From Escherichia phage vB_EcoP_Bp7: 52,615 nucleotides of DNA. Positions 1 to 52,615 of the stretch are shown piece after piece; the first letter of the stretch is position 1; the number at the start of each line of letters is the position of its first letter. Location: the sequence record NC_079181.1; one strand, written 5' to 3'. A program made the position numbers and the translations under genes. The notes under the pieces are model-generated. The model had not been told where the DNA came from. It made no database searches and saw only the letters and a list, made by a program, of their open reading frames with translations.

Positions 1-1941
1 ATGACTACTATCACCACTCAAACTATCAAATCCGTTGTTCCTGCTATCACTGCTCTGGTATATCGTGCCAAAGAGAAACAGAACTATATGCAGCCTCAGA
101 CTTGTGCTATTGCTGCCTTAGCCATCTTCAAGATGATGACGTCTTTCACTCGTGATGACGTTGTTCCTGCCATCGCGATGGTTGAGCTGGCTTCTGCTTC
201 TATTGCTGATGCCAACCGTTATAACAACGATTTGAAAGCAATGCACTATGTTGACCCAGCTATCAACCTGATTGGTTTGGCTAAGCACTTTGGCTTCATC
301 ACCATGAACGAAGACAAGTCATTCCAACAAACTGATACATGGGTTGAACTGGTTACAACCAAAGACACAGCAGTGCCATTCACTGAGCGTGTTACATCTG
401 AATCTCGTCGCAAGCCTTTCGTTAAAGGTGGCAAAGTTAAGCCATCCAAAACTCTGAAAGCTGCAATCGAATTCCTGCAAGATACTGAGTACCATGTGGA
501 GACTGAGATGGTTCGCATCATCCAGTCCATGCTTGAACAACGTACCTACGGTGGTTTGCAGATGCCAGAAGCAATCCAGACTGAACTCCATGTTTGGAAC
601 AATGCTGTAGCAATGATGAATCAGGACACACTGTATTCTGATTACTTTGCTGATAACCGTGGTCGTCTGTATCACGTAGCATGTGCTGGTCCTAACCCAC
701 AATCATCTGACTTTGCTCGTTGCTTGTATTCTCACAATGTTGAGAACATCGTTAAGAAGTTTAACGAAGATGGTTCTACTACCATTGCATACAACATGTT
801 CATGGCAGAGCTGGAAGATATTTCTGGTGGTGAATGGTGCAGTGCTAAGCGTTTAACTTATGTTGCTCAGAATCCAGCTGGTTCACTTGCTCGCATGATG
901 AACATGCCTAAAGCTGAACGTCCTTCTAAGCCATTCACTTATGTTCGTCTGGCTCTGGATTGGTTCAAGTTTGAGACTACAGGTGAGTGCGATTCTCGTG
1001 TAGGCTTTGGCTTAGATGCTAAATGTTCTGGTACTCAATATCTGGCATTCATTGCTGGTAACATGGAAATGGCTCGTGCAACAGGTCTGGTTGATTCTGA
1101 GACTAAAGCATCTGACCCATACCAGTTGAGTCTTCGTGAACTGTTGAAGCTGCTGGACAAGTCTTCAATGAAGCCATCTCCTGAAATCATGGATGAATTC
1201 TTGAATCCGAAAGCTGGTCGTAAGTTTATCAAAACTCCGTACATGGCTATCCAATACGGTGGTGGTAAAGCTGCACTAACTGGTTCATCTGACTTCATCA
1301 GCTACATGACAGAAGCACTCCAGATTCCTATGGAGAAAGCAGAAGCATTTGCTGAACTGTGTGTGGAAGCAATCCATAACGCATTGGGTGCTAAGATTAA
1401 CATGTTCATTGAGAAAGCTGCTGAAGCTGCATACAACCGTTGTGTTGAACTTGGTAAAGAGTACATCACATATCGTCACACTGATGGTCAGGTTGTAATG
1501 AAGCCTTGCTTCCCATCTCGTGAAATCTGTGAGGCATTCAGCATTCGTGTTGATAGTCAAACTCGTGTTATCTTTGGTCAGATTCAGGAGAATAAGCCTT
1601 GGACCATTCGTGAATCCAATCCAACTAAAGAAGAATTCAAGCGTACTTTCGTTGTTAACTACATTCAGGGCATTGATGCACTTGTTGCTCGTACTGTTGC
1701 AGTTAAAGCTAAAGAAGCTGGTCTTCGTGGCTTCACTTCAATCCATGATTGTTTCCGTTGCTGTTTGGCAGACGCTCCACGTATGATGGAAGTTATTCGT
1801 GCAGCATATGTTGAAATCTTCGTAACCAACAATCAGTTCGAGAATCTGTCTAAGCAACTCGGTGGCATTCAGATGTATCATGAGAACATCGTAACTGAAG
1901 AGCTTCTGATGAGCGAACACGCTTACTACTTCTGTCAATAA
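1..1941 (+). CDS. T7-like single-subunit DNA-dependent RNA polymerase, compact (646 aa)
   Basis: Palm motifs in translation: motif A GFGLDAKCSGTQYLAF, motif B RKFIKTPYMAIQYGGGK, motif C SIHDCF. ATG at base 1; a GGAG lies 8 nt upstream across the window junction (52604-52607) if the sequence is circularly contiguous. Confidence 0.9.
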   Translation: MTTITTQTIKSVVPAITALVYRAKEKQNYMQPQTCAIAALAIFKMMTSFTRDDVVPAIAMVELASASIADANRYNNDLKAMHYVDPAINLIGLAKHFGFITMNEDKSFQQTDTWVELVTTKDTAVPFTERVTSESRRKPFVKGGKVKPSKTLKAAIEFLQDTEYHVETEMVRIIQSMLEQRTYGGLQMPEAIQTELHVWNNAVAMMNQDTLYSDYFADNRGRLYHVACAGPNPQSSDFARCLYSHNVENIVKKFNEDGSTTIAYNMFMAELEDISGGEWCSAKRLTYVAQNPAGSLARMMNMPKAERPSKPFTYVRLALDWFKFETTGECDSRVGFGLDAKCSGTQYLAFIAGNMEMARATGLVDSETKASDPYQLSLRELLKLLDKSSMKPSPEIMDEFLNPKAGRKFIKTPYMAIQYGGGKAALTGSSDFISYMTEALQIPMEKAEAFAELCVEAIHNALGAKINMFIEKAAEAAYNRCVELGKEYITYRHTDGQVVMKPCFPSREICEAFSIRVDSQTRVIFGQIQENKPWTIRESNPTKEEFKRTFVVNYIQGIDALVARTVAVKAKEAGLRGFTSIHDCFRCCLADAPRMMEVIRAAYVEIFVTNNQFENLSKQLGGIQMYHENIVTEELLMSEHAYYFCQ

Positions 1942-1990
1942 TCAGTAACACTAATTGGGTCAAGGATGACCACAAACTTGGAGACTTATA

Positions 1991-2191
1991 ATGAATACCA
2001 TGCAAATCAATCAAATCGAAAACTGTTTCAATCCTCATCACACCTGTGACATGAGCAACTTATCTCGTCCTACAGTGGAGGAGACTAAAGACTTCTTAGA
2101 ATTGTTAGCAGAATATAAGCAAGAATCGCATGTATTATTGCACGCATATTTGCACAATTCTGGATACTTTGATACAGAGATACCGTTCTGA
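1991..2191 (+). CDS. hypothetical protein (66 aa)
   Basis: ORF with GGAG 7 nt upstream; its initiation region cttggagacttataATG nearly repeats the one at the RNAP junction. Confidence 0.5.
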   Translation: MNTMQINQIENCFNPHHTCDMSNLSRPTVEETKDFLELLAEYKQESHVLLHAYLHNSGYFDTEIPF

Positions 2192-2196
2192 TACTT

Positions 2197-2222
2197 GGGA
2201 GCTTCGGCTCCCTTTTCTTATT
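2197..2222 (+). terminator. intrinsic terminator after the RNAP operon
   Basis: GGGAGC-TTCG-GCTCCC hairpin followed by TTTTCTTATTT. Confidence 0.8.
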
Positions 2223-2266
2223 TCAATTAATTTAAGAGCTGTCTTCAATATCGTCACACAACTCTT

Positions 2267-2285
2267 ACATTAGTTGGATGTGAAG
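2267..2285 (+). promoter_or_regulatory. phage promoter-like motif P1 (acattagttggatgtgaag)
   Basis: Member of a conserved motif family seen at 10 sites; no sigma70 -10/-35 pattern. Confidence 0.55.
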
Positions 2286-2299
2286 TAAAAGAATACGGA

Positions 2300-3135
2300 G
2301 AAATATTCCGCATGTCATGTTGAATCATTCTAGAAACATTCAGCATGTCAGCTTTGAGTTACAGTGTTGTAATGATGTGGCAATCATTGAACTCCCTAGG
2401 TAGGCCACCTACAGTTCCAGCAACCATGACTTAGAGTAGGAATATCTATCCGAAACTTGTACTTCACCTATAGCATGTTCAATTGCGACAATATTGCTCC
2501 ATCTCCTATTATAAAGGCCCACCCACAAGCCGGGAGATAACTTTGGTAATATTGGAACTTTTGGACATGCTTCTTTCTTTCTACAAGAATTCGAAAGAAG
2601 AGAAGAAGTCGGACAAAGCATCTCGTTTGCACGCAGAAGCCGCCCCGATTTTGAGCAACAAATATTGTGACAATTGCGTCGCAGTATGGCATGTAAATAT
2701 TGCTACAAATTGGCATGTTGGAATGTGGCAGAATTGTTAGAGGACTAATCACCTCGAAGATACAATCGTCTACCAATCTGGCATGTTAATTTTGTAACAG
2801 TATTTGTGCCAATTTCGCATGTAGTATTTAACCCAATATTCTTGCAACCCGCATGAATACTGGCTTCCAGCCAAGCGAAGGCTTTATCATCGCATGTAAT
2901 ATTGTGACAATATTGGGATAAAACCCTTTATTTAAATCATTTAGTTTATTAATTAAATGGTCGGTTTTCTGTACATAGGTATTCAGCTGTTTGTGCCAAA
3001 TACAAACAAGTTGGCTGCTTCTACAGAACTCCAGTGCTATAAATGTTCGTGCCAATCTGCTGCAATTTATCTCATTTGGCGGGGTAATATTGTATTAGAT
3101 TGGCATGTCATTCTTTCGATTAGTTGCATGTGAAT
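2300..3135. repeat. non-coding array of degenerate repeats (core GCATGT about 12 times, palindrome CAATATTG about 5 times) with an AT-rich stretch
   Basis: Read directly, e.g. tggcatgtaaat, tggcatgttgg, tggcatgttaat, tcgcatgtagta, tcgcatgtaat, tggcatgtcatt, ttgcatgtgaat; AT-rich 2925-2990; no credible ORF. Confidence 0.6.
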
Positions 3136-3316
3136 AAGACCAAATCTCTGTAAATTCTGTGACAGATTTTAGAGAGATTATGTCTCCAAGCTAATCATTG
3201 CAGTTCTTCGGCACTTGCTGTGTCACATACTCCCTACAACTTTAAGGTGGATTGAGGTAAGACAAGACCTCCACAATCGTTCTGTAGGGAGTTTTCTTTT
3301 AACTTAGGAGAATAAA

Positions 3317-3535
3317 ATGACTCGTTTTAAAGATTTGGAAGATGGTGCAATCTTCTTTACGCGTGGTGGAGAACATCTGCAAAAAGTTCTGGAAGATGAC
3401 GTTAATGTAAATGCCGTATTCGTTGGTGATTCTAACATTGGTGTTTTATTAAATGACAATGAGAGAACTTTTACCGAGGAGGAGTTTAAAGAAATCTCAG
3501 CCTCTGATTTAGTTCAAGAGCCAATTGAAGTTTAA
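3317..3535 (+). CDS. hypothetical protein (72 aa)
   Basis: ORF with AGGAG 6 nt upstream. Confidence 0.55.
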   Translation: MTRFKDLEDGAIFFTRGGEHLQKVLEDDVNVNAVFVGDSNIGVLLNDNERTFTEEEFKEISASDLVQEPIEV

Positions 3536-3550
3536 TACATAGGAGTAAAC

Positions 3551-3739
3551 ATGGACTTCATCGTCTACTTTAAGTTAAATGGTGTGGAGCAAAGATTGTA
3601 TTTCAATTCTTTACTTCGTTTGCAACAGTGGGCGGAGAAGTTTATTGGTTACGACTTTGAATACATCAACGCATGTACACCTGACGAACATGAGGAAATC
3701 GTGTTCAGTGGATTAAATCAGATTCTGGAGGCTAAGTGA
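3551..3739 (+). CDS. hypothetical protein (62 aa)
   Basis: ORF with AGGAG 5 nt upstream. Confidence 0.55.
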   Translation: MDFIVYFKLNGVEQRLYFNSLLRLQQWAEKFIGYDFEYINACTPDEHEEIVFSGLNQILEAK

Positions 3740-3930
3740 AGAGCAAATATGAAAATATATTGCTAAAGTCTTCAGTGGGAGTGTTGTATGTGTGCACTCC
3801 CGAATACAAATTTGCAGCAATGTACCTCACAAAGTTGAGAGGTTGGATTCCAGTAAATGTGAAAGTGAGTGTGCTGAAAGAATGTGCACTCATTGGTCGA
3901 AATCTGCAATCAAAGGTGGGTTGGGTATGA
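3736..3930 (+). CDS. hypothetical protein (64 aa, GTG start)
   Basis: GTG overlapping the upstream stop (GTGA), GGAGG 5 nt upstream. Confidence 0.4.
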   Translation: MKSKYENILLKSSVGVLYVCTPEYKFAAMYLTKLRGWIPVNVKVSVLKECALIGRNLQSKVGWV

Positions 3931-4193
3931 GTCAGTTTAAGTTAAAAGCAGATTTAATCGAATTGGCCTCTTATGAAGAAAAGATTGAATTCATCCAAGA
4001 GCGTTTGGTTGTCAACTACGGTGGTTGGATTGATGTTTCAACAAATGAGTTAGTGGTTCGTATCAAGGAGGAGTTTGGTATTGAAATCACTAACAAACAG
4101 TTTTATGAAGATGTTCTCACAGATAAAGTAATCCGAGGCATCACAAACAATTTCATGTCCAGCTTTATGGAAGGTGGGCCACACTTAAAATGA
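3927..4193 (+). CDS. hypothetical protein (88 aa)
   Basis: Internal ATG of the 3792..4193 ORF with AGGTGG upstream; ATGA overlap with the preceding gene. Confidence 0.5.
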   Translation: MSQFKLKADLIELASYEEKIEFIQERLVVNYGGWIDVSTNELVVRIKEEFGIEITNKQFYEDVLTDKVIRGITNNFMSSFMEGGPHLK

Positions 4194-4354
4194 AGAAATT
4201 AAAATATATGACCAAAACGGTCACGTATATGGCTATGTATGGTGCTTCAAAGCGTAAGGCTAAGAAATTGGCAAGAGCTGCAAATCCTCGTATGCCAGCA
4301 CGTAAGGTGGCCAAAATCGTTAATCTGGTATTTGGCAATTGGAGTGTTAAATGA
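4190..4354 (+). CDS. small basic protein (54 aa)
   Basis: Hand-translated; ATGA overlap with the upstream gene; K/R-rich. Below the ORF track cutoff. Confidence 0.4.
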   Translation: MKKLKYMTKTVTYMAMYGASKRKAKKLARAANPRMPARKVAKIVNLVFGNWSVK

Positions 4355-4518
4355 GCAAGATTCTAGAGTCAGCAATGTACAGCCTACATTTCGGATTTAG
4401 CTACGCTACAGTAAAGCGTCAGGAGAAACGATTTTCCCGACTACCTGCGCGAACTGTTGCCAAAGAAGTTAAGAAAGCGGGCGAAATCCTAAAGTTCTGT
4501 AGAAACGTGTTGTATTAA
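4351..4518 (+). CDS. hypothetical protein (55 aa)
   Basis: Hand-translated; GGAG 6 nt upstream; ATGA overlap. Confidence 0.4.
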   Translation: MSKILESAMYSLHFGFSYATVKRQEKRFSRLPARTVAKEVKKAGEILKFCRNVLY

Positions 4519-4531
4519 TTCCGGAGGCAAA

Positions 4532-4705
4532 ATGAACGACCAGCAATTCAACACATTCATGCAGCAGATTAATCATCAAGAACTGATGGATGCCATCAAA
4601 GGCAAGAAGCCTGTAGAACGTCGATATCGCAAAATTGATAATTATATGCCAACAATCATTGCATGTGTTGGATTCCTGATTGCTCTCTACTTCCTGGTGA
4701 AATAA
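4532..4705 (+). CDS. small tail-anchored membrane protein (57 aa)
   Basis: Hand-translated; GGAGG upstream; C-terminal hydrophobic segment TIIACVGFLIALYFLVK. Confidence 0.45.
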   Translation: MNDQQFNTFMQQINHQELMDAIKGKKPVERRYRKIDNYMPTIIACVGFLIALYFLVK

Positions 4706-4785
4706 TGTCTATTATCAAGAAATTAGTATTCTGTGCTTTAATGTTCCCTTTGGTGCTGCTCGTTGTGGGCAGCTTCATAATCTAA
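4705..4785 (+). CDS. 26-aa hydrophobic peptide (speculative)
   Basis: Hand-translated MSIIKKLVFCALMFPLVLLVVGSFII; TAATG overlap with the upstream gene. Confidence 0.25.
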   Translation: MSIIKKLVFCALMFPLVLLVVGSFII

Positions 4786-4799
4786 ACTAAGGTAATTAA

Positions 4800-5108
4800 A
4801 TGGCTTCTTTACTCGAATTCTCAAATATTGCAAATGTTGCTAAGAATTCAATTCCTGCAAATACTGATGTAATTGCATATATGCGTGTTGATGTGAGTCT
4901 GTTGGCTTTTGTAATGGACCACATCAATCTTGTTGAAGAGCAGTTGTCTCAGGCTAATGAAACAATTGACACTCTTCGTAAACTTCGTGAGGCAGAACAA
5001 AACGCCTACGATGAATTGATGGAGCAGAAGAACAAGCTCCAAGAACAACTGGCAGACGCACTTCAACAAATTGAAGACATGAAGCCACCAGCAGAATCAA
5101 CCAAATAA
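4800..5108 (+). CDS. hypothetical coiled-coil protein (102 aa)
   Basis: ORF with AAGG-type SD; heptad-like C-terminal half. Confidence 0.55.
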   Translation: MASLLEFSNIANVAKNSIPANTDVIAYMRVDVSLLAFVMDHINLVEEQLSQANETIDTLRKLREAEQNAYDELMEQKNKLQEQLADALQQIEDMKPPAESTK

Positions 5109-5126
5109 TCAAACTTAGGAGTTATT

Positions 5127-5387
5127 ATGGCTACTAGAACAGGCATGATGATTGTCCCAAGCCGTAATAACTCTTTAAGCGGCTTTACACCATATAAAAT
5201 CTACGAAGTGATTTCTGGCACTGGTGAAGCAAACCTGTCAGAAGTTGCTTTGAAGTTGGGCCGTATGGTCCACTCCGAAATCTCCTGTAACGTAGTTGAT
5301 GATGAAGGTAAAATCCGTTTTGTAACAATGGATTTCTTTCGTGAATTTAACCTCAAATCTGAATTAGGAGTTCTGTACCATGAATGA
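5127..5387 (+). CDS. hypothetical protein (86 aa)
   Basis: ORF with AGGAG upstream. Confidence 0.55.
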   Translation: MATRTGMMIVPSRNNSLSGFTPYKIYEVISGTGEANLSEVALKLGRMVHSEISCNVVDDEGKIRFVTMDFFREFNLKSELGVLYHE

Positions 5388-5562
5388 GGATGATGTTGTC
5401 TGCCCAAAGTGTGGCAGCAATAACATAGACCATGTAGCATACGAAGCAGTGGGAATGTACGGTCCCGTAGTTCTGGACAGCGCATTCTGTGTAGACTGTG
5501 GTTTAAACATTTATCGTGGAAAACTTATAGACAATAGTGGGAATATCCCGCCAAAAGGATAA
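5380..5562 (+). CDS. zinc-ribbon protein (60 aa)
   Basis: CPKCGS...CVDCG pair of CxxC motifs. Confidence 0.5.
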   Translation: MNEDDVVCPKCGSNNIDHVAYEAVGMYGPVVLDSAFCVDCGLNIYRGKLIDNSGNIPPKG

Positions 5563-5564
5563 TC

Positions 5565-5792
5565 ATGAAATTTAAATGTGTTGCTTCAACCAAAGATTAT
5601 GTTCCAGTTGGCTTCATCGTTGAGGGTGAAGCTATCTCACCTTTGGAATTTAAAGTGACTAAATCTGCTGAGAATGTTTCTCCAGCATTTCGTAAAGGTG
5701 CTGTAGTTCCTATGAATGGTGCATTCTGGACATGGCAGCGTGACCATGAAGCAGAATTTGCAGATATTTGTGAACAAGGTTTATTGCAATGA
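5565..5792 (+). CDS. hypothetical protein, paralog A (75 aa)
   Basis: Starts MKFKCVASTKDY; shares N-terminal KFKCV.ST and a W.W motif with the next gene. Confidence 0.5.
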   Translation: MKFKCVASTKDYVPVGFIVEGEAISPLEFKVTKSAENVSPAFRKGAVVPMNGAFWTWQRDHEAEFADICEQGLLQ

Positions 5793-5995
5793 CAAAGTTT
5801 AAATGTGTGAAATCAACCTCTTCTTCCAAACATTCTCCGAAAGTTGGAGATGTGATTGAAGGAGAACTTGTCGGCAATTTAATAGTTATTTCGGGCATTG
5901 GCGACCGAACGTACGCAAACGGAAGGCCATACTGGAGAATTGGTGAAAAAGTTCCGTTAAAAGGCAGTATCTGGTCCTGGGAAGAAGTTAAATAA
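5789..5995 (+). CDS. hypothetical protein, paralog B (68 aa)
   Basis: Starts MTKFKCVKSTSS; tandem paralog of 5565..5792. Confidence 0.5.
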   Translation: MTKFKCVKSTSSSKHSPKVGDVIEGELVGNLIVISGIGDRTYANGRPYWRIGEKVPLKGSIWSWEEVK

Positions 5996-6058
5996 TTTCC
6001 TCAACCACTTTTGTAATGAGAGTGGTTGCTGAATATTATTAATTAACTTGGAGCATTT

Positions 6059-6349
6059 ATGAAACAACGTACTCGTTTACAACGTGACCCAGCCACAGGT
6101 CGCTTGTTGCCAGCATACTTAAAAGTTGGTGACTTAGTTTACACTCGTGACTTTGCTTTTGACATTTGCCCAAGCAAAGCATATGAAGTTCTTGCCACCA
6201 GCTTGTCTGGTCCTAAAGTGATATTCGGTGCACTTGAGCCAATTCAATTAACCGGAACTCAGTTTGTCATTAAAGACGAATCTGGTTGCAATCGTATCTT
6301 CAATCTCGAAGGTGGATTATCCAAATGGGAGAAGGTGAAGCGTGGGTAA
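6059..6349 (+). CDS. hypothetical protein (96 aa)
   Basis: ORF with GGAG upstream; preceded by an 8-bp stem hairpin at 6002-6028. Confidence 0.5.
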   Translation: MKQRTRLQRDPATGRLLPAYLKVGDLVYTRDFAFDICPSKAYEVLATSLSGPKVIFGALEPIQLTGTQFVIKDESGCNRIFNLEGGLSKWEKVKRG

Positions 6350-6575
6350 GAATTATATCGAAATGTTTAAGCAACTGTCCATCAATGGGCAGGAGTTCTT
6401 GCTAAACGATGCAAGGCAAGATATTGAGCTGTCTGATAAATACAGCTCATCATATCAGAGAACTATTGTAAAATGGACGTTCTCTTACATATCTTACAAT
6501 CTTCCAGGAGAAACGCTTGTAATTAGTGGTTCTGGCGACTCCGTATTATCCGCTTTGGAGAAACTAAAGCAATGA
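6342..6575 (+). CDS. hypothetical protein (77 aa)
   Basis: ORF overlapping the upstream gene end. Confidence 0.45.
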   Translation: MGKNYIEMFKQLSINGQEFLLNDARQDIELSDKYSSSYQRTIVKWTFSYISYNLPGETLVISGSGDSVLSALEKLKQ

Positions 6576-6859
6576 ACAAGAATTCAATCTTACGTTATGT
6601 TGGTAAAACAAATTACAGCTTTACCTACGGTAAGAAGTACAAAATCGTCGCAGGTCGTGGTGACGGGGTTCCTCGCAACAACGGTACACTCGGTGCGTAT
6701 ATTCAATCTCCTTTGGGTTTTGTCGTTAATGATGATAACCGCAATTTATGTTATCGTACATTCTCCGATAATTGGGAACTTGTAAAAGATTCTGGTGAAG
6801 TTAGTTGGTATAAACCTGAATCAAACATGGACCCAATTCCAATTTCAAAGGTGATGTAA
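6572..6859 (+). CDS. hypothetical protein (95 aa)
   Basis: ORF with ATGA overlap to the previous gene. Confidence 0.5.
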   Translation: MNKNSILRYVGKTNYSFTYGKKYKIVAGRGDGVPRNNGTLGAYIQSPLGFVVNDDNRNLCYRTFSDNWELVKDSGEVSWYKPESNMDPIPISKVM

Positions 6860-7059
6860 TGCTTGTAAATACACACCTATTCAGTCACAACAGTTTTGCA
6901 ACAGAGAACATTGATGCAGGTTGGACACTTTGGTTTGTGGAAGCTCGTGGTAATCCGTATTGGGATAATGTTCAATCTATGCGCTTTCCAGTGAAGCCAA
7001 CCAAAAAGCAAATACGCAAATTGCGTAGAAAGTTCATAAACGATTGCAAGTCCTGTTAA
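6859..7059 (+). CDS. hypothetical protein (66 aa)
   Basis: ORF overlapping the stop of the previous gene. Confidence 0.45.
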   Translation: MLVNTHLFSHNSFATENIDAGWTLWFVEARGNPYWDNVQSMRFPVKPTKKQIRKLRRKFINDCKSC

Positions 7060-7101
7060 ATTAACAATGGGCATCTCTTGCAGGTGTCCATGATTAATCT
7101 A

Positions 7102-7120
7102 ACATTAGTTGATTGTGAAT
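7102..7120 (+). promoter_or_regulatory. phage promoter-like motif P2 (acattagttgattgtgaat)
   Basis: Part of a ~65-bp intergenic module (7055-7120) duplicated at 7446-7509. Confidence 0.55.
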
Positions 7121-7138
7121 AATAATTGGAGAATAAAG

Positions 7139-7450
7139 ATGGCAAAAGTTCTGAACTATTCGAAAGTTAAAGGTGTTCACAACAACGCAGTGTATATCGG
7201 TCGAGATATGAAGGGAATTGCTGGAAACAAGAAATTCCACAATCCTTTTAAAATGTTTAAAGAAAGCCAGAGAGACTACGTGTGCGAAGAGTATCGCAAA
7301 TATTTGTGGAAACAAATTAAATCTGGTGAAGTAACAATAGATGATTTGCTGGCATTAGATGGCAAAGATTTAGTTTGTTGGTGTGCCCCAGCACGCTGTC
7401 ATGGCGATACAATAATGGCCGCAATAGAGTGGGCGAAGAAGCAACGTTAA
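7139..7450 (+). CDS. conserved phage protein, possibly DUF4326-like (103 aa)
   Basis: ATG at 7139 with GGAG 7 nt upstream; C-terminal LVCWCAPARCHGD motif. Family assignment is from memory, not a search. Confidence 0.5.
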   Translation: MAKVLNYSKVKGVHNNAVYIGRDMKGIAGNKKFHNPFKMFKESQRDYVCEEYRKYLWKQIKSGEVTIDDLLALDGKDLVCWCAPARCHGDTIMAAIEWAKKQR

Positions 7451-7490
7451 ATTAACAAGGAGCATTCATTGAGTGTTCCTGATTAATCTA

Positions 7491-7509
7491 ACATTAGTTG
7501 GATTTGAAG
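7491..7509 (+). promoter_or_regulatory. phage promoter-like motif P3 (acattagttggatttgaag)
   Basis: Conserved motif about 75 bp upstream of the 7583 gene. Confidence 0.55.
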
Positions 7510-7582
7510 AGGGACAAAGCTATTCCGTGGTTAGCAATGTCACTGAAACTTAAACTGTAATTAACTTAAGAGAATCTTAATC

Positions 7583-7960
7583 ATGGCACAATATTCAGAT
7601 GTAAACACTGGCATCATCGGTCCTAACGGCTTCAAGAAAGACCCAAAACATCCCGACATTCGTGGGCGTATTAACGTTGACGGAATCTGGTATTGGGTAT
7701 CTGGTTGGAACAAGCAAGCAAATGGTAATGAGTTTACCTCACTTGCATTAACCATCATGACTCAGGAACAGGTTGATGAAATGATGCGTAAGCGTGAGGA
7801 GAAAGCTAAAGCCAAAGCTCAACCTCAAGCTGCCGCTCAACAGCAACAGCAACGTCAACAGCCGACTCAGCAGCAACAAACTCAGGCACAACAGCCTCAG
7901 GGAAATTCTGCATACAACCCAAATGAGCCGAAAGACTTCGACGACGACATTCCGTTCTAA
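7583..7960 (+). CDS. small protein with Q-rich linker and SSB-type acidic C-terminal tail (125 aa)
   Basis: C-terminus ...DFDDDIPF matches the E. coli SSB tail; ~70-aa N-terminal domain then a QQQQ-rich linker. Confidence 0.6.
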   Translation: MAQYSDVNTGIIGPNGFKKDPKHPDIRGRINVDGIWYWVSGWNKQANGNEFTSLALTIMTQEQVDEMMRKREEKAKAKAQPQAAAQQQQQRQQPTQQQQTQAQQPQGNSAYNPNEPKDFDDDIPF

Positions 7961-8057
7961 TGGAGATGCCCTATGAAAATTTTATGTTTTATAGGGCTAC
8001 ATAATTGGGAAATTTCACACGAAAACGATTATGTAACCATTTGGGTGTGCAAACACT

Positions 8058-8987
8058 GTGCAGCAATGCGTGAGGAATATCATGGACAATAAGGTTATCG
8101 AAATACCTGCCAACTTGGTTAAAACTGGCGACATTGTATTTCATGATGGTAGAGGGTATCCGATTGTACACATCAACAGACTTAGTGGTGTAGTTCAGCT
8201 ACAATACTCTGGCGGATTCTTTAACTTTGAGTTGGGCCGTATAGTCAGAGTATTGGAAAAACGTCCCACTACAGAATCTTTTACAAAGCCTACCACAACC
8301 CGTGCAGTATTGGCGCATGAAGTACGACCTGGAAACATTTTATCTTACGGAATCAGATTCTTTGAGATAAAGGAAGTTAAAGACCTTGGAGAAATACCTG
8401 AAAATGTGGTTCGATTAACCCATGTAACAGGATACTTTGACTTTTCACCCAACCGCATAGTCCACATTGTTAATACGCCACCAGCACAGGAAACTCCTAC
8501 GGTGAAGTTCGATACTCAAATAAAGCCAGTGTTCCTTCCATATGAGGAAGCGGTGAAACCATTCTCAGATGAAGAGGATGTTCTTGGAAAAGATTTGGAA
8601 GTTGGTGATATTATTTGGGTCAATAATACTTGGGCCACTATAACAAATATGTATAAACATCCAAATTCACCATTTAATAAAGTGAATGTGGACTATGATG
8701 GCGTTAAAGGTTTACAAGTGCGCCTCACATTAACTGGAACATTTTCAAGAAAGGTAAGGGCAGTTATGGAAACATTATATATTCAAAATGCAATCGAAGC
8801 ACAACGTATTCTTCTGCAAAAGCTCGAGCAAATGCTGGAATTAGCGCAGCTCCTACCAACAAAAGATGGCAAGATTGCAATCAGCAACTGCAACATTCGC
8901 GTGGACAAGGCATCAATCACTAAAGCCGCACGCGATGAAATGAAAGTTGCTGCAAGCAAATCCGCAGAACTTATCAAGAAGCTGTAA
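8058..8987 (+). CDS. hypothetical protein with three internal repeats and a C-terminal coiled coil (309 aa)
   Basis: Repeated modules around TGDIVFHDGRGYPIV / PGNILSYGIRFF / VGDIIWVNNTW; alternative ATG at 8082. Confidence 0.55.
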   Translation: MQQCVRNIMDNKVIEIPANLVKTGDIVFHDGRGYPIVHINRLSGVVQLQYSGGFFNFELGRIVRVLEKRPTTESFTKPTTTRAVLAHEVRPGNILSYGIRFFEIKEVKDLGEIPENVVRLTHVTGYFDFSPNRIVHIVNTPPAQETPTVKFDTQIKPVFLPYEEAVKPFSDEEDVLGKDLEVGDIIWVNNTWATITNMYKHPNSPFNKVNVDYDGVKGLQVRLTLTGTFSRKVRAVMETLYIQNAIEAQRILLQKLEQMLELAQLLPTKDGKIAISNCNIRVDKASITKAARDEMKVAASKSAELIKKL

Positions 8988-9042
8988 TTAACAGAGGTCA
9001 TTCCACTTCGAGTGGCCTCGATTAATTATTACTGGAGTATTT

Positions 9043-9393
9043 ATGAAAACTTTATATATTGCACTGACAATACTGTTCGGAGTATTCGCATTTAAATCGG
9101 AAGCGTCTGTTCGCAACTTCCAGTGTGGCGGATACAAAATGTCCGTTGAAACAATTACAATGAGCCAGCCACTCATTGCAACAATTTCCTTGCACGAAGG
9201 TACTTGGATTGAGATTCCAGACAATGGGAATCCTAACCCAATGTCCACAGTGTTCTATAACACACAGAGCAGTAAGCTGGCTTTAGTTGGTGTTGACGCT
9301 GAGGAACGTTTAGTGCTACAGATTTATCGTGACATTGACTTCTTTCATGCCAAATTTCCACTTTTATCAACATATTGTAAGGAAGTTAAATGA
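9043..9393 (+). CDS. secreted protein (116 aa)
   Basis: N-terminal signal peptide MKTLYIALTILFGVFAFKSEA. Confidence 0.55.
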   Translation: MKTLYIALTILFGVFAFKSEASVRNFQCGGYKMSVETITMSQPLIATISLHEGTWIEIPDNGNPNPMSTVFYNTQSSKLALVGVDAEERLVLQIYRDIDFFHAKFPLLSTYCKEVK

Positions 9394-9623
9394 CGTCATC
9401 CGAATTTACCATTGATGGAGTACCGTACTTACTTGAATCCAGTTGCGAATATCGTCACTGGTCAGTAATTCGCGACCGAGTAGTCAAATTCTTGGAGCGA
9501 GTAGGGAAAGATGCGGCTATTCTGACTACAGCCACAGTAGAAGGAACAACCGAAATCAATCGGGAGCTTGTATCTTTTAAATTAACCATCAACCCAACAG
9601 GAAATCCATTCCGTGAAAGTTGA
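9390..9623 (+). CDS. hypothetical protein (77 aa)
   Basis: ORF with ATGA overlap. Confidence 0.45.
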   Translation: MTSSEFTIDGVPYLLESSCEYRHWSVIRDRVVKFLERVGKDAAILTTATVEGTTEINRELVSFKLTINPTGNPFRES

Positions 9624-9882
9624 AGAACTGGCTGACCATCTTGAGGCAGCAAAACGAGAGTCTGCAATTCAGTCAGGACGTATTGCAAAACTGAAAGGGC
9701 AAGACTCAACGTCCGAAGAAATCCAGCTGTTCACAGACAATATCTGGTTTTCAATGAATCGTGCACAGTTTATCGAGATTCAGGAAGAACGCCTTACTGA
9801 ACTGGAAAAGCGTGTAGAAACACTTGAGAGCTTGCTTGTAACACTGCAAGAAACTCTGGACCAGGAACTGAAAAATGTCTAA
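9613..9882 (+). CDS. hypothetical coiled-coil protein (89 aa, non-ATG start)
   Basis: ORF from the track; helical heptad-like sequence. Confidence 0.4.
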   Translation: MKVEELADHLEAAKRESAIQSGRIAKLKGQDSTSEEIQLFTDNIWFSMNRAQFIEIQEERLTELEKRVETLESLLVTLQETLDQELKNV

Positions 9883-10273
9883 CGTTAAGCTGGGCCAACG
9901 CTCCCTTGACCGACTCAAAGGTGTAAATCCTTCATTGGTGGCAGTTTTCAAGCGTGCATGTGAAACAATGCCGTTTGATGTAACTGTTCTTGAAGGTTTG
10001 CGTACTTATGAGCGTCAACAAGAGCTTTTAAAGCAAGGTGCAACCAAAGTTTCAGTTAGCCGACACATGTCAGGCAATGCTTTAGACATTGCACCATATC
10101 CGATTGACTGGAATGACCTTGAACGATTCCAAATTGTAGCTGAACACATGTTCAAAGCTGCAAAAGAGCTTGGAATTACCATTCGTTGGGGTGGAACATG
10201 GGAACGAACCTTCACTAAGCCAGTGAAATGGGCTAAGTTCCTGGATGCACCACACTTCGAACTTCCAGCATAA
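9875..10273 (+). CDS. peptidase M15-type peptidoglycan hydrolase (132 aa)
   Basis: Zinc-binding motifs SRHMSGNALD (H-x6-D) and DAPHFE, as in M15_3 / T5-type L-Ala-D-Glu endopeptidases. Confidence 0.75.
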   Translation: MSNVKLGQRSLDRLKGVNPSLVAVFKRACETMPFDVTVLEGLRTYERQQELLKQGATKVSVSRHMSGNALDIAPYPIDWNDLERFQIVAEHMFKAAKELGITIRWGGTWERTFTKPVKWAKFLDAPHFELPA

Positions 10274-10281
10274 CTTCATCA

Positions 10282-10572
10282 ATGGAGCATCCGATGAATT
10301 ACGAAGATATTCCAAGAGAGTTGAATGCACTAGAGTCAAGAACCATCCGTGCAGAGAATATTCTCCACCAGCACCTATCAATTAACGTGGGTGATGAAAA
10401 GAAGATGCAGTACACTATGGAACTTGACGATGTAGTCTACACTGTCAGTTACAACGAGAAGGCTGCTATCCTCAGTGCACTTATCAAAGGTGGGAATGAG
10501 CGAATCAATCAACTTAAGATTCTGGACAAAGAATTGAGAGGTACTTGGGAGAAACTAAATGCAAAACGATAA
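10282..10572 (+). CDS. hypothetical protein (96 aa)
   Basis: ORF from the track. Confidence 0.5.
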   Translation: MEHPMNYEDIPRELNALESRTIRAENILHQHLSINVGDEKKMQYTMELDDVVYTVSYNEKAAILSALIKGGNERINQLKILDKELRGTWEKLNAKR

Positions 10573-11107
10573 CATTACTCAAGCAGTAGAACAACTTAAG
10601 TCCTGGCGTAGAGATGAAACCTTATTGGTTCGTTTCTACACAGGCGAAACTAATTCTGAATTTGTAGATGCGTGGATTGATGGCCTGTCTTGGCGTCACT
10701 ATGATTTCGACATGCGGGAGTATTTGCATGAAGAATATGGCATTGAATATCCAGAAACCGGTACATACGACGTAATTGAATCAAATGAAGAGGATGTTAC
10801 CGAAGTTTGCTTTGCCAATGGCCTATTCAGTATTCGTAAATATGATAAGTTCAATGAGCTGCTTGTTGACACCGATTTGGATGTAATTCTTGCAGCATTC
10901 CGCAGCGGTGAGATTGATATTTTCACTGTGGATGATTTGAACGATATGTTCATCACACGTTGCGACTCAATTACAGAGTATTTGAAGCAAAGTGAGGCAC
11001 TGGATATTCCAGACCGCCTTGCACCATATATTGATTGGGATGCAATCACCAGAGATTATGGAAGTGACTACATTTTCTCTGAGGGAATACTGTTCTTAAA
11101 TGCGTGA
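10559..11107 (+). CDS. highly acidic protein (182 aa)
   Basis: Very D/E-rich throughout (e.g. EEDVTEV, DTDLDV, DIFTVDDLNDMF). Confidence 0.55.
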   Translation: MQNDNITQAVEQLKSWRRDETLLVRFYTGETNSEFVDAWIDGLSWRHYDFDMREYLHEEYGIEYPETGTYDVIESNEEDVTEVCFANGLFSIRKYDKFNELLVDTDLDVILAAFRSGEIDIFTVDDLNDMFITRCDSITEYLKQSEALDIPDRLAPYIDWDAITRDYGSDYIFSEGILFLNA

Positions 11108-11342
11108 TTTAAATATTGCTGAACTTGAGGCTGGATTGATTGTTCACCACCAGCCTCGAAACACTTTCTATCGTATTCTTGGGCCTACAAAGATTAAAAC
11201 TCACTGCGGAAGTTGGGTGGATGGGTTTGCTTACCAAGAAGTGAAGAAGTACGGGGACCATACTTTCTTGAGTATTGATTCTTCTACTATCTACACACGA
11301 CCGAAAGAGCTGTTTGATTCAGACTGGAAGGTTCTGGGATAG
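11100..11342 (+). CDS. hypothetical protein (80 aa)
   Basis: ORF from the track. Confidence 0.45.
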   Translation: MRDLNIAELEAGLIVHHQPRNTFYRILGPTKIKTHCGSWVDGFAYQEVKKYGDHTFLSIDSSTIYTRPKELFDSDWKVLG

Positions 11343-11410
11343 TTCCAAGCTGTTCCGTCGAAGTGCCAAGCGGGTTTTGTGCTCGCATTGGCCTTCGGCT
11401 TTAGTCTGAA

Positions 11411-11429
11411 ACATTAGTGGGATTTGATT
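11411..11429 (+). promoter_or_regulatory. phage promoter-like motif P4 (acattagtgggatttgatt)
   Basis: Conserved motif, preceded by tctgaa as in P5 and P6. Confidence 0.5.
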
Positions 11430-11551
11430 CGGACCACTTAGGGAAGAAAGGCATTATACACTTATCGCCAAATGGGTGTCAAGCACTTTCTTCATTTATT
11501 TTAACTTATTCTTATTATTCTTTTTGTTTGGAATATTGGAATAATTCTGAA

Positions 11552-11570
11552 ACATTAGTTGGAATTGAAG
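11552..11570 (+). promoter_or_regulatory. phage promoter-like motif P5 (acattagttggaattgaag)
   Basis: Conserved motif; followed at 11590-11660 by a structured element. Confidence 0.55.
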
Positions 11571-11589
11571 AGACAACATCAGATAAGAG

Positions 11590-11660
11590 CTTTGTAACTA
11601 GGTAGTCCGTCTGGTACCAGGGCGTGTGAGAACGTTCGATTCGTTCTACAAAGTTCTTTT
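11590..11660 (+). ncRNA. promoter-proximal structured RNA candidate with a tRNA T-arm-like hairpin
   Basis: CTTTGTA (11590-11596) pairs with TACAAAG (11647-11653); inner GAACG-TTCGATT-CGTTC hairpin and palindrome CTGGTACCAG; followed by TTCTTTTCG. Confidence 0.35.
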
Positions 11661-12204
11661 CGATGGAATGTTTCCATCAAATACATTTATCTTTTAACAT
11701 AGGCCAAAGGGCCGGAATACTTCTTCGCAGAAAGCTGTTCACTTGTTATAGCGATGTATTGGGATGAATTGGTACTAAATAAGCAAGCTGTTAGGGCTGA
11801 ATAATTAGAGGGTTATGCCTCATGCTTATGTTAGTCATTCGAAAATAGGTTTGTGCCACAAGCTGCTGGTGCTCTGAGGAAGTCGGACAAACAGGGCTTA
11901 GAGTGGCATAATCCGCACAAAACCGCGCCACCAGCTATGCCAAAGCGGGTGGATTGGGTGAATGTATTGGGAAGGGTTGCAAAGCCTCTGTGACACGCCT
12001 GAGCCGCAAGGCGACGACACTCATGTGATTAGCGTATCGCACCCTAACGGGAGTAACCCTTCGCCAATGCAGTTATCCAGAATTGACACAAACGGTAGGC
12101 AGTGGCCCGATTTTCGGCCTTCCTGCGCTACCCTGTGGCCTGTTCCTGGGCCAAAAGATGAGAAGAGAAGTCACAAACACTGAATCGAAAATTGGAGAGT
12201 TCCT

Positions 12205-12525
12205 ATGATTCGCAAGCATTCTGCTAAAGTTTTGACGTTAAGAAACGTACTAATGTTTCCGTCGAGTGGGGAAGGAGAGGAAGAAACAATCCACTTCGTT
12301 CTCGTTGGCGGGCGTTGGTACTATAACGGCACCAATTCTTTCCACGTAAGTTTGTCGGAGAAAGATGGATTCTGGAAGCACACCTTTAAGGAGTTGCTTG
12401 AAAGCAGTGCCAACTACACCCCTGCCGAAGTTAAGAAATATTTCTACTGCGGCCCAAACAAGTCCATGCAAATCGCAACTCGCAATTGGACAACAAACCA
12501 ACCGATTTACGGAGTTCCATTTTGA
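12205..12525 (+). CDS. hypothetical protein (106 aa)
   Basis: ORF with GGAGAG 6 nt upstream. Confidence 0.5.
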   Translation: MIRKHSAKVLTLRNVLMFPSSGEGEEETIHFVLVGGRWYYNGTNSFHVSLSEKDGFWKHTFKELLESSANYTPAEVKKYFYCGPNKSMQIATRNWTTNQPIYGVPF

Positions 12526-12812
12526 ACTTACAGGACAAATCTAAAGAAGAGTTGATTGAGATTATCCAGAAAGAGCACGAACTCGCTGGCATCACAATTA
12601 ACTTTGAACTCCAGGCAATGCAAGCTGTTGCTTTGGGGCACGGTCTGATGGCTACACTCATTCATGCCAAGAATGTGTTAGGCGTTGACAACGAAAAATA
12701 CCAAATTCTGGAGAAAGCTGCGCAAGAGCGGATTTCGCAGTGCTTGGTGACATTAGTTGATTTGGGAATCGACGCAGAAACTGCGAACAAACGTATCCTA
12801 CAAGGCCACTAA
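12486..12812 (+). CDS. hypothetical protein (start uncertain)
   Basis: ORF from the track; overlaps the upstream gene, so the true start may be internal. Confidence 0.4.
   Translation: MDNKPTDLRSSILNLQDKSKEELIEIIQKEHELAGITINFELQAMQAVALGHGLMATLIHAKNVLGVDNEKYQILEKAAQERISQCLVTLVDLGIDAETANKRILQGH
12750..12768 (+). promoter_or_regulatory. phage promoter-like motif P9 (acattagttgatttgggaa)
   Basis: Conserved motif inside the 3' end of the preceding ORF, upstream of the 12814 gene. Confidence 0.45.
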
Positions 12813-12813
12813 A

Positions 12814-13488
12814 ATGTCTTATCATGATGATGACAAAGAGATTGCACTATCAACGTGTAAGCAATGGCTCAATGATAATGATGCCGTCTATCTTGCCAAG
12901 GAAGATGTTATCATTATGTGGGTCCATTTTAATCCAGAATCGAAGCGCGGTGAGTGGCAACGCTACAAGATGAAAGAGGCTTGTCGCATAATTAAAGCCA
13001 CACGCGCTGGCTTCTCTGCTATGAAGTATATTAAGCCAGAGATGCTTATGCTTGCTGCACAGGAAGAAGAACGTGCGTATAAGCAAGCTGTTAAATCTCG
13101 TTCAACTGTTCCTCCAGAGTTCTTTAATTTGGAGCGCGCTGGACACTTCAACAATTTAGAAATGTTGACACTGTGCCTGTTGCAAGAATTAGTTGGAAGA
13201 GGACAAAACATTGAAGCTGTTTGTCTTGGAGAACTCATGAAAGAGTTGTTCTCGGCAAAGGGCTTTGCTGTGCCAAACCGAACTTTACGCTGGAAATTGT
13301 TGCGAGCAGTCGCGCAAGAAGCTGGTGTAGTTGTTCGTGACAGAACAAACCGACTCACTGTAACTGGAGTTGGGCGTTTTGTAGCAATCCAGATTGAGGG
13401 TTATGACGAATCAATCATCACTGAACTCACTGTCGCTGAGACAAAGGATTTAGTAAATAAAACACTAGAACGATTCAATAGATATTGA
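12814..13488 (+). CDS. hypothetical protein (224 aa)
   Basis: ATG at 12814 in frame with the 12757 track ORF, directly after the upstream stop. Confidence 0.55.
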   Translation: MSYHDDDKEIALSTCKQWLNDNDAVYLAKEDVIIMWVHFNPESKRGEWQRYKMKEACRIIKATRAGFSAMKYIKPEMLMLAAQEEERAYKQAVKSRSTVPPEFFNLERAGHFNNLEMLTLCLLQELVGRGQNIEAVCLGELMKELFSAKGFAVPNRTLRWKLLRAVAQEAGVVVRDRTNRLTVTGVGRFVAIQIEGYDESIITELTVAETKDLVNKTLERFNRY

Positions 13489-13517
13489 GTCGTTTGACGA
13501 ATCAGAGCAGTTCTGAA

Positions 13518-13536
13518 ACATTAGTTGGATGTGGAA
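13518..13536 (+). promoter_or_regulatory. phage promoter-like motif P6 (acattagttggatgtggaa)
   Basis: Conserved motif about 75 bp upstream of the 13612 gene. Confidence 0.55.
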
Positions 13537-13611
13537 AGAGAAAGGCTCTTTAATTTTATCTAAGTCACGTCACCGTGGCGTGCAAAACTATTCAATATAA
13601 GGTATATACAA

Positions 13612-13950
13612 ATGGCTAAGATTGTAACCGTAACTCAGTACGAAGCTAACGATGGTTCCCTGTTCCTGACCGAAGCAGAGTGTAATGCACATGACTTCAA
13701 ACTGGAAAACGGTGCTAAAATTGAGAAAGCTGCCGAAGCGTACCTGAACACCGTTGGCGCTATCGACCGTTCTCGCTCCATGCAGAAGAACACCATCGAG
13801 CAGTTCCTGGCATTCTACCTGCCGTGGGTTGAAGCTGGTGAGCCGGAAGTTGAGCGTACTAAGTTCGATACTCCGAAAGAAGCTAAAGTTGCTGACGCAA
13901 GTGTTGCCGAAGCTGCCGAAGCTGCTGTTGAAGAAGCTCCGGTATTCTAA
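13612..13950 (+). CDS. hypothetical protein with acidic C-terminal tail ending in Phe (112 aa)
   Basis: Strong SD (TAAGGT); E. coli-like high-expression codons; C-terminus AEAAEAAVEEAPVF. Confidence 0.65.
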   Translation: MAKIVTVTQYEANDGSLFLTEAECNAHDFKLENGAKIEKAAEAYLNTVGAIDRSRSMQKNTIEQFLAFYLPWVEAGEPEVERTKFDTPKEAKVADASVAEAAEAAVEEAPVF

Positions 13951-14319
13951 GTTGCCGATGGCAGACTTGAGAGACTAAGCTAAATCGATCTGGCATGCAC
14001 TGGAAGTTTTCCGGTGCTGCCTTGAACCCATTCCAGAGTGAGTGGGCTTCAATTTGTACATAATCCAAACACCATTGCATGAGCCTTCGACGGGAGGCAA
14101 TGTTGGGAAATTTGTTGTGTACAAATTGAAGTAGTTTTCTGAGTCTTACGACGGGCCTAAACTGCCTGAAGTTATTGCGACTGTTTTATTCATTTAAAAT
14201 AAATGCAAATGATTCTGAAATGCGAGTTGCGGCTTAATTAAATTTAAGTCTTCTCCGTGGTCTTCCAATCCCACGTAACCAAATTTGGCGCATTGTGGCT
14301 CCGAGATGTGATTAATAAA

Positions 14320-14527
14320 TCGGAGCAATAATTAATTTGTATTCTGCGATGCAATGCAGGCTTAAGTCCCTCAGTGCGCGTGGGGATGTGACAGAGTACA
14401 AACTTAATTATTAATTTGTATTCTGGTGTTGTTCGCCAAGATTGGTGCACTCATGATTGGTAGTGTTGGAGAGCGCGGAGCCTAAAATATTATCTGGCAT
14501 CTCCTACCAGAGTACAAACTTAATTAT
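14320..14527. repeat. cluster of direct and inverted repeats in a non-coding island
   Basis: cagagtacaaacttaatta occurs twice (around 14390 and 14505); aattaatttgtattctg occurs twice; together they form an imperfect palindrome at 14393-14426. Confidence 0.55.
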
Positions 14528-14968
14528 GCAGTTGGATATTTCTAGAGGACGGACGAGCACACTGGAATGTCTTCAATTGGTTTAGTGTGAGAAGCTATGC
14601 CAATATGAAACGTAACTCCTTGGGGAAGTGCTCCTCTGGATTTCCCTCCACACAGGAATCTCAAGCCTGTGGCAGCGACTTCGAAGCTGCACTGCGTAAC
14701 CTAAATTCACCCTAAAGTGAGTTGCCCTGAGTATGGAAATAAACTGCTCATAACCGATGGTATCTACAAAGGTAGATTAAATCAGGTTGCCTGTTGGTAC
14801 TTGGGTTCAACACCTGCTTGCACTCGCAAAGTAGTGCCTCGTACCTGAGATGAAGTGAGTCGGGACCATCAATCCCACGTTATGTCAAAACGCAGTAGGC
14901 GGCTCACAGATTCTACAAGCCTCGCAGTTCGGGAAAACCTGCGTTATCAAAACCCCCTCTTATTCTTT

Positions 14969-15061
14969 GGACGAGTAGCTCAGAAGGTCTGCTCCAGAGC
15001 TTAGTCAGGTAGAGCAATCTGTTAGGCAGATGTGTCGTTGGTTCGAATCCAACCTCGTCCA
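14969..15061 (+). tRNA. atypical 93-nt tRNA-like gene (isotype unresolved, possibly Leu)
   Basis: Perfect 7-bp acceptor stem (GGACGAG / CTCGTCC) and canonical T-arm (GTTGG-TTCGAAT-CCAAC), but about 20 extra nt in the D-arm region; candidate anticodons UAG or CAG depending on the fold. Confidence 0.45.
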
Positions 15062-15093
15062 CCCACTTTAATAACCGCAATACTGGAGTCCTT

Positions 15094-15234
15094 ATGGATT
15101 TTGATGCACTTGATAATTTAGACTTCGGTGCTGCCGAAGAAGCAATTGAAGAACTTAAGAAGAAGCAGGACGAAGAAGCAATCGTTCCTGGTGAGGGCGA
15201 TAACGACTGCTCAAGTGGTGCGTGCGCCATCTAA
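15094..15234 (+). CDS. small acidic protein (46 aa)
   Basis: Hand-translated MDFDALDNLDFGAAEEAIEEL...; GGAG 6 nt upstream. Below the ORF track cutoff. Confidence 0.35.
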   Translation: MDFDALDNLDFGAAEEAIEELKKKQDEEAIVPGEGDNDCSSGACAI

Positions 15235-15242
15235 GGTGATTT

Positions 15243-15479
15243 ATGCAACAGCTTAAATCAATAGTTCTTGGCGTCCTGACTGCATTTGGTATTCTTATTG
15301 CAGTGTTCCTCAAAGGCAAAAGCTCAGGCAAAGCCGAGGAGCGTCAGGAAGCCACAGAGAAGCAACTAGATTCATTAAAAGAATCTATCGAGATTAAATC
15401 GCATGTTCAGAAAGAAGTGTCTAGCAGTTCTGATAGCAATGTCGATAGTGAGTTGCTCTCAAAGTGGGTTCGTAAGTGA
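15243..15479 (+). CDS. i-spanin-like membrane protein (78 aa)
   Basis: N-terminal TM segment IVLGVLTAFGILIAVFL followed by a charged helical region; AGGTGA SD. Confidence 0.45.
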   Translation: MQQLKSIVLGVLTAFGILIAVFLKGKSSGKAEERQEATEKQLDSLKESIEIKSHVQKEVSSSSDSNVDSELLSKWVRK

Positions 15480-15612
15480 TTATTGCTTAATTGCACAACC
15501 AATCTATTTGGATGTTGCAGAAGTGAAAATACTATCACGCGAAACCAAAACACAGATTTTAGTCCACAATGAAACGTGGGCACAAAAGTGTTCGAAACTT
15601 ACCCGACAGTGA
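15403..15612 (+). CDS. o-spanin-like lipoprotein (69 aa), overlapping the previous gene in another frame
   Basis: Lipoprotein signal MFRKKCLAVLIAMSIVSC with lipobox IVSC; overlapped two-frame layout as in Rz/Rz1 pairs. Confidence 0.45.
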   Translation: MFRKKCLAVLIAMSIVSCSQSGFVSDYCLIAQPIYLDVAEVKILSRETKTQILVHNETWAQKCSKLTRQ

Positions 15613-16555
15613 GTGAACAAGACGGACGTCTATAACTTCCCACATGGCCTAGCTAGTTGGTGGTGTAAAAGACTGACCAAGGTGACGACAGCCAAAGTCG
15701 AGGGAGTGCGCGACTTTAAATAACGAGACTCTAGCAACTTGTTGCGATGATGGTGTAAGCCCATGCGTTTGGAAGCAGGACTCCAACTCAAACAAACCTG
15801 CAAGTTGCTCTGGGCATAACAATTAAAATTGCTGCCTCGCATTGAACGCGAGAAAGTTCAGGTAGTCACTTCCTAGAACAGTGGCCGGGAACACACCTAG
15901 ACAAAAGTGCTTGAGAACGTTAGCTCTGTCTTGCCAGCATTAATGGCACGTTGGCCGCGTAAAGGCCACAGCGTCTGACCAACGTATCGGTCGCCAAATT
16001 CAATGGATTCGTAGAGTTAATTAAACCTGCACGATGGGATGGGGATGTAGCATCCGAGGCCGACTGTGTAATTGTGAACTTCGCGTTCACCGAATCCGCC
16101 AAATCCATGGGCTAGTGCAAATGTCAGTCACTAGAAGATGTGTTGCAAAACGTCTTCCATGATGTGCAAAGTGTCAGTCACGTGCCCGCCACTTTACCTC
16201 CAACAGTTATGCCTCTGTTCAAAAGGCTCAAGAGAGCGTCTGGCATACCGTAGCGATACGGCTTAGTTGCGCTGATTGTGTTGTGCAGAAAGAAAGTTCA
16301 GGCTTTCGTTTGGGTTACTCCTCATCCCGAAGTTAGCTGGATTCAAAATCCAGACTATGTTCCTATACACATGAAATATGCAAGTCGAGGGTTCTTAATG
16401 TTCAAACATGATGCGAGCATTAAGCGGGTTTATACTTTTCCCCGATGGTCCCCATAAACAAGGCTGATTCACTTGGGCGGTTCGAATCAAATTTAATAAG
16501 TGTTTTGTAACAGTTCACGTCAGGACACTTACTTAAATTTTAACTGGAGAGAAAC

Positions 16556-16786
16556 ATGAAAACTGCTGAAATTGCCGAAGAGATTTATAAGGCCGTAATA
16601 GCCAACCAAATTACCAGTGAAGTCCTGCACATGGATATTGAAGAAGTTCGCAATGCCTTTGGTGGTTTTGCAATCTTGTCAATTGAAGCTGCGGAAGCAC
16701 TAACAAGCACGTACAATCAACGCGAATATGAAAAGCGTTCTGTACTAAATGCGTCGATGAAAGAAATTCAGGCGTCATTAAAATAA
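16556..16786 (+). CDS. hypothetical protein (76 aa)
   Basis: ORF with GGAGAG upstream. Confidence 0.5.
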   Translation: MKTAEIAEEIYKAVIANQITSEVLHMDIEEVRNAFGGFAILSIEAAEALTSTYNQREYEKRSVLNASMKEIQASLK

Positions 16787-16842
16787 TACCATTATCATGG
16801 TGCGGAGCTAATTAATCTCCCACCATATGAACCGGAGAGCAA

Positions 16843-17493
16843 ATGATTACTGCAACACTCGTTGACCACATGGGCAGCGACCTTACAACTGTTAATGCTG
16901 CACGAGTTTCCTATGGTGCAGAGTCGCATGAAATGTCCTTACGTGACGAGAAGCTGATTGAGTTTCTTGCAAAGCATAAGCACATTACGCCGTTTCGCCA
17001 CGCACAGGTAACATTGCGTTGTAAAGCTCCAATCTTCATTGCACGTCAGCTTGGCAAACATCAAACTGGCTTTAGTTGGAATGAAGTTAGCCGTCGTTAC
17101 AAAGATGGTGAAGCAATCTCGATTGAATGTTTTGTACCAGGTGTAGTATTCGGTCGTCCTGAAAAGTTGATGACTCAGACTGCACAACCGTTGCCACAAG
17201 ATTTTGCTGACGATATTCATTATCGCATGGAAAGCCATAACAAGGCTTGCATCGCAGAGTATGAAACGTTAATTGGTTTGGGGATTGCCCCAGAGCAAGC
17301 TCGCATGGTTCTTCCACAATCCATGATGACTGAATGGATTTGGACTGGCTCACTTTATGGCTGGGCATCTATGTATAATCAACGTTCCTCCGAACATGCG
17401 CAATATGAAGTTCGCTTGTTTGCGGAAGAAGTGAATAAAATCATGTCAGAACTGTTCCCAATTTGTTGGAAGGCTCTGACCAACCAGGAATAA
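16843..17493 (+). CDS. thyX: ThyX-like (flavin-dependent thymidylate synthase family) protein, divergent
   Basis: Matches remembered ThyX sequence (VNAARVSYG, KAPIFIARQ, SRRY), but the canonical RHR motif reads KHQ here. Confidence 0.7.
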   Translation: MITATLVDHMGSDLTTVNAARVSYGAESHEMSLRDEKLIEFLAKHKHITPFRHAQVTLRCKAPIFIARQLGKHQTGFSWNEVSRRYKDGEAISIECFVPGVVFGRPEKLMTQTAQPLPQDFADDIHYRMESHNKACIAEYETLIGLGIAPEQARMVLPQSMMTEWIWTGSLYGWASMYNQRSSEHAQYEVRLFAEEVNKIMSELFPICWKALTNQE

Positions 17494-17497
17494 ATAA

Positions 17498-19261
17498 ATG
17501 AACGTCAAGCAATGTGTGGCTAAGATTAAGCACGATGTACCAGACTGTAAATCCACATCTGGCAAGTCTTTACAGGTTTGGTTGAATGTCGATGAAGCTG
17601 GTAATAAGAACTTCTCTGGTTACTGCTTTGCGTGTGGCGTTCTAGTACCAAATCCTTATGGCAATAATCCAGAGAACATTCCAGAGATTAAAGTCAAAAC
17701 TCCAGAAGAAATTCAGGAAGAAGTTGATGAAATCACTGCTTGTCCTCCGTTTGATTTAACCCATCGCAGCATTGAGCCGGAGTTCTGGAAAGCTGCTGGT
17801 GTCCGACTTCTGTATTCAGAGTATGATGGGAAGACTCCAAATGCTCTGGCGCATGGCTACACCAAAAATGGTAAACTTGTTCGTTGGAAGATTAAACTTC
17901 TGAACAAGAAAGTCATGTGGTCAGTTGGCGACACCCAGGGTAACGACCCTTACAACTGGATGGCTGCAAAAGCAATTGGCGGTAAGACACTGTTCATCAC
18001 AGAAGGTGAAGAAGACTGTATCGCATTGCGTCAAATCCTCAAAACTATGAACCGTGGTGGTGCATACGAAGATTTGGATTTTGCTGTAATTAGTTTGAGT
18101 GACGGGAGTGATTCCGTACACAAATGTTTGTCACCAGTTGCAGAAGAAATTAAGCAACGTTGGGAGCAGGTTGTTATCGTATTTGATGATGATGAACCTG
18201 GACGTAAAGCTGCAAAAGAAGCGTGTCGATTGTTGCCTGGTGCAATGATTGCAACACTTCCAGCTAACGATGCCAACGACTGTTTGAAGCGTGGCTTGCT
18301 CAAAGCTACTCAATCTGCTGTTGTATTCCGTGCTGCTCGTCCTCTACCTACAGCACTTGTCAACAAAGAACTTCTTATGGAAGAACTTGATGATGAGGTT
18401 GAACAGGGTGTGGATTATCCTTGGCCCAAGTTAACCGACTTAATGTTTGGTCAACGTCGAGCCGAAGTTATCACAATCGGTGGTGCAGAAGGTGGTGGTA
18501 AAACTACGCTGTCCCGTCAGATTGTGCATCACAACATTACCAAGCATGATTGGGGAGTGTTTACTGCATACATGGAGGAAACTCCTACAGAAACATTGCG
18601 CCGAATGGCTGGCCTCAATGACAACTTGCCATATTGGGAACCTGCGTTTACTCGTGAAGACCCTCGATATGATGAAGCTAAGTTCCGTCAAACTGCTGCG
18701 AAGATGCTTCGTAACATGGAGATTTGGGACCGCAAGCAAGCTGGAGAAGACCCTTATGAAACTTGGGATGGGTTAAAGACGATTCTTCGTCAGATTGGTC
18801 CAGACATTGATATGTTTGTTCTCGATAACTTAACCTACTTATCGGAAGGGATTTCTGCGTCAGAGAAGAACGACTTTCTGGGCAAGCTGTATGCAGACAT
18901 TACAAAGTTAGCAGACCAGTACCAGTTCCACGTTAATATCCTGTCGCACCTTAACCCTGTTGCAAAAGGTCAGCGACCTCATGAAGATGGTGGACGTATT
19001 AAGAAGTCAGACTTTACTGGCTCCCGTGCTGCTGCCAAATATTCTCATGGTATGTTTGGCTTTGAGCGTAATAGCCAGGCAGTTGACCCAAACTGTTCTA
19101 TCATTCGTTCCATTAAGGCTCGTAAGAGTGGTAAAACAGAAGGCTTCAAGACATATTACGACACCGAATCTGGTCGAATCATTCAACGTTCTTGGGATGA
19201 CTCGCTGTTCGAAACCAAAGAGATTGTTCAACTCACCAGGAAGAACGGTCCACACCAATAA
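17498..19261 (+). CDS. T7 gp4-like primase-helicase
   Basis: N-terminal zinc motif (CKS...CFACG), TOPRIM-like FITEGEEDCIALRQ, Walker A GGAEGGGKTT. Confidence 0.85.
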   Translation: MNVKQCVAKIKHDVPDCKSTSGKSLQVWLNVDEAGNKNFSGYCFACGVLVPNPYGNNPENIPEIKVKTPEEIQEEVDEITACPPFDLTHRSIEPEFWKAAGVRLLYSEYDGKTPNALAHGYTKNGKLVRWKIKLLNKKVMWSVGDTQGNDPYNWMAAKAIGGKTLFITEGEEDCIALRQILKTMNRGGAYEDLDFAVISLSDGSDSVHKCLSPVAEEIKQRWEQVVIVFDDDEPGRKAAKEACRLLPGAMIATLPANDANDCLKRGLLKATQSAVVFRAARPLPTALVNKELLMEELDDEVEQGVDYPWPKLTDLMFGQRRAEVITIGGAEGGGKTTLSRQIVHHNITKHDWGVFTAYMEETPTETLRRMAGLNDNLPYWEPAFTREDPRYDEAKFRQTAAKMLRNMEIWDRKQAGEDPYETWDGLKTILRQIGPDIDMFVLDNLTYLSEGISASEKNDFLGKLYADITKLADQYQFHVNILSHLNPVAKGQRPHEDGGRIKKSDFTGSRAAAKYSHGMFGFERNSQAVDPNCSIIRSIKARKSGKTEGFKTYYDTESGRIIQRSWDDSLFETKEIVQLTRKNGPHQ

Positions 19262-19268
19262 CAGAGCT

Positions 19269-19300
19269 GCTACGCTGCATGGTTCGCCCACCAGCGTAGC
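19269..19300 (+). promoter_or_regulatory. stable hairpin between helicase and polymerase genes
   Basis: GCTACGCTG ... CAGCGTAGC 9-bp stem with a 14-nt loop; no U-tract. Confidence 0.4.
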
Positions 19301-19326
19301 CCTCACCAATCCATTGGAGCCATACT

Positions 19327-21261
19327 GTGTTGTATCCTTGGGAAAATATGTATGCCAGTGACATTGAAACAACTGGCCTGTTGGAGCAAATGCGCAAGCA
19401 AGCTGCACCACGTCTTCACAACATTGGATATATTGATGTTCTGACTCGTGAAGAAACTGTAATAGAATGGACCGACAGAAAGTCTATCCAGGCATTTCTG
19501 GATACAGGCCCGACACTAATCATGCACAACGGCGCAACCTTTGACTTTGAAGCACTGAGGTTCCTTGGTTACGACGTTTCAAAGTGTACACTGATTGATA
19601 CTTTGTTTATCAGTTGGTATCTGCAACCTCGTCGTGTTAAGCACGGCTTAGAAGGTTACGGTGAAGAGTTTGGTGTGCCAAAACCAGTCATTGAAGATTG
19701 GGAAAATCAAACTCAAGAAGAATACAACCATCGTGTGATGGAAGACTGCAAGATTCAGTTGAAGCTGTGGGAACAGCAATACATTCAACTCTTGAAGATT
19801 TATAAATCTCCTAGCGAAGTTAAGCGCTTCGTTGAATACCTGATGACAAAAGCTCGTCAGCAAGTTATTCAGCAACGCACTCGCTGGAAGCTGAACATTG
19901 AGAAGGCATTGGCATTTAAGGCCAAGCTGGAGCCAATGATTAAAGAGAAGACGGACGCATTGGAAGCATCAATGCCTCGTGTTCCAGAATATGTTATCAA
20001 AACCCGTCCAGCTAAATGCCACAAGATGAACGGGCAACTGTCTGCCACTGGAATTAAGTGGAAGGCTATTTGTGATGCGAACGGTTTGGACTGGAAAGAC
20101 CCAGACCTGGCTATCAAAGTTCTTAAAGGCTATAAGAAGCCTAATGCTGGTTCACATGTTCAAATCAAAGACTGGTTATTCAGTCTTGGTTGGGAGCCAG
20201 AAACTTTTAAATTTGACCGCAACAAGGAAACAGGTGAAACTCGCCAGATTCCACAAATCACTGTGAAGGATGAAGATGGCAATCCTGAAATATGTCCGAG
20301 CTTGCATAAGTTGGCGGAAAGAAACCCCGACTCTGGTATTCAACATCTTATTGGGATGGGCGTGTATAAACACCGTCTGTCTGTTGTTAATGGCTTCCTT
20401 CGCGACGTCGATGAGGATGGGTTCCTTACTGCACGATGTGGTGGCCTTACCAATACTTTACGCCTTAAACATCGCGAACTTGTTAACCTCCCTTCTATTC
20501 GTGTATTTGGCGGTGAAGAACTGCGTTCAATGCTGGAAGCGTGGCGTGAAGACTACGAACAGTTAGGCTCTGACTTGTGCTCTCTGGAAGACCGTTGTAA
20601 ACACCACTTCCAGTGGATGTATGACCCTGAGTACGTTAAGAAGCAGTTGGCACCAGACTATGATGCTCACCTTGCAATCGGCGTAATTGGCGGATTTATT
20701 ACAGAACAAGAATCTCAGGACCACAAGGACGGAATTAAGAAGTGTAAACAACGTCCAATGTTTAAGACCACGAACTATGCTTGTCAGTATGGTGCTGGTG
20801 TACCGACTGTAGCTCGTTCTGCTGGCTGTGACCAGACTACTGCTGCACGACTGCATAAAGCATATTGGGACTTGAACTGGTCTATTAAAGAGATTGCTGC
20901 AAACACTAAAGTTATCACAGTTGATGGTCAGATGTGGCAACAGAATCCAGTAAACAAATTCTGGTATTCGCTGCGTACAGAGAAAGACCGATTCTCCACA
21001 TTGTGTCAGGGTACTGGTGCATATGTGTTTGATGTATGGTGTAACAACATTATTGCAATTTGCAACGAACGTTGGGGCTGTGACCCGCTTCTGTCTGGAC
21101 AATTCCACGATGAATTGATTCTCCAGGTTAAGAAAGGCTTCCGTGATTTGTGGACGGACTTGCTTAATGAGGCAATGGACCGAACCAACAAAGAACTTAA
21201 ACTTAACCGTGATTGTGCATGTGATGTACAATTTGGCGATAACTACGCAGAGATTCACTAA
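19327..21261 (+). CDS. family A DNA polymerase with 3'-5' exonuclease domain
   Basis: Exo I DIETTGL; motif B RPMFKTTNYACQYGAG; motif C FHDELIL. GTG at 19327 with GGAG 7 nt upstream; alternative ATG at 19348. Confidence 0.9.
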   Translation: MLYPWENMYASDIETTGLLEQMRKQAAPRLHNIGYIDVLTREETVIEWTDRKSIQAFLDTGPTLIMHNGATFDFEALRFLGYDVSKCTLIDTLFISWYLQPRRVKHGLEGYGEEFGVPKPVIEDWENQTQEEYNHRVMEDCKIQLKLWEQQYIQLLKIYKSPSEVKRFVEYLMTKARQQVIQQRTRWKLNIEKALAFKAKLEPMIKEKTDALEASMPRVPEYVIKTRPAKCHKMNGQLSATGIKWKAICDANGLDWKDPDLAIKVLKGYKKPNAGSHVQIKDWLFSLGWEPETFKFDRNKETGETRQIPQITVKDEDGNPEICPSLHKLAERNPDSGIQHLIGMGVYKHRLSVVNGFLRDVDEDGFLTARCGGLTNTLRLKHRELVNLPSIRVFGGEELRSMLEAWREDYEQLGSDLCSLEDRCKHHFQWMYDPEYVKKQLAPDYDAHLAIGVIGGFITEQESQDHKDGIKKCKQRPMFKTTNYACQYGAGVPTVARSAGCDQTTAARLHKAYWDLNWSIKEIAANTKVITVDGQMWQQNPVNKFWYSLRTEKDRFSTLCQGTGAYVFDVWCNNIIAICNERWGCDPLLSGQFHDELILQVKKGFRDLWTDLLNEAMDRTNKELKLNRDCACDVQFGDNYAEIH

Positions 21262-21533
21262 TGAAAACTGTATATTCTATTTTCGATATGCAGGAATTAG
21301 AGCACCATATGTTTGCTACTGATTCCGAAGTTCCGGCAAAGGACGCTGTAATGGCGTTCCTTGAAAAGATTAAGGACGAAGTGTTCGCTTCTTCTGACCC
21401 ACAGTCTCAAGCATTCAACGATGAGACATTCAAAAACATCCAAACTTTAATCTCGGCAACTACTTCAATTGAAGAGCTGTCCGAAGCATTAGTTGGATAT
21501 GACTTCCGACTTGCTGTGTTGCAGGTCGACTAA
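21261..21533 (+). CDS. hypothetical protein (90 aa)
   Basis: ORF with ATGA overlap to the polymerase stop. Confidence 0.5.
   Translation: MKTVYSIFDMQELEHHMFATDSEVPAKDAVMAFLEKIKDEVFASSDPQSQAFNDETFKNIQTLISATTSIEELSEALVGYDFRLAVLQVD
21486..21504 (+). promoter_or_regulatory. phage promoter-like motif P10 (gcattagttggatatgact)
   Basis: Conserved motif inside the 3' end of the upstream ORF, 60 bp before the 21564 gene. Confidence 0.45.
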
Positions 21534-21563
21534 CTCCTAAACTGAAATTTAAAGGTACTCAAA

Positions 21564-22430
21564 ATGGCATTTGCTGCTCCTACACTGGCCTCGAACAAGA
21601 CTCCTTCTGCTGCACCATTACTGGAAGCGGGTGGTTATCCTGCTCGTGTTTGCCGTATTATCGACCTGGGCTTACAGCCTGGTTCTGCTAAATATCCTAC
21701 TCCGTCCCTGAAACTTCTGGTGACTTTCGAACTGCTCGACGAGTACATGAAAGAAGTTGACAGCGAAGGTAAAATGGTCATGGTCCAAGACCCAGACGAA
21801 GATGACGGCATCATGATGGCGAAGAATCTTGAAGACAAGCCGCGTTGGTTTGACTTTGAGTTTACCTATAATGCTGACGGCTTCATGGGTGAGAACTCCC
21901 ACATCTACAAATTCGCTAAAGCGATTGATGCACTGGAAGTTAAACCTAATCTGGAACAAGGCATTCAGGGCCATCCTGCCAAGAACCTGCCGGATTGGTT
22001 GGGCGAACCTCTGATTGTTGGCATTGTTCAGTATACCAAGCAGTCAGGTAAGAATGCTGGCCAGGTTGCAAACAAAGTTGCTACCTTCTCTCCGATGAAA
22101 TCTAAGGAGAAGAAAGAAGCTAAAGCTCTGGTTAACCCGACTGTCTTCTTTGACATGTCCGAGCCGGACTTAGAAGTATTCAACAAACTGCCAGGTGGCG
22201 AATCTCCGTATGCAATCAAGAACCGTATTACTTCCGGTGTTGATTTCTACAAGACTAAGCTGTCTGCAATGTTAGGCGGTAAACCTGCCGATGAAGGCGC
22301 TGTACCGAATCAGGCTTCTGATGAAGAAGTTGATGCAGCTATGAAAGCTGAACTGGAAGCACAGGCTGCTGCAAAAGCACAGCGTGAAGCGGAAGGTGGT
22401 GCTGCTGGCGGTACGGGTATGCCGTTCTAA
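21564..22430 (+). CDS. abundant hypothetical protein in the replication module (288 aa); ssDNA-binding role speculative
   Basis: E. coli-like high-expression codons; acidic and Ala-rich C-terminal region ending GMPF; followed by a strong terminator. Confidence 0.55.
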   Translation: MAFAAPTLASNKTPSAAPLLEAGGYPARVCRIIDLGLQPGSAKYPTPSLKLLVTFELLDEYMKEVDSEGKMVMVQDPDEDDGIMMAKNLEDKPRWFDFEFTYNADGFMGENSHIYKFAKAIDALEVKPNLEQGIQGHPAKNLPDWLGEPLIVGIVQYTKQSGKNAGQVANKVATFSPMKSKEKKEAKALVNPTVFFDMSEPDLEVFNKLPGGESPYAIKNRITSGVDFYKTKLSAMLGGKPADEGAVPNQASDEEVDAAMKAELEAQAAAKAQREAEGGAAGGTGMPF

Positions 22431-22440
22431 CTATAAATAT

Positions 22441-22465
22441 GGCTCCTTCGGGAGCCTTTAATTTT
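22441..22465 (+). terminator. intrinsic terminator
   Basis: GGCTCC-TTCG-GGAGCC hairpin followed by TTTAATTTT. Confidence 0.8.
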
Positions 22466-23501
22466 GGAGCTTACCAAAGTGAGTAAGAAACGGGTTTTGT
22501 TGCTGGTTGACGGCGACATGGTTGCATTCAGTCACTGTGCTGCTGAGGAATACGGCAAAGATTCAGAAGATATTAACTTTGCTAAGATTCAAATGTCAAT
22601 GGATTCCAAGATGGAATTCCTTGCGAAACGTGTAGGCGCTACAGAAGTAGTTACCTGCATTTCACCATCCAAAACATTCCGTAACGTCCTTGCCGAGAAT
22701 TACAAAGGCAATCGTGATGATGTTTGGCGACCAGAAAACTTGAAGAATGCGAAAGCACACCTTATGGTTGCCTGGAACGGTGTGTGGATGAAGGGTCTGG
22801 AAGCAGATGACCTCCTTGCTGTATTCGCACGTCATGAATACGAAATGACAATGGGCAAACGTAATGAGATTAAGAGCCTCAAGCGCATTGGTCCTTGCAC
22901 ATATGATGAAGTCTGGATTGCGTCGTTGGACAAAGACTTGCGACAAATCGGGCAGAATGGTGGTGCTGGTCCAGTAATTAAACATTACCAATGGGAACGA
23001 GAAACCCAGGGTATTGGTGAGAAGGTTGTAACTCCGAAGGATTACGGCGAACTCAAACTAATCATCAAGGACAATGGCAAGTCGAAGAAGAAAGAAGTTA
23101 AAGGCAATGGCCCTAAATTCTTCTTGCATCAATTGCTTATCGGCGACTCAACGGATAATGTTATGGGTTGCGGAGTTCTTGAAGAAAGAATCTACAAAAC
23201 TGGTGCCAAAGCTGGTGAAACTTATTTCCGTCGTGATGGCATTGGTGCAGTTGCTTCATTCGAAATGCTGGATGGTACAACCTCCTATGCAGAAGGTTTG
23301 AAGAAAGTTATTGGTGCATATATTATGCGCTTCGGGGATGGTTGGGAACAAGAGCTGCTCAAAGTGGGCCGTCTTGTTTACATGCACCATCAAATTGAAA
23401 AGGGTAATTGTGTTCGCTTGTGGCATTACAAAAACATTAACGAATACTTTGACCTTAAAGAGAATCGTATCCTTACTCAAGAAGAGTACCTCCAGAAATA
23501 A
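22464..23501 (+). CDS. 5'-3' exonuclease / flap endonuclease (T7 gp6-like)
   Basis: N-terminal KRVLLLVDGDMVAF resembles the PIN-like metal site of 5'-3' exonucleases; likely true start GTG 22479 (GGAG 9 nt upstream). Confidence 0.65.
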   Translation: MELTKVSKKRVLLLVDGDMVAFSHCAAEEYGKDSEDINFAKIQMSMDSKMEFLAKRVGATEVVTCISPSKTFRNVLAENYKGNRDDVWRPENLKNAKAHLMVAWNGVWMKGLEADDLLAVFARHEYEMTMGKRNEIKSLKRIGPCTYDEVWIASLDKDLRQIGQNGGAGPVIKHYQWERETQGIGEKVVTPKDYGELKLIIKDNGKSKKKEVKGNGPKFFLHQLLIGDSTDNVMGCGVLEERIYKTGAKAGETYFRRDGIGAVASFEMLDGTTSYAEGLKKVIGAYIMRFGDGWEQELLKVGRLVYMHHQIEKGNCVRLWHYKNINEYFDLKENRILTQEEYLQK

Positions 23502-23512
23502 TTGGAGTTGGA

Positions 23513-24037
23513 ATGGCTTACGGTTATTGTGGAACGGAAGCCAAGTTCGTGTCTTGGCTCCAATCTGCTATTCGAAGTGTTTGGTCTAAACACCCAAGCA
23601 AACTCGCGCTAATACAATCTCGACGCATTGCATTGAAGGTTGGTGACTCAAAGAAACCAATCTTCCACATTCAATGCTACCACTGCAAGAAGTTGTATAA
23701 GCTCAAAGAGATTGAAGTAAACCACAAAGTTCAGGTTGGTGGCCTCCTTAAATTGGAAGACCTGCACCGCTTTGTGGACAACCTTCTACTGGTTCAGCCA
23801 GAAGATTTGGAATTGCTGTGTAAAGATTGTCACGGCATTATTACATACATGGAGCGATATGGTGTATCACGTCGTGATGCAGTCATTGAGAAGAAGTGTA
23901 TTGCATTTTCCAAATTAACTGACGAAGAGCAAATTGCCAAGTGCAATCTTGCCAAAATAGAGCCAGTTCCTAAAACCAAAATCGGACGCAAGAATGCTGT
24001 TCGAGAATACCTGAGAAAGAATCTTAATGTCTATTAA
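23513..24037 (+). CDS. HNH endonuclease
   Basis: CYHCKK ... EVNHK ... N ... CKDCHG (CxxC, NH, CxxCH) pattern. Confidence 0.65.
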   Translation: MAYGYCGTEAKFVSWLQSAIRSVWSKHPSKLALIQSRRIALKVGDSKKPIFHIQCYHCKKLYKLKEIEVNHKVQVGGLLKLEDLHRFVDNLLLVQPEDLELLCKDCHGIITYMERYGVSRRDAVIEKKCIAFSKLTDEEQIAKCNLAKIEPVPKTKIGRKNAVREYLRKNLNVY

Positions 24038-24782
24038 GCTCCTCGCTGATGGTACAAGATATACAAAGGCTCACGCACATGACTGGGAAGACCCAAACTG
24101 TCTTATTCGTGGTCGATGCGAATTGTACATCAAAATTGACGGCATACGAGCGATTCGTAATGCTTCTGGTGAGGTATGGAGCCGCAACTCTAAACCTCTC
24201 CCTCACTGCGACCATCTCAAATTTAAAGATGCAGAAATCTTTCGCGGTTCCTGGAACGAGACTTCATCTATCCTTGGGCGTATCGACCCTCCGACCATAC
24301 CGTTATCGCAAGAAAACGTTTATGAGTTGAGTGATGGTGCTGTTGACCCACGCCTGTACATCGGCTGGTGCAAGGACCCAAGCAATGAAAACCTTAAGGC
24401 ATTGATGGATAAATATCTGGCGCTTGGTCATGAAGGTATCATTGTCCGCGATGCAAAAGGTAAATGGTGGAAGATTGTACCATATAAATATGCCGATGTG
24501 AAGATTACTGGTATGAAAGAAGGTACTGGTGCTCTTAAAGGTATGTGCGGTTCTATCTCCTCGAACTACGGCAGTGCCGGTTCAATGGTGAAAGATTGTC
24601 TGGCAGACCACGGTGTTCCAGAATCTAACACATTGATTCGTAAGTGGTTGTGGGAACATCGCCACGAGCTAGTTGGTTCGATTATGCAAGTTCGGTATCG
24701 TGAGAAGACAGAAGCTGGTAAGTTCCGGTTCCCGTCACTCGTTCGTTTACGTGCAGACAAAAGTGAGGAAAGTTTTGATTAA
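24027..24782 (+). CDS. ATP-dependent ligase-like nucleotidyltransferase (251 aa)
   Basis: Motif I KIDGIR, motif IV-like EGIIVRD, motif V-like KWWKIV; overlaps the HNH gene end by 11 nt. Confidence 0.65.
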   Translation: MSIKLLADGTRYTKAHAHDWEDPNCLIRGRCELYIKIDGIRAIRNASGEVWSRNSKPLPHCDHLKFKDAEIFRGSWNETSSILGRIDPPTIPLSQENVYELSDGAVDPRLYIGWCKDPSNENLKALMDKYLALGHEGIIVRDAKGKWWKIVPYKYADVKITGMKEGTGALKGMCGSISSNYGSAGSMVKDCLADHGVPESNTLIRKWLWEHRHELVGSIMQVRYREKTEAGKFRFPSLVRLRADKSEESFD

Positions 24783-25401
24783 GCGATTAGCTGTTATTCT
24801 CAATGGACCTCCTGGCTGCGGCAAAGACACCATTGCAAATAAGATTGTTGCTGCTGAGGAACCTTACTTCCTCGGCAGACGCAAATTCATTAAACACCAG
24901 TTTAAGGATGCACTGTATGAGCATACTGCCAAACACTTTCAAGTTGATGTGGACAAGTTTATTCACTACGCTTCGGACCGTGACCTCAAAGACTCTATCT
25001 CCCTTGCAGGTCTTGGTGGCAGAACACCTCGTCAGGCTCTTATTCACGTTAGCGAAGATGTGTATAAGCCTCGCCACGGACAAGACTACTTCGGTAAGGT
25101 TGAAGCTGCTCGTGTTAAAGAACTCGCGGGGCGTATGGGTGGCATTATTAATGTCATTTATCCCGATGGCGGTTTTGGTGATGAAGTCGTTGCCATTGAG
25201 TCTGCTTATGATTTTGTCCTCGTTGTGCGTTTGCATCGTGATGGTTTTGATTTCACGGGCGATTCTCGCAGATACATCAACCTCCCAGACACACCTACCC
25301 GCGTAACAGTGGACGAACATTTAGTTGATGGTAAAGTGGGTGATTCTGTATTCAAAGTGTTCAACTGGATTGAACGCGTAACCTATAAAGTAGAGAAATA
25401 A
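24775..25401 (+). CDS. P-loop nucleotide/polynucleotide kinase-like protein
   Basis: Walker A ILNGPPGCGKDT; probable TTG start at 24775 (GAGG 6 nt upstream) or GTG at 24763. Confidence 0.6.
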   Translation: MIKRLAVILNGPPGCGKDTIANKIVAAEEPYFLGRRKFIKHQFKDALYEHTAKHFQVDVDKFIHYASDRDLKDSISLAGLGGRTPRQALIHVSEDVYKPRHGQDYFGKVEAARVKELAGRMGGIINVIYPDGGFGDEVVAIESAYDFVLVVRLHRDGFDFTGDSRRYINLPDTPTRVTVDEHLVDGKVGDSVFKVFNWIERVTYKVEK

Positions 25402-25403
25402 TC

Positions 25404-25925
25404 ATGTCTTGTATGACTCAAGTTGTTGCTGTAAAGCGAGTGCATCCTAATGCGAAATTACCTGTGTACGCTACTGCTGGCGCTGCTGCTGCTGACGTTT
25501 GCACTATCTCCGATAGCACTGTTGTTATCAATCCCGGCTGCTCTGCTGTTTTCGATACTGGCCTCCAATTCGAGATTCCAGTTGGATACGAACTCAAAGT
25601 ACATAGCCGTTCTGGTCACGGCTTTAAGTCTGGTATTCGCCTGGCAAACTGTACAGGAATTCTGGACTCCGATTATCGTGGTAATCTTATGGTTAAGTTG
25701 CACAACGACTCGGACACAGCCTTTGTGGTTCAACCAGGTGAACGTATTTGTCAGGTGCAAGTTAGTAAAGCTACTCAACACCATTTCGTTGAAGTTGACC
25801 GCTTGAATGCAACTGGTCGTGGTGAAGGTGGCTTTGGCTCAACTGGTCGTGTGGAACTTGGTCAGCATGAAAGACCACATATTCCAGAAGGCTTGACAGT
25901 CCACAATCACAGCATTGCCAAGTAA
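25404..25925 (+). CDS. dut: dUTP diphosphatase (dUTPase)
   Basis: All five trimeric dUTPase motifs: ATAGAAAADV, SRSGHG, GILDSDYRGN, GERICQ, RGEGGFGSTGR. Confidence 0.85.
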   Translation: MSCMTQVVAVKRVHPNAKLPVYATAGAAAADVCTISDSTVVINPGCSAVFDTGLQFEIPVGYELKVHSRSGHGFKSGIRLANCTGILDSDYRGNLMVKLHNDSDTAFVVQPGERICQVQVSKATQHHFVEVDRLNATGRGEGGFGSTGRVELGQHERPHIPEGLTVHNHSIAK

Positions 25926-25964
25926 TATTCGACATTCTCAGTAACCAATTGGAACCTATCTGAA

Positions 25965-26294
25965 ATGAAACTGTCCTCACCTGTCGTAGTAAATAACCGC
26001 AAAGTTAAATTTGCATACCTCAAGTCTAATGTCACCTCCACTGGTGGCGGGACTTATCTCACCCGTGCACTTGCAGTTCGCAACGAAACAGGTGCGGATG
26101 TTATCGTTTTCATGCTTCCTCATGGTGAAAACACAATCAAGAACGTCGAACGTATCAAGCGTGGGCGCGAAGATTTAATGTCGGCTGTTAAGCCGCTGAT
26201 ACTGCCATTCAAGATTGTGGTGGTTGTTGGTTCTACCCAAGCATATCTGGAAGATTTCTATAAAGATATGGCCTGGAGCGATATTAAATATTAA
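25965..26294 (+). CDS. hypothetical protein (109 aa)
   Basis: ORF from the track; followed by a hairpin. Confidence 0.5.
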   Translation: MKLSSPVVVNNRKVKFAYLKSNVTSTGGGTYLTRALAVRNETGADVIVFMLPHGENTIKNVERIKRGREDLMSAVKPLILPFKIVVVVGSTQAYLEDFYKDMAWSDIKY

Positions 26295-26312
26295 GCGACA
26301 CGCGTAATTAGG

Positions 26313-26340
26313 GAGGCTATCTGGCCTCCTATCTTATTCG
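26313..26340 (+). terminator. terminator-like hairpin
   Basis: GGAGGC-TATCTG-GCCTCC followed by a T-rich stretch. Confidence 0.5.
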
Positions 26341-26349
26341 GAGTCGCTT

Positions 26350-26535
26350 ATGCGCACAATACAATGTCCTAACTGCCACTATGAAATTGCAGAAGATGAT
26401 TTCATAACGCAGCAATGTCCTATCTGTGATTCATATATGCCACTAAACCGCCTGTATTTAAAGGCCGATTCTGGTTTAGGCAGCATCATTCGCATCAATC
26501 CCGTGCAAACTCAGCCATTAGTGGATTGTGATTAA
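26350..26535 (+). CDS. zinc-ribbon protein (61 aa)
   Basis: CPNCHY ... CPICD pair of CxxC motifs. Confidence 0.45.
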   Translation: MRTIQCPNCHYEIAEDDFITQQCPICDSYMPLNRLYLKADSGLGSIIRINPVQTQPLVDCD

Positions 26536-28573
26536 AAACAAAGAGAACGAATCAATGTCAAAGACTGATGACCTCGGACCGGAGTTTAATGATACAGTAG
26601 CCTCGTATCTTGCCAAGCACTACGGTGACGTATTAAAAGTCTCAAGAGAAAGATTCTGTATTCTATCTTTGCCATTGCTCCGTCGATATATTTCAGAAAA
26701 TACTGCAATAGTTGACAGCTATGAAGAACAAATTCAAGCAGAGTTAGAAGGCCAGGGTCTTGAAAACGATGCTGTACTGCGTTCCGTTTTCAGAGCACAA
26801 CTTGAGCGTCTTCGCTCTGGCGACAAGAAAGACTCAACTGCCTATGCAGATGAGTTGAAGAAAGGTATTCAAGCAGGTGTTACTGACCGTGTTGCAGGTT
26901 CCACTTTGGAGGAACCAAACTCGGAACATGATAACACCGATGAACTTGTAGACAAGATTCTGCATGACCCACATAACGTGGACCCAACTGTAATCCCTGC
27001 CAAGGTTGCAGAACGTGTTCGCAAAATCTTGATGAAAAGTTTCGAAGCCTTTGGTAAATGGCAGTTCCATATCCAGATGGGATTTCCATTTCAAGCACAA
27101 GACTTTCACGATGTAATATTCAGTGTTGGTCAGAAGGTTGTTGATGGCGAGATTGACCGCTTAATAGTGACCATTCCTCCACGACACTCTAAGACACAGC
27201 TTATGAGTATTGCATTACCCTTGTATTCATTTTGCCACAATGAATCGAGCCATAACATTATCACCTCGTATGCAGAAGACGTTGTTCTTGAATCGAGTGG
27301 TTACATTCGTGCTGTAATGATGGACCCACTGTTCCAACGCATATTTCCGAAGGTGAGAATCGACCCCAACAAACGTTCACTTGAGCGCTGGGGTACAACC
27401 AAAGCTGGAGTTATGCACGCAGTACCTACTGGTGGTAAGCTAACTGGTAAAGGTGCTGGTCTTCTTGTTGCAAAATACTCCGGCTGTTTCGTGGTGGATG
27501 ACGTTATCAAACCGAAAGATGCCTACTCTGACACAGTTCGAGCAGAAATCAACGACCGATTTGATAACACCTTTATGTCCCGTCTTGCCAACGATGGTTG
27601 CATAACTGATTCGTACGGAAACCAAATTAAGTGCGCCCGTACACCAATGGTTATCATCATGCAGCGAGTTCATGACCAGGATTTAGTTGGTTACATACTC
27701 CGTGGTGGCTCTTCTGACAAATACCATTATCTCAATATCCCAGCGATTATTGAGAAAGGCGTTGGAAGTGCCGAATGGTATGATAAGTTAATCAAGAAGC
27801 AGAACTACACTCATGCCATTCCCATTCTGTACAATTTGAACAGGAAGGAAGAGAAGTCTGCATTATGGCCTTCACGTAAGAGCTTAGAATCTCTGGAGGC
27901 AATGAAAGAGTCTAACCCATACACATACAATTCACAGTATGCTGGCGACCCATCTGCACAAGGCCACGGCCTTATCAAAGAAGATTGGTGGCAAGAGTAT
28001 GAGCCAGACGTTTTCGACAGAAGTCGCATAGTCAGAAGTTTTATCACAGCGGATACGGCATCAACTGCCAAATCCTATTCTGATTATTCGGTCCTTAAGC
28101 ATTGGGGCGTGACTAAAGAGCGTGATGTTTATTGTTTAGATATTATGCTCGGTAAGTTTGAAACTCCAGAACTCAAGACTGCTATCATCGACTTCTGGAA
28201 CAAATGCAACAAGTTGGACTTGAAGTGTGTGGGTTGTATTCCTCGTGCATTGTACATGGAAGACAAGTCTGCCGGACAATTCTTGAACCAACAATTTATT
28301 AGAGATGGGAGTGTCCGAGTTTTACCGCTGCCTCGTGATGGCATCAATGGTAATGACAAGGTAACTCGATTCCTTAACGCAATCCCATATTTCTCGCAAA
28401 AGAGAATATTCTTCCCTGCTGGTCATGAACACATTGACCACGTTAGACGTGAAATACTTGGATTCACTTCTTTGGGTAGTGGTACTGGACACGACGATTG
28501 TGTCGATAACGTTTCAGATATGGTTGCAATCGAATTCTCAGGCCCAAGTGCCAACTACTCCGCATGGATGTAA
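26528..28573 (+). CDS. terL: terminase large subunit with ~190-aa N-terminal extension
   Basis: Walker A-like IPPRHSKT, Walker B-like CFVVDD, nuclease-domain motifs FITADTAS and GHDDCVDN; alternative ATG at 26555. Confidence 0.75.
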   Translation: MIKNKENESMSKTDDLGPEFNDTVASYLAKHYGDVLKVSRERFCILSLPLLRRYISENTAIVDSYEEQIQAELEGQGLENDAVLRSVFRAQLERLRSGDKKDSTAYADELKKGIQAGVTDRVAGSTLEEPNSEHDNTDELVDKILHDPHNVDPTVIPAKVAERVRKILMKSFEAFGKWQFHIQMGFPFQAQDFHDVIFSVGQKVVDGEIDRLIVTIPPRHSKTQLMSIALPLYSFCHNESSHNIITSYAEDVVLESSGYIRAVMMDPLFQRIFPKVRIDPNKRSLERWGTTKAGVMHAVPTGGKLTGKGAGLLVAKYSGCFVVDDVIKPKDAYSDTVRAEINDRFDNTFMSRLANDGCITDSYGNQIKCARTPMVIIMQRVHDQDLVGYILRGGSSDKYHYLNIPAIIEKGVGSAEWYDKLIKKQNYTHAIPILYNLNRKEEKSALWPSRKSLESLEAMKESNPYTYNSQYAGDPSAQGHGLIKEDWWQEYEPDVFDRSRIVRSFITADTASTAKSYSDYSVLKHWGVTKERDVYCLDIMLGKFETPELKTAIIDFWNKCNKLDLKCVGCIPRALYMEDKSAGQFLNQQFIRDGSVRVLPLPRDGINGNDKVTRFLNAIPYFSQKRIFFPAGHEHIDHVRREILGFTSLGSGTGHDDCVDNVSDMVAIEFSGPSANYSAWM

Positions 28574-28788
28574 ATATGGCGGTTATCACTCGTTTAGATG
28601 CCCGCTCACGCAAGAACAACTCCTTCCAGATTCAAGATTTGGAAGGAAACATTTTATGTGTGATTGAGGCAGTTTCTACCACAGAGAGCGACTGTGTTAA
28701 GTTAAAGCACGAGTCAAATCTGCGACTCCACACCTCCGACAACATTCAAATTGTTAAGGGTAATGGAACTATTCTAAGGAAGAAATAA
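28564..28788 (+). CDS. hypothetical protein (74 aa)
   Basis: ORF from the track, overlapping the terminase end. Confidence 0.35.
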   Translation: MDVNMAVITRLDARSRKNNSFQIQDLEGNILCVIEAVSTTESDCVKLKHESNLRLHTSDNIQIVKGNGTILRKK

Positions 28789-30104
28789 TGACTTCCAAGA
28801 AGAAAAATAATCTCTCTGTTAAAGTTGCAGATGGGTTAGAAAACCTTGTAACGGGGTTGGGCGGTCAGGCAGATAAGTCCACTTTTAACCAGTGGACTTT
28901 CTCAAACAAGAACGCGAACTATCGCGAACTTATGAACCGCTTCCGTGAGGATTGGGTGGCACAGAAAGTGTGTACCGTTATTCCTCAAGATATGACGCGT
29001 AAGTGGCGGCATATTGATACCGAAGAGGGACGCAAAGCGGATAAGAAACTTCGTATTCGTAAGCTGTTCCGTGAGGCGTATCAATGGGCCAGATTGTATG
29101 GGACTTCATTTGTTCTGCTCGACCTAAAAGGTACGGGCAAACTTGATACACCATTGCGACTGGATAACTTGAAGACTGGGTGTATTAAATCCATGAGAGT
29201 TATTGACCGCTCACGCTTATTCGCCGCAGGGACTATGGTTCTGGACCCTTTGAGTCCTCACTATGGTTTGCCAGAGTACTACACTTTGGCTGGGTATCCC
29301 GGCTATATCCATTACACTCGTTTCCTTCGGTTCGAGGGTACTGAACTGCCACTGTTCGAATTCCAACGTAACATGTGGTATTCCGATTCGGTACTTATTC
29401 CGCTGTTGAAAACGATTGACCAATTCTACACAACTGCCGCTGCTGCTGCCAGCCTTGCTCAAGAAGCCACAATTGATGTGGTAACTGTCGAAGGCTTACA
29501 ATCTTTGCTCACATCACCGGAAGGTGAGGCTGCTGTGATGAAGCGCTTCAAACTCATGAAGCTGGCAAAGAGTATTTATAACGTCTTAATTCTCGACAAT
29601 ACTGAGAAGTATGACACCAAGTCAATTGCACTGTCTGGTGTGAAAGATTTGATTTGGGAATACTTGAAGATAGTTGCTGCCGCAGTTGGTATTCCGGCTA
29701 CACGTTTCCTTTCTGCATCTCCAGACGGTATGAATGCTACGGGCGAATCTGACCTCGTAAACTATATCGACTTGTTGACTGGCTTGCAGACTTCTGTGTT
29801 TGACCCTCGTTTAGATGTGGTAGACAAGATTGTCCAGGCGCACTTTGGCATTGAAGAATATAACTACGAATGGTTAGACATCTTCCCTGAATCCAATGTT
29901 GAGAAAGCGAAGCGAGCTAAAGATTTGGCATTTGCTGTTGACCTGCTGGTTAACAACGGCACCATTACCACGGAAGTTGCAAACGAAGTCATGTTCCATT
30001 CGGGCGTGTTCGGAACTTGTGACCTTGGTAAGCCAAATCCTAATCCTCCTAACATCCAAAAGGGTAACGCAAGTGAAGCAAAACCAAAACCTGGTTCAGC
30101 TTAA
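28788..30104 (+). CDS. putative portal protein (438 aa)
   Basis: Position between terminase and head genes; AAGGA SD. No motif verified. Confidence 0.5.
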   Translation: MTSKKKNNLSVKVADGLENLVTGLGGQADKSTFNQWTFSNKNANYRELMNRFREDWVAQKVCTVIPQDMTRKWRHIDTEEGRKADKKLRIRKLFREAYQWARLYGTSFVLLDLKGTGKLDTPLRLDNLKTGCIKSMRVIDRSRLFAAGTMVLDPLSPHYGLPEYYTLAGYPGYIHYTRFLRFEGTELPLFEFQRNMWYSDSVLIPLLKTIDQFYTTAAAAASLAQEATIDVVTVEGLQSLLTSPEGEAAVMKRFKLMKLAKSIYNVLILDNTEKYDTKSIALSGVKDLIWEYLKIVAAAVGIPATRFLSASPDGMNATGESDLVNYIDLLTGLQTSVFDPRLDVVDKIVQAHFGIEEYNYEWLDIFPESNVEKAKRAKDLAFAVDLLVNNGTITTEVANEVMFHSGVFGTCDLGKPNPNPPNIQKGNASEAKPKPGSA

Positions 30105-31137
30105 CGACGAAGATACCGTGAATGAAGTAGTTTTGTTGAACGACAAGGCTACTTTGACGACCCGTCGTTTACGTGACTCTGGCGAAATGATTGCAGAATG
30201 CACCATCGCCCGTACTGGCATCATGCTGTACAAGGCGAAAGAACTTGGTGAAATTGCAAAACATCTGGACCCAGAATCTATTTGCCGTGTTCGTACCAAG
30301 CCGGAAGTATTATTTGACGAAGCAACCATCGAAGGCTGTCGTTCAATCCCGGTTACTATCGGCCATCCGAAAAATGATGTTAACATCAAGAACAACAAAG
30401 AACTCCAGAAAGGGTTCATCGAAGGGCGTCCAGTTGCAGACGGTTCTTTCTTAGCTGCATCAATCGTTTTGAATGACGAGCAAGCTATTCGATTAGTTGA
30501 TTCTGGTGTTGACCAAATCTCCTTGGGCCATAGTGCTGAACTGGCTGTATCAGAAGATGATGAAGCCGACTTCGATAAAGTTCGCATTATCCCTAACCAT
30601 GCTGCAATTGTTGTTCGTGGTCGTGCTCAGACTACTCGCATTGGTGACTCTGGTGAAGAGATTGCCATTGTTGATAAGGCAACCTTTGACGTTGTTGAAG
30701 CAGAGCGTGATGCAGCGCTTGACAAGATTAGTGTCCTTGAACAGAAACTTGCTGATGCAGAAACTGCACGACTATCCGATGAAGCTATTCAGGCTGAGGT
30801 AGACAAACGTGTAGTTGCTCGTACGGCATTGCTTGTTGATGTGGCCCGTCTTGGCGACGAGTTCTCCAACCTAGATTTCTCCGGCAAGACCGATGCAGAA
30901 ATTAAGTTGGCTGTAGTTAATAAATTGCATGACAAGGATTTCAGCGATAAGAGCGAAGACTATATCTCCGCCCGTTTCGATGCAGCTCTTGAAGATTGCG
31001 ATTCCATTACTTTGGGAGATGCCCTGAATCAGTCTATGCAATTCTCTGCTAAGAAAGATTCAGAAGCTCGTAAACCTAAAGTTTCTATTTCCGAAGAAGC
31101 TAACAAACGTCGTTTAGAACGCTTCAACTCTTTATAA
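30073..31137 (+). CDS. head morphogenesis protein (putative prohead protease/scaffold)
   Basis: Position upstream of capsid genes; acidic coiled-coil C-terminal half; probable GTG start at 30073 in frame with the 29896 track ORF. Confidence 0.45.
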   Translation: MKQNQNLVQLNDEDTVNEVVLLNDKATLTTRRLRDSGEMIAECTIARTGIMLYKAKELGEIAKHLDPESICRVRTKPEVLFDEATIEGCRSIPVTIGHPKNDVNIKNNKELQKGFIEGRPVADGSFLAASIVLNDEQAIRLVDSGVDQISLGHSAELAVSEDDEADFDKVRIIPNHAAIVVRGRAQTTRIGDSGEEIAIVDKATFDVVEAERDAALDKISVLEQKLADAETARLSDEAIQAEVDKRVVARTALLVDVARLGDEFSNLDFSGKTDAEIKLAVVNKLHDKDFSDKSEDYISARFDAALEDCDSITLGDALNQSMQFSAKKDSEARKPKVSISEEANKRRLERFNSL

Positions 31138-31146
31138 GGTAAGACA

Positions 31147-31620
31147 ATGCCAAAGCAAGATTGGTCTATTAATACTGGTGAAGCATATGCAGGTGAACAA
31201 TACGGCCTGGCTACCACCAACTCCCAGCGCCTGACTTACGTTGCCGAAGAAGAAATGGCAAACTTTGGTCTGGCTGTTGTTCAAGGCACGGCCTCTAATC
31301 AGGTTAAACCTGGTATTGAATCTGATGGCACTGTTCTGGGCATTACCATGCGCCAGATTAACATCGAATCTGCTACTCGTCCTGGTGACGGTACTGTTGC
31401 TATTAAAGTTGGCTGGCCTCTGGGCGTTATGCTGTCTGGCCCAATCATGGTCAAACTGAAAACCGCAATCACCGACAAGAACATCGGCGTATCCACTAAA
31501 GGTGAATTTGGTGGCGTTGGTGCTGGCTATACTAAGGCAACCAACCTGACTGCCCTGCGTTATCCGGCTTCCGCTGGTGATGTTGTCCCGGTCATGATTA
31601 ACGTAGTCCCAAAGCCGTAA
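31147..31620 (+). CDS. capsid-associated protein (decoration/cement-like), short form
   Basis: E. coli-like high-expression codons; lies just before the major capsid gene; ends 6 nt after the slippery heptamer. Confidence 0.6.
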   Translation: MPKQDWSINTGEAYAGEQYGLATTNSQRLTYVAEEEMANFGLAVVQGTASNQVKPGIESDGTVLGITMRQINIESATRPGDGTVAIKVGWPLGVMLSGPIMVKLKTAITDKNIGVSTKGEFGGVGAGYTKATNLTALRYPASAGDVVPVMINVVPKP

Positions 31621-31913
31621 CGCCACCTCCAGCTCCTACAGTATCTGCTGTAGCAGGAGTTGTAACTGCTGACGCATCTGTATCTGATGCCACTGTGACT
31701 GTGGACAAACTGTTTAAGTTTGAGAACTCCACAGCAACAGACTATCACTTCGCTGTTACACCTCCGGTGACTGGTGTTTCCGTGGCGGCAAACGGCACTG
31801 TGACTGTCCTGAATGAGACAACCACAGGTACTTCTGCGACAATCAAGGCAACAAATAAAACAGCATCTGGCGTAACTGCAACCAAAGAAATTACCATTAC
31901 GCCGAAGGCTTAA
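31602..31913 (+). CDS. -1 frame extension carrying a Pro-rich linker and Ig-like domain (frameshift product)
   Basis: Open -1 frame from 31602; slippery X_XXY_YYZ heptamer C_CCA_AAG at 31608-31614; extension encodes TPPPAPT linker plus a beta-rich Thr/Val domain; hairpin 31922-31942 follows its stop. Confidence 0.55.
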   Translation, partial: RSPKAVTPPPAPTVSAVAGVVTADASVSDATVTVDKLFKFENSTATDYHFAVTPPVTGVSVAANGTVTVLNETTTGTSATIKATNKTASGVTATKEITITPKA

Positions 31914-31935
31914 GTTGCACTGGCGCAATTAATAG

Positions 31936-32976
31936 TTGCGCCTAACCAAACAATATGGATTAAATTACATGCCTAAGATGATTAAACTGGCGGACGGTTC
32001 TGAATTCGAACTGAACGACGCTATCACCCGTATTCAGGATTCTGGCACTGTTGTCCTGAATGACGACGATGCAGTATTCTTTCAACGCCAGCTTGAGTAC
32101 ATTGAAGCTCAAACTTACGACACTCTGTATCCAGAACTGGAAGCTCGTGCTGCTTTCGGTGTGGACACTACTGGTGGTGCTGGCGTAAACACTCTGACCT
32201 ACCGTTCTTACAACCATGTTGGTAAAGCTCAGGTAATTAATGCCCGCGCAACCGACCTGCCGAAGTCCAGCATTTCTGGCAAAGAATACAGTATCCCTGT
32301 TAAATCTGTTGGTACTGCATTCGACTACGATATTGATGAAGTGGCATCCGCTGCTGTTACTGGCCTCCCGCTGGAAACTCGTAAAGCAAATGCTGCTATT
32401 CGTGGTTACGAACAGTATGTTAACTCTGCTGCATGGTACGGCGATAAAGCTAACGGCTTTGTTGGCTTCTTCGAAAACCCAGACATTACCAAAGCAACTG
32501 TTGCTGCTGGTGCTGGTGGTTCTACCAAGTGGGCTGAGAAGACCCCGACCGAAGTTATTGCTGACCTGACCACTGCTGTGTCTGCAATGTATGCTTCTAC
32601 TCTGAAAATCATGCGCCCAGACGAAATCTGGATGCCTGTTGAGCATGAGCAGTACATCTTCAACACTGCACGTTCTGAACAGTCTGACAAGACGATTGGT
32701 CAGTTCTTCATTGACAACAACCAGTTCATCAACTCCCGCGATAAAATCAAGGGTCTGAACGCAATCAAAGGTCACGGCGACGCTGGTTCTGATTGCTTCG
32801 TTGTTGTTTGCCGCAATGCAATGGGCAACCGTACTTTCCGTCTGCGTGAACCTCTGCCGCTGACCTGGCAACCGGTACAGCTTCATGGCCTGGTTTATGA
32901 AGTTCCTGGTCGTGGTCGTTTCGCTGGCTTCCAAGCGATGTATCCGGCAGCAATCTCCATCAACTCCGGCATCTGA
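31936..32976 (+). CDS. putative major capsid protein
   Basis: ~340 aa, E. coli-like high-expression codons, followed by a strong hairpin; start uncertain (31936 lies inside a hairpin; ATG 31969 or 31978 more likely). Confidence 0.6.
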   Translation: MRLTKQYGLNYMPKMIKLADGSEFELNDAITRIQDSGTVVLNDDDAVFFQRQLEYIEAQTYDTLYPELEARAAFGVDTTGGAGVNTLTYRSYNHVGKAQVINARATDLPKSSISGKEYSIPVKSVGTAFDYDIDEVASAAVTGLPLETRKANAAIRGYEQYVNSAAWYGDKANGFVGFFENPDITKATVAAGAGGSTKWAEKTPTEVIADLTTAVSAMYASTLKIMRPDEIWMPVEHEQYIFNTARSEQSDKTIGQFFIDNNQFINSRDKIKGLNAIKGHGDAGSDCFVVVCRNAMGNRTFRLREPLPLTWQPVQLHGLVYEVPGRGRFAGFQAMYPAAISINSGI

Positions 32977-32982
32977 TAAATA

Positions 32983-33002
32983 GGGCGGGACTGTTCTCGC
33001 CC
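32983..33002 (+). terminator. hairpin after the capsid gene
   Basis: GGGCGGGA-CTGT-TCTCGCCC 8-bp stem; no clear U-tract. Confidence 0.45.
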
Positions 33003-33022
33003 ATAACTTAAGAGAAATAGTA

Positions 33023-33463
33023 ATGCAGATTAAGAACAACGAATCACGCAACCTTCAATTCTTCTTCTACAAGAAGGGAAAGTCTGGCAAAGCTGAGCTG
33101 GACTTTGTTCACATTCCTGGTGGCGCAACTGTAGAAATCGACGATGAAATCTACAAATCTCTTACGGCATCTCTAACGGAAGTTGAAGAACTGCGCGAAG
33201 AAGTGGTTCCGCTTGATGACGAGAATATCGGTGCTTCTGTTAAGACCGGTAAAGAAGCTCTTGTCATTAAAGAGTATTACAGCACCGGCAAAACTCGCAA
33301 AGTCAACCTGGTTAAAGAGGCAATCAAAGCTGGCTCCCTTACCATTGTTGAACGTGTGAAAGTTGGTATGCCTGACATTGATGCCATCCTGACTAAGAAT
33401 GGTATTGATATTAAGGGCATGCCGGAAGACGTTAAACTGGCACTCTACGATAAGTTGGCGTAA
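33023..33463 (+). CDS. head/neck structural protein (146 aa)
   Basis: ORF with AGAG SD in the head-tail joining block. Confidence 0.5.
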   Translation: MQIKNNESRNLQFFFYKKGKSGKAELDFVHIPGGATVEIDDEIYKSLTASLTEVEELREEVVPLDDENIGASVKTGKEALVIKEYYSTGKTRKVNLVKEAIKAGSLTIVERVKVGMPDIDAILTKNGIDIKGMPEDVKLALYDKLA

Positions 33464-33853
33464 ATGATAACACTGACCGATTTGGTTAAACGTTATCCGG
33501 CAATGGCTGACATGACCCCAGAGCGTTTTGATATTTTAGTTGAAGATGCAAAACTTATCATGGGGACAATCGAATCGCGTTGGTGTGGGTTTTATGACCC
33601 AGCTATGGCATCACTCGTAGCGCATTGGTCTGCAACAATTGATGACTTAATGCCTGGTGATGCCGCAATGCCAGCTATGCCTGTTAGTCGTACCGATGTG
33701 GACGATGTTCAGGTAGAGTTCAGCGACCGAATCATCTCAACAATTCCTTATGTTGAGGCTGATTTCATGTCTACTGTGTACGGTCAACGTTACTTGCAAT
33801 GGCGGCGAATGGCATTTGCTGGGCCGAGGGTTAGCCCTGGGTCGCAGTTTTGA
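33464..33853 (+). CDS. head-tail connector/adaptor candidate (129 aa)
   Basis: Position; tightly packed with neighbours. Confidence 0.45.
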   Translation: MITLTDLVKRYPAMADMTPERFDILVEDAKLIMGTIESRWCGFYDPAMASLVAHWSATIDDLMPGDAAMPAMPVSRTDVDDVQVEFSDRIISTIPYVEADFMSTVYGQRYLQWRRMAFAGPRVSPGSQF

Positions 33854-34212
33854 TTAACCAGCGTCGAGCATTTAACCGCTACACAACCACTCGTATGTAT
33901 CTTGAGGTATATCAAGAAGGTTACTACGATGACAAAAATAATTGGGTTGGTGATTCATATGCTCCAAAGAAACCCATCCGATGTACTCCCATACCTTATG
34001 GTGACAGGGATTCTGGCGTAAGCGGCCAATCGCTTAAAGCCACAGAAGTCGGAGAGCGCCAACCTGCATTCATGCAAGTACATTCCCGAACTGAAATGCC
34101 GATGAAGTCTATCCTAACTATCTACGGCCTTCGTTATAAAGTCATTTCTGTTTCTGACTACAAGGCAGCTGGATTTTTCGAAGTCATTGCTGCTAAGGAG
34201 CTAGAGAAATGA
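33850..34212 (+). CDS. head closure / tail completion candidate (120 aa)
   Basis: Position; ATGA overlap. Confidence 0.45.
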   Translation: MINQRRAFNRYTTTRMYLEVYQEGYYDDKNNWVGDSYAPKKPIRCTPIPYGDRDSGVSGQSLKATEVGERQPAFMQVHSRTEMPMKSILTIYGLRYKVISVSDYKAAGFFEVIAAKELEK

Positions 34213-34721
34213 TTTACGATGAAGATATTCAGGCAATGAAGGATATTGTGGACGTCTGTGTTGGCGTCCCACGCTTCTCTTATGAGATGCAGATGAACGC
34301 ACCTCGACCATCTGATAACTATGCCGCAATAAAATGCGTGTCGTCAGTTAATCCAGGCTTTGATGAAACTCGAATCGAAGTACGCAATGGTGAGGAGGTA
34401 TTTGTTACGAGAGGGGTTCGAATCTTAACCTTCTATATTCTTTTCTCACGTCGTGGGAGTGAATATGTTAAGTTTGACAATTCCTTCTTCCGTCCAGATG
34501 TTCAGGCCATGCTCAAGAGTAAAGGCTTTGCAACACTTGACAAAAATCCACTGAATCTTGCCTCGTTAACTCTTGAGACTAATTGGGAATTCCGAGAAGG
34601 AATCCAAATCAAATTCAATGTTCTGCGTGAAGACGTAATGAGCATTGGAACAATGTCTGACGCCAGTGTTGGCGGCAAATTCTACGACGGTGGTGAACCC
34701 ATCCTAATTAAGGGAATCTAA
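34209..34721 (+). CDS. tail completion / neck candidate (170 aa)
   Basis: Position; ATGA overlap. Confidence 0.45.
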   Translation: MIYDEDIQAMKDIVDVCVGVPRFSYEMQMNAPRPSDNYAAIKCVSSVNPGFDETRIEVRNGEEVFVTRGVRILTFYILFSRRGSEYVKFDNSFFRPDVQAMLKSKGFATLDKNPLNLASLTLETNWEFREGIQIKFNVLREDVMSIGTMSDASVGGKFYDGGEPILIKGI

Positions 34722-36170
34722 ATGGCAATTCCAATTTCCGACATCATCCAGGTCAACATCGCGGTAAGTCCTAACGCTGTTGCCGTGGAAGGTTTTGGTC
34801 CTCTTCTGTTTCTGAGTAAAGAGTTTACTCCAACTCCGGGCGAAGCTGTTCCTGTTCGCCAGTATACTAGCATGGCTGCTGTATCTGCTGATTTCCCATC
34901 TGGTGAAATCTATCAAGCTGCATTAGCATGGTTCTCTCAGAAGCCAACTCCAAAGTATTTCCTCGTGGGTGCTATTACTCATGAAGATGTTACTCTGGCA
35001 ACTCCTGGTACTGTAACCGCATCTTCTGCTGCGACCCTGGAAACCATTAATGCAGTAACTAATGGTGTTCTGTCCATCAATATTAATGGCGTTGATAAGT
35101 CCACTGCACCTATCAACTTCTCGTCTGCAAAAGACTTTGCTGCTGCTGCATCAATGATTAATGCCGCATTTGTTGCTGCTGACATTCCTGCAACTGCTTC
35201 GCAGACCACAGGCACTTTCAAAATCACTACTAACGACACTGGTTCCACTGCTATCATTGGTAACGTGTATGGTTCTGCTGCTGAGGCATTTGAGTTAGAT
35301 TCTGCTTCAAGCCCTGTACATGTTCAAGGTACTGATGAAGTGTCTATCGGCACCGACCTGAATGCAATCTTGAACTCTGCGTTCGACTTCTTCTTTGTTG
35401 CTATTGACCGCAAATATCGTGGCAGTGCTGAGGGTAATAACCAGATGACTGTTGCTAAGTGGGCAGAAGCAAACGGCAAAGTGTTTGGTTGGGCCGATAG
35501 CGACCCGCAGATTCTGGTTCCTGGTGCTGAGTCTAGCTTTAAGCGTGCCAAAGAGCAGAACCTCCAACGTACTTTGTTGGTGTATGATGCGTCTGATAAT
35601 GGCGACGAATATCCAGAAGTTTCTATCCTGGGTCGTGCATCTACTGTTAACTTCAACGTTGCAAACTCCTCGCTCGTTCTGGCGTTTAAGCAAGGTCCAG
35701 CTATTAAGACTGCTGACTTGTCCCCGAACCAGCTTGCTGCACTTGAGCGTGTGAATGGTAACGCATTCATCAACGTTGGTGGGAACACCATGTTCTACAA
35801 CGGCAAGATGGCTGACGGTACTTGGTTCGATACCGTGCAGGGTGTTTCTTGGTTAACCTCCAAGATTCGTGCTAACGTGTTCAACCTGTTCTACACTTCC
35901 ACTACCAAGATTCCTTGGACAGACACTGGTGTTGCACTGGTGAACCAGCAAGTAACCCTGGCTCTGGAACTGGCAGTGACCAATGGTCTGATTGCCCCAG
36001 GTTACGACAATGAAGGCAACTTCTACCCTGATGGTTACAAAGTCTTGTCTACTGACTTGGCTCTTATGCAATCTCAGAAAGGTGCTCGTATCTGGGAAGG
36101 CACTTCCTTCATTGCAATTGGCTCTGGCGCATTGCAGGGTGCAGTTATCTCCGGCAACTTCGTTCAGTAA
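34722..36170 (+). CDS. putative tail sheath protein (482 aa)
   Basis: Size and position before a ~150-aa tube-like gene, chaperone-like gene and tape measure; high-expression codons. Confidence 0.5.
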   Translation: MAIPISDIIQVNIAVSPNAVAVEGFGPLLFLSKEFTPTPGEAVPVRQYTSMAAVSADFPSGEIYQAALAWFSQKPTPKYFLVGAITHEDVTLATPGTVTASSAATLETINAVTNGVLSININGVDKSTAPINFSSAKDFAAAASMINAAFVAADIPATASQTTGTFKITTNDTGSTAIIGNVYGSAAEAFELDSASSPVHVQGTDEVSIGTDLNAILNSAFDFFFVAIDRKYRGSAEGNNQMTVAKWAEANGKVFGWADSDPQILVPGAESSFKRAKEQNLQRTLLVYDASDNGDEYPEVSILGRASTVNFNVANSSLVLAFKQGPAIKTADLSPNQLAALERVNGNAFINVGGNTMFYNGKMADGTWFDTVQGVSWLTSKIRANVFNLFYTSTTKIPWTDTGVALVNQQVTLALELAVTNGLIAPGYDNEGNFYPDGYKVLSTDLALMQSQKGARIWEGTSFIAIGSGALQGAVISGNFVQ

Positions 36171-36180
36171 GGTGCGATAA

Positions 36181-36636
36181 GTGAAACAATATTCTTTCTA
36201 TAATACCGACCTCATTATCGACGGTGCTCGTGTAGATGGTTTTACTTCTGGTAACTCTATCATCACTGCTCGTCGTAACGCACCTCAACACCTGCCTGTT
36301 ATTGACGCGTATGGTAAGTTGGCTGTAGCTACTACGGCTGACTTGTCTGGTACTATTACTTTCCCGCTTCTGCAAACCGCAGACTGGAACGAAATCCTGT
36401 ACAGCCGTGCTCAGTTAACTCAGGCAACTGGTCTATCTGGCAACAAATCTCTGTGGCAACCGCTCCAGATTCAGATTGTTGACAAGATGGGTGATGTGCT
36501 GGTCAACGGTGTAAACGGCGCTATCTTGCAGCAACCTGCAATTCAGCGTGGTGTGTCCTTCACGTCTAACGTGTGGTCTATCTTTGTAGAACGCCTCCAG
36601 ATTAAGACTGGCTCTTATCCGGAGATTGGCGTTTAA
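36181..36636 (+). CDS. putative tail tube protein (151 aa)
   Basis: Size and position after the sheath-like gene. Confidence 0.5.
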   Translation: MKQYSFYNTDLIIDGARVDGFTSGNSIITARRNAPQHLPVIDAYGKLAVATTADLSGTITFPLLQTADWNEILYSRAQLTQATGLSGNKSLWQPLQIQIVDKMGDVLVNGVNGAILQQPAIQRGVSFTSNVWSIFVERLQIKTGSYPEIGV

Positions 36637-36647
36637 TTGGAGTAAGT

Positions 36648-37106
36648 ATGGCTTGTGAATTGCTTCAACGTGAATTCACAAACTCCAAAGGTGAAACAGT
36701 GTTAGTCGTTGTTCGACAATTGTCGGCTTCGGCTGCACTGTCTCTTCACGCGGAGTTGGTAAGCAAGCTAGGCTCACGAGTATTCCCATTCATCGAAGGC
36801 AAATATAACTTCGCTGATATTATATACTTGATGCAGCAAGTGGAGCATACCGTATTCACAGAATTGTTTAAGCGTGTTATCAGCATGCACTCGTCCATAG
36901 ATGGACAAGAAATCAAACCTGCATTATATGATATGCAGTTTAATGGCGAATTGATGTTGTCTTGCCATGTCTTTGCTTTCGTGCTCGAAGCAAACTTCCT
37001 TGATTTTTTCAAGCAAGGGCTCGAAATCAACGAACAGAGACGATTGGAGGCGGAGGAAGCATCCAAGCTGGCAGAGCAGAAGAATTCGAGTCCGGAGACA
37101 GTTTAG
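36648..37106 (+). CDS. putative tail assembly chaperone (152 aa)
   Basis: Position between tube and tape measure; acidic C-terminus. Confidence 0.4.
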   Translation: MACELLQREFTNSKGETVLVVVRQLSASAALSLHAELVSKLGSRVFPFIEGKYNFADIIYLMQQVEHTVFTELFKRVISMHSSIDGQEIKPALYDMQFNGELMLSCHVFAFVLEANFLDFFKQGLEINEQRRLEAEEASKLAEQKNSSPETV

Positions 37107-37265
37107 TATCCCTGTTCCCCGACATAAAATATTTTCTGCATCGTCCTATAATCGAAGACAGTTCTCTTTGCAAGTTACATGAATTGCAAGATGGAACCTA
37201 TTCGATTATGGACTTATTGCTATTCCACGACATTCTCGATTTGCGTAAGAAACTCGAACCAGTAG

Positions 37266-40200
37266 ATGAAGACAATGGCTAATCAAAAAGATTTAATGAA
37301 GTTGAGCGTTAATGAGTTAATTGCATTAGGCTCTCAAAGCGGTCTGACTTTCCACGCTGGTATGAAGAAGTCGCACATGGTTCAACAACTTAGTGCGAGC
37401 GCTGCTTCGGGATGGCTGGATACAAATGCAGAATTAATGGGTGGGTCGTTTGAAGACGACAGTTTAATTACTGAATCTCTGGGCGACTCTTCCATGATTT
37501 CAGACGCTGCCCACATTGCACAAGTGCTTTCAAGTGCAGGCTACACAGAAGCATTTCATGCAGCAATGAATGGCCCATCACACCATGTAGAAGCTGTTCA
37601 CGCATACATGGAAAGGCTTGGTGTCAACACAGACGATGTGTGGATGCACATGCCAAAGCCAAATCCGAACTTACCGCAAGGTAGTTTCAATATGCTTAAT
37701 GCCTATATGCGAGATACTTTGCAAGGGCATCAAGACATTATGCCGGAAATCCCAGGCCATTATGCTGGCGATATTATGGCAGAATACTCCACCAACCGTG
37801 GAAACATTGCTGACTCTTATAACTACATGGCCCACATGTATGTTGACCGAGAGCAATACAGCAATCATGAACAATACGCAAGAGACATTAGTCGAGTTGC
37901 CAAACGTCTGGAACGAGAGTTACCCTCAGCCTTTAAGGAAGTTGGGTATACATCTGCATCTAATGTAGGAAATAAATCGGCCCCACATATTTCTTACATG
38001 GACGCACTCCCTCAGATTGGCTCTCCTTCAATTGTTTCTGGCATTGCACATCCTCGTGCGCCCCTTAACGCATCTGGACTTCCTCTCGGTTCTTATGGTT
38101 CTGGCATAAATCCAGAATACTCCCTCACTGCATCACTAACTGGTGGCACAGGTTGGAGCGAACCAAGCAAGGCTTTGTATTCTTCTATTAGTGAAGCTGT
38201 TAAATCTGCTGCCAAAGTTTATTCTGGCTCCAAAGGGATGCTGAATACCCGTCACGAAGTATCTGACCGTGACATGATTATGGATAGTGCAACACGCTAC
38301 ACAGATTTGGAAGAAGCCAGGAGCGGGTACGAAAACCTTCGTTCTGAACTTGCAGATGAGCCAGCTTATTCTGCATCAAGTGTTCGAGCTATTCTCGAAA
38401 ACACTTATGATAAAATGGATGCCGAACCTGTTCGCATTCCAAAGATGAAGGGAGCTTCACAGCGAGTCGATAAAGATTCACTGTCAACATCTACAGATTT
38501 TACAGCACAACTTGGGGAGGCCACCAATTGGAACTCTGCAAGAATGCGTCGTGAGGAACTTGCGATTGCAAATATGGATAGTGCTGGATTCCGTGATGTA
38601 TCAGACTATGGTACAGGACGTTCCGAGTCCCCCGTCCGATTCCATGACTTAGAACAGGGCAGCCAAGAGTGGCTGGACTTCCGTAAAAATTATGACATAA
38701 CTGGTTCAACTGTTGGAACCTTCTTAGGAAACAACCCATATACCCGACCTTGGGCTGGGATGATTGATAAGATTGGCTTATCTCGTAGTAAAGAGCACAG
38801 CGATTTCACCAAGAAGATGTTCGCTGATGGTCACAGGACGGAAGAAGAAGCACGCGCTCGTGTTGGTAAGGAATTTGGATTCGATATCAAACAAACTGGC
38901 GCTATAACAAATGACAACTATCCCGCCTTCATGTATTCTCCTGATGGTCTTATTGGGGATGATGCCATTTGGGAGCACAAGAATCCGCAAAGGGCTGGTA
39001 AGTTTGCTGACCTTCTTAAAGGCGACCATCCAGATTACATGGACCAAATTCAATTTGGCTTGCACGTTTCTGGTCGTTCTCGTGCTCTGTTCTCACAAAC
39101 CATCAACGACGAAACACGTTCACAATGGATTGAGAAGGACGAAGGATGGTACGAAAGAAACCGAAATCGCCTTGATTCTGTGCTTGGCCGTCTTGATGCT
39201 GGGCGAGAGTTTGTTAGAAACAATGCTGGGCTAGGGCGAGAAGAGCTGATTGCTGGTGCAAGAAGTGCAATGACTGGTGATGGAATCTGGAAGGATATTC
39301 GTCAAAAGTCCACTCGTGGCTATTCTGCTGCTGCTGGTACTCCAGAAGACCCGTTTATTGGCTCACGCTCTTCGTACAACCCAGAAGCATCCTACTCTGA
39401 CTACAAGCCAAACTTTGTAATGCACGAGCAAAACTTTCCAGCAACCACAGGAAACGGTGATACTGGAAATGACTCGATGGCATTGTCTGTTAAGAAAGGT
39501 ATTCTTGCTGCCCAGGAAGAAAACAGGCAGAAGGGTATTAGTGCAGATGCAGACTTTGATGGCAAAGCCGACTCAATGGGCTGGAACCGTGAAAGATTTG
39601 ATGCTGCCAATGGCGGTGGATATTCTGGCGGTGGCGGTGGTCGTGGCGGCAACTTCACAAGTGGTGGCAACTACTATGATGACTACGGTCGCATGGGTGG
39701 TTCGTTAGCTGCTGGCATTGCTGGTGGCAGTATTGGTTCAGCAACCAACGGAGTTATGCAAGCATTGATGGCGACTCCTGCTGGGCGTATGGCTGCTGTA
39801 GGCATTGGTGCTATTCAGATTGGCAATGAAGCTGCTGAATACATGAATGACTTTATCGGCAACTCGCTTGATGCTGGTGTGATAAATCCTAATGAATATT
39901 CTTCCATGTCGCAAGGCTTGGAGATGTTAGGACTCAACTCACAACAAGCGGCACGTCTGAATCAAACCACACATAGTGCCTACAACACCATGCTTAACGG
40001 CGACCCCAGCGCCGCTGTGAACATCGTTCGCGGAAGTAGGGGATTGCTCACCATAGGTGATATTCGTGCGACAGGCGGCGACCCTGTGGCCCTAGCTCGC
40101 ATCATGCAGGAAAGGGGCAAGGAGCGTGGCTGGAGTCAGGCCCGTATCGCAGGTGCTGCCGAAATGGCTGGCCTGAATGGGATGGCCCGTGCCTACGACC

Positions 40201-40991
40201 GCACGGAATACAGCCATGAGCAAGCTGGTTCGGTGGTAGAAGCGGGTAGAAACTCTGACTTTGCCGAAGGCATGGCTCAGTCAGAAATGTTGCAGGGAAG
40301 CCGCGTACGGATGCTGCCGAGCTACAACGTGCCACAAAGTGTCTTATCTAACGGTGCTTCTGTATTCGAAGCTGGTAGCGATGCACTTGACGGTGTACGA
40401 ACTGGATTCAACAAAACACGAGAATTTGCTGGAAGTGTTTACGACTTTATCGCTCAAGAAGAATCTGGCGGTAGTGAATATAACAGGGATGGTTCTCGTG
40501 TAACAAGTCGTACTGGTGCTCGTGGAATAATGCAAATTCTTCCTTCAACTGCCCGTGACCCAGGATTTGGAATCAAGCCGTCTGATGGAACTCCAGAAGA
40601 TGATGCACGAGTTGGTCGTGAATACTATGACGCAATGTACAAGCGTTATGGCGACCACGAAAAGGCAATGGCTGCTTACACCGATGGTCCTGGCACTGTT
40701 GACAAAGCTATTGACAAGAATGGGCTGGATTGGCTAACTGCTGTTCCTGCACAAGCACAGAATCGCGTTAAAGCATTCCGTGAATGGTCCAAGTCTTCTC
40801 AGTCTTTGGAAGAAGGTGCTACAGGGTTTACCCGTAATGGAATGTCATACGGACAAACCCAAACTGTTGTTAATGTTAAGATTGATGCTAAGGTCAACAA
40901 CCAGACTGCTTCTGCTACAGTTGCAATTCCTGGTGGCCAGACTGTGACTCAACAAATGAACATGAACAACGGTGCGCAACAAAGAAGGTAA
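37266..40991 (+). CDS. tape-measure-like protein with embedded YqaJ-like PD-(D/E)XK nuclease domain and C-terminal lytic transglycosylase domain (1241 aa)
   Basis: Rho_N/SAP-like N-terminus; YqaJ-like EQGSQEWLDFRKNYDITGS with SPDG...IWEHK (D-x10-ExK) around 38630-39090; Gly-rich hydrophobic segment; SLT-like QEESGG...TGARGIMQILPSTA around 40450-40750. Confidence 0.7.
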   Translation: MKTMANQKDLMKLSVNELIALGSQSGLTFHAGMKKSHMVQQLSASAASGWLDTNAELMGGSFEDDSLITESLGDSSMISDAAHIAQVLSSAGYTEAFHAAMNGPSHHVEAVHAYMERLGVNTDDVWMHMPKPNPNLPQGSFNMLNAYMRDTLQGHQDIMPEIPGHYAGDIMAEYSTNRGNIADSYNYMAHMYVDREQYSNHEQYARDISRVAKRLERELPSAFKEVGYTSASNVGNKSAPHISYMDALPQIGSPSIVSGIAHPRAPLNASGLPLGSYGSGINPEYSLTASLTGGTGWSEPSKALYSSISEAVKSAAKVYSGSKGMLNTRHEVSDRDMIMDSATRYTDLEEARSGYENLRSELADEPAYSASSVRAILENTYDKMDAEPVRIPKMKGASQRVDKDSLSTSTDFTAQLGEATNWNSARMRREELAIANMDSAGFRDVSDYGTGRSESPVRFHDLEQGSQEWLDFRKNYDITGSTVGTFLGNNPYTRPWAGMIDKIGLSRSKEHSDFTKKMFADGHRTEEEARARVGKEFGFDIKQTGAITNDNYPAFMYSPDGLIGDDAIWEHKNPQRAGKFADLLKGDHPDYMDQIQFGLHVSGRSRALFSQTINDETRSQWIEKDEGWYERNRNRLDSVLGRLDAGREFVRNNAGLGREELIAGARSAMTGDGIWKDIRQKSTRGYSAAAGTPEDPFIGSRSSYNPEASYSDYKPNFVMHEQNFPATTGNGDTGNDSMALSVKKGILAAQEENRQKGISADADFDGKADSMGWNRERFDAANGGGYSGGGGGRGGNFTSGGNYYDDYGRMGGSLAAGIAGGSIGSATNGVMQALMATPAGRMAAVGIGAIQIGNEAAEYMNDFIGNSLDAGVINPNEYSSMSQGLEMLGLNSQQAARLNQTTHSAYNTMLNGDPSAAVNIVRGSRGLLTIGDIRATGGDPVALARIMQERGKERGWSQARIAGAAEMAGLNGMARAYDRTEYSHEQAGSVVEAGRNSDFAEGMAQSEMLQGSRVRMLPSYNVPQSVLSNGASVFEAGSDALDGVRTGFNKTREFAGSVYDFIAQEESGGSEYNRDGSRVTSRTGARGIMQILPSTARDPGFGIKPSDGTPEDDARVGREYYDAMYKRYGDHEKAMAAYTDGPGTVDKAIDKNGLDWLTAVPAQAQNRVKAFREWSKSSQSLEEGATGFTRNGMSYGQTQTVVNVKIDAKVNNQTASATVAIPGGQTVTQQMNMNNGAQQRR

Positions 40992-40997
40992 GGAGTT

Positions 40998-41022
40998 GGG
41001 GAGAAATCCCCAGCTTTCCTTT
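40998..41022 (+). terminator. terminator-like hairpin after the tape-measure gene
   Basis: GGGGA-GAAA-TCCCC followed by AGCTTTCCTTTT. Confidence 0.55.
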
Positions 41023-41023
41023 T

Positions 41024-41042
41024 ACATTAGTTGAATATGTAT
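41024..41042 (+). promoter_or_regulatory. phage promoter-like motif P7 (acattagttgaatatgtat)
   Basis: Conserved motif 23 bp upstream of the 41065 gene. Confidence 0.5.
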
Positions 41043-41064
41043 TAATTTCAATAGGTATATCGCA

Positions 41065-42174
41065 ATGCCGTGGCTACGCAGAGTTGAAGTAATAGTTTCA
41101 CGTAAAGAAGACCCAAGCATTCGAACAGTATTTAAATCACATCGTATTGATTTTGAAGTCCGTTCTACTGTTGGGTGGCCCGCCGATACAGCAAACATAA
41201 CTCTGTTTAACTTGTCGTTAGAAGAAGTTAAGTTCCTCCAGGACAAGTCCTACGGAGATATGTATATTGAAATTCGTGCAGGGTATGCAGAAGATGAACG
41301 TTCAGACTCTAGTGGCGGGACTTCTAGTGGCGGTGTTAAGAAGTTTGGCCAGAAGGCTGAACAGAGTGACCGCGTAACAGTGTCTACATCACTACCAACC
41401 ATCTTCTCCGGAATTATTACAAACGCAGTTGGCTATAGAAAGCCTCCTGAACATGTAACACAGTTGTTTTGTATTTCCAAGGCATATGGTGCATCCACTG
41501 ATTTCAAACAGTTGACCGCAATCAAGCCTGGAACCAAACTCATTGATGCAATGCGCTCAATGTGTTCCGACTATGGGTTCAATACCATCTCTACATTTGG
41601 TGTTGAAGATTCGGTCCTTGAAACAGTGATGCCTCGTGGGCGTGTGTTCCATGACACGTTCTTAAACGAATTTCGTAACATGCTTGGCGAATACAATTTG
41701 TTATACACTGTTACAACTGGTGAAGTGCAAATCTTCCCAGATACCTTTGGTGATAAAGATGCTGTAAACAGAATGTCTAAAGACAGAGAGCCAGTCCAGC
41801 TAGATGAAGACTCTGTTATTGGCAACCCTGTTGCTGGAATCTGCACCTACACTTTAAATACATTCCTAAACCCATCTTTCCAACCAGGTATGATTCTTGA
41901 TGTATCTCCTTTGCTCGGTAAGAAGTTGCTTGCTAACGGTGTAACTTCTGTCAATGGTGAAGGTATTGTTCTTAACACTGACCAGTCTGTATTCCGGTGG
42001 GCTGTTGAGGACAAATACTTTATCATGGAAGTTGTGCATAAAGGTTCGACTCACACAACCACTTATCAAACATCAATCACTGCAATCTTGGGTGGTAATA
42101 CGATGATGGGTGGTAAGGAAGCTGCGTGGCAGGAAATGTATGCTAACAGTGGAATGGCAATGGAGTCATTTTAA
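41065..42174 (+). CDS. baseplate hub / tail protein candidate (369 aa)
   Basis: Position directly after the tape measure. Confidence 0.45.
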   Translation: MPWLRRVEVIVSRKEDPSIRTVFKSHRIDFEVRSTVGWPADTANITLFNLSLEEVKFLQDKSYGDMYIEIRAGYAEDERSDSSGGTSSGGVKKFGQKAEQSDRVTVSTSLPTIFSGIITNAVGYRKPPEHVTQLFCISKAYGASTDFKQLTAIKPGTKLIDAMRSMCSDYGFNTISTFGVEDSVLETVMPRGRVFHDTFLNEFRNMLGEYNLLYTVTTGEVQIFPDTFGDKDAVNRMSKDREPVQLDEDSVIGNPVAGICTYTLNTFLNPSFQPGMILDVSPLLGKKLLANGVTSVNGEGIVLNTDQSVFRWAVEDKYFIMEVVHKGSTHTTTYQTSITAILGGNTMMGGKEAAWQEMYANSGMAMESF

Positions 42175-43061
42175 TGTCTATCTTTGATACCGACCTCATT
42201 GGTGGTGTGTCCTCTGGCTTGAAGAATTTCAGTTATGGGCATCATCCATCTATTGTTATGTGGTCCAATGGACCTGCATCTCAGAAGGAAGAAGAGTCAG
42301 GACTGTTTGGTGGGTTTGCGAAATCTCTTGAGAGCTTGCCTATTGTTGGTGAATCTGCCGTAGAAAGTTTTAACTCTTTTAAATTCGATGCTATGGTTAG
42401 TGAAGAGCACGCATCGGAAACAACTGTAACCAAGTTCCCTGTCAGTTCTGGGTTCCTGGTTAGCGACCATGTTATTAATCAGAACAGGGTACTTAAGTTA
42501 ACCGCTGTTGCTGTCAACATGCAGAACTCCTCCATGTGGACTGCATCTGTACAAGGTTTGTCCGTTGCTTCTGGTGCAATCTTCAATAGCCCGATTATCC
42601 CAATTCTTGGTGGCATTGCTGGTGGCGTTGCTTCTGCATTTGAAACAAGCAACCGAATCCAGTCTACCTACGATTTGTTTAACAGCTTCCGTGTTACGGG
42701 GCAGAAGTTATACATCTCCACCATTCTGGGGCCTTATTTGAATTGCGTAGTAACCTCAATCAAAACCAAACATGATAAAATGTCTTCTGCAATGTTGGCA
42801 GTTGAAATTATGTTTGAGGAATTGCAGACAGTTGATGAAGATGCTCTTGCCAGCGAAGCTCGTAAAGCAATGGAATCAATGTCCGACTACTCTGAATTTG
42901 CAAAGGTTGCTCAAAGTTTGGGGATGGGTGTTCTTGGAGGTGTTCCGCTTCCTGGACTTGGTGCTCTTGGCACTCTTCCGACCAAACAGTTATCTAACTT
43001 GAAAGGTAAGTTAAGTAAACTGGCTTCTCCACTTTCTTCCATCAAGGGGCGTATCCTATGA
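42174..43061 (+). CDS. tail/baseplate protein (295 aa)
   Basis: Position; ATGA overlap. Confidence 0.45.
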   Translation: MSIFDTDLIGGVSSGLKNFSYGHHPSIVMWSNGPASQKEEESGLFGGFAKSLESLPIVGESAVESFNSFKFDAMVSEEHASETTVTKFPVSSGFLVSDHVINQNRVLKLTAVAVNMQNSSMWTASVQGLSVASGAIFNSPIIPILGGIAGGVASAFETSNRIQSTYDLFNSFRVTGQKLYISTILGPYLNCVVTSIKTKHDKMSSAMLAVEIMFEELQTVDEDALASEARKAMESMSDYSEFAKVAQSLGMGVLGGVPLPGLGALGTLPTKQLSNLKGKLSKLASPLSSIKGRIL

Positions 43062-43420
43062 TTGAGCAGGAACATCAAGCTCTAAAGCAAATTGCCGAAC
43101 TTCTGCCAACCGGATATGTGAAGAGTGTGCCTTACAGCATAAGGAAGGATGTATCGTTTGAGTTTAATGGTGTGACGGTTAAAATGTCCGCACTGTACTT
43201 AAACGAACCTTTAAACTGTTACATGTTTGACTTGGCGTGGGGAGCTACGAATAAAATATTCGGAATCCCTATTCGATGCGGTATTGATATTCTTAAGCAA
43301 TACAAGACTCCGCTCCCAAACATGTATGCAGCTAACACAGTATTCCCTGGTGAAGAAATAACAAGCTACCGACAACTCTACCTGTTCATTATTGACGAGA
43401 GTGTACTCGAACGTGGCTAG
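43058..43420 (+). CDS. baseplate protein (120 aa)
   Basis: Position; overlap with neighbours. Confidence 0.4.
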   Translation: MIEQEHQALKQIAELLPTGYVKSVPYSIRKDVSFEFNGVTVKMSALYLNEPLNCYMFDLAWGATNKIFGIPIRCGIDILKQYKTPLPNMYAANTVFPGEEITSYRQLYLFIIDESVLERG

Positions 43421-44207
43421 TCATAACAATAACCAAAATGCCCCTGACATTAACACAAGTTATCCAGGGCATATTTACAACTTCGATGCAGCAACCCAAA
43501 CTTGTGAGGTCCAGCTTGCAATCGAAAACCTGTTTGTGGGTTATGCCGAAGCCTACACCTTGCAGCCAAAACAAAGGTTGCAGGGTGTCCCTGTTCAGTT
43601 TATTCAGGGAGGCGGTTGGAGTTTAACTCATCCGGTTCCAGACGGAACTCCATGCTACGTCCATTTCTCCCAGCGAGGAATAGACCATTGGTTGTCGGAG
43701 AACAAGAGTAGTGCTGGCTTAGTAAACGGGCGACCTGCCCCAGAGTTCAGCCAACTGTTCTCCCATAATGCTGCCGTATGTACTATCGGGACTCAACCTT
43801 TGACCAAAGTTATTCCAGGATTTAATGGTGGAGTAACAGAACTGCGCAACGCAGACAGGAGCCAAAGACTAACACTGCATGGTGATGGTTTAATTGAAAT
43901 CATTACTGGTGCTGCGAAGATTCAAATCACAAAAGATTCGGAGATTCTGGTTGAAGTTACGTCGCAAGCTACAGTTAAAGCGCCGCAGATTACATTGGAT
44001 GGCGATACGACCGTTACAAAATCTTTAACAGTGTTAGGTGGCATGGCTGTATCTGGGACCAAAGATGGCTCTACTGCAACGTTCACTGGTGACTTCAAGA
44101 TGGACGGCAACATGGTTCAAACTGGCTCCCTCACTCTTAATGGTATTAAGGTTGATGGTCATACTCACACTAACCCAGAAGGCGGCGATGTTGGGCCGAT
44201 GAAATAA
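43392..44207 (+). CDS. baseplate spike (gpV-like) candidate (271 aa)
   Basis: Position before a gp25/W-like gene; beta-rich C-terminal repeats. Confidence 0.45.
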   Translation: MTRVYSNVASHNNNQNAPDINTSYPGHIYNFDAATQTCEVQLAIENLFVGYAEAYTLQPKQRLQGVPVQFIQGGGWSLTHPVPDGTPCYVHFSQRGIDHWLSENKSSAGLVNGRPAPEFSQLFSHNAAVCTIGTQPLTKVIPGFNGGVTELRNADRSQRLTLHGDGLIEIITGAAKIQITKDSEILVEVTSQATVKAPQITLDGDTTVTKSLTVLGGMAVSGTKDGSTATFTGDFKMDGNMVQTGSLTLNGIKVDGHTHTNPEGGDVGPMK

Positions 44208-44578
44208 TGGCTGGAAATTTAGCTCTTGATTCAAACCACGACATTATTATCGGTCGTGGAACAACTCGTATTTCAGGTGCTGCTCAAGTCGCTCAATTGG
44301 TTAAGTGCAGATTGCTGACAATCTTCGGAGAATGGAAGCTCGACAATTCGTTGGGCTTACCGTGGTTCGAGGCAATCTTCACAAAGCAAGTGCGTCCCTC
44401 GGATATTGAGGCGGCAATAGCCAACATTATTCGTGGAACTGCTGGTGTTCAGCAACTTATATCCATAGATATTGATGCAGACTACCGAGCAAGAAGCCTT
44501 GGAATCTCCTTTACTGCATTGTCTGATTATGGCAACATCACGGAATTCTTAACATGGCAACAATCAAATACGGCGTAA
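44207..44578 (+). CDS. baseplate wedge protein, gpW/gp25-like (123 aa)
   Basis: Size and a ...Q.V...L.TIFGEW...G pattern recalled from gpW/gp25 proteins; precedes a J-like gene. Confidence 0.5.
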   Translation: MAGNLALDSNHDIIIGRGTTRISGAAQVAQLVKCRLLTIFGEWKLDNSLGLPWFEAIFTKQVRPSDIEAAIANIIRGTAGVQQLISIDIDADYRARSLGISFTALSDYGNITEFLTWQQSNTA

Positions 44579-45711
44579 CAGAGAACGGTTTTGTTCGCAA
44601 GCCTGTGGCCGACGTTGTATCAAATCTTAATAACAAATTCATTGCTGCATTTGGTTCCAACTTTGATATAAGTCCGGAATCTCCTGACGGGCAATATATT
44701 GGAATTATGGCCGATGAAATCGCCTCGTGCTGGGAACAGGCTGAACAAGTATTTAACGCATTCCGTCCAGGTGCTGTATCAGGAATTGGACTAGACAACG
44801 TTTGCGAACTAACAAATACTGTTCGATATGTTGACAAGCCTTCTCAAGCAACTGTCTTGTGCGATGGTGATATGGGAACTACTGTTCCTGCTGGTTCTAT
44901 CGTAACGGATGGCACCATGCGCTTTATTCTCGACACAGATGTAACACTTCCAGGTGACGTAACTGTTATTGCAGAAGAGCCTGGTGAGTATTATGTTGCA
45001 CCGAGAACAATCAACCAAATCGTAACTCCTGTTGCCGGATGGAATTCCGTAATTAACGAAACAGTTGGCGAGACTGGCATTAACTATGAATCAGACCCAC
45101 AACTCCGAGCACGTCGAGAAAAGACTACGGCAGTCAGCAGCACAGCCACAGTCGAAGCCATCTATGCTTCACTCGCTGACCTCGATATTGATTACATTCG
45201 TGTTCGTGATAATGATACCGGCTCTCCTATTGGCAATCAGCCTTCGGGCACTATATTTGTTGTAGTTGATGGCGGTACGAGCAATGATATTGCACGTCGA
45301 ATCTACAATGCCAAAACTGGCGGAGTTCCGACATATGGCGATATCACAATTACTGTAGCAGACTCGAAAGGCTACCCACACGATATTCATTTCAGCCGAC
45401 CAACTTACACTGACATTTATGTCAAAGGTACGTTCCGTCGTCGTGCAAATGCCAACATAAGTTCGAACGATGCTATTCGTCAGCTTACAGATGCAACCAT
45501 TGAATATCTCAACTCCCTGCAACCAGGGCAGAGTGTGGTATGGTCCAACATGTTCGCTCCCATTATGGCTGCAACACAGTATCTTGAAATTGATTCGCTG
45601 TTTATTGGTATTGCACCAAACCCAACTGGCATAGCAACGATAGAGTTGGATATCGACAAACGTGCTCGCGGGGTTGCTGCTAACATAACTTACACTGATG
45701 TGACGGTATAA
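44554..45711 (+). CDS. baseplate J-like protein (385 aa)
   Basis: Size and position in a W-J-I type arrangement. Confidence 0.5.
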   Translation: MATIKYGVTENGFVRKPVADVVSNLNNKFIAAFGSNFDISPESPDGQYIGIMADEIASCWEQAEQVFNAFRPGAVSGIGLDNVCELTNTVRYVDKPSQATVLCDGDMGTTVPAGSIVTDGTMRFILDTDVTLPGDVTVIAEEPGEYYVAPRTINQIVTPVAGWNSVINETVGETGINYESDPQLRARREKTTAVSSTATVEAIYASLADLDIDYIRVRDNDTGSPIGNQPSGTIFVVVDGGTSNDIARRIYNAKTGGVPTYGDITITVADSKGYPHDIHFSRPTYTDIYVKGTFRRRANANISSNDAIRQLTDATIEYLNSLQPGQSVVWSNMFAPIMAATQYLEIDSLFIGIAPNPTGIATIELDIDKRARGVAANITYTDVTV

Positions 45712-45712
45712 T

Positions 45713-46354
45713 ATGGCTGGTAAACATGGCTTAGATATGCTGCTTTCACAGTATGCACTATCGCCAAACCTTCGTAAGTATATTTCAATCTTCTTAGAAG
45801 AGTTTGCAGAAGTTAAACAGGCCATGACTGACTCAGTTAAGTACAGATACTTAGCAGATTCGTTCGGAGTCATGGTTGACGACCTTGCGTATATTGTGGG
45901 AGCTTCTCGTGTAATACAAGGTGCTGCGGCACTTGGGTACTTTGGCTTCTACGCCAACCCAGGTGCATTTCCTGCTGGTGATGACAACGACCCAGGTATT
46001 GGTGGTATTCTGAAATCAGATTACGACAAAGACTCTGGGGACTTTGTTCGAACAGACGGGCAGTTAAAGGATGCAATACGTGCCCGAATCACCAAGATAA
46101 CTGGCAACTGCACCATTGAACAGCTTATCATGTATATTGAATTGGTCGTAGGAAGGAAGCTGAAACTCCAAATCGTAGAAGGGTTTCAGACAATGGACTA
46201 CATTATTCATGAGGAGTTGTCTGTGGCCGAGAAAGTTCTCATGGCCTATATGCTCCCGAACTTTAAGCCTGTTGGAGTTAAGATTACCCTAAGAGATGCT
46301 AAAGGTAACATTGCTCTGGTTTATGGTTCCAAAGATTATCCTCCGGAGAAATAA
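45713..46354 (+). CDS. baseplate/tail protein, gpI-like (213 aa)
   Basis: Position after the J-like gene. Confidence 0.45.
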   Translation: MAGKHGLDMLLSQYALSPNLRKYISIFLEEFAEVKQAMTDSVKYRYLADSFGVMVDDLAYIVGASRVIQGAAALGYFGFYANPGAFPAGDDNDPGIGGILKSDYDKDSGDFVRTDGQLKDAIRARITKITGNCTIEQLIMYIELVVGRKLKLQIVEGFQTMDYIIHEELSVAEKVLMAYMLPNFKPVGVKITLRDAKGNIALVYGSKDYPPEK

Positions 46355-47502
46355 TGACTCAACGTCTTAAGTTTAATTTTCCCTGGGCGCAAGATGGTGA
46401 AGTTAAAGACCCGGACTTGGATACCACTGCGCCAAGTTTTATCGAAAACAGGTACGCCAATCTGGGCTGGGAAGCTGAAAAGCCTCCCAATGAGTGGCAG
46501 AACTTCTTATCTCAAATTAGCGATTTGAAGATTATATCCCTGCTGTTCAGTGGCATTGCTGAGTTTGATTCAAGTGTGACTTATCAAGTTGGTGCAGTAT
46601 CTTCCCTCAATGGTGTTGTTCGTGTATATACACCAACAGGTTGGGAAGAGGTGATGGACCTCAAGAGGGTTGACTATCTTAATGACGTCAGTAACTTGAA
46701 GTCCCTCTACGATAGTCACTTGGCTGCAACCAATCCACATAAAGAAACTGTGGACACCATCACAGACAAAACTTATAGCAAAACTGATATAGATGATGCC
46801 TTTGGAAGCGCCACAGACCCAAGGACCATAGTGTATCATAAGCTACAAACTGGCCGTGTACACCAAGAAACTCCACAACAACTTGGAACACTTCCAACAT
46901 CTGGTGGTAAGTTTTCCGGTCCTGTGTCGCTGTTGGCTGGGATGAAGTTTGGGACAAACGTCACAATTCGAATGAACCCCGAAAACGGGAGAATTGAGAT
47001 GCGTGCAGGTAACAGAGTTCTATCCATTGATGCACTTGGCAATGTTCTGTGGAGCATAGTTGGTGGCGAAGAGTATCCAGTTATGACGGAACTGAACTAC
47101 TCAGAGTTTCAGATTCGCTGGGGAAACAGGTTCGCACTTCCTGTGCCATACCTTGACATGAACATCACCAAAACCCTAAACGACGCATCCTCCGTAAATG
47201 GCTGGACTATCACAACATCTGCCCCTCCTGTTTTCCAGGCTGTAGACGGAGGACTCAGGGTAGATAATAACACAGTAACTTTCGAAGGCTTTCAGAACGC
47301 AGCACCAGGAACTTTTGTGGTTTATGCTATGGATGGTACAGGCAAGAAGTTGCGAGCTGTGGTAGACGCTCCTAGTGGAAACTACACATCAATGGGCACA
47401 CTTCTAACAAACCTGGGCTTGACAAATGCAACGTATGTATCAAGGATTACATACTACCCAAGACTGACAGCCTACAATAAATCAATGTTAGCGAGCGTAT
47501 AA
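46354..47502 (+). CDS. tail fibre protein (382 aa)
   Basis: Position after baseplate genes; contains a fibre-type NPHK motif. Confidence 0.5.
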   Translation: MTQRLKFNFPWAQDGEVKDPDLDTTAPSFIENRYANLGWEAEKPPNEWQNFLSQISDLKIISLLFSGIAEFDSSVTYQVGAVSSLNGVVRVYTPTGWEEVMDLKRVDYLNDVSNLKSLYDSHLAATNPHKETVDTITDKTYSKTDIDDAFGSATDPRTIVYHKLQTGRVHQETPQQLGTLPTSGGKFSGPVSLLAGMKFGTNVTIRMNPENGRIEMRAGNRVLSIDALGNVLWSIVGGEEYPVMTELNYSEFQIRWGNRFALPVPYLDMNITKTLNDASSVNGWTITTSAPPVFQAVDGGLRVDNNTVTFEGFQNAAPGTFVVYAMDGTGKKLRAVVDAPSGNYTSMGTLLTNLGLTNATYVSRITYYPRLTAYNKSMLASV

Positions 47503-48876
47503 ATGGCGATTCGTCCTAAACTGAACCGAGTCTGGACCTCAAACAACTCTGTCGCAAGACGTGACCCAGGGGATGAAAAATATCTCAAGGGTTGGGTTGC
47601 GGAGATTCCGACCTATCAGGTTCTTAACTACCTACAATACAAGATTGACACCACAATGCTTGCACAAGCAGAACGTGGAATCTTTGAGTGGGGCAGTGAT
47701 GTAAGTTATGGCGTTGGTAGTTTGGCTTGGGACGAAACAAACAAAACGATTTATGTTTGTACTGTCGCCAACCCCAACAAAACCTTACGCCCAAGTGCAA
47801 ACTCTGCACAGTGGAGTCCAAGCTCCATTCAAGTTTCTCGTGCGAATTACGACTCAATTGTTGCAGCAATCAATGCACACATTGCAGACGTAACCACAAA
47901 CCCGCACAAGGTAACTGCTGCACAAATTGGTGCATACAACAAGTCTGAACTTGATGCGATTGTGGCCAACTATCGTGCAATGGTTCAAGCGCACGTAACG
48001 GATTACAACAATCCACACAAACTTACTGCGGTCCAGGTTGGTGCTGTCCCTGTGGCTGGTGGTGCATACACTGGTGAAGTTACCTTCACAACCGTGTTTC
48101 TGAATGATTCTAAGACTGCCCAGATTGTTAACGACGGTGGATTGTATCTTCGCAATGGAAGCTACTATCTTGGAATCAACGGGGCCACAGGAAATGCAGA
48201 AGTCGGAACAGCTTCAAGCAAGTCCCCTGTCGTAACTGACTTAACATTCCCGACACTCAAAGTTGCAACTGAACCTGAGTATGCAGTGCCGGAACCAATT
48301 GTTAACATGCCCCTTATTGGCAGCATCAACCTGCGAGCCGGGATTGGTAAGGTCAACAGCAGTGCCAACGAGCCAGTATATGCACCGCAGTTTGGTAATG
48401 CACTATTGGTAAGACATGGTGCTGCTTTTGGGATACGCGGCACTGAAGAGGTGCTGGCAGGTGGTAGACAAGCGACACTTGCCATTGACACCATATTCTC
48501 CGGTACTCCGATTGGAGGTAATTGGTTGTGGGACTTTGGTCTTGGTTGGTTTACAATTCTTGTAACACCCAACAGGGATGTCCGGTGTGAGATTAAAGGG
48601 ACAGGAACTGTTGCAGTATCTAATAGTGTAACCTTGCCGATGAACGAGTGGGTTCGCATTGTTGCTACATACAATGCGGCAACAGGGAGGGTTTGTCTGT
48701 ACATCAATGGCGTAAAAGCATTCGACCTTACCCCAAGTAACCTCCCAACAACAGGATTTAGGGAGGGGACTATCTATAATTCGGTATCAGCATCATATCC
48801 TAATATCTCCACATACTTGCGAAACTTCCGAGTATGGTCTGACGAGTTAACAGACAAACAAGTTTCAACCTTATAG
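47503..48876 (+). CDS. tail fibre protein (457 aa)
   Basis: Repeated tail-fibre motifs TTNPHKVTAAQIGA and NNPHKLTAVQVGA. Confidence 0.55.
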   Translation: MAIRPKLNRVWTSNNSVARRDPGDEKYLKGWVAEIPTYQVLNYLQYKIDTTMLAQAERGIFEWGSDVSYGVGSLAWDETNKTIYVCTVANPNKTLRPSANSAQWSPSSIQVSRANYDSIVAAINAHIADVTTNPHKVTAAQIGAYNKSELDAIVANYRAMVQAHVTDYNNPHKLTAVQVGAVPVAGGAYTGEVTFTTVFLNDSKTAQIVNDGGLYLRNGSYYLGINGATGNAEVGTASSKSPVVTDLTFPTLKVATEPEYAVPEPIVNMPLIGSINLRAGIGKVNSSANEPVYAPQFGNALLVRHGAAFGIRGTEEVLAGGRQATLAIDTIFSGTPIGGNWLWDFGLGWFTILVTPNRDVRCEIKGTGTVAVSNSVTLPMNEWVRIVATYNAATGRVCLYINGVKAFDLTPSNLPTTGFREGTIYNSVSASYPNISTYLRNFRVWSDELTDKQVSTL

Positions 48877-48885
48877 GAATTAAAA

Positions 48886-49929
48886 ATGGCTAAAGGTTAT
48901 TCTTTAGATGCGTTGGTTAGTGAGCACTACATGAAGTCTCGAGTTGCACTAGGGACAACAAACTTAGACACATATACCGGTATGGACAATATCGGTGTGT
49001 TCTACCAATACTCAAATGCCAACGCAACAAGTGAAAATGGGTATCCGGCAGGTGCACAAGCAGGTTCCCTAGAAGTTCTTCCCCACAACGCCAACAAAGA
49101 TGGTCATGTGCTGCAAAGGTACACAAACTTTTCAAATAAACGTATGTGGGTAAGAAGCCAGTCTGGTGGCGCAAGTGATGATAACTTCTACGAGTGGACT
49201 GAGTTCGTTAACATGAACAACATCTACAATGCTATCTACCCAATAGGCATTGTGTTGCAGTTTGACAACGCCACCAACCCGAACAATATGTTCACCGGTA
49301 CTGTGTGGGAACAAATCACAGATGGTCGTTCTGCCCGTGCTGCATTCTATGCGACAGCTGGCACTATTGATGGTCAGATTGGTTCTGTGGGTGGCAGCGA
49401 CTCTGTATCTATTGCTGTAGATAACTTGCCGAGCCACACACACAACATGCGAGCGCATACCCACTCCATCGGTGCTCATACCCACACAATGGCCCATACC
49501 CACTCCATAAACCATGACCACGGTGCGGTTAACACAAGCTCCACTGGTGCTCATACTCACAGTGTGAGTGGCTCTGCTGCCTCCAATGGTGCACACACAC
49601 ATGGTGTGGGTGAAAATGTTACAACCAATGCCGGTAGTGGTAGAACCGTAAACATGAGCACTGGTAAAATAAACCTCTATACTGGCTCTTCTGGTGCCCA
49701 CACTCACACAGTAAGCGGAACTGCTGCATCTGCTGGCGCACACTATCACTCCGTGGACTTGCCAAACTTCACTGGTACAAGTGGTGGCTCAAGTGCTGCA
49801 GACACTGGTGGAACGGCCTTGACTACAGGTGGCCCAAGCAACAACACTTCTGATGCTACGGGCGGTGGCAGCAACCTCAATGTGCGTAACTCCTCACACT
49901 ACTATGCCTTCTGGAAACGGACGGCTTAA
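48886..49929 (+). CDS. tail fibre distal/tip protein with His-rich HxH repeats (347 aa)
   Basis: Repeats of GAHTH / HTHS / HYHS around 49430-49760, resembling metal-coordinating HxH motifs of T4 gp37-type fibre tips. Confidence 0.55.
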   Translation: MAKGYSLDALVSEHYMKSRVALGTTNLDTYTGMDNIGVFYQYSNANATSENGYPAGAQAGSLEVLPHNANKDGHVLQRYTNFSNKRMWVRSQSGGASDDNFYEWTEFVNMNNIYNAIYPIGIVLQFDNATNPNNMFTGTVWEQITDGRSARAAFYATAGTIDGQIGSVGGSDSVSIAVDNLPSHTHNMRAHTHSIGAHTHTMAHTHSINHDHGAVNTSSTGAHTHSVSGSAASNGAHTHGVGENVTTNAGSGRTVNMSTGKINLYTGSSGAHTHTVSGTAASAGAHYHSVDLPNFTGTSGGSSAADTGGTALTTGGPSNNTSDATGGGSNLNVRNSSHYYAFWKRTA

Positions 49930-49936
49930 GGAAACA

Positions 49937-50278
49937 ATGGAACGATTATCCATTCAAATGTTTGTGGACCTGATGCACCAATATGGCGTATGGCATGGAT
50001 TATTGGCTGGTCTTACGGCTTTAATTCGTGGGGCATATGAGAGTGAAGGCTTAAGCAAGGCGCTGCTGGATGCGGCGCTGTGCAGCTTAATCGGCCTGTT
50101 TGCCTTTCATGTTGCTGGCACATTTGAGACTTTCACGACTAACGTCACTATGCAGTTAGTATTGGCTATCGTTATTGGTGTCATTGGTGCAAACCTCATT
50201 ATCACAACTGTCAGGGAAAGTTTCTCTGGCGCAATCAAACAACTTAACCCTTTGACGTGGTTCAAGAAGGTACGATGA
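49937..50278 (+). CDS. putative holin (113 aa, three predicted TM segments)
   Basis: ATG at 49937 with AAGGAAA upstream; three hydrophobic stretches; directly upstream of the endolysin. Confidence 0.5.
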   Translation: MERLSIQMFVDLMHQYGVWHGLLAGLTALIRGAYESEGLSKALLDAALCSLIGLFAFHVAGTFETFTTNVTMQLVLAIVIGVIGANLIITTVRESFSGAIKQLNPLTWFKKVR

Positions 50279-50295
50279 AATGATAAGGAACTCGA

Positions 50296-50850
50296 ATGCT
50301 ATCATTCAAAGTCCTTGCAGTTCTGGCAGCTTTAGTTCACATCAACGCCCCAGCTTCGGTTGGGGCAGTGAATTCTGCTATTACAGATTTTGCAAGTCAT
50401 TCCTATTTAAATGGAAGTCTGAAACTATCTTCTTCACAACGCAAAGAGCTAGAATGCTATACTAAAGTTATTTGGTATGAAGCTCGCGGAGAAGACAAAC
50501 ATGGAAAGATTCTGGTAGCTAATGTCGTCCGTAATAGAACCAAGTTCGGGAAGCCATTCGCTAACACCGTTTGTGATGTTGTCTATCAACGCAATCAATT
50601 TGCATGGACACGAGAAGCAAAGAAGAAGAATGCTCAATGGAAGCATGTAGCAAAGATTAATTATGCCACGGAACAACAACAAGTTCTGGACACCATTAAT
50701 GTTGCAATCTCTTTTGTATTATTTAATCAACCCTCTGTCACCAAAGCAACCCACTTTTGTACAGCATCGGAGAAGTGCAACTTCAAGAATGTCAAAGGTT
50801 TGGGACGTTACGGTGGCCACAAATTCTATGAGTATCTAGGAAATCTGTAA
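50296..50850 (+). CDS. endolysin, SleB-like cell wall hydrolase with N-terminal signal/SAR-like segment
   Basis: Hydrolase_2/SleB signature [22 protein letters not shown] ... VVYQRNQF; N-terminal hydrophobic [19 protein letters not shown]. Confidence 0.7.
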
Positions 50851-51950
50851 TGGCTTACACTACCTTTTCACAAACCAAGAATAACCAACTACTAGAGCCA
50901 ATGTTCTTTGGTCAGAACGTTAACGTTGCTCGATATGACCAACAGAAGTATAGCATCTTCGAGAAGTTAATCGAAAAGCAGTTATCTTTCTTTTGGCGAC
51001 CTGAAGAGGTTGATGTTAGTCAAGACCGAATTGACTATGCTGGTCTTCCTGAATGCGAGAAGCACATCTTCACCAGCAATTTACGATACCAAATCCTGCT
51101 TGATTCCATTCAGGGACGTGGACCAACCACAGTTTTGCTACCAATTGTGAGCATTCCTGAGCTGGAAACCTGGATTGAAACTTGGTCATTCTCAGAGACA
51201 ATTCACTCCCGTTCTTACACGCATATTATTCGTAATATTGTCACAGACCCAAGTGTAATTTTCGACGAAATTGTGGAGAATGAGCACATTAAAATGCGTG
51301 CAATTGGCATCTCCCAATATTATGACGAGCTTCAACATCTAACTTCCATGTGGCATCTGCATGAAGATGAAGTAGACCTTCGTGAGCTTAAGAAGAAGCT
51401 GTATTTATGCCTCATGTCCATTAATGCACTAGAAGCAATCCGCTTTTATGTCAGTTTTGCTTGCTCATTTGCCTTCGCTGAACGCAAGTTGATGGAAGGG
51501 AATGCCAAGATTATTCGCTTAATTGCTCGTGATGAAGCACTCCATTTGACCGGAACTCAACACATGCTGAACCTTCTTGCAAGCGGTGTTGATGACCCAG
51601 AAATGGCAGAAATTGCTAAAGAATGCCGTCAAGAATGCCAACTAATGTTCGAAAATGTAGCCCAACAAGAGAAAGATTGGGCTGATTATTTGTTCAAAGA
51701 TGGCTCAATGATTGGCCTAAACAAGCAAATTCTGTGCGGATATGTGGAATATATCACGAATATTCGTATGCAAGCAGTTGGATTAGATGCTCCATTCAAA
51801 GGTGCTACTAACCCGATTCCTTGGATTAACGCATGGCTGAATTCGGATGCTGTACAGGTTGCTCCACAAGAAACGGAAATTAGTTCGTACCTTGTCGGGC
51901 AGATTGATTCCGAAGTGGACACCAATGCTCTGGGCGGATTTGAGCTGTAA
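50850..51950 (+). CDS. nrdB: class Ia ribonucleotide reductase beta subunit, host-like
   Basis: Near-identical over most of its length to remembered E. coli NrdB ([11 protein letters not shown]..., [40 protein letters not shown]-terminal [14 protein letters not shown]). Confidence 0.92.
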
Positions 51951-52092
51951 CGATTATATGTGAGAAGAGATTCGATGCGTTAGCGTCGTTTCTCTTTGAG
52001 CTAGAATAAGACAAGTAAATTAAATATTTATTTATTCCCAATATTGCTACAATATTAAGAGTAGTATTAGGAATGCGTAAAGTTAAATGGTA

Positions 52093-52149
52093 CATGGTCG
52101 GTCAACTGTATCTGGATAGTAATTCGTTCATGGTCGGTCAGCTGTATCT
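52093..52149. repeat. two 21-bp direct repeats (catggtcggtcaRctgtatct)
   Basis: Copies at 52093-52113 and 52129-52149. Confidence 0.7.
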
Positions 52150-52208
52150 CCTTCGGAGAAGTTATCTCGCCGAAATTTGTTCGAATGGAAAACCGACTAT
52201 TAAATAAA

Positions 52209-52233
52209 TTTTTTTTTTTTTTTTTTTTTTTTT
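52209..52233. repeat. 25-nt poly(T) homopolymer
   Basis: Uninterrupted T run preceded by TAAATAAA. Confidence 0.9.
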
Positions 52234-52330
52234 CAATATTGCTACAGAATTAATGAGACTCAAATTGTTTCAATATTATCGAGACTCGAATTGTTACGAT
52301 ATTAATGAGACTAGAATTGTGGCAATTGCT
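52234..52330. repeat. three tandem degenerate ~30-bp repeats (core atattaNNgagactNNaattgt)
   Basis: attaatgagactcaaattgtt / attatcgagactcgaattgtt / attaatgagactagaattgtg. Confidence 0.65.
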
Positions 52331-52531
52331 CACTTCGCTCGCTTTATATTATAATTTTATTTTTGGGCCAGCGGGGAGGGGAAGCCCAACGTCCTATCGG
52401 ACTTAAAATACGGTCCCTACTCCAACTTTTTCCTACAGCCTATCGGCTTTCAAACAACACCAAGTTAGGCGCTTCGCTTATGGGTCAAGGTCAAAGTCTC
52501 CGTGCTGTTGTAACAATGGCACAGGTTTGTG

Positions 52532-52550
52532 ATATTAGTTGGACGTGAAT
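52532..52550 (+). promoter_or_regulatory. phage promoter-like motif P8 (atattagttggacgtgaat), upstream of the RNAP gene if circular
   Basis: Conserved motif about 65 bp before the window end; RNAP ATG is at base 1. Confidence 0.5.
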
Positions 52551-52615
52551 TGTGTAATGGCTACGCTATTATAATCCGTTTCAGTTAAATCATACACAAT
52601 CTTGGAGACTTACAA

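Follow-up and report, generated by a model that had tools for sequence, protein, structure and literature searches.

A compact T7-like RNA polymerase with a non-T7 N-terminal region in a Carltongylesvirus genome: completeness, genome form, and a candidate cognate promoter

The stretch of DNA analysed here (the window; 52,615 bp) opens at its first base with the start codon of a 646-aa RNA polymerase gene, and the locus raises the question of whether so short an enzyme is complete, what occupies the place of the T7 promoter-binding domain, whether the genome is a circle, and how the gene is expressed. The evidence below is jointly explained by a complete Carltongylesvirus T7-like polymerase with a non-T7 N-terminal region, a linear genome with a terminal repeat that has been written in rotated form, and autoregulation through a motif that would serve as promoter. 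We assign this joint reading a probability of roughly 0.88.

The polymerase gene and its completeness

The window is a unit-length genome of a Carltongylesvirus (Chaseviridae), an E. coli myovirus most closely matched by the records of vB_EcoM_Bp10 and ST32. Over window positions 30001-52610 (22.6 kb), vB_EcoM_Bp10 is 98.2% identical at 100% coverage, and DE15, JL1, and ST32 are 93-95% identical; across the stretch compared, these values lie above the >70% nucleotide similarity to members that delimits Carltongylesvirus, with >95% denoting the same species. The length of the window lies within the 52-56 kb range of the family, every long ORF in it reads on the + strand, and late-region ORFs of 482 aa and 1241 aa probably encode the sheath and tape measure proteins, judging from annotated matches in relatives. 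Scans of the entire window for tRNAs and Rfam families returned no matches.

The polymerase is 97.6% identical in nucleotide sequence and 99.8% identical in amino-acid sequence to ST32 ORF1 (annotated as RNA polymerase), and 92% identical in amino-acid sequence to phiEcoM-GJ1 gp01. The 99.8% match to ST32 ORF1, which is published, makes this a known gene. In particular, the ST32 paper gives lengths of 646 aa for ORF1, whose Shine-Dalgarno region is the same, and 648 aa for phiEcoM-GJ1 gp01, which was described in 2008. For both phages, publications already cover the gene together with its length, ribosome-binding site, and place at the genome end. In ST32 and phiEcoM-GJ1, the polymerase is likewise the first gene beside the left genome end, with a shared gene order and the same length and ribosome-binding region; the proteins differ by point differences only, and the small ORF downstream of the polymerase in the window differs from that of ST32. 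The elements that define the reading frame are as follows:

1..1941, + strand: complete RNA polymerase ORF, 646 aa, with ATG at base 1 and TAA at 1939-1941
52586-52588, + strand: in-frame TAA that closes the polymerase frame across the junction, 30 nt upstream of the ATG
52601-52615, + strand: polymerase translation initiation region cttGGAGacttacaa, the same as the Shine-Dalgarno region published for ST32 ORF1, TGGAGACttacaaATG
1991..2191, + strand: gp2 ORF, 66 aa, PHROG 20790 (unknown function), sharing the CTTGGAGACTTA initiation region

The 3′ end of the window reads ...cagtTAAatcatacacaatcttGGAGacttacaa, with GGAG at 52604-52607, 8 nt before the polymerase ATG, and no ATG, GTG, or TTG occurs in the polymerase frame between the TAA at 52586-52588 and base 1. 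ST32 and Ecp_YSF keep the corresponding in-frame TAA, and in both the end-to-start junction of the window is one continuous alignment. The sequence CTTGGAGACTTA has only two + strand copies in the window, at 52601 (polymerase) and at 1977 (ORF 1991-2191), against a chance expectation of 0.31. The original prediction had described this arrangement (ATG at base 1, GGAG 8 nt before it, stop at 52586-52588, the same initiation region before the next gene) and had taken the protein to be whole and uncut by the window edge. Its coordinates are all borne out, and its conclusion agrees with the continuous junction and with the homologues, which form 119 clusters mostly of 626-670 aa and keep a length of ~630-670 aa down to 35% identity. 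Residue P14 is nearly invariant in an alignment of 41 family members, and the polymerase N-terminus is therefore conserved. The full-length model is confident (pLDDT 91.3, pTM 0.85). These data demonstrate the identity and completeness of the gene and the contiguity of the junction. The description of the protein as unusually compact holds relative to T7; it is not unusual otherwise, since ~646 aa is the norm in the published family.

That the 646-aa ORF might be only part of the enzyme, with a separate N-terminal subunit encoded elsewhere or with the gene cut by the window edge, is suggested by the N-terminal domains of T7-like polymerases, which normally exceed 300 aa, and by N4 RNAPII (gp15 plus gp16), in which a member of the T7-like family is divided into two chains. 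However, a tblastn search across the window with T7 residues 1-330 found nothing credible as an N-terminal segment encoded elsewhere (best match E = 0.012, on the non-coding strand), and the upstream stop, the junction, and the homologue lengths argue in the same direction. Annotations in Mangalitsa, JL1, and the P0001 cluster give the gene 704 aa, but this longer form reflects an inserted 58-codon cassette (present upstream in Bp10, JL1, and Mangalitsa; absent from the window and ST32) that is in frame by chance and has its own ribosome-binding site and ATG, and the 704-aa forms retain the internal TTGGAGACT...ATG. The adjacent gp2 is not conserved. We rejected a split or truncated enzyme on these grounds as extremely unlikely.

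Co-transcription and the shared ribosome-binding site had pointed to gp2 as a possible obligatory cofactor of the polymerase. This candidate was rejected because neither ST32 nor PP101 has the gp2 ORF, a variable cassette assigned to a PHROG of unknown function. A trans-acting specificity factor for the polymerase may exist.

Catalytic core and N-terminal region

Alignment with T7 RNA polymerase identifies the enzyme as a T7-like core comprising a shortened thumb, a palm that carries motifs A and C, and fingers that carry motif B and a predicted hairpin at the specificity-loop position:

457..651, + strand: thumb, shortened, aa 153-217 (T7 317-420), from hmmsearch and hhalign against T7 RNA polymerase
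652..666, + strand: DX2GR motif, D218/R220/R222 (T7 D421/R423/R425), invariant in 41 sequences, aligned to T7
1015..1017, + strand: motif A catalytic Asp, D339 (T7 D537), invariant in 41 sequences, aligned to T7
1219..1260, + strand: motif B, R407/K411/Y419/G420 (T7 R627/K631/Y639/G640), invariant in 41 sequences
1516..1644, + strand: beta-strand region aa 506-548 where T7 has its specificity loop (T7 ~739-776), from the model and hhalign
1744..1749, + strand: motif C, H582-D583 (T7 H811-D812), invariant in 41 sequences, aligned to T7

The Pfam family RNA_pol (PF00940) matches aa 323-621 (E = 2.9e-18; 66.4 bits versus a cut-off of 22), and none of the other Pfam families at E <= 1, the T7-type N-terminal family included, reaches its cut-off. 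hhalign aligns polymerase aa 153-620 with T7 317-853 at a probability of 97.2%. In the model, the right-hand polymerase fold most resembles those of T7 and mitochondrial RNA polymerases, with predicted strands at 506-510, 513-516, 522-525, and 534-537 in the specificity-loop region. The three palm motifs that the original prediction had reported are thus demonstrated to be conserved: D339, R407/K411/Y419/G420, and H582/D583 are invariant in the 41 members.

The original prediction had also located the size deficit in the N-terminal domain, and this is mainly so. Specifically, of the 237 residues missing relative to T7, 164 are N-terminal and 39 fall in the thumb (65 residues versus 104 in T7), and the remainder are small trims in the fingers and at the C-terminus. 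The N-terminal region before the thumb has 152 residues versus 316 in T7, and the stretch ahead of the DX2GR motif has a median length of 230 residues across 41 family members (range 206-360) versus 420 in T7. T7 residues 1-316 have no detectable counterpart in the polymerase, either by sequence (hhalign) or by fold. The enzyme is naturally short because it is without a T7-type promoter-binding N-terminal domain.

The 152-residue N-terminal region is confined by sequence to the chasevirus polymerase family and is predicted with high confidence to consist of a winged-helix-like module and a basic linker:

1..360, + strand: N-terminal module, aa 1-120, family-specific, predicted winged-helix-like, net charge about zero
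361..456, + strand: basic linker, aa 121-152, before the thumb, consensus RRxxxVKGGKVKPSK from the alignment

The predicted elements of the module are helices at 57-74, 76-81, and 87-96, followed by a hairpin at 100-110, and the N-terminal region modelled alone gives matches to winged-helix folds. In the linker, R136, K142, and G143 are nearly invariant, and 9 basic residues stand against 3 acidic residues; its pLDDT is lower (73-86). We infer that the N-terminal module has a role in the enzyme. The literature searched contained no paper describing the reduced, non-T7 N-terminal region of the polymerase, and searches for a winged-helix N-terminal domain or a 'smallest' single-subunit polymerase returned nothing relevant beyond N4 RNAPII. 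Biochemical work on promoter-specific, rifampicin-resistant transcription by the single polypeptide was likewise absent from the literature searched.

Genome form and terminal repeat

The window is written from the polymerase ATG, as is the record of VPs20 (Chaseviridae). The proposal that it represents a circularly closed genome is correct in that its end and start are contiguous, but probably not as a statement about the molecule: the sequence has been rotated to the polymerase ATG, the relatives are linear, and the circular look comes from a writing convention. The ICTV profile describes Chaseviridae DNA as linear, 'terminally redundant, non-permuted', with repeats of ~3 kb, and the PYps23T paper establishes fixed direct terminal repeats by restriction patterns, ligation PCR, and direct sequencing. 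Relatives have direct terminal repeats of ~2.3-3.2 kb with the polymerase gene inside. In particular, exact repeats that each contain the polymerase gene are present in the records of JL1 (2995 bp), Y2 (2608 bp), PM1 (2665 bp), and PYps23T (2339 bp), the Y2, PM1, and JL1 records holding both copies, and a PhageTerm-predicted repeat occupies 1..3234 in Mangalitsa. The window has no internal duplication and contains a single repeat copy, which by homology would comprise two parts:

52400..52615, strand not applicable: putative direct terminal repeat, left part, by homology to the record ends of Y2, PM1, JL1, and Mangalitsa
1..2610, strand not applicable: putative direct terminal repeat, remainder, with the whole polymerase gene, gp2, a terminator, and one motif copy

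By homology, the left physical end would fall between cctatcg and gacttaaaatacgg at ~52400. At the right, the JL1 repeat edge maps to window position 2610 and the Mangalitsa edge to ~2625, those of Y2 and PM1 fall within the homologous stretch, and the PYps23T edges differ from those of the other relatives. The genome is thus probably linear with a ~2.83-kb direct terminal repeat that extends from ~52400 across the junction to ~2610, where the placement of both ends in this isolate comes from relatives only. Since such a repeat includes the polymerase gene, each virion DNA would carry two copies of it.

A circular or circularly permuted (headful-packaged) genome, in which the closure of the window would be physical, is very unlikely. 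The records of ST32, Ecp_YSF, and VPs20 are labelled circular, and the PYps23T paper points to an earlier suggestion of a circularly permuted genome in GJ1 and to a resemblance of the terminases to headful-type enzymes; PYps23T itself, however, has the experimentally fixed repeats, with a terminase 97% identical to that of GJ1, the ICTV classes Chaseviridae as non-permuted, and repeat edges lie at homologous positions in four independent records.

Candidate promoter and comparison with known polymerases

The window contains a 16-nt motif, ATTAGTTGGAyGTGAA, with 8 strong copies and 3 weaker ones, every one of them on the coding strand. Allowing up to 3 mismatches, there are 11 + strand matches versus 1.74 expected by chance, and in a matrix scan the best 11 sites are all on the + strand, the top - strand score being far lower; the enrichment and strand bias are demonstrated by these counts. 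Most copies are intergenic and lie in the early and middle region: 9 of the 11 are outside any credible gene, and the other 2 are at the 3′ ends of short ORFs with the next gene directly downstream. The elements at the polymerase gene are as follows:

52521..52555, + strand: motif copy 'P8' (core TTAGTTGGACGTGAA at 52535-52549), candidate cognate promoter, 66 nt upstream of the polymerase ATG
2197..2222, + strand: intrinsic terminator-like hairpin GGGAGCTTCGGCTCCC then TTTTCTTATT, closing the polymerase-gp2 unit
2270..2284, + strand: next motif copy TTAGTTGGATGTGAA, just past the terminator

The copy P8 of the original prediction is real, being one of the 11 + strand matches. It ranks sixth of 8 by matrix score, with its upstream and initiation parts off consensus. 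A copy upstream of the polymerase gene is kept in Mangalitsa, PYps23T, PP101, PM1, and Y2, and the motif also occurs in PP101, PM1, Y2, and an integrated Hafnia relative (polymerase 53% identical). The terminator-like hairpin is also kept at the PYps23T right end. VPs20 (Nefertitivirinae; polymerase ~35% identical) has a different strand-specific motif, CTCGCCCACTAG, with no copy of that motif upstream of its polymerase gene, and autoregulation is therefore not a family-wide rule. The PP101 paper had already hypothesised eight phage-polymerase promoters, and the ICTV profile (2022) states that chasevirus promoters were not identified.

The motif is plausibly the cognate promoter of the polymerase, P8 plausibly drives the polymerase gene, and a self-activating loop via P8 is possible; it is in this sense that we infer promoter function and autoregulation. 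T5, phiKMV-like, and LUZ24-like phages have repeated nick sites that are strand-specific. A nick, processing, or packaging site of this kind, with P8 not driving the polymerase, would account for the few motif copies in the late-gene half of the genome and for the experimentally derived PYps23T record, in which each repeat edge cuts a motif copy, at an identical point in the two (CGTGAA... opens the record and ...ATTAGTTGGA closes it). We consider this unlikely: in Y2, PM1, JL1, and Mangalitsa, the repeats are bounded outside these copies, ~135 nt before P8 and ~330 nt beyond the 2270 copy; the motif copies occupy intergenic gaps directly before gene blocks and lead into purine-rich starts, a feature shared with T7-type promoters; and motif and polymerase change together between the two subfamilies. 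The motif was also considered as a sigma-70 -35 element (TTGGAT) and rejected, with no consistent -10 element at 16-19 nt among the copies.

For host-driven expression, a sigma-70 consensus scan of the + strand from 51900 to 52615 returned nothing, and no convincing sigma-70 promoter was found between the putative left end (~52400) and the polymerase ATG. By eye, a perfect TATAAT is present at 52570-52575 with no usable -35 element, and a weak TTGTAA-N17(TG)-GATATT overlaps P8; both are unsupported, because neither is conserved in PM1, Y2, and Mangalitsa. A virion-packaged polymerase, as in N4, receives a weak negative from 4HA13: the polymerase is missing from the table of its virion proteome, which is restricted to proteins covered to at least 50%. 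Under autoregulation from the motif, first transcription, most likely by the host RNA polymerase, would yield the enzyme; the enzyme would then recognise a ~20-bp promoter with consensus aACATTAGTTGGAtGTGAAg; the somewhat divergent copy 66 nt upstream of its ATG would provide positive feedback; and the transcript would end at the hairpin-plus-T-run terminator at 2197-2222.

A further-reaching proposal is that these enzymes are the smallest single-chain T7-like lineage, in which a ~120-aa winged-helix-like module plus linker replaces the promoter domain, with unaided recognition of aACATTAGTTGGAtGTGAAg and a self-amplifying loop. This is possible but doubtful. The T7-type promoter-binding domain refolds during promoter escape. 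If the domain replacement is true, upstream promoter recognition and promoter escape would proceed by a mode unlike that of T7, and the enzyme would provide a new, minimal system for orthogonal transcription. At 73 kDa, a single-chain polymerase that has a promoter of its own would make a useful compact tool for orthogonal transcription and would reveal how far promoter recognition and escape can do without the T7 N-terminal domain.

Mitochondrial RNA polymerases depend on the initiation factors Mtf1 and TFB2M. They (yeast Rpo41, PDB 6ymv; human POLRMT) are much larger than the chasevirus enzyme, have N-terminal extensions, and share ~16% identity with it. T7 RNA polymerase (PDB 1cez, 3e2e) has 883 aa, 237 more than the chasevirus enzyme, and its residues 1-316 carry the AT-rich recognition loop and intercalating hairpin, for which the chasevirus polymerase has no detectable counterpart. 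The chasevirus fingers insertion is ~22 residues shorter than that of T7, the thumb is 39 residues shorter, and the C-terminus is YYFCQ rather than FAFA. In T7, no T7 promoter precedes the polymerase gene; the first of them, phi1.1A, comes just after it. A comparably small T7-like enzyme is N4 RNAPII (PDB 6dt7), a heterodimer of gp15 (269 aa) and gp16 (404 aa), 673 aa in total. The two enzymes share a truncation of the N-terminal domain and thumb (152 versus 316 and 65 versus 104 residues for the chasevirus polymerase, with T7 as reference). N4 RNAPII is inactive on duplex DNA and needs N4 gp2 for recruitment; the chasevirus polymerase, in contrast, is a single ORF, one chain in a confident model, that is predicted to keep a specificity-loop-sized hairpin and is associated with a conserved promoter-like motif of ~16-20 bp.

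Polymerase gene and its start region

The polymerase ORF occupies positions 1–1941 of the + strand and encodes 646 aa, with its ATG at base 1. The window ends in cagtTAAatcatacacaatcttGGAGacttacaa, and joining 52615 to 1 places GGAG 8 nt 5′ of the ATG; the frame is closed upstream by an in-frame TAA (52586–52588), with no alternative start codon between this TAA and the ATG. On the + strand of the window, the 12-mer CTTGGAGACTTA is found only at 52601 and at 1977, where it precedes the small ORF gp2 (1991–2191). Every element that the original prediction had observed (ORF, GGAG, in-frame stop, and repeated initiation region) is present in the sequence.

A junction probe joining the final 1000 bases of the window to its first 600 gives one unbroken alignment with phage Ecp_YSF, and the portion present in the ST32 record aligns across the join as a single stretch, with TAA, GGAG, and ATG common to both phages. 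A search of 5.8 billion proteins yielded homologues in 119 clusters, the most distant at 35% identity and nearly all of 626–670 aa. In a 41-sequence polymerase alignment, conservation starts by residue 14 and a median of 230 residues (range 206–360) precedes DX2GR, versus 420 in T7. No T7-N-terminal-like coding segment was found elsewhere in the window. Junction continuity, family length, the residues before DX2GR, and the lack of a separate N-terminal segment bear out the proposal that the 646-aa protein is complete.

The gene is 97.6% (DNA) and 99.8% (protein) identical to ORF1 of Escherichia phage ST32, annotated as RNA polymerase, and the window's back half is 98.2% identical to vB_EcoM_Bp10; both relatives belong to Carltongylesvirus, family Chaseviridae. 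Because the ST32 paper tabulates ORF1 (646 aa, Shine-Dalgarno region TGGAGACttacaaATG) and phiEcoM-GJ1 gp01 (648 aa), the gene was already described; it is a known gene of a known phage family.

A 704-aa polymerase is annotated in Bp10, JL1, and Mangalitsa, and is also the cluster representative P0001. In the three phages, a 174-nt cassette, whose 58-codon ORF has a TTGGAGACTTAtcATG of its own, lies between the polymerase ATG and an upstream copy of a 16-nt motif, ATTAGTTGGAyGTGAA. The cassette ORF is in frame by chance, hence the 704-aa annotations; ribosome-binding site and ATG are still present internally. The ribosome-binding sequence common to the cassette and gp2 (1977) resembles a swap junction for small gene cassettes.

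Position of the cassette
Mangalitsa locus L002, 200–385: cassette, directly 5′ of the polymerase ATG; equivalent place in the window, between 52600 and 1

Genome form and terminal repeats

The window contains no internal duplication and therefore represents one unit length. Chaseviridae DNA is linear, terminally redundant, and non-permuted, with repeats of ~3 kb (ICTV), and the direct terminal repeats of PYps23T were shown by restriction mapping, ligation PCR, and direct sequencing (PYps23T paper). Exact repeats holding the polymerase gene, with both copies in the record, are found in JL1 (2995 bp), Y2 (2608 bp), PM1 (2665 bp), and PYps23T (2339 bp), and the Mangalitsa repeat is at 1–3234 (PhageTerm-predicted). 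Projected onto the window, the ends of Y2, PM1, JL1, and Mangalitsa fall at homologous sites.

Repeat edges by homology to Y2, PM1, JL1, and Mangalitsa (slash, edge)
~52400: inferred left end, cctatcg/gacttaaaatacgg
~2610: inferred right repeat edge

Judged by homology to these relatives, vB_EcoP_Bp7 virion DNA would be ~55.4 kb, with the polymerase gene at both ends. The proposed circular closure holds as sequence continuity but not as a molecule, the family being linear and terminally redundant: a terminally redundant linear genome has been written as one unit, and opening it at the polymerase ATG is a matter of convention, as in the VPs20 record.

Directly outside the inferred left edge, an AT-rich, non-coding stretch (52005–52335) contains copies of AATATTGCTACA and the elements listed below, and could be an origin or packaging region.

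Elements of the AT-rich stretch
52084–52149: two copies of TCATGGTCGGTCAnCTGTATCT
52209–52233: run of ~25 T
52238–52326: three direct repeats, 26-nt spacing

The sequence AATATTG(C/T)(T/G)ACAA occurs nine times (2.3 expected), always within 2490–2914 and 52040–52277, two non-coding regions flanking the inferred terminal repeat, often with GCATGT adjoining. The octamer CCTATCGG lies at the inferred left terminus (52392–52399, cgtCCTATCG/Gac) and recurs 47 nt further in, at 52439–52446 (cagCCTATCGGctt). This second copy, together with the blocks AATACGGTCCC and GTCAAnGTCAA, is kept from E. coli phages through to those of Erwinia and Pectobacterium (alignment A4); the octamer copies and both blocks are candidate terminase or end-recognition signals. 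On the other side, 3′ of the polymerase-gp2 unit, ~1.1 kb (2192–3316) has no convincing gene, an unusual length for such a gap, and contains motif copies 2270 and 3120, the inferred right edge, and many short repeats.

A candidate cognate promoter

P8, TTAGTTGGACGTGAA at 52535–52549, which the original prediction proposed as the promoter of the polymerase gene, is one of a set of related sites. Allowing up to three mismatches, the motif has 11 matches in the window, all on the + strand, versus 1.74 expected by chance. Scanning with a matrix derived from the top eight copies gave eight strong sites (2270, 3120, 7105, 7494, 11555, 13521, 21489, and 52535), three weaker sites (11414, 26518, and 41027), and no comparable site on the − strand of the window. 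No credible gene covers nine of the 11 sites; the remaining two are at the 3′ ends of short ORFs, directly 5′ of the next gene; purine-rich sequence follows the best copies.

PP101, PM1, and Y2, with polymerases ~70% identical, carry the same motif, as does a relative integrated in Hafnia alvei, whose polymerase is 53% identical. A copy stands 36–81 nt 5′ of the polymerase start in every Cleopatravirinae genome examined; how it is placed with respect to a conserved GGCTACGC...AATCC block varies between genera. In contrast, VPs20 (Nefertitivirinae; polymerase ~35% identical) has a different + strand motif, (GGGCTCG...)CTCGCCCACTAG, which resembles T3/T7 promoters, with three copies just 3′ of the polymerase gene and none 5′ of it.

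VPs20 motif copies (locus L010, coding strand)
2318, 2352, 2473, 3555, 8238, 20997

This distribution fits a putative cognate promoter changing along with the enzyme. The PP101 authors hypothesised eight phage-polymerase promoters; according to ICTV, Chaseviridae promoters have not been identified.

At the Hafnia locus (chromosome NJFP02000002.1, L008 6881–21947), the 648-aa homologue lies in a 4.8-Mb bacterial contig; an integrase, a holin, and an endolysin precede it, and small early-type ORFs, ArdA, and same-motif copies come after it. The locus looks like an integrated temperate relative, though the family is described as strictly lytic. Similar chromosomal matches occur in Pseudomonas and Lelliottia (protein clusters P0107, P0079, and P0116).

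Both experimentally derived repeat edges of PYps23T, the only relative with an experimentally mapped repeat, fall at the same position within two motif copies (ATTAGTTGGA/CGTGAA); its genome begins CGTGAA... and finishes ...ATTAGTTGGA. Relative to these points, Y2, PM1, JL1, and Mangalitsa have their edges ~135 nt upstream and ~330 nt downstream.

PYps23T record ends
Loci L012 1–140 and L013 3131–3270: equivalent to window 52543/52544 and 2278/2279

The motif could take part in end formation, could be a strand-specific nick site mimicking ends, or the edges could reflect mapping ambiguity within the shared bases. These edges keep alive a non-promoter reading of the motif, which we nevertheless consider improbable.

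With the motif read as a promoter, a self-activated unit made up of P8, the polymerase gene, gp2, and the terminator would be plausible. The search for a host promoter serving first-round polymerase expression gave no convincing candidate.

Terminator
2197–2222: hairpin plus T-run, 3′ of gp2

Overall, the original observation is confirmed and its interpretation supported in part only. The remaining interest lies in the family-specific N-terminal module and in the candidate promoter and autoregulation model.

N-terminal module and comparison with T7 and N4 enzymes

Comparison with predicted viral structures matched the N-terminal region to the phiEcoM-GJ1 polymerase alone, apart from a marginal match to the polymerase of Shewanella phage Spp001. 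At the sequence level, a search of 1.84 billion representatives gave 13 matches at E ≤ 0.001, those spanning most of the query being polymerases of the same family or fragments. The predicted fold is described as winged-helix-like; because the module has a net charge of about zero and a hydrophobic putative recognition helix, with a strongly basic, conserved segment following (aa 121–152, RRxxxVKGGKVKPSK), we name only the fold; its role may be DNA binding, scaffolding, or docking of a partner protein.

The Pfam RNA_pol family matches aa 323–621, and the N-terminal polymerase family in Pfam has no match to the 646-aa protein. The family profile recovers T7 RNA polymerase (E = 1e-14), and hhalign aligns residues 153–620 with T7 317–853 (probability 97.2%).

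Family-invariant residues and T7 equivalents
D218/R220/R222: T7 D421/R423/R425
D339: T7 D537
R407/K411/Y419/G420: T7 R627/K631/Y639/G640
H582/D583: T7 H811/D812

Length differences from T7 (residues)
N-terminal domain (152 versus 316): −164
Thumb: −39
Palm: +5
Motifs A to B interval: −22
Motifs B to C interval: −9
C-terminus: −8

In total, the enzyme is 237 residues shorter than T7 RNA polymerase. A known T7-like enzyme of comparably small size is N4 RNAPII (673 aa in two chains), which has its own N-terminal domain and thumb truncated and requires gp2 and single-stranded DNA.

Follow-up and report, generated by a model that had tools for sequence, protein, structure and literature searches.

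A recurrent 18-base motif in Escherichia phage vB_EcoP_Bp7 as a probable promoter of the phage's own single-subunit RNA polymerase

A short sequence beginning at position 2,267 of the genome of Escherichia phage vB_EcoP_Bp7 recurs along the genome, and the question that it raises is what reads it. The window analyzed here is the whole stretch of 52,615 nucleotides (sequence record NC_079181.1). Its first 20 kb are 90-96% identical to the Escherichia phages vB_EcoM_JL1, TH53, ST32, and phiEcoM-GJ1 (hereafter GJ1), which are placed in Carltongylesvirus (Chaseviridae, Cleopatravirinae), and the window is essentially the whole genome of a phiEcoM-GJ1-like myovirus, rotated to the start codon of its RNA polymerase (RNAP) gene and with all of its genes on the + strand. 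It is unusual for myoviruses to encode, as these do, a T7-like single-subunit RNA polymerase. An initial annotation made from the letters of the sequence had proposed that the recurrent motif is a promoter read by this polymerase, and we assessed that proposal with motif searches, comparisons to related genomes, and structural analysis of the polymerase.

The motif and its copies

The motif spans 18 bases, (a)CATTAGTTGGAtnTGAa, around the core CATTAGTTG, and its consensus can be written a-CATTAGTTG-G/A-A-t-n-T-G-A-a. When the whole window was searched for ACATTAGTTGGANNTGAA with at most three mismatches, 11 matches were found, 10 of them on the + strand, whereas shuffled sequence gives an expectation of 0.65 and a maximum of 4, with none of 100 shuffles reaching 11. 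For the core 9-mer CATTAGTTG on its own, eight copies were counted on the + strand and one on the - strand, compared to 0.27 expected per strand. In searches that were blind to the motif, the top non-homopolymer 10-mer of the window was ACATTAGTTG, and the motif family ranked first in an all-against-all comparison of 16-mers. The conserved, repeated motif of the initial annotation is thus real, with 10 strong copies against the 0.65 expected.

A whole-genome position weight matrix (PWM) search, which had been suggested as a check, was carried out with a matrix made from the ten strong sites, i.e., those scoring above 23 bits. It returned these ten and three weaker sites on the + strand (Table 1), the rest being background, and a single marginal match on the - strand. 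The copies that had been placed at 2267, 7102, 7491, 11411, 11552, 13518, 21486, 41024, and 52532 were all recovered at those coordinates. The copy listed at 12750 is likewise a real one, but it is a 1-nt deletion variant and falls beyond three mismatches, and the weak copy given at about 13187 is present at 13186. Two copies had been missed, the strong one at 3117 and a weak one at 26515. With an asymmetric conserved block of 18-21 nt in 10 strong and 3 weak copies, the family has the length and copy number of single-subunit RNAP promoters.

Around this block, the further upstream extensions that had been described were also found: tctgaa or tccgaa precedes the copies at 11411, 11552, 13518, and 21486, and gattaatcta precedes those at 7102 and 7491. 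A logo pooled from 39 sites in five non-redundant genomes confines the information to positions -5 to 18, with background directly after; selection of the sites with the PWM inflates the statistics for positions 1-18. Position 16 is G in all 39 sites, preceded by A-T-n-T and followed by A/G and then A/T.

Table 1. Copies of the motif, neighboring hairpins, and the polymerase gene in the window
Feature	Sequence	Position	Strand	Remarks
RNAP gene, 646 aa, presumed reader of the motif		1..1941	+	From ORF list, Pfam, and fold
Terminator-like hairpin	GGGAGCTTCGGCTCCC then TTTTCTT	2197..2212	+	55 nt before motif 2267
Strong motif copy	ACATTAGTTGGATGTGAA	2267..2284	+	First after RNAP gene; GJ1 'putative phage promoter 1'; footprint set B
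Strong motif copy	CGATTAGTTGCATGTGAA	3117..3134	+	24 bits; 200 nt upstream of ATG 3317; GJ1 promoter 2
Strong motif copy	ACATTAGTTGATTGTGAA	7102..7119	+	ATG 7139 with GGAG ribosome-binding site 20 nt past motif
Strong motif copy	ACATTAGTTGGATTTGAA	7491..7508	+	92 nt upstream of ssDNA-binding protein gene; GJ1 promoter 3
Strong motif copy	ACATTAGTGGGATTTGAT	11411..11428	+	First of tandem pair; GJ1 promoter 4
Strong motif copy	ACATTAGTTGGAATTGAA	11552..11569	+	Second of tandem pair; ~400 nt non-coding after; GJ1 promoter 5
Weaker variant, 1-nt deletion	ACATTAGTTGATTTGGGA	12750..12767	+	18.5 bits; 64 nt before ATG 12814
Weak motif copy	GAATTAGTTGGAAGAGGA	13186..13203	+	14.3 bits; inside coding region; GJ1 promoter 6
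Strong motif copy	ACATTAGTTGGATGTGGA	13518..13535	+	94 nt upstream of ATG 13612; GJ1 promoter 7; footprint set F
Strong motif copy	GCATTAGTTGGATATGAC	21486..21503	+	78 nt upstream of ATG 21564; GJ1 promoter 8; footprint set E
Weak motif copy	CCATTAGTGGATTGTGAT	26515..26532	+	17.7 bits; 40 nt before likely terminase ATG 26555
Terminator-like hairpin, 11 pairs	then CCTTTT	40992..41017	+	Directly before motif 41024 (ends 7 nt before)
Strong motif copy	ACATTAGTTGAATATGTA	41024..41041	+	41 nt upstream of baseplate-hub gene; GJ1 promoter 9; footprint set D
Strong motif copy	ATATTAGTTGGACGTGAA	52532..52549	+	84 nt upstream of RNAP start codon; inside predicted terminal repeat

Placement relative to genes, hairpins, and the genome ends

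The ORF map used to place the copies was deliberately generous, so that just 10.3% of the window counted as non-coding; even then, eight of the ten strong copies lie between genes (P = 4.7e-7). All ten are on the + strand, as had been stated, which is the gene strand. For most copies, an ATG with a ribosome-binding site is found 37-200 nt from the start of the motif. The gap to the next maximally extended ORF is 7-92 nt (410 nt for the second tandem copy, 11552), and that to the likely ATG is 37-410 nt, with the exception in both measures of the copy at 2267, which faces about 1 kb of repeat-rich non-coding DNA. As is typical of promoters of this class, the copies are co-oriented with the genes, upstream of genes or gene blocks, and mostly intergenic. 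If RNA synthesis started at the G of position 16, the leaders would be 22-1035 nt long, with room for a ribosome-binding site in all of them. The description of the motif as lying near gene starts or directly after terminators therefore stands, the copies being 22-200 nt upstream of genes or following the hairpins at 2197-2212 and 40992-41017. A hairpin also precedes the copy at 7491 and carries a compensatory change in phage Faunus. The copy at 21486 lies within the 3' end of a small ORF that follows the DNA polymerase gene, and the structural-gene region (~26.5-50 kb) contains a single strong copy, that at 41024.

Intergenic position, strand specificity, and frequent neighborhood to hairpins are also what one would expect of a signal that makes the phage RNAP pause or terminate, similar to the class II signal of T7, or of an RNA processing site. 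However, the motif lies downstream of the hairpin-plus-T-run terminators and not within them, it occurs in tandem at 11411 and 11552, and termination at the copy that precedes the RNAP gene would be counter-productive. The class II signal of T7 also has a length of only ~7-8 nt. Variation at positions 13-14 leaves the 18-nt block without conserved internal pairing, and Rfam returned no match in the window (ARAGORN, run over the same window, returned none either). We consider a pause, termination, or processing signal very improbable. A hairpin promoter of the kind used by the N4 virion RNAP was rejected, as the sole internal complementarity of the motif, ACAT/ATGT, uses the variable positions 13-14.

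Mapping of the Mangalitsa terminal repeat onto the window places the terminal repeat of this phage from ~52403 to ~2600. Both the copy at 52532 and that at 2267 fall within this predicted repeat, so that each would be present twice, once at either end of the virion DNA. Three tandem repeats of ~30 bp, which correspond to a host-promoter element annotated in GJ1, lie at ~52240-52330.

The polymerase and the conservation of the motif across genera

The ORF at 1..1941 encodes the 646-aa RNAP that the initial annotation had named as the reader of the motif, and its product is 99.8% identical to the RNAP of phage ST32. A phmmer search with this sequence against the PDB found no match, and profile and fold searches were needed to place it. 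The protein matches the Pfam family RNA_pol (PF00940) with an E value of 2.9e-18, and the T7 catalytic motifs D339/SGTQ, R407-K411-Y419, and H582-D583 are invariant among 49 aligned homologues. The AlphaFold2 model has a pLDDT of 91.6, and its best PDB matches in Foldseek are T7 RNAP (E 3e-18) and the mitochondrial RNAPs. With hhalign, residues 221-623 align opposite T7 residues 404-853 (probability 96.9%), and a profile alignment sets residues 158-396 opposite T7 residues 317-592. Judged by these alignments, the region before the T7-aligned part is ~160 residues shorter than that of T7, or about half as long. The homologue of the specificity loop comprises residues ~505-540 (FSIRVDSQTRVIFGQ) and carries, in the hhalign alignment, a 13-residue insertion relative to T7. 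The predicted fold and these alignments identify the 646-aa product as a compact RNAP of the T7 type, with its catalytic motifs intact and a counterpart of the specificity loop. Motif and cognate single-subunit RNAP are found together in one genome.

For comparison, we used the further complete genomes of phiEcoM-GJ1, Erwinia phage Faunus, Escherichia phage 4HA13, and Proteus phage Myduc, the RNAPs of which are 67-93% identical to that of the window. All four carry CATTAGTTG(G/A) at orthologous places and almost exclusively on the coding strand. The shared places lie on either side of the RNAP gene (upstream of it and just past its end), ahead of the genes for the ssDNA-binding protein and the baseplate hub, and behind the DNA polymerase gene. 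Individual copies can be followed in the same way: the copy at 52532 has orthologues in GJ1 (at 571), Faunus, 4HA13, and Myduc, and the weak copy at 26515 has orthologues in GJ1 (26983) and Faunus (24620). In six alignments of orthologous intergenic regions, CATTAGTTG stands out as an invariant island amid diverged flanks. This footprint extends over the genera Carltongylesvirus, Faunusvirus, Sabourvirus, and Myducvirus, with RNAPs 66-99% identical to that of the window.

These comparisons bear on two readings in which the motif has no role in transcription. If the motif were a chance or coding-derived repeat without function, protein constraint could explain the conservation of the weak copies at 13186 and 12750, which lie in coding sequence. 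The copy at 13186 is conserved in Faunus, 4HA13, and Myduc, possibly through coding constraint, and its function is doubtful. For the ten strong copies, in contrast, this explanation is effectively refuted by the shuffling result and by their intergenic, strand-specific placement and cross-genus footprint, and we assign it a negligible probability overall. A DNA signal for recombination (Chi-like), replication, or packaging would fit the strand bias and the presence of two copies in the predicted terminal repeat beside the repeat-rich non-coding region. Chi-like and primase signals are, however, short and not confined to intergenic DNA, where most of the strong copies are found; the copies hold fixed, gene-proximal, orthologous positions across genera; and the repeats of the repeat-rich region belong to a different family. 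Such a signal is extremely unlikely to account for the motif.

The motif also accompanies more distant relatives of the polymerase. A chromosomal island of Hafnia alvei, located beside an integrase gene, encodes an RNAP homologue that is 53% identical and contains nine motif copies, all on the + strand, with none in ~8 kb of flanking chromosome. A phage contig (L011) with an RNAP of 55% identity carries an altered motif, GCGTTAGTTGGG, and in the examined genomes with RNAPs of 34-41% identity the motif is absent. Among RNAPs of at least 60% identity, which are those of the genomes sharing CATTAGTTG, the specificity-loop homologue hardly varies; below 50% identity it is variable. The loop and the motif thus appear to be conserved in parallel, as would be expected of a promoter-reading element, and the motif sequence tracks the RNAP in evolution, both of which are correlative observations. 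A de novo search in Aeromonas phage BUCT696 (Nefertitivirinae) and in a locus with an RNAP of 41% identity (L013) gave no convincing equivalent motif, and the co-variation of promoter and loop is therefore seen as presence or absence only. BUCT696 yielded only a small hairpin-containing repeat. An exact-pattern scan of IMG/VR for CATTAGTTGGANNTGA, with 14 specified bases, gave mostly single chance matches among those listed.

A motif upstream of genes and co-oriented with them could equally be the site of a phage activator or repressor that works with the host RNAP, like the MotA box of T4 middle promoters. The hexamer TTGGAT within the motif matches the -35 hexamer at 4 of 6 positions, and the copy at 7102, as the only one, overlaps a sigma70-like match, albeit a weak one (9/12). 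Against this, no -10-like element was found at any fixed distance, with at most 0.36 bit at positions 19-45 in the 39 sites from five genomes, and sigma70-like matches are not enriched in the window, positions 1-20000 having fewer of them than shuffles (25, compared to 39.9 +/- 7.1). The drop of information after position 18 rules out a -10 at fixed distance and, with it, an activator of the MotA type. Furthermore, the motif travels with the RNAP gene into a chromosomal island, and invariance of its core coincides exactly with invariance of the specificity loop of the RNAP. A regulator site for the host enzyme is accordingly very unlikely. A sigma70 promoter was rejected as well, there being no -35/-10 pair at 16-18 nt spacing and no enrichment, which agrees with the initial description of the motif as free of sigma70 structure.

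Comparison with T7 promoters, earlier predictions, and a transcription model

To calibrate these results, the same pipeline was applied to the T7 genome (NC_001604). The top family that it returned comprised the 17 T7 promoters mapped by experiment. They form a 23-nt block, are confined to one strand, and have leaders of 11-520 nt; two of them stand in tandem directly behind the RNAP gene, and one is located inside a gene. The motif of the window shares with the promoters of T7, T3, SP6, and K11 a long asymmetric block of ~18-23 nt, and with T7-type systems the restriction to a single strand, a mostly intergenic location with few copies in genes, copies right after the RNAP gene, tandem copies, and a cognate polymerase that has the T7 fold and a specificity loop. 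Differences are also evident: the conserved block is shorter than that of T7, the polymerase has 646 aa compared to 883 aa in T7, the virus is a myovirus with ~3-kb terminal repeats, unlike T7, and the T7 promoters have been mapped experimentally while the sites in the window are predicted.

The sequences themselves differ. The T7 promoter reads TAATACGACTCACTATA followed by GGGAGA, and, in agreement with the initial annotation, the motif of the window is unrelated to the consensus extracted from NC_001604. Nor does it match the consensus of the T7-type group (e.g., TAATACGACTCACTATAGGGAGA), although its AT-rich variable segment followed by an invariant G recalls the TATA and following G of T7. 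The T3 and SP6 consensus sequences differ from the motif too, and what resemblance there is to the upstream half of the SP6 and K11 promoters we take to be partial only (TTAG.TG). By its bases, the motif is a specificity group distinct from T7, T3, SP6, and K11.

From the enrichment, strand, placement, footprint, linkage to the RNAP, lack of host promoter features, and calibration against T7, to which earlier independent predictions can be added (EF460875; PP101, PMC6989608), we conclude that the 646-aa T7-type RNAP of the phage very probably uses the motif as its promoter. The proposal made in the initial annotation thus finds computational support.

This promoter prediction is already known through the GJ1 sequence record and the PP101 paper. 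Phage phiEcoM-GJ1 was reportedly described by Jamalludeen et al. in 2008 (Appl Environ Microbiol 74:516). Its GenBank entry EF460875, from 2007, carries nine 'putative phage promoter' features numbered 1-9, with the same consensus (cgACATTAGTTGGATGTGAA), on the same strand, and at orthologous positions, and all nine have an orthologue in the window (Table 1). GJ1 lacks a counterpart of the strong copy at 7102. Its sequence does contain the copy ahead of the RNAP gene and the weak copies 12750 (12356 in GJ1) and 26515, all of them unannotated there. For Pectobacterium phage PP101 (Suwonvirus), of the same family, a 2020 paper reports eight predicted consensus promoters for the phage RNAP (PMC6989608), spread along a unidirectional genome; the likeness to the window concerns this general arrangement. 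A 2021 review states that the Chaseviridae RNAP uses promoters similar in sequence and arrangement (PMC8472413), while the ICTV profile of 2022 lists the promoters of Chaseviridae as not yet identified. In the searchable literature on Carltongylesvirus, Chaseviridae, 4HA13, ST32, and PY100, we found no 5'-end or in vitro transcription data, and a literature search for the string ATTAGTTGG returned unrelated papers only.

What is added here is modest: extra copies including the one upstream of the RNAP gene, the cross-genus footprint, the linkage in the Hafnia island, the mapping of the specificity loop, and a candidate +1. The motif is an ordinary, already annotated feature of a well-known phage group. 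If validated, it would be the first experimentally defined promoter for Chaseviridae, the gap listed in the ICTV profile, and the 646-aa RNAP with its promoter would make a compact pair orthogonal to T7, T3, and SP6 that could serve in vitro transcription or synthetic circuits.

By analogy with T7, the motif could act as follows. The RNAP gene would first be transcribed by the host RNA polymerase from upstream sigma70-type promoters; such promoters, one of which is annotated in GJ1, probably supply the first RNAP transcripts. The hairpin of the specificity loop (~505-540) would then bind the invariant CATTAGTTG as duplex DNA, the variable A-T-n-T segment would be melted by the phage enzyme, and RNA would start at or next to the invariant G16, for example at 2282 of the window. 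The resulting polycistronic transcripts would run rightward through the early, DNA-metabolism, and late blocks, and the copy upstream of the RNAP gene would provide positive feedback. We infer the binding, the melting, the exact +1, and the temporal programme from this analogy. If the register instead followed that of the upstream half of SP6 and K11, the +1 would presumably be at position 19. Six of the 10 copies in the window have T there, which makes the SP6/K11 register less likely, a start with T being unlikely for this class of enzyme.

Several observations sit less comfortably with the promoter reading. One strong (41024) and one weak (26515) copy would have to serve ~26 kb of late genes, which would require very long transcripts or additional unrecognized promoters. 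The copy at 2267 and the pair at 11411 and 11552 point into long non-coding stretches and not at genes. Finally, the N-terminal region of the polymerase is much shorter than that of T7, which bears on the upstream promoter contacts.

A more speculative variant takes up these last points, and, as a combined proposal, we regard it as tentative and rather unlikely. The 646-aa RNAP and the 18-bp motif would form a minimal orthogonal pair with a mode of recognition unlike that of T7, and the copies at 2267 and 11411/11552 would be transcription-activated replication origins, like phi1.1A/B of T7, rather than mRNA promoters. The short N-terminal region, the loop insertion, and a possible lack of the contact made by the AT-rich-recognition loop of T7 are the basis for proposing a recognition unlike T7. 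The copy at 2267 adjoins the boundary of the terminal repeat.

The core on the non-coding strand and the counterpart of a tRNA-Arg region

A perfect CATTAGTTG core, belonging to the repeated 18-nt motif that is the putative promoter of the phage's own RNAP, occurs on the non-coding strand only once in the window, inside the last large ORF, whose orthologue in the close relative phiEcoM-GJ1 (GJ1) is annotated as a ribonucleotide reductase beta subunit. Because this core scores only 8.9 with the position weight matrix built from the ten strong copies (those above 23 bits), it is probably a chance occurrence. A GJ1 region that includes an annotated tRNA-Arg ("may contain an intron") is 87% identical to its window counterpart, where no tRNA was called by ARAGORN or by Rfam at the gathering threshold.

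Coordinates of the features in the window and in related sequences
Feature	Record	Coordinates	Strand	Sequence
Gene-poor region	Window	2192-3316		GCATGT..AATATTGTGACAATATTG repeats
Stretch 3' of copy 2267	Window	2285-2320		GAATACGGAGAAATATTCCGCATGTCAT
Hairpin 5' of copy 7491	Window	7440-7490		GGAGCA..TGTTCC
tRNA-Arg region counterpart	Window	~14967-15068
Last large ORF	Window	50850-51950
Lone core	Window	51639-51647	minus	CATTAGTTG
Poly(T) tract, 25 nt	Window	52209-52233
Tract and tandem repeats	Window	52209-52345		..GAGACTnnAATTGT..ATATTA..
RNAP leader stretch	Window	52550-52600		GGCTACGC..AATCCGTTTCAGT
Repeats, 7 copies	SRR22859383 contig	12657-12963		GTTAATATTGTGACAG
Gene with weak Phage_integrase matches	SRR22859383 contig	18330-19304
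Chromosomal island	NJFP02000002.1	2778075-2800021
Intergenic repeat	BUCT696	123, 1407, 4073, 16178, 52673, 52861	coding	tAGGCTCTtGCGAGCCAAAAGAA

Repeats and conserved sequence around the RNAP gene and the motif copies

Immediately 3' of the RNAP gene lies a stretch of ~1.1 kb without a convincing gene, flanked by motif copies 2267 and 3117, in which copies of a second repeat family, both direct and inverted, are densely packed. The bin containing it is the G+C minimum of the genome (0.38, 2-kb bins), and the terminal repeat, by comparison with phage Mangalitsa, has its predicted right-hand boundary within it, at ~2600. A related phage contig (SRR22859383) has seven copies of GTTAATATTGTGACAG at the equivalent place. 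The layout is reminiscent of the T7 primary replication origin, which follows gene 1 and comprises phi1.1A/B and an AT-rich region. The region may be a replication origin or, alternatively, an array of regulator-binding sites.

Upstream of the RNAP gene, a poly(T) tract precedes a tandem array of three ~30-bp repeats, which match an element annotated in GJ1 as a sigma70 promoter. They lie narrowly outside the predicted terminal repeat (start ~52403). On this prediction, virion DNA would have them upstream of just one copy of the RNAP gene, the one at the right end.

Two promoter copies have downstream sequence that is kept across genera, one in the RNAP leader and the other, which includes a small stem (CGGA..TCCG), 3' of copy 2267; both stretches may be leader RNA elements. 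The hairpin closely 5' of copy 7491 has an orthologue in Erwinia phage Faunus with both arms altered (GGTACA..TGTACC), and probably represents a conserved stem between gene blocks, acting as a terminator or in RNA stability.

Related elements in other genomes

Among the products of the Hafnia alvei chromosomal island are a Chaseviridae-type RNAP (53% identical), an integrase, a holin, a cell-wall hydrolase, ArdA and TerC/TerB, and its coding strand carries nine copies of CATTAGTTG. As the Chaseviridae are described as strictly lytic, an integrated relative or remnant would be unexpected. Assemblies of Lelliottia and Pseudomonas, too, have homologues of the RNAP, on long contigs of 137 kb-6.3 Mb. 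The gene with weak Phage_integrase matches is carried by a Chaseviridae-like phage (53.6-kb Logan contig) whose RNAP is 55% identical.

The Nefertitivirinae, which are without the CATTAGTTG motif, may use a different regulatory element, namely the intergenic repeat of Aeromonas phage BUCT696. Inside it is a 5-bp hairpin with compensatory changes among the copies (GGCTC/GAGCC, GGAGC/GCTCC and GGCCC/GGGCC).

Follow-up and report, generated by a model that had tools for sequence, protein, structure and literature searches.

DNA maturation in phage T7 depends on the phage's own RNA polymerase (RNAP) transcribing across the concatemer junction. This junction reportedly comprises the promoters phiOL and phiOR beside the terminal repeat as well as the short-repeat arrays SRL and SRR, and pausing of the RNAP at the concatemer junction (CJ) is said to be needed for maturation. 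We know of no conserved multi-domain structure at this junction position in T7. A structured RNA near a genome end occurs in phi29, where the pRNA contains a three-way junction and belongs to the packaging of a unit-length linear genome; Rfam includes a pRNA family. In T5-like phages, the left terminal repeat has at its inner end a large untranslated region, rich in repeats and palindromes, that halts DNA transfer (10.1101/866236). Large ornate non-coding RNAs of phages and prophages include GOLLD and ROOL (PMC12286853), and abundant lncRNAs have been described for phage K (PMC9241854). According to the ICTV profile, terminal repeats of ~3 kb are a family trait of the Chaseviridae, whose promoters are "not yet identified."

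The locus described here belongs to Escherichia phage vB_EcoP_Bp7 (NC_079181.1), a phiEcoM-GJ1-like E. coli myophage of the Chaseviridae, and all positions refer to the whole stretch of 52,615 nucleotides that was analyzed (the window). It probably represents the untranslated junction of the left terminal repeat (DTR) and unique DNA, where the plus strand specifies a large structured nucleic acid, most likely an RNA of ~650 nt starting at the promoter-like site P1 or a structured leader. The window begins with the gene of a single-subunit RNAP (1-1941, plus strand), assigned from the ORF list, the RNA polymerase annotation of homologous records and the DTR mapping; since this gene lies within the terminal repeat, each virion DNA would carry two copies of it. 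A conserved ORF of 66 aa follows (1991-2191, plus strand), which is annotated in Mangalitsa, 4HA13, flopper, PO103-1 and PYps23T, shares 82% nucleotide identity with 4HA13 and gave no match in a Pfam scan. Next comes an intrinsic terminator (GGGAGC-TTCG-GCTCCC and a T-run, 2197-2222, plus strand; stem-loop 2197-2212), recognized from the sequence and from the terminator annotation in SA91KD. A previous sequence-only reading had placed a repeat array directly after the RNAP terminator, a description that has to be amended because the 66-aa ORF separates the RNAP stop (1941) from the terminator.

The same reading had called the following 1.1 kb non-coding, and this holds for the interval 2192-3316, bounded by the terminator stem-loop and the ATG at 3317. 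None of its 13 ORFs of 27-102 aa is conserved as an open frame over 14 aligned phages (13 relatives); the sole partial exception, a 29-aa TTG ORF within an invariant block, is broken in 4HA13. Hidden small genes, which had been considered as another explanation of the region, are ruled out by this alignment, and a search for tRNA genes yielded none. Careful annotators of related records have left the region empty. Two warnings follow for annotators: automated gene callers put spurious ORFs here (PYps23T, Ecp_YSF, JL1, Bp10), and the coordinate origin of the window is not the physical genome end. This arrangement recurs in Carltongylesvirus, Sabourvirus, Suwonvirus, Faunusvirus, Loessnervirus, an Aeromonas phage and two metagenome contigs. 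Compared with 4HA13, the most distal of the three folded domains described below (domain III) is 74% identical, close to the RNAP gene (75%), whereas the adjacent early genes reach 34%. Indels in relatives fall between domains (2305, ~2468, 2615-2640 and 3228), and in the alignment close relatives carry one or the other of two unrelated alleles of the segment 2991-3115 (plus strand), both of which bear copies of the word GCATGT (at 3103 in this phage). As judged from these comparisons, the region is non-coding and strongly selected.

Two promoter-like sites flank most of the interval. P1 (ATTAGTTGGATGTGAA, 2269-2284, plus strand) is a putative phage-RNAP promoter whose sequence is invariant in 14 phages. 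The earlier proposal of a promoter at this place agrees with the one proposed for phiEcoM-GJ1 and with the "phage promoter 1" annotated in GJ1 and SA91KD; as a consensus match, P1 keeps its putative status. P2 (ATTAGTTGCATGTGAA, 3119-3134, plus strand) is likewise a putative phage-RNAP promoter recognized by its consensus match, and is followed on the plus strand by a hairpin (3137-3185), a long hairpin with a T-run (3229-3300), both seen as inverted and direct repeats in the sequence, an RBS and the ATG at 3317. The promoter motif has 11 matches at ≤3 mismatches, all on the plus strand, where 1.5 were expected. The label "regulatory hub" for the region was fair, since it is non-coding, under strong selection and equipped with promoter-like elements. 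No transcript data for Chaseviridae were found in the literature searched, and the papers on ST32, PP101 and 4HA13 contain no discussion of the region.

A terminal-repeat boundary near 2610 had escaped the sequence-only reading. DTR right ends of five related records from four genera (Mangalitsa, 4HA13, JL1, PM1 and Faunus) align to 2605-2614 of the window (GAAGAAG/TC/GGAC/AAAG), and by homology with them the right end of the Bp7 repeat would lie here. PhageTerm placed the DTRs of Mangalitsa at 1-3234 and of 4HA13 at 1-3120; JL1 carries two identical copies of 2995 bp ending in GAAGAAGTC, PM1 two identical copies of 2665 bp ending in GAGAGTC, and the Faunus record was opened at GTTAG/AGTCGGG. 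The left DTR ends of Mangalitsa, 4HA13, JL1 and PM1 map to 52398-52403. DTR lengths are ~2.3-3.2 kb in related records and would be ~2.8 kb in the present genome. A counter-case is PYps23T, the one relative mapped experimentally (by ligation-PCR), for which a repeat of 2339 bp is reported to end inside P1 (window ~2278) and not at 2610; both of its ends were assigned to positions within promoter-like motifs. Directly before the repeat end lies a purine-rich tract that is kept in all genera. In Bp7 it is part of a pyrimidine/purine hairpin (CTTCTTTCTTTC...GAAAGAAGAGAAG, 2572-2607, plus strand) supported by sequence, minimum free energy (MFE) and alignment; this hairpin is absent in 4HA13 and PM1, where purine richness alone persists. 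The repeat end falls within the linker between the folded domains II and III, so that the right-end copy of the repeat encodes P1 and domains I-II only, and the full set of three domains is present in the left copy or at a concatemer junction.

The evidence for structure comes from the interval between P1 and P2, which folds into three domains (2296-2452, 2472-2571 and 2643-2918, all on the plus strand). Covariation was assessed on 9-11 related sequences, with compensatory changes drawn from at least seven lineages. Domain I, for which RNAalifold and pair counting used 10 sequences of at least seven lineages, is closed by the helices CGGA/UCCG and UUCC/GGAA. These surround a three-way junction (2351-2437) and a hairpin in which GCATGT 2310 pairs with GCATGT 2343. 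Its 48 pairs are formed in 97.2% of cells, and 19 of them show changes on both sides, compared with 9.8±1.8 in shuffles; none of 500 shuffles was as good on all five measures, and slid controls gave 2-4 covarying pairs. The three-way junction alone has double changes in 11 of 28 pairs, and the MFE fold of the window's own sequence reproduces it. In domain II, recognized as an inverted repeat and by MFE, a long-range helix of AGCATGT (2472) with ACATGCT (2565-2571), for which covariation was judged by eye only, surrounds a near-invariant core hairpin (2501-2538, UAUUAUAAAGGCCCACCCACAAGCCGGGA). Across 11 sequences, two stem positions of this hairpin occur with five pair types each and none is broken.

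Domain III was built on 10 sequences from six lineages. It is closed by pairing of AAATATTGTGACAAT (~2657-2672) with ATTGTGACAATATT (~2899-2915) and contains a helix of the GCATGT copies at 2689 and 2817, a central long hairpin (~2710-2790) in which GCATGT 2713 pairs with GCATGT 2781, and an apical hairpin GAGG...CCUC. Since neither the closing helix nor the 2689:2817 helix shows any variation, covariation is uninformative on both. Over the whole domain, 95.4% of the cells of 48 pairs are paired and 12 pairs have changes on both sides, against 6.5±1.3 expected (0 of 500 shuffles), with 0-4 in slid controls. The consensus fold reaches -41.9 on the plus strand versus -29.3 on the minus strand and -11.5±2.9 in column shuffles, and the MFE z-score is -4.27 on the plus and -2.19 on the minus strand. 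Overall, slid-partner controls retained 0-4 covarying pairs, a contrast that is inflated because one set of alignments served both for deriving the structures and for the pair counts. The strand is indicated by wobbles, since G·U outnumber A·C cells 42 to 0 in domain I, 82 to 7 in domain III and 124 to 7 in both together, a pattern that fits the plus strand only. Hence the locus combines compensatory pairs across lineages with a G·U tolerance restricted to the sense strand. A pairing of AATATTG boxes (2695:2787) that was seen with eight sequences disappeared from the consensus once Loessnervirus was added, and is therefore not claimed.

Searches for relatives of the structure gave little. Rfam, GOLLD and ROOL included, returned no match for the whole window at gathering thresholds; an E-value scan of 1900-3400 against its 4,227 families gave no pRNA match and listed only unrelated eukaryotic families far below their gathering scores (best E-value 0.46). 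The domain III core had no match in bacterial genome contigs, and scans of viral contigs returned known isolates plus two uncultivated contigs only. In metagenomes, a loose three-way-junction pattern hit 120 loci, all of which were chance matches except L082 and L153; locus L154 turned out to be a bacterial GTPase gene. A more specific pattern would be TATTATNAAGGCCC-N3-CACAAGCCGGGA. No description of the structure was found in the literature searched, and a large conserved folded RNA of this kind is apparently undescribed so far.

On balance, and with moderate confidence, we favor a structured P1 transcript over the DTR junction with a link to maturation as the best explanation as a whole. 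The phage's own RNAP would start RNA at the putative promoter P1 (~2283), and the transcript of ~650 nt would fold into the domains 2296-2452, 2472-2571 and 2643-2918 and possibly end in a U-rich tract at ~2920-2950; alternatively, it may be a structured leader running on to the first early gene at 3317. AATATTG words would represent halves of A/U-rich helices or palindromes. Sequence and alignment show the non-coding status, the motif enrichment, the homology to mapped repeat ends, the covariation and the strand bias of the wobble pairs; from these we infer the activity of P1, folding as RNA and not as single-stranded DNA, the position of the 3' end and any function. A role in maturation is a tentative and rather doubtful part of this proposal, put forward because of the analogy with junction transcription in T7. 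P1 transcription across the repeat end may mark or expose the concatemer junction, with a contribution from the folded RNA and from the purine-rich stretch that precedes the end. Cutting and duplication of the repeat by terminase and the replication machinery would follow. It seems to us quite improbable that P1 gives rise to a large phage RNA of a new, self-associating class that acts directly in genome-end formation or packaging. If so, the many quasi-palindromic GCAUGU and AAUAUU motifs might allow oligomerization or pairing with nascent copies. In a myovirus bearing a T7-type RNAP, duplication of the terminal repeat or targeting of terminase would then include a step that depends on this RNA, intermediate in function between the phi29 pRNA and the RNAP/CJ mechanism of T7.

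About 12 copies of a motif with the core GCATGT had been noted at 2290-3310, and indeed we count 11 (10 on the plus, one on the minus strand) plus one GCATGA. This is a ~30-fold enrichment (0.37 per kb elsewhere; binomial P = 6e-12), and first-order Markov simulations of the region averaged 0.44 copies, with at most 4. With G·U pairs admitted, GCAUGU is its own complement (G·U, C-G, A-U, U-A, G-C, U·G), so that several copies pair mutually, and because such pairing works on the plus strand only, it explains why 10 of the 11 copies share one orientation. Only some copies sit within helices having covarying flanks, and those at 2851, 2892, 3103 and 3126 are not accounted for by the structure. 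The palindrome CAATATTG was thought to occur about five times; its exact form is present only twice (2489 and 2908), and it does recur in the terminal region, at 52039 and 52234. It is the looser word AATATTG that is enriched, with seven of the 13 plus-strand copies of the genome in 2285-3200 and two more in 52000-52402. The AT-rich stretch 2925-2990 had been recognized correctly (27.3% GC versus 44.2% for the genome; lowest 0.56% of 66-nt windows). It belongs to a tract of 27% GC (2919-2990, plus strand) that is T-rich on this strand and carries the element Box C (ATGGTCGGTTTTCTGTAC, 2957-2974). T-rich sequence after domain III is also found in 4HA13, Faunus, phiA050 and pEa27; it directly follows the closing helix in all genera and could equally be the 3' U-tract of an RNA. 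Thus the picture drawn from the letters alone is correct for GCATGT, the AT-rich stretch and the lack of genes, and needs revision for the number of palindromes and the position of the array.

Several of these words recur upstream of the left repeat end at 52403, in a flank spanning 52039-52402 (plus strand). It contains AATATTG-type palindromes of 17 bp at 52039, 52234, 52262, 52290 and 52317, two Box C copies (52094 and 52128), T25 at 52209-52233, a 26-nt tandem repeat of 3.2 copies (52238-52320) and TCGGAC at 52397-52402, and its layout is also found in PM1 and PYps23T. The region could be read as an array of duplex-DNA binding sites, operators or terminase/pac-type, consisting of the 17-bp AATATTGTnACAATATT palindromes, GCATGT and Box C. 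A phage regulator or small terminase would bind both outer repeat flanks and control early transcription or join the repeat boundaries for cutting, like cosB, pacL/pacR or T7 SRL/SRR; a candidate duplex site for the operator/TerS reading is AATATTGTGACAATATT. Dyad-symmetric sites of the AATATTGTnACAATATT type are indeed conserved and concentrated in both repeat flanks across genera: nine of 13 plus-strand AATATTG copies and all three genome copies of ATGGTCGG (in the AT-rich tract, at 52094 and at 52128) lie there, each unit of the left-flank tandem repeat holds one palindrome, and the half-sites (TTG-N3-CAA) are kept in all genera, whereas the second half of the left-flank unit is lineage-dependent (GAGACT versus CGGCTC), as for iteron or TerS sites. 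Those elements of the left flank (AATATTG palindromes, Box C, 26-nt tandem repeats) resemble protein-binding DNA sites and stand outside the RNA model. TCGGAC occurs at both repeat ends, yet it has 16 copies in the genome. Furthermore, GCATGT lies nearly all on one strand, which a palindromic operator in duplex DNA does not require, and its invariant G·U ends are unexpected for duplex sites, nor does conservation of protein sites produce distant compensatory changes. A Pfam scan of 10 neighboring early proteins detected no DNA-binding domain, and no small terminase is annotated, most phage proteins being unannotated. We consider such an array unlikely as the explanation of the region, and note that it is compatible with the RNA model, as one stretch of DNA may have both roles.

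A replication origin, suggested earlier from the position downstream of the RNAP gene as in T7, appears improbable. P1 or P2 transcripts would prime synthesis or open the AT-rich tract 2925-2990, as in the T7 primary origin, or the repeats would act as initiator iterons; a variant is that the structured P1 transcript could serve as a pre-primer similar to ColE1 RNA II. The position itself, the two flanking promoter-like sites and the strongly AT-rich tract agree with this, and rare words are shared with the second AT-rich, repeat-bearing region before the left repeat end, which is reminiscent of the T7 secondary origins near phiOL and phiOR. In addition, the replisome is T7-like without a recognizable initiator, which makes transcription-primed initiation plausible. 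The T7 analogy breaks down in the arrangement, since the AT-rich segment of the T7 primary origin abuts its promoters and the tract in Bp7, starting at ~2925, is 640 nt away from P1 (which ends at 2284) and upstream of P2 (3119), hence with no promoter directly before it. DnaA boxes show no enrichment (TTWTNCACA once in the region, four in the genome versus 8.1 expected), the repeated boxes are irregularly spaced, no initiator or DNA-binding domain was found among the neighboring early proteins, and GC skew has no signal beyond the onset of coding. Several GCATGT copies are explained by covarying plus-strand helices, and the suggestion that the repeats are origin iterons or operators gains no specific support.

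Very improbable is a single-stranded DNA structure of the plus strand, with hairpins acting in strand-displacement duplication of the terminal repeat, at a lagging-strand or priming site, or during ejection or packaging pauses. Covariation and strand bias apply equally to such DNA, which can likewise contain G·T wobbles; the position of the repeat end between domains fits, and the left-repeat region of T5-like phages is a precedent. Against it, the invariant G·T at both ends of the GCATGT:GCATGT helices would be destabilizing in DNA, where GCATGC would be expected, a sense-oriented promoter-like site lies immediately upstream, multi-branch domains with conserved loops resemble RNA, and the eight-DnaA-box layout of the T5 injection stop signal (iss) is absent, DnaA boxes not being enriched in the region. 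Other ideas failed: a sigma-70 promoter cluster (six sites versus 5.1 expected), motifs of the host factors CRP, LexA, Fur, IHF, TyrR and sigma-54 (compared by eye; spacings misfit), and GCATGT as degenerate phage promoters, which we reject because the conserved promoter core is ATTAGTTGG and GCATGT occurs in P2 alone.

If the reading as a structured P1 transcript is true, a covariation-supported structure of ~650 nt, conserved like the RNAP gene, would join the few large structured RNAs of virulent Enterobacteria phages, and would be the first large structured RNA placed across a terminal-repeat boundary. The three domains, two putative promoters and mapped end would provide concrete targets for studying the coupling of a T7-type polymerase to DNA maturation in a long-DTR phage. 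Members of the Chaseviridae are in use as coliphages for therapy and biocontrol.

Compared with known systems, Bp7 resembles T7 in having a single-subunit RNAP of its own, promoter-like sites near both genome ends (at 131 nt from the left end and ~325 nt from the right end), short-repeat arrays on both sides of the terminal repeat and no gene downstream of the last promoter on mature DNA. Unlike in T7, the repeat is ~2.8 kb long instead of 160 bp and contains the RNAP gene as well as the promoters, and the pause signal ATCTGTT is absent at the repeat end. With the T5 injection stop signal it shares a long DTR and a large untranslated inner-left-repeat region crowded with repeats, inverted repeats and palindromes, whose layout is conserved across relatives. 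In T5 the whole region is contained in a repeat of 10 kb and eight DnaA boxes define it (10.1101/866236), whereas in Bp7 these boxes are unenriched, the array is mostly outside the repeat, and conservation takes the form of one-strand covariation. As with phi29 pRNA, a structured element built around a three-way junction lies close to the end of a linear genome that is packaged in unit length, but the Bp7 element is far larger, the virion is that of a myovirus and the terminase system differs. Like GOLLD, ROOL and the phage K lncRNAs, the proposed RNA is several hundred nucleotides long, multi-domain, phage-borne and of unassigned function, and self-complementary motifs may in principle mediate RNA-RNA contacts. 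In contrast to these RNAs, it has no Rfam match at any threshold, occurs in phages of Enterobacterales and Aeromonas, is not located beside tRNA genes, follows a T7-like putative promoter and straddles a terminal-repeat boundary.

The 1.5 kb around the region matches 65 phage records, all of them relatives of phiEcoM-GJ1 (Chaseviridae, mostly genus Carltongylesvirus), with Bp10 (93%), JL1 (91%) and SKA49 (97%, part only) being closest. The single-subunit RNA polymerase (RNAP) gene occupies positions 1-1941, its ATG lying at window position 1, and is followed by a conserved 66-aa ORF (1991-2191) and an intrinsic terminator (2197-2212). The next gene begins only at the ATG at 3317. The interval between is genuinely non-coding. 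The sequence-only reading had named hidden small genes as a possible explanation of the region, but none of its 13 ORFs stays open in an alignment of 14 phages except one of 29 aa, which sits in an invariant block and is broken in 4HA13. Curated annotations place no genes here, and automatic annotations place ORFs that contradict one another.

In the whole window the hexamer GCATGT is rarer than in shuffles (30 copies vs 39.7). Within 2290-3310, however, it occurs 11 times, ten of them on the + strand, against a density of 0.37 per kb outside the region (binomial P = 6e-12); composition-matched simulations of the region averaged 0.44 copies and never exceeded 4. The GCATGT repeats noticed from sequence alone are thus enriched, but the count of about five palindromes was too high: the window has just four exact copies of CAATATTG, two in the region (2489 and 2908) and, as had been claimed, two near the window's end (52039 and 52234). 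The enriched word is AATATTG, with seven of its 13 + strand copies in 2285-3200 and two in 52000-52402. The AT-rich stretch at 2925-2990 also stood up, since its GC content of 27% falls in the lowest 0.56% of equal-sized windows. The 66-aa ORF holds ATCGCATGTATTATTGCACGCATATTTGCACAA (2125-2157), which shares 73% identity with a composite of GCATGT and AATATTG (2889-2921, repeat family D4), so that the non-coding motif pair has a copy embedded in coding sequence. Other stretches without a + strand ORF of at least 50 aa lie at 11606-11961, 13951-15242 and 15613-16277 (the largest 1.3 kb), and in SA91KD long gene-free gaps likewise follow phage promoters (12.3-13.0 kb and 15.3-17.5 kb, SA91KD coordinates). 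The GCATGT enrichment and any Rfam hit are both absent from these three stretches, which may contain other non-coding elements.

The 16-mer ATTAGTTGSATGTGAA, the counterpart of the annotated "phage promoters" of phiEcoM-GJ1 and SA91KD, has 11 matches at up to three mismatches, all on the + strand, where 1.5 are expected. These putative promoters include P1 (2269-2284, +) and P2 (3119-3134, +); a third (52534-52549, +) is found 131 nt inward from where the terminal repeat starts on the left. We rejected the idea that the GCATGT copies are degenerate promoters, because the conserved promoter part is ATTAGTTGG and GCATGT is present in P2 alone. A long hairpin (CTCCCTACA...TGTAGGGAG) with TTTTCTTTT after it occupies 3229-3300, downstream of P2 and ahead of the first early gene's ribosome-binding site, and could be an RNase III-like processing site or a terminator/attenuator. 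Just upstream, at 3228, some relatives carry an insertion of ~97 nt, and JL1 lacks the hairpin.

Structure prediction suggests that the repeated words are for the most part helix strands within a conserved structure on one strand. The covariation comes from few, related sequences, with structures derived from the same alignments, and invariant helices (the domain III closing helix; 2689:2817) contribute none. Domain I (2296-2452; RNAalifold, 10 sequences, at least 7 lineages) has 48 predicted pairs with 97.2% of cells paired. Both sides change at 19 pairs, compared to 9.8±1.8 in shuffles; on each of five measures the observed value lay beyond all 500 shuffles, and 2-4 such pairs were left in slid-partner controls. 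Within this domain, GCATGT 2310 and GCATGT 2343 form a hairpin. There is also a three-way junction (2351-2437), which recurs in the minimum-energy fold of the window's own sequence. In domain II (2472-2571), the complementary words GCATGT (2473) and ACATGC (2565) pair to enclose a core hairpin (2501-2538), in which each of two stem positions shows five pair types with no breaks in 11 sequences. For domain III (2643-2918) the prediction gives 48 pairs, with 95.4% of cells paired; 12 of these pairs change on both sides vs 6.5±1.3 (0 of 500 shuffles; slid controls 0-4). Best supported is a long hairpin at ~2710-2790, where GCATGT 2713 pairs with GCATGT 2781 and the flanks covary.

GCAUGU can pair with itself through terminal G·U wobbles and its complement ACAUGC cannot, which accounts for the one-strand orientation of GCATGT. 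Domains I and III together contain 124 G·U cells and 7 A·C cells. The consensus fold reaches -41.9 kcal/mol on the + strand, -29.3 on the - strand and -11.5±2.9 in column shuffles, and single-sequence z-scores are -4.1 and -4.3 for the + strand vs -2.2 for the - strand. GCATGT at 2851, 2892, 3103 and 3126 falls outside what the structure explains, and Rfam scans of the region and of the whole window returned no matching family. The invariant AUCACCUC (2752-2760), forming loop and 3' arm of the domain III apical hairpin, pairs in cis with an upstream GAGG; it also matches the 16S rRNA 3' end (anti-Shine-Dalgarno, GAUCACCUCC), which may be chance.

Among 14 Escherichia and Yersinia phages, 2640-2925 is almost invariant, and indels are limited to a few sites (2305, about 2468, 2615-2640 and 3228). 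At 2990-3100, two alleles of unrelated sequence occur among close relatives, one in the window, Bp10, JL1, SKA49 and DE15, the other in GJ1, ST32, flopper, Mangalitsa and others; either carries GCATGT and then a ATTGTGACAA-type box, indicating cassette exchange with motif retention. Identity to Sabourvirus 4HA13 is 74% for domain III, 75% for the RNAP gene and 34% for the neighbouring early genes, which are therefore unrelated. PM1 (Suwonvirus), Faunus, Loessnervirus phages, Aeromonas phage phiA050 and two uncultivated contigs keep the same order: terminator, P1, structured block, near-invariant UAUUAUAAAGGCCCACCCACAAGCCGGGA hairpin, purine tract, repeat end, GCATGT/AATATTG block, T-rich tract, ATGGTCGG box and P2. 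The domain III core was not found in 185,579 bacterial and archaeal species genomes.

The ICTV profile describes the genomes of Chaseviridae as linear and terminally repeated, the repeats measuring about 3 kb. PhageTerm repeats are annotated for Mangalitsa (1-3234) and 4HA13 (1-3120), identical copies are present twice in the records of JL1 (2995 bp) and PM1 (2665 bp), and the opening point of the Faunus record coincides with these repeat ends. In alignments with the window, every left end maps to 52398-52403 (…CCTATCGGAC/TTAAAATACGG, slashes marking ends) and every right end to 2605-2614 (…GAAGAGAAGAAG/TC/GGAC/AAAG). We therefore predict a repeat of ~2.8 kb here, which would take in the array's first 325 nt as well as the RNAP gene, the 66-aa ORF, the terminator and P1. 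Both repeat ends carry TCGGAC, but with 16 copies genome-wide this hexamer cannot be the entire end signal. Yersinia phage PYps23T disagrees with the five other records: its experimentally mapped 2339-bp repeat (restriction digests, ligation-PCR, primer walking) begins and ends exactly within two promoter-like motifs ATTAGTTGGA/YGTGAA (window 52534-52549 and 2269-2284; L005 1-20 and L006 3350-3370), whereas those records put the left end 131 nt further upstream and the right end about 330 nt further downstream. Since the two junction halves share 10-16 nt, one possible explanation is a PCR product across this homology; the PYps23T end would be either such a mapping artefact or a real alternative end.

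The complete RNAP gene (1-1941, with 52403-52615) falls within the predicted repeat, and virion DNA would thus hold two copies of it. The annotated sigma-70 promoter of phiEcoM-GJ1 precedes the RNAP start by ~260 nt, a position that would be outside the repeat. It may correspond, by unaligned comparison, to TTGCTC-N18-TATAAT at about 52326-52355, which a consensus promoter scan did not call; if so, it would precede the right-end repeat copy only. The gene-free flank ahead of the left repeat end (51951-52402) is highly organised, with a terminator (51973-51988), two ~34-nt direct repeats with ATGGTCGGTCARCTGTATCT (52094 and 52128), a T25 homopolymer (52209-52233), 3.2 copies of a 26-nt tandem repeat, each with a ATTGNNNCAAT palindrome (52238-52320), and a GC-rich hairpin immediately before the repeat end. 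PM1 keeps this layout, with the non-palindromic half of the repeat unit altered from GAGACT to CGGCTC. We regard this flank as a candidate for a pac site or an origin.

The most economical reading is that the region specifies a ~650-nt structured RNA, or a structured leader, which the phage polymerase would make from putative P1. The T-rich tract that follows the domain III closing helix in all genera may then be a 3' U-tract and not a DNA-unwinding element. The linker that joins domain II to domain III holds the repeat end, directly after a purine-rich stretch kept in every genus, so that the right-end repeat copy could encode domains I-II only. This co-location, together with words common to both repeat flanks (AATATTG palindromes, ATGGTCGG and TCGGAC), favours a link to genome-end formation, albeit unproven. 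A role in cis is a tentative proposal that we put forward while holding it to be less likely than not: transcription would start at P1 and cross the repeat junction, and this transcription, the folded RNA and the purine tract might mark the junction for repeat cutting and duplication. T7 provides the precedent, since its maturation requires transcription by the phage RNAP and pausing at the concatemer junction. About equally likely, the RNA would act on its own as a regulator or decoy, or would serve the early operon as a stabilising leader. Protein sites on duplex DNA, close to the operators proposed by the sequence-only reading, are plausible for the 17-bp AATATTGTnACAATATT palindromes and the left-flank 26-nt tandem repeats and may coexist with an RNA, but they leave long-range compensatory changes and strand bias unexplained, and an operator reading of the GCATGT copies gains no specific support, several of them lying in helices of the structure and nearly all on one strand. 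A + strand ssDNA structure would fit the covariation, but it is disfavoured by invariant wobble pairs and a promoter in sense orientation. A replication origin, also proposed from the sequence alone, is a less likely alternative and gains nothing specific, as the AT-rich tract is 640 nt away from P1, DnaA boxes are not enriched and no initiator is evident.

In the literature searched we found no description of the region, of any Chaseviridae transcriptome or of ncRNA in these phages. The T7 concatemer junction differs in that its repeat measures 160 bp and that no conserved multi-domain structure is known at the corresponding position, and the untranslated injection-stop region of T5 is based on DnaA boxes, in which the region here is not enriched. 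GOLLD and ROOL share no homology with the region, and phi29 pRNA, which had no match in the Rfam scan, is far smaller than the candidate RNA. The region is thus a candidate for a new large structured phage RNA, with the unusual feature that it straddles the terminal-repeat boundary.

Follow-up and report, generated by a model that had tools for sequence, protein, structure and literature searches.

A repeated hairpin and promoter-like module brackets a variable gene slot in front of ssb in Escherichia phage vB_EcoP_Bp7

In the genome of Escherichia phage vB_EcoP_Bp7 (NC_079181.1, 52,615 nt) a single small gene lies between two copies of the same intergenic sequence, just in front of ssb. What does such a repeat do at this place: does it mark a moron-like insertion, is it a recombination hotspot, or is it a regulatory signal that happens to be used twice? 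The whole record was analysed and is called here the window; it is a phiEcoM-GJ1-like phage (Carltongylesvirus, Chaseviridae). The original prediction, made from the letters of the sequence, described a ~65-nt module at 7055-7120 and again at 7446-7509, each copy directly after a stop codon and carrying a promoter motif, with one gene containing a CWCAPARCHGD motif between them. This anatomy was recovered in full. A direct repeat is found at both positions, both copies start 2 nt before a TAA (7057-7059 and 7448-7450), both hold the motif of the phiEcoM-GJ1 feature 'putative phage promoter 3', and one ORF of 103 aa (7139..7450) lies in between.

Composition of the repeated module

A repeat search of the window aligned 7055-7074 with 7446-7465 (20 nt, 90%) and 7084-7119 with 7473-7508 (36 nt, 86%), the spacing between the copies being 389-391 nt. 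The longest exact tracts common to both copies are a 13-nt tract, GTTAAATTAACAA, at 7055 and 7446, and a second, 21-nt tract, TGATTAATCTAACATTAGTTG, at 7091 and 7480. With up to 3 mismatches allowed, the 21-mer has two sites only in the 52.6-kb window, which are the two copies; 0.01 would be expected by chance and none of 100 shuffles gave two matches. Copy 1 (7055..7120, + strand) and copy 2 (7446..7509, + strand) have the same make-up, consisting of a stop codon, ATTAACAA, a central hairpin, TGATTAAT and the promoter-like motif. The best matches of copy 1 are in PO103-1 (97%) and JL1 (96.6%). Copy 2, the resident 'promoter 3' unit that precedes ssb, has the same sequence (100% identity) as copy 2 of JL1 and as the one module present in TH53.

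Compensatory changes distinguish the central hairpin of copy 1 (allele A, atgggcatctcttgcaggtgtccat) from that of copy 2 (allele B, aggagcattcattgagtgttcct), and each of the two is found in other phages whose only module carries it. The duplication that had been proposed thus stands in so far as there are two copies, but a simple recent tandem duplication was rejected because the hairpins are two distinct alleles. Alleles A and B may be mere old alleles of one site. Both hairpins are two-tiered and lie on the + strand. Hairpin A (7060..7098) has an outer stem at 7060-7064/7094-7098, an inner stem at 7067-7076/7082-7091 and a loop at 7077-7081; as RNA it folds with dG = -14.9 kcal/mol (z = -3.3) and the minus strand gives a weaker fold of -10.6. 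Hairpin B (7451..7487), with its outer stem at 7451-7455/7483-7487 and inner stem at 7458-7467/7471-7480, reaches the same dG of -14.9 with z = -5.0. For neither hairpin was any of 200 shuffles as good.

Covariation was assessed on 11 distinct hairpin versions from six genera. In this set 97.6% of the paired cells can pair and 8 of the 15 pairs show double compensatory changes, a level matched by none of 500 shuffles, and controls slid along the alignment were only 36-41% paired. The hairpin contains one invariant U.G pair and another that is mostly G.U, which makes the structure strand-specific and points to RNA. While the promoter part of the module had been recognized earlier, this conserved RNA hairpin went unmentioned there. 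A scan for intrinsic terminators calls neither hairpin; the T-run is absent, the tail being TGATTAATCT, and for want of a T-run the reading as a canonical rho-independent terminator was rejected. The record of SA91KD has a 'rho-independent terminator' over this hairpin, assigned via WebGeSTer and TransTermHP. No family was returned by an Rfam scan of 6800-7700 with E up to 1.

The promoter-like part of copy 1, TAACATTAGTTGATTGTGAA (7100..7119, + strand), aligns with the GJ1 'putative phage promoter 3', CAACATTAGTTGGATGTGAG. It is a putative promoter of the phage single-subunit RNA polymerase, here called P3a, an extra copy that is predicted to drive the bracketed gene. A second match to the GJ1 motif, at 7489..7508 on the + strand, is the putative phage-polymerase promoter P3b for ssb. 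The motif wwACATTAGTTGGATnTGA occurs 11 times in the window, each time on the + strand, with 0.71 expected by chance. Both P3a and P3b show what characterizes the GJ1 promoter family, namely a match of ~20 nt to the motif on the coding strand, in an intergenic position upstream of a gene. The other nine sites have only a core of ~19 nt in common; their upstream sequences differ and they are without the 65-nt module. The core ATTAGTTG is also present upstream of the cargo, as the genes in this position are called here, in PP101, SSEM1, Faunus and phiA050. A scan for sigma-70 promoters gave just a 9/12 match at 7099-7126 (2 sites against 4.1 expected). A sigma-70 reading was rejected on account of this poor scan and of the conserved motif, which is of the GJ1 phage-polymerase type. 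According to ICTV, the phage-polymerase promoters have not yet been identified experimentally; in the module there is a well-conserved candidate for such a promoter in the Chaseviridae, with an RNA structure attached to it.

Occupancy and breakpoints of the slot before ssb

The bracketed gene (7139..7450, + strand, ATG at 7139) encodes a DUF4326 protein of 103 aa. A Shine-Dalgarno sequence GGAG is read at 7128..7131 (+ strand), 7 nt upstream of the ATG, and the leader GTGAATAAyAAyTT..GGAG is common to this and the other cargos. Upstream lies a gene for a DUF7279 protein of 66 aa (6859..7059, + strand; Pfam PF23945, E = 4.3e-15), the TAA of which is inside module copy 1. This neighbour is itself variable. 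GJ1, JL1 and 2KOFFS lack it, Bp10 and PO103-1 have other small ORFs in its place, and the allele of the window has merely 72-80% DNA identity to relatives. On the downstream side the ssb leader (7509..7582, + strand), near-identical in 19/19 Carltongylesvirus loci, is the candidate right-hand homology arm of the slot. It is followed by the conserved neighbour ssb (7583..7960, + strand), which encodes the single-stranded DNA-binding protein, is annotated as such in relatives and has 98.9% DNA identity to Bp10.

The conserved ssb leader was used as the probe for a census of related loci. Among 32 loci, 21 were empty with a single module; DUF4326 occupied 3, a DarG-like Macro protein 4, a divergent NADAR 2 and a DprA/SLOG-like protein 2. 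A scan of IMG/VR and metagenomes gave 11 further loci, and among these there was no further cargo type.

Homology between the genomes starts and ends precisely at the module edges. For JL1 and PO103-1 the match to the window begins only at ~7055, for many relatives it begins only at 7445, and TH53, SKA49 and PYps3T are without exactly the ~391-nt unit. Four phages, among which three unrelated genes lie upstream, become homologous exactly at GTTAA. The nearest relative changes along the locus: ST32/TH53 for 6059-6858 (96%), JL1/PO103-1 for 7055-7509 (97-100%) and Bp10 for 7510-8990 (98.4-98.9%), where JL1 falls to 91.9%. Between the common leader and a module C, which is common to the loci concerned and begins at a TGA stop, one finds a NADAR-like, SLOG-like or Macro ORF, exchanged ORF-precisely. 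The best pair with different cargo is TH53, which is empty, and flopper, which carries the SLOG-like gene; their flanks are 97% identical. No near-isogenic pair differing by the DUF4326 cassette alone was found, the flanks of JL1 and 2KOFFS being just 89-92% identical.

A crossover in the 13-nt or the 21-nt tract would each leave a particular chimeric single module, and both are found in nature. The arrangement DUF7279-hairpin B-ssb leader is present in TH53, SA91KD and SKA49, and hairpin A-ssb leader in 2KOFFS, FXie, BSBP01 and four metagenomic contigs. The original prediction had proposed that relatives be compared for presence or absence of the gene between the repeats; it turned out to be present, absent or replaced exactly there, and the suggestion of a recombination hotspot is well supported by the comparison, with the breakpoints at the module edges. 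On this comparison the repeats would mark the joints of a slot for loss and exchange of accessory genes.

Cargo genes and their possible relation to ADP-ribose

A search for Pfam DUF4326, also proposed with the original prediction, gave a clear match of the cargo protein to PF14216 (E = 5.6e-22; 78.6 bits against a gathering cutoff of 25), aligned over positions 9-81 of the 82-position model. It also matches phrog_464 (E = 9e-35) and is named 'NrdA.1-like' in several phage records. Its amino acid identity is 99% to JL1 and 97% to PO103-1. The motif C80-W-C-A-P-A-R86-C-H forms a loop of the CX5R type, and C80, C82, C87 and H88 are among the invariant residues. DUF4326 has been predicted to belong to the Rhodanese-phosphatase superfamily, with a phosphatase-like fold and a CX5R active-site loop (PMC9503650). 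The AlphaFold model has a pLDDT of 95; a PDB search with the single sequence returned no informative match.

The Macro cargo of DE15 and TH37 matches PF01661 (E = 1.5e-8), and its best PDB matches are 5M3I (E = 2.6e-27), 5M31 (E = 4.2e-22) and 5M3E, which are DarG macrodomain entries (PMC5179494). By its sequence it is a DarG-type macrodomain with putative activity on ADP-ribosylated DNA. For the cargo of ST32 (gp18) and Pel53, there was no match to the Pfam NADAR model PF08719, but the family profile of ST32 gp18 finds the NADAR structure 8bau (E = 2.8e-4) and YbiA, 2b3w (E = 0.049), and its model (pLDDT 94.9) has 2b3w, 8bau and 8bat as the top three Foldseek hits with probabilities of 0.99-1.00. 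It is thus a divergent member of the NADAR superfamily. The Pel53 copy is annotated as DUF1768. The protein of flopper and Ecp_YSF matches phrog_768 'DprA-like' (E = 1.8e-49), and its SLOG assignment in Pfam is weak, below the cutoff. Single-sequence PDB searches with ST32 gp18 and with the SLOG-like protein, and a search with the SLOG-like profile, gave no informative match.

Reversal of ADP-ribosylation is the known or predicted activity of the alternative cargo families, and DarTG1 is neutralised by phage NADARs (PMC11257639). Fusions to an N-terminal DUF4326 are seen in three homologues of the NADAR-like cargo. No SLOG-DUF4326 fusion was present among 31 homologues; the link between these two comes from the literature, where DUF4326 is described in homologues of an anti-Avs protein that is DprA-like (bioRxiv 10.1101/2025.06.06.658234). 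The ADP-ribose-type alternative cargos and the NADAR-like/DUF4326 fusions lead to a testable counter-defence role for DUF4326, and by association the slot genes are most likely counter-defence genes. Such a functional link among the occupants goes beyond what had been claimed for this locus. The position shared in the slot and the DUF4326-NADAR fusions suggest as a hypothesis that DUF4326 takes part in ADP-ribose reversal or processing in phage-host conflict.

A possible swap slot and its known analogues

We propose that each repeat is a composite regulatory cassette, in which an RNA hairpin at the end of one transcript would be followed by a promoter for the T7-like RNA polymerase of the phage. 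The hairpin begins where the upstream gene stops and could function in 3'-end formation or stabilisation, in termination or in RNase processing. The copy at 7446-7509 would be the resident unit of ssb, and the one at 7055-7120 would give DUF4326 its own transcription start, so that promoter, short leader with Shine-Dalgarno, ORF and hairpin could form a self-contained unit. Since the cassettes and the ssb leader are genus-wide and the ORFs between them variable, they may serve as homology arms. A crossover between the two direct copies would remove the gene cleanly, and one with a co-infecting relative would insert or replace it, in each case leaving the expression of ssb undisturbed. The slot would hold alternative ADP-ribose-processing enzymes (DUF4326, DarG-like Macro, divergent NADAR, DprA/SLOG-like), probably used in counter-defence and expressed alongside the replication genes. 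We consider this account, taken as a whole, to be probable.

Could the repeats be ordinary regulatory signals, with any gene at this place needing the same hairpin and promoter, and the variability arising from unrelated illegitimate events? Functional constraint on the hairpin and promoter core across genera would fit this, and hairpins precede other promoters in the window too, for example at 41022 and 13516. However, the full 65-nt module is not a general companion of the promoter core in the window, many independent genomes break exactly at the module edges with ORF-precise replacements, and both predicted chimeric single modules exist. Such uniform joints argue against random illegitimate events, and we hold this explanation to be unlikely. 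Another possibility is that DUF4326 was recently acquired like a moron: the lineage to which the window, JL1 and PO103-1 belong would have taken it up from an unrelated phage or host, complete with promoter and terminator, at the place before ssb. It was found in 3 of the 32 loci and is absent from most Carltongylesvirus genomes, it is widespread in unrelated phages (about 1,800 genomes; 1,790 records), and the Macro cargo, 81% identical in amino acids to proteins of ~76-kb SU10-like phage genomes, does look horizontally acquired. Yet the promoter is of the phage's own type, and in GC content the DUF4326 gene (39.7%) equals the early region around it (40.3 +/- 2.5%). Moreover, its closest homologues outside the genus, in Pantoea phage SSEM1 and Pectobacterium phages PP101 and PM1 (82-84% aa), share the position before ssb and the same hairpin-promoter module, while the next-best matches, in other phage families, reach <=57%. 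A recent arrival is accordingly quite improbable. The moron-like insertion of the original prediction holds in so far as an accessory gene is present together with a promoter-like site of its own, but this site is of the phage-polymerase type and not a host sigma-70 promoter, and composition and synteny speak against a foreign origin. Because of this type of site, the matching GC content and the order DUF4326-module-ssb, kept in two other genera of the subfamily (Loessnervirus and Suwonvirus), a recent insertion of foreign DNA is improbable, and the gene has the look of a long-standing resident of a swap slot.

That conserved order could also mean that DUF4326-module-ssb is simply ancestral, the empty slots being repeated deletions and no insertion site existing at all. 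The 13- and 21-nt direct repeats favour deletion, and most loci (21/32) are indeed empty. But the same frame holds three other unrelated ORFs, so that replacement must also happen, and the Macro cargo has a close relative in another phage family. In addition, the cargo is 81-84% identical in amino acids between genera against 47-55% for the adjacent ssb, a difference in sequence conservation that suggests cassette transfer between genera. Loss alone therefore has a low probability in our judgement, and the swap slot with its hairpin-promoter cassettes is the reading that we favour.

The closest known analogue is the PeSL (promoter-early stem-loop) cassette of T4-like phages (Arbiol et al. 2010, PMC2839356; Comeau et al. 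2014, PMC4122927). Like the module, a PeSL is a composite intergenic unit that runs from the upstream stop codon through a stem-loop with G-T pairs to a strong promoter; beyond the promoter the next gene begins, preceded by its Shine-Dalgarno sequence, and the units flank non-essential variable genes. In both systems relatives differ by one gene plus one cassette, with a single chimeric cassette left behind, and cassettes stand at the junctions of indels and replacements, as was found here; homologous recombination between flanking cassettes is the proposed mechanism. The differences are also considerable. The PeSL promoter is a sigma-70 early promoter of T4-type phages, whereas in this member of the Chaseviridae the putative promoter belongs to the single-subunit RNA polymerase that the phage itself encodes. 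PeSLs occur in ~50 dispersed copies in hyperplastic regions of the T4-type genomes studied, and the extended module only twice in the window. Unlike in PeSL, the hairpin is without a poly-G/poly-C stem or a T-run. Terminator activity and mini-circles have been described for PeSLs, and the module is known from sequence comparison. A functionally coherent set of cargos, as seen here, is not reported for PeSLs. If the account is true, the PeSL idea of regulatory cassettes as recombination arms reaches a family with its own T7-like polymerase. A more far-reaching version is that the slot is a dedicated bay for one interchangeable ADP-ribose eraser at a time, in which DUF4326 and the DprA/SLOG-like protein stand in functionally for the DarG-like Macro and NADAR proteins and the cassette is a PeSL-like exchange device for phages with their own RNA polymerase. 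We put this forward tentatively, as a doubtful but possible extension. If it is true, DUF4326 and the SLOG-like proteins would be new classes of counter-defence enzymes against DarT-type DNA ADP-ribosylation or ADP-ribose-derived signals.

Orphan antitoxin-like counter-defence genes, such as AdfN and other phage NADARs, which act against DarTG1 (PMC11257639), form a further comparison, together with the DarG macrodomain (PMC5179494). Two of the alternative cargos are in these families, and like them the Macro and NADAR cargos are single-domain phage proteins among replication genes. DUF4326 itself belongs to neither the NADAR nor the DarG macrodomain family.

The morons of lambdoid phages, described by Hendrix and colleagues, are extra genes with their own promoter and terminator between conserved genes. 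DUF4326 resembles them in being accessory, in lying between conserved neighbours with transcription signals of its own (their promoter and terminator function being inferred), and in being probably beneficial in some hosts only. In contrast to a lambdoid moron, it is carried by a virulent phage under a phage-polymerase-type promoter, has the same composition as its flanks and is syntenic across genera. The intergenic hairpins of T7, known from Dunn and Studier, are RNase III sites that give stable 3' ends and often stand beside class II/III promoters. The hairpin of the module is shorter than those of T7 (5 + 10 bp with a 2 x 2 internal loop) and has no Rfam family. A likeness to T7 may lie in the single-subunit polymerase of the phage itself, in a two-stem hairpin with a small internal loop between transcription units, and in the strand-specificity of the structure at the RNA level.

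The duplicated module and its hairpin

A repeat search recovered the predicted duplication, with module copy 1 at 7055-7120 and copy 2, before ssb, at 7446-7509; the aligned pairs are 7055-7074 with 7446-7465 (20 nt, 90%) and 7084-7119 with 7473-7508 (36 nt, 86%). Both copies have in common an exact tract of 13 nt (GTTAAATTAACAA) and another of 21 nt (TGATTAATCTAACATTAGTTG). When up to 3 mismatches are allowed, the 21-mer has only 2 sites in the window, against a chance expectation of 0.01. Each copy opens 2 bases before a TAA (7057-7059 and 7448-7450), in agreement with the proposal that the copies follow stop codons. The interval between them, referred to here as the slot, contains one ORF (7139-7450, GGAG at 7128-7131) as had been described, and the Pfam search suggested for it gave a clear match to DUF4326 (E = 5.6e-22, 78.6 bits vs a cutoff of 25). 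The promoter motif noted in each copy was also found, as the right-hand 20 nt aligns with "putative phage promoter 3", which lies upstream of ssb in the record of phage phiEcoM-GJ1 (GJ1). In the SA91KD record the same hairpin and motif pair is annotated as terminator plus promoter.

As RNA, the left two-thirds of each copy forms a two-tier hairpin in which a 2 x 2 internal loop separates an outer stem of 5 bp (AUUAA/UUAAU) from an inner stem of 10 bp (dG = -14.9 kcal/mol for both copies; z = -3.3 and -5.0). The minus strand folds clearly worse because several of the pairs are G.U. Copy 1 carries hairpin allele A and copy 2 allele B, a third allele, C, exists in relatives, and more versions were found in Suwonvirus (PP101, PM1), Loessnervirus (SSEM1), Faunusvirus and Aeromonas phage phiA050. 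Covariation was counted over 11 distinct versions. Standard pairs occupy 97.6% of pair cells, both sides have changed in 8 of the 15 pairs and one U.G pair is invariant; none of 500 shuffles attained the observed values, and sliding the 3' partner by 1-3 columns as a control left 36-41% paired. This RNA structure is conserved and strand-specific, and an Rfam scan assigns it to no family. An intrinsic terminator was considered and rejected, as the T-run is absent and a terminator scan calls neither copy. The hairpin may be read as an element at the 3' end of the transcription unit that precedes it, and its role would be one of three, namely pausing or termination of the phage polymerase, RNase processing, or stabilisation of the 3' end.

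Variation of the slot among relatives

By megablast, 6800-7700 matched 44 phage records, nearly all of them Escherichia or Yersinia phages of the genus Carltongylesvirus (Chaseviridae, Cleopatravirinae; type member phiEcoM-GJ1). These are myoviruses with a T7-like single-subunit RNA polymerase gene, which in the window begins at base 1. The region was compared from 19 isolates and four Chaseviridae of other genera, and IMG/VR and metagenomes were probed with the conserved ssb leader. The proposed check for presence or absence of the gene between the repeats revealed empty, occupied and replaced slots among 32 Carltongylesvirus-type loci, a count that includes metagenomic contigs and is not de-replicated. 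The slot is empty, with a single module, in 21 loci (13 allele B, 8 allele A). DUF4326 lies between modules A and B in three (the window, JL1 and PO103-1), a 146-150-aa Macro protein is present in four (DE15, TH37 and two metagenomic contigs), a 160-aa protein in two (ST32 gp18 and Pel53) and a 173-aa DprA-like protein in two (flopper and Ecp_YSF). The Pel53 record (PP952070.1) is labelled 'Staphylococcus phage' (Staphylococcus hyicus host); over the slot region it is a typical Carltongylesvirus near E. coli phage ST32, with a cargo 95.6% identical in amino acids. The given host looks doubtful.

The Macro, 160-aa and DprA-like cargos have one common 5' leader up to the Shine-Dalgarno and one common 3' module C, beginning exactly at their TGA stop. 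Such constant surroundings of unrelated ORFs indicate ORF-precise swapping inside a fixed frame. Cargo can differ despite 97% identical flanks, TH53 being empty and flopper carrying the DprA-like gene. The flanking hairpins differ in allele in all 11 occupied slots (A..B, B..C or A..C, with no same-allele pair), and allele C was never the sole module in the loci compared. Long identical direct repeats would delete the cargo, and selection against them could explain the unlike flanking alleles.

A recombination hotspot, raised in the original prediction, appears to be borne out by this comparison, with breakpoints at the module edges and both expected chimeras in existence. The match of JL1 and PO103-1 to the window starts only at 7055-7060 and that of many relatives only at 7445; the 391-nt unit is missing in TH53, SKA49 and PYps3T, where both sides are matched. 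The nearest relatives are ST32, TH53 and flopper over 6059-6858 (95-96% DNA identity), JL1 and PO103-1 over 7055-7509 (97-100%), and Bp10 over 7510-8990 (98.4-98.9%, with JL1 down to 91.9%). An alignment of the window with JL1, Bp10 and TH53 shows upstream genes of three unrelated kinds giving way to identical sequence exactly at GTTAA. A crossover between copies in the 13-nt tract would yield the upstream DUF7279 gene, then hairpin B, then the ssb leader, and this arrangement is present in TH53, SA91KD and SKA49. A crossover in the 21-nt tract would yield hairpin A, then the ssb leader, an order seen in 2KOFFS, FXie and BSBP01 and in four metagenomic contigs. No near-isogenic pair differing by the DUF4326 unit alone was found among the compared phages, and therefore direction and age of the events are not readable.

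The closest described system is the PeSL of T4-type phages, a unit made up of a stop codon, an AT-rich stretch, a promoter and a stem-loop that contains G-T pairs. PeSLs border variable ORFs, and single genes are lost or gained when the copies on either side recombine (PMC2839356, PMC4122927). The slot module is proposed to work alike but differs in two defining features: its promoter is not of the sigma-70 type, and in this genome it does not form a dispersed multi-copy family. It is best classed as a PeSL-like variant, here in phages of a family that encodes its own polymerase.

The DUF7279 gene (6859-7059), just before module copy 1, varies as well: GJ1, JL1 and 2KOFFS lack it, Bp10, PO103-1 and Ecp_YSF have other small ORFs in its place, and the window allele is only 72-80% DNA-identical to relatives while its flanks are 92-96%. 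In Shigella phage 2KOFFS a ~130-aa 'endonuclease' ORF directly follows ssb (2574-2966 of the compared stretch); it is absent there in other loci, a second kind of indel near the slot.

Identity and origin of the cargos

The Macro cargo matches Pfam Macro (E = 1.5e-8), and its best solved relatives are the DarG macrodomains of M. tuberculosis and T. aquaticus (5M3I, E = 2.6e-27; 5M31/5M3E, E = 4.2e-22; entries identified in PMC5179494). The ST32 gp18 family has zero Pfam matches. Its profile of 29 homologues matches NADAR 8bau (E = 2.8e-4) and YbiA, the only significant Foldseek matches of its AlphaFold model (pLDDT 94.9) are YbiA and two NADAR structures, and the Pel53 record labels its copy DUF1768, as NADAR was formerly called in Pfam. 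The 173-aa cargo matches phrog_768 "DprA-like" (E = 1.8e-49) and, weakly, the Pfam DprA and SLOG models. An N-terminal DUF4326 is fused in three NADAR-like homologues (P0024, P0050, P0052), and DUF4326 is also present in homologues of a phage anti-Avs protein of the DprA-like kind (bioRxiv 10.1101/2025.06.06.658234). Phage NADARs neutralise DarTG1 defence by stripping ADP-ribose off phage DNA (PMC11257639), and DarG macrodomains reverse the DarT modification (PMC5179494). Taken together, these identities, fusions and reports indicate that the slot holds one of four ADP-ribose-linked families per phage. It adjoins the gene for the ssDNA-binding protein and replication genes. By association only, we infer that the window DUF4326 is a counter-defence enzyme of the ADP-ribose type.

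DUF4326 occurs in 1,790 phage records (tblastn). Outside the genus, Pantoea phage SSEM1 and the Pectobacterium phages PP101 and PM1 have its closest relatives (82-84% aa); there, too, the gene lies directly upstream of ssb, with a promoter-like ATTAGTTG site before it and the same hairpin-promoter module after it. The GC content of the gene is 39.7%, vs 40.3 +/- 2.5% for the early region. Because of this synteny and equal GC, DUF4326 is probably an old occupant of the position in the subfamily and not a recent foreign arrival. Of the moron-like insertion once suggested, the structural definition stands, with promoter and terminator function predicted, whereas GC and synteny speak against the foreign origin. 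Between genera, cargo identity is 82-84% for DUF4326 and 81% for the DprA-like protein (flopper vs Faunus), with only 47-55% for the adjacent ssb, a pattern compatible either with enzymes under strong constraint or with cassette transfer between genera via the conserved module. For the Macro cargo, relatives of 81% aa identity in ~76-kb SU10-like phage genomes point to horizontal acquisition.

In more distant Chaseviridae the same cargos have other contexts and thus also move between positions. Neither in Proteus phage Myduc nor in Aeromonas phage H1 does the cargo stand before ssb: the NADAR-like gene of Myduc (69% aa; 1501-2001 of the compared stretch) lies in the early region, ~0.8 kb beyond the terminal repeat, and the DUF4326 gene of H1 (70% aa; 1801-2112) lies downstream of the RNA polymerase gene. 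Many records misname the 103-aa DUF4326 proteins 'ribonucleotide reductase NrdA-like' or 'ribonucleoside-diphosphate reductase alpha subunit', names that presumably go back to the gene name nrdA.1. Annotation drift is also seen in Yersinia phage PYps3T, where an ORF of 95 aa is called 'DNA polymerase'.

The putative promoter motif in the genome

The putative phage-polymerase promoter motif wwACATTAGTTGGATnTGA has 11 sites in the window, all on the + strand (2265, 3115, 7100, 7489, 11409, 11550, 12748, 13516, 21484, 41022 and 52530), vs 0.71 expected. Nine of them are counterparts of the annotated promoters of GJ1, the other two being the extra copy at the slot and a site close to the right end, and the core ATTAGTTG is found across genera. 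Chaseviridae promoters are so far predicted only (PMC12842549; ICTV), and this conserved set with its cross-genus core is a ready candidate for promoter mapping in the family. The sites at 11409 and 11550, which match GJ1 promoters 4 and 5, are only 141 nt apart, with nothing but a doubtful 62-aa GTG ORF between them; the stretch 11409-11568 could be a small RNA gene or a further cassette remnant.

What the first reader, a model, noticed from the sequence alone, without database searches (positions are those of the whole stretch)
7583..7960. Small protein ending in the exact E. coli SSB C-terminal tail (DFDDDIPF)
The 125-aa product has only ~70 aa of globular N-terminus, a Gln-rich linker and then DFDDDIPF, the tail motif through which E. 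coli SSB recruits its partner proteins. It is either a minimal phage SSB or a decoy that competes for host SSB partners. Two other replication-region proteins also end in acidic stretches with terminal Phe (13612..13950 ...EEAPVF; 21564..22430 ...GMPF), reminiscent of T7 gp2.5 and gp4 tails.
Basis: partly seen in the sequence, partly recalled or inferred. Interest (0 to 1): 0.55.

Follow-up and report, generated by a model that had tools for sequence, protein, structure and literature searches.

The report
Non-OB phage SSB-like protein, host tail
A small phage protein carries the exact tail that E. coli's single-stranded-DNA-binding protein uses to recruit its partners, but the tail is attached to a little beta-sheet domain that is not the usual SSB fold, so it probably belongs to a widespread, uncharacterised type of phage SSB.

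Summary
ORF 7583..7960 encodes 125 aa ending DFDDDIPF, identical to the E. coli SSB tip. It has a 17-Gln linker and a ~58-aa globular N-domain followed by one helix.

The window is a complete Chaseviridae (phiEcoM-GJ1/ST32-like) myophage genome. GenBank relatives and PHROG 7364 already call this gene "SSB". That label comes from annotation transfer; I found no biochemistry and no solved structure.

What is new is the fold:
- The N-domain shows no sequence similarity to the SSB OB core, to any PDB chain or to any Pfam family.
- AlphaFold gives four strands plus a helix.

The family is large: 1,692 clusters at 50% identity. About two thirds of the best 149 end in an SSB-type tip. Relatives sit beside DNA polymerase I/DpoZ, helicases, an Erf/Rad52 annealing protein, an exonuclease and NinB/Orf, which is where phages usually keep an SSB gene.

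Best reading (0.6): a dimeric, non-OB ssDNA binder that presents a host-type SSB tail to host and/or phage partners. A pure decoy is not excluded. ssDNA binding is inferred, not shown.

The parts
7491..7507 (+). Phage-RNA-polymerase promoter motif ACATTAGTTGGATTTGA, 76 nt upstream of the ATG
   Evidence: Zero mismatches to the 17-nt consensus derived from promoters annotated in phage SA91KD. 9 matches in the window against 0.03 expected. SA91KD has an annotated promoter at the same place before its SSB gene.
7583..7960 (+). CDS of the 125-aa SSB-like protein (stop codon included)
   Evidence: PHROG 7364 E=1.7e-42. 53 close homologues, nearly all on ~52-55 kb Chaseviridae contigs.
7592..7756 (+). 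Conserved beta core (aa 4-58): strands 10-14, 26-32, 35-46, 49-58. Family-wide motif N-x-G-x-L..N..K....HPD..G...V.G..YW.SGW.K......F.SL
   Evidence: AlphaFold pLDDT 82-93. Conservation over 161 domains: G28 100%, W42 99%, P24 98%, K/R18 98%, G10 96%. No Pfam or PDB sequence match.
7757..7819 (+). Amphipathic, charged helix (aa 59-79, MTQEQVDEMMRKREEKAKAKA)
   Evidence: Helix 61-79 in the model. Conserved within Chaseviridae (M59, T60, Q61, D65, K70, K74 invariant) but present in only about a third of the wider family and absent from the tandem relative.
7820..7933 (+). Disordered Gln/Pro/Ala-rich linker (aa 80-117), comparable to the intrinsically disordered linker of E. coli SSB
   Evidence: 17 Q of 38 residues. 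pLDDT below 50. The profile aligns linker plus tip to residues 134-178 of E. coli-type SSB chains, E=7e-5 and 5e-4.
7934..7957 (+). C-terminal tip DFDDDIPF, identical to the E. coli SSB-Ct
   Evidence: Conserved across the family: 76 of 149 representatives end in acidic-[IVLM]PF and 23 more in PF.

Best explanation
This is the phage's own single-stranded-DNA-binding protein of a non-OB type. Shown by computation: the gene has its own phage promoter. The product is a ~55-residue four-stranded beta domain (plus one helix in this lineage), a disordered Gln-rich linker and the exact host SSB tip. The same head-linker-tip design is kept in a family of more than 1,600 sequence clusters in phages. 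Some members carry two heads in tandem that are predicted to close into one 8-stranded barrel. Inferred: single-head proteins such as this one pair up as homodimers to form the same 8-stranded unit. The invariant aromatic and basic residues on the strands (Y37, W38, W42, F51; K18, R29, K44) stack on bases and contact phosphates of ssDNA. The linker plus DFDDDIPF tip then works as on E. coli SSB, as a flexible tether that docks into the SSB-Ct pockets of partner proteins. Candidate partners are host ExoI, RecQ, RecO, PriA, the chi subunit, Ung and DnaG, and/or the phage's own T7-like primase-helicase, family-A polymerase and 5'-3' exonuclease. This would bring those partners to phage ssDNA during replication and recombination.
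For: The tip and linker match E. coli SSB and are conserved in all Chaseviridae homologues. About two thirds of the 149 best distant representatives also carry such a tip, so head and tip have been kept together over long divergence. Neighbourhoods of relatives are those of an SSB gene: directly before DNA polymerase I in vibriophage VP2; helicase, then DpoZ-type polymerase, then this gene, then PurZ in Klebsiella K21lambda1, Salmonella PMBT28 and Acinetobacter DMU1; directly after an Erf/Rad52 annealing protein; after an exonuclease; before NinB/Orf; after a UvrD-type helicase. A promoter motif lies 76 nt upstream, which fits a protein needed in quantity. No canonical SSB (Pfam PF00436) was found among the other tested ORFs of 90 aa or more in the early and replication regions. 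Aromatic residues are dense and conserved in the head: 6.7 per domain, W42 in 99%. Indirect experiment from the literature: adding the PMBT28 helicase together with the PMBT28 gene those authors call ssb raised 2-aminoadenine incorporation in E. coli (PMC12944874; bioRxiv 10.1101/2025.10.22.683976). That ssb is taken to be the PMBT28 family member because of the helicase-polymerase-ssb gene order.
Against: No member of the family has a published ssDNA-binding assay or a solved structure (literature searches). The head carries only about +1 net charge. The PMBT28 experiment added helicase and ssb together, so it does not isolate this protein. The phage also encodes a 288-aa protein of unknown function between polymerase and exonuclease, with its own promoter and a flexible tail ending in Phe; that protein could be the main SSB. 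The models rest on shallow alignments (21 and 25 sequences), and dimerisation is not modelled.
Confidence: 0.6

Rival explanations
1. Decoy or hub: the protein does not coat ssDNA. It is made in bulk to present free SSB-Ct tips that occupy the SSB-binding pockets of host enzymes (ExoI, RecQ, RecJ, PriA, Ung and others). This would shield phage DNA ends and gaps from host nucleases, or starve the host replisome and repair systems of their SSB contact. The head would serve only for dimerisation or for binding some other target.
For: The tip is identical to the host's and the similarity runs into the preceding residues (NEP-x-DFDDDIPF), which points to host pockets. The head is very small and only weakly basic. 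The gene sits in the early, host-takeover part of the genome, about 10 kb upstream of the replication module. A preprint proposes that another phage SSB-like protein with an FDDDIPF tail may compete with or displace host ExoI (SbcB) on ssDNA (bioRxiv 10.64898/2026.04.29.721553).
Against: A decoy needs only the peptide, yet a specific aromatic-rich head is conserved with it across more than 1,600 clusters. In other phages the gene sits inside replication or recombination operons, next to polymerases and annealing proteins, not among host-takeover genes. Tandem duplication of the head (12 of 149) is typical of nucleic-acid binders that need two binding surfaces.
Confidence: 0.2
2. Minimal canonical SSB: the head is a highly diverged OB fold, homologous to bacterial SSB or T7 gp2.5, and the whole protein descends from a host ssb gene.
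For: The C-terminal 40-45 residues align to E. coli-type SSB. The family profile has a weak local match to the Shiga toxin B subunit, which I recall is an OB fold (E=0.34).
Confidence: 0.05
3. Same ssDNA-binding protein, but the tail works mainly inside the phage's own T7-like replisome, as the acidic Phe-ended tail of T7 gp2.5 does with gp5 and gp4. Its identity to the host tip is then a by-product of a shared docking chemistry. This is not exclusive of the best explanation.
For: The phage encodes a gp4-like primase-helicase, a family-A polymerase, a 5'-3' exonuclease and a ligase. From my own knowledge, not tested here: in T7 the E. coli SSB tail can functionally replace the gp2.5 tail. Two more phage proteins with flexible Phe-ended tails each have their own promoter, suggesting several tails that compete for one docking site.
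Against: Exact identity to the host tip, extending upstream (NEPPMDFDDDIPF in the Erwinia, Vibrio, Salmonella and Klebsiella phage versions), is more than an acidic-plus-Phe tail needs. The family also occurs in temperate-type phages that lack their own polymerase.
Confidence: 0.3

Closest known systems
E. coli SSB (bacterial SSB family, Pfam PF00436)
   Same: Disordered Gln/Pro-rich linker followed by the identical tip DFDDDIPF. The C-terminal ~40 residues align with E=7e-5 to 5e-4. Presumed role as an ssDNA-bound recruitment hub.
   Different: The DNA-binding head is unrelated in sequence and in predicted fold (4-strand meander of ~55 aa against a ~115-aa OB fold). Predicted dimer or pseudo-dimer rather than tetramer. 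No DNA-level sign of recent capture from ssb.
T7 gp2.5 (phage SSB with acidic, Phe-ended tail)
   Same: Small phage-encoded protein in a T7-like replication setting (single-subunit RNA polymerase, gp4-like primase-helicase, family-A polymerase). Flexible acidic tail ending in Phe.
   Different: From my own knowledge, gp2.5 is a 232-aa OB-fold protein; here there is no OB fold. The tip here is the host's exact motif rather than a phage-specific acidic run.
PC4-like ssDNA binders (human PC4, phage T5 PC4 homologue 4bg7, YdbC, Whirly, Pur-alpha)
Atypical SSBs of protein-primed phages (phi29 p5, GA-1, Bam35 B35SSB)
   Same: A precedent for small phage SSBs whose fold is not a recognisable OB fold and that use aromatic stacking plus basic residues (PMC8276246).
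   Different: No sequence relation. Those proteins are predicted as 5 strands plus helix (OB-like), and that paper describes no bacterial SSB-Ct tip on them.
Bas52_0087, phage SSB-like trigger of DRT10
   Same: A phage protein with an FDDDIPF tip proposed to interfere with host ExoI/SSB transactions (bioRxiv 10.64898/2026.04.29.721553).
   Different: More than 350 aa, with two predicted OB folds; unrelated head.
DUF736 (Pfam PF05284)
   Same: The only Pfam family that recurs among relatives: 14 of 112 at E<0.1, best 3e-4, aligned over the same core region.
   Different: All hits are below the gathering score and the window protein itself has none. DUF736 has no known function. tblastn of the head found nothing in the plasmid collection.

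Membership tests
Bacterial SSB (PF00436 / E. coli SSB type) | N-terminal OB-fold ssDNA-binding and oligomerisation domain | tested here: not met
Bacterial SSB (PF00436 / E. coli SSB type) | Intrinsically disordered Gly/Gln/Pro-rich linker | tested here: met
   Residues 80-117: 17 Q, 5 P; pLDDT below 50. Aligns with the SSB linker.
Bacterial SSB (PF00436 / E. coli SSB type) | C-terminal acidic tip ...DFDDDIPF (SSB-Ct) | tested here: met
   Identical 8 residues; conserved in homologues.
Bacterial SSB (PF00436 / E. coli SSB type) | Preferential, high-affinity ssDNA binding | not testable with these tools
   Needs biochemistry. Only indirect support from gene context.
OB-fold superfamily in general (including T7 gp2.5 type) | Five-stranded Greek-key barrel with a helix between strands 3 and 4 | tested here: not met
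T7 gp2.5-like phage SSB | Acidic C-terminal tail ending in an aromatic residue | tested here: met
   DFDDDIPF.
PC4-like / Whirly superfamily | [quoted passage not shown] | tested here: inconclusive
PHROG 7364 / 18154 ('single strand DNA binding protein') | Significant match to the family profile | tested here: met
   E=1.7e-42 and 7.1e-18. Distant relatives hit the same two PHROGs. This is membership by sequence; the function name of the PHROG is itself untested.
DUF736 (PF05284) | Score above Pfam's gathering threshold (22.1 bits) | tested here: not met
   No hit for the window protein. 14 of 112 relatives give sub-threshold hits, best E=3e-4.

The most novel reading that the evidence does not exclude
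[quoted passage not shown] The head is a ~55-residue four-stranded beta meander that dimerises, or is duplicated, into an 8-stranded barrel. It is evolutionarily unrelated to the OB fold but has been joined to a bacterial-type disordered linker and SSB-Ct tip. The class is widespread in phages (about 1,700 clusters at 50% identity), including the 2-aminoadenine (Z-genome) phages, where it sits between DpoZ and PurZ. It lets phages plug their own ssDNA coat straight into the host's SSB interaction network.
Probability: 0.45. Interest if true: 0.75.

Novelty: new variant of a known kind. Interest (0 to 1): 0.58.

Why it matters
Almost all well-studied SSBs use an OB fold, and the bacterial SSB tip is regarded as the handle by which about 20 genome-maintenance proteins find ssDNA. 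A natural protein that joins that exact handle and linker to an unrelated, much smaller head would show that the tail is a portable module which phages have combined with a different DNA-binding scaffold. It would provide a minimal system (about 60 ordered residues) for separating DNA coating from partner recruitment. It would also supply the unstudied SSB component of the Z-genome replication cassettes (helicase, DpoZ, ssb) now being used to make 2-aminoadenine DNA in E. coli. Finally, it would flag a large family that carries an SSB name in databases with no fold assignment or experiment behind it. If the protein is instead a decoy, it would be a compact natural inhibitor of SSB-partner contacts, which are being explored as a target for antibacterial drugs.

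Tried and rejected
1. Canonical SSB or OB homology. Pfam, a PDB sequence search with the head profile and with a 112-member family profile, and hhalign against the E. coli SSB core all gave nothing. Rejected.

2. Recent capture of the host ssb 3' end. blastn against 5,426 E. coli genomes matches only the last 27-34 nt at E about 0.4. No support.

4. Shiga toxin B hairpin match (VDGKEYWTSRW; E=0.34; Pfam SLT_beta in 2 of 112 members). Judged a chance local similarity.

5. P0055, the third-best hit of the deep search (1,158 aa, 21 'domains'), is a translated tandem repeat and not a relative.

6. ORF 21564..22430 as a T7 gp2.5 homologue. There were no PDB or Pfam hits for its profile. Not demonstrated.

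7. Plasmid or ICE relatives, via the DUF736 lead. tblastn of the head in 72,556 plasmids gave no match.

8. The AlphaFold-database Foldseek library was unavailable.

9. Nine literature searches found no paper that characterises this family.

Full report
**1. What is in the sequence**

ORF 7583..7960 on the + strand starts with ATG and encodes 125 residues: MAQYSDVNTG...NEPKDFDDDIPF. The last eight residues are identical to the C-terminus of E. coli SSB as held in PDB entries 1eqq and 7f2n (...SNEPPMDFDDDIPF). A direct BLASTP gives 9 of 10 identities over the tip. Residues 80-117 contain 17 Gln, 5 Pro and 5 Ala out of 38.

**2. Where the window comes from**

The window is a complete genome of a Chaseviridae myophage. 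It belongs to the phiEcoM-GJ1 / ST32 / Bp10 / SA91KD group (Carltongylesvirus-like) and is 84-98% identical to those phages around this gene.

- All genes lie on the + strand.
- The genome encodes a T7-type single-subunit RNA polymerase (1..1941, annotated as such in the relative SA91KD).
- It has a T7-like replication module: ThyX, a Toprim/DnaB-type primase-helicase (17498..19261), a family-A DNA polymerase (19327..21261), a 5'-3' exonuclease (22464..23501), an HNH endonuclease and an ATP-dependent ligase.

In the GenBank records of relatives this gene is already labelled 'single-stranded DNA-binding protein'. It matches PHROG 7364 (E=1.7e-42) and PHROG 18154, which carry that name. The ST32 paper lists the gene as an SSB from BLAST alone (PMC6266442). 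The vibriophage VP2 record says its version is 'similar to Vibrio cholerae SSB', which can only refer to the tail. I found no biochemical or structural study of any member.

**3. Expression signal**

The 17-nt motif ACATTAGTTGGATNTGA is taken from the phage promoters annotated in SA91KD. It occurs nine times in the window, all on the + strand, against 0.03 expected. One perfect copy lies at 7491-7507, 76 nt before the ATG, where SA91KD has an annotated promoter in front of its SSB gene. The gene therefore heads its own phage-polymerase transcription unit.

**4. The head is not an SSB OB domain**

Sequence evidence:
- Pfam gives only low-complexity noise from the Gln linker.
- A profile of the whole protein hits E. 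coli-type SSB chains only over linker plus tip (profile positions 81-121).
- A profile of the head alone finds no PDB chain, even at E<=10.
- hhalign of the head against the E. coli SSB core gives a probability of 0.25%.

Structure prediction:
- AlphaFold2 with 21 homologues gives strands 10-14, 26-32, 35-46 and 49-58 and a helix at 61-79. The core pLDDT is 82-93, and everything after about residue 85 is disordered. This is a four-strand meander followed by a helix. It is not the five-strand Greek key with an internal helix that defines an OB fold.
- Foldseek against viral models retrieves only uncharacterised relatives, plus the 'SSB' of Vibrio phage JSF9.

**5. A natural experiment on how two heads pack**

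My inference is that single-head members such as the window protein form the same unit as homodimers. The Chaseviridae-specific helix may add to the interface. This step is inferred, not modelled.

**6. The family is large and keeps head and tip together**

A profile of the head searched against 1.84 billion representatives finds 1,692 proteins at E<=1e-3 and 98 at E<=1e-10. Nearly all are 60-200 aa long. One top hit is a translated tandem repeat and was discarded.

Of the 149 best, 76 end in acidic-[IVLM]PF, 23 more end in PF and 13 more end in F.

Over 161 aligned heads the conserved positions are G28 (100%), W42 (99%), P24 (98%), K/R18 (98%), G10 (96%), N15 and G34 (94%), Y/F37 (90%), K/R44 (89%), W38 (82%) and F/Y51 (80%), in the motif N-x-G-x-L..N..K....HPD..G...V.G..YW.SGW.K......F.SL. 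Each head carries on average 6.7 aromatic residues and a net charge of about +1.

The only Pfam family that recurs among relatives is DUF736, always below threshold (14 of 112, best E=3e-4).

In cultured phages the family occurs in about 140 of 50,697 records. These fall into three groups: Chaseviridae, VP2/VP5-like vibriophages, and PMBT28/K21lambda1/DMU1-type siphophages that carry a PurZ-type adenylosuccinate synthetase. No match was found in 72,556 plasmids.

**7. Gene neighbourhoods say 'SSB slot'**

| Relative | Neighbouring genes |
|---|---|
| VP2 | Directly upstream of DNA polymerase I; an SF2 helicase lies a little further up |
| Klebsiella K21lambda1, Salmonella PMBT28, Acinetobacter DMU1 | Helicase, DNA polymerase, this gene, PurZ-type adenylosuccinate synthetase |
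| Metagenomic P0112 | Overlaps the end of an Erf/Rad52-type annealing protein gene |
| Metagenomic P0125 | Overlaps the end of an exonuclease gene, in a CI/Cro, RusA and primase-helicase region |
| Metagenomic P0084 | Directly before a NinB/Orf recombination mediator |
| Metagenomic P0079 | Follows a UvrD-type helicase |
| Metagenomic P0076 | Near a Sipho_Gp157 gene |
| Metagenomic P0071 | Near a YbcO gene |

Two contexts were uninformative.

Two papers report that adding the PMBT28 helicase and 'ssb' to DpoZ and the dZ cluster raises 2-aminoadenine incorporation in E. coli plasmids (PMC12944874; bioRxiv 10.1101/2025.10.22.683976). The gene order indicates that this 'ssb' is the family member. 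Helicase and ssb were added together, so the effect cannot be assigned to ssb alone.

**8. Origin of the tail**

In the Erwinia, Vibrio, Salmonella and Klebsiella phage versions the similarity to host SSB extends to NEPPMDFDDDIPF. The Acinetobacter phage version ends DLDDDLPF.

At the DNA level only the last 27-34 nt of the window gene resemble E. coli ssb genes (E about 0.4). There is therefore no sign of a recent capture. Old capture and convergence cannot be told apart here.

**9. Mechanism proposed**

Shown by computation: the architecture, the conservation, the promoter, the non-OB prediction and the gene contexts.

Inferred:
- The protein dimerises into an 8-stranded unit.
- It binds ssDNA through the conserved aromatic and basic residues.
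- The linker and tip act as a tether that docks into SSB-Ct pockets.

Which partners are used is open. They could be host SSB-interacting proteins, the phage's own T7-like replisome, or both.

I put 0.6 on 'non-OB ssDNA-binding protein with a functional SSB-Ct', 0.2 on a non-DNA-binding decoy, and 0.05 on a hidden canonical OB fold. The reading in which the tail is used mainly by the phage replisome is a variant of the first, not an alternative to it.

**10.

- ORF 13612..13950 (112 aa) ends AVEEAPVF. Its terminal Phe is invariant in relatives from E. coli, Erwinia, Proteus and Aeromonas phages, while the Ala/Glu-rich tail before it varies.
- ORF 21564..22430 (288 aa) lies between the polymerase and the exonuclease and ends GGTGMPF. 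That is not acidic in this phage, but the wider family ends in an acidic run plus PF, PY, PW or W.
- Both ORFs are preceded by the phage promoter motif, at 13518 and 21486.
- Both have unknown function: PHROG 17419 for the first, PHROGs 862 and 6599 for the second, with no Pfam or PDB hits.
- The 288-aa protein could be a second SSB or an annealing protein. I could not fold it.
- Terminal Phe overall is not clearly enriched (6 of 70 ORFs against about 2.8 expected), and the primase-helicase has no such tail. The T7 gp2.5/gp4 picture is therefore only a loose analogy.

**11. Verdict**

The gene is already named 'SSB' in databases, so the label is not new. The novelty lies in what stands behind the label:
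- a head predicted to be unrelated to the OB fold;
- joined to the complete bacterial SSB C-terminal module;
- in a large family with no Pfam family, no solved structure and no assay.

I rate it a new variant of a known kind, with interest 0.58.

Noticed in passing
window 21564..22430 (promoter motif at 21486-21502): A 288-aa protein between the DNA polymerase and the 5'-3' exonuclease, with its own phage promoter. The family (PHROG 862/6599, 'unknown function') has a conserved N-terminal G-x-Y-P-A-R motif and a disordered tail that ends in an acidic run plus PF/PY/PW/W in most members (here GGTGMPF). No Pfam or PDB sequence hits. It is a candidate second SSB or annealing protein.
   Followed up: partly
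window 13612..13950 (promoter motif at 13518-13534): A 112-aa protein of unknown function (PHROG 17419) that appears to form a single-gene unit. It has a conserved 89-aa head and a variable Ala/Glu-rich tail whose last residue is Phe in E. coli, Erwinia, Proteus and Aeromonas phage versions.
   Followed up: partly
window 2267, 7102, 7491, 11411, 11552, 13518, 21486, 41024, 52532 (all + strand): Nine copies of the phage-RNA-polymerase promoter-like motif ACATTAGTTGGATNTGA (0.03 expected by chance). Together they give a transcription map of the genome.
   Followed up: partly
L003 6001-6336, L004 5001-5342, L005 3992-4294 (Klebsiella K21lambda1, Salmonella PMBT28, Acinetobacter DMU1): In siphophages carrying a PurZ-type adenylosuccinate synthetase (2-aminoadenine, Z-genome type) the same small protein family sits between the DNA polymerase and PurZ. 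It is therefore the 'ssb' used in published dZ-incorporation constructs, and it is likewise not an OB-fold SSB by sequence.
   Followed up: partly
window 7109..7450: The gene just upstream encodes a DUF4326 protein (Pfam E=7e-22) and has its own weaker promoter-like motif at 7102-7118.
   Followed up: no
window 10559..11107: A 182-aa protein with a weak, sub-threshold ArdA antirestriction match (E=0.0035). It is annotated 'antirestriction protein' in relatives.
   Followed up: no
window 7974..8093 and 8058..8987: Two ORFs follow the SSB-like gene on the same strand, with no promoter motif in between, so they may be co-transcribed with it. One is a 39-aa Cys-containing ORF, annotated in SA91KD. 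The other is a 309-aa protein of unknown function (PHROG 20048 over its C-terminal half). Its best start codon is uncertain, because the mechanically listed GTG at 8058 overlaps the small ORF.
   Followed up: no
phage record PP952070.1 (hit H16/H34): A record named 'Staphylococcus phage Pel53' (host S. hyicus) is about 85% identical at the DNA level to this coliphage group and carries the same gene. The host assignment looks doubtful.
   Followed up: no
protein P0055 (deep-search hit 3): A 1,158-aa 'protein' made of 21 near-identical ~55-aa repeats scored E=1.6e-28 against the head profile. It looks like a translated tandem DNA repeat, so it is a false positive to bear in mind when counting family size.
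   Followed up: yes
family profile positions 31-48 (window aa ~29-46): A local 18-residue resemblance between the family's central hairpin (INVDGxEYWLSGWxK) and Shiga toxin 2 B subunit residues 20-37 (TVKVDGKEYWTSRWNLQP). E=0.34, judged to be chance.
   Followed up: partly
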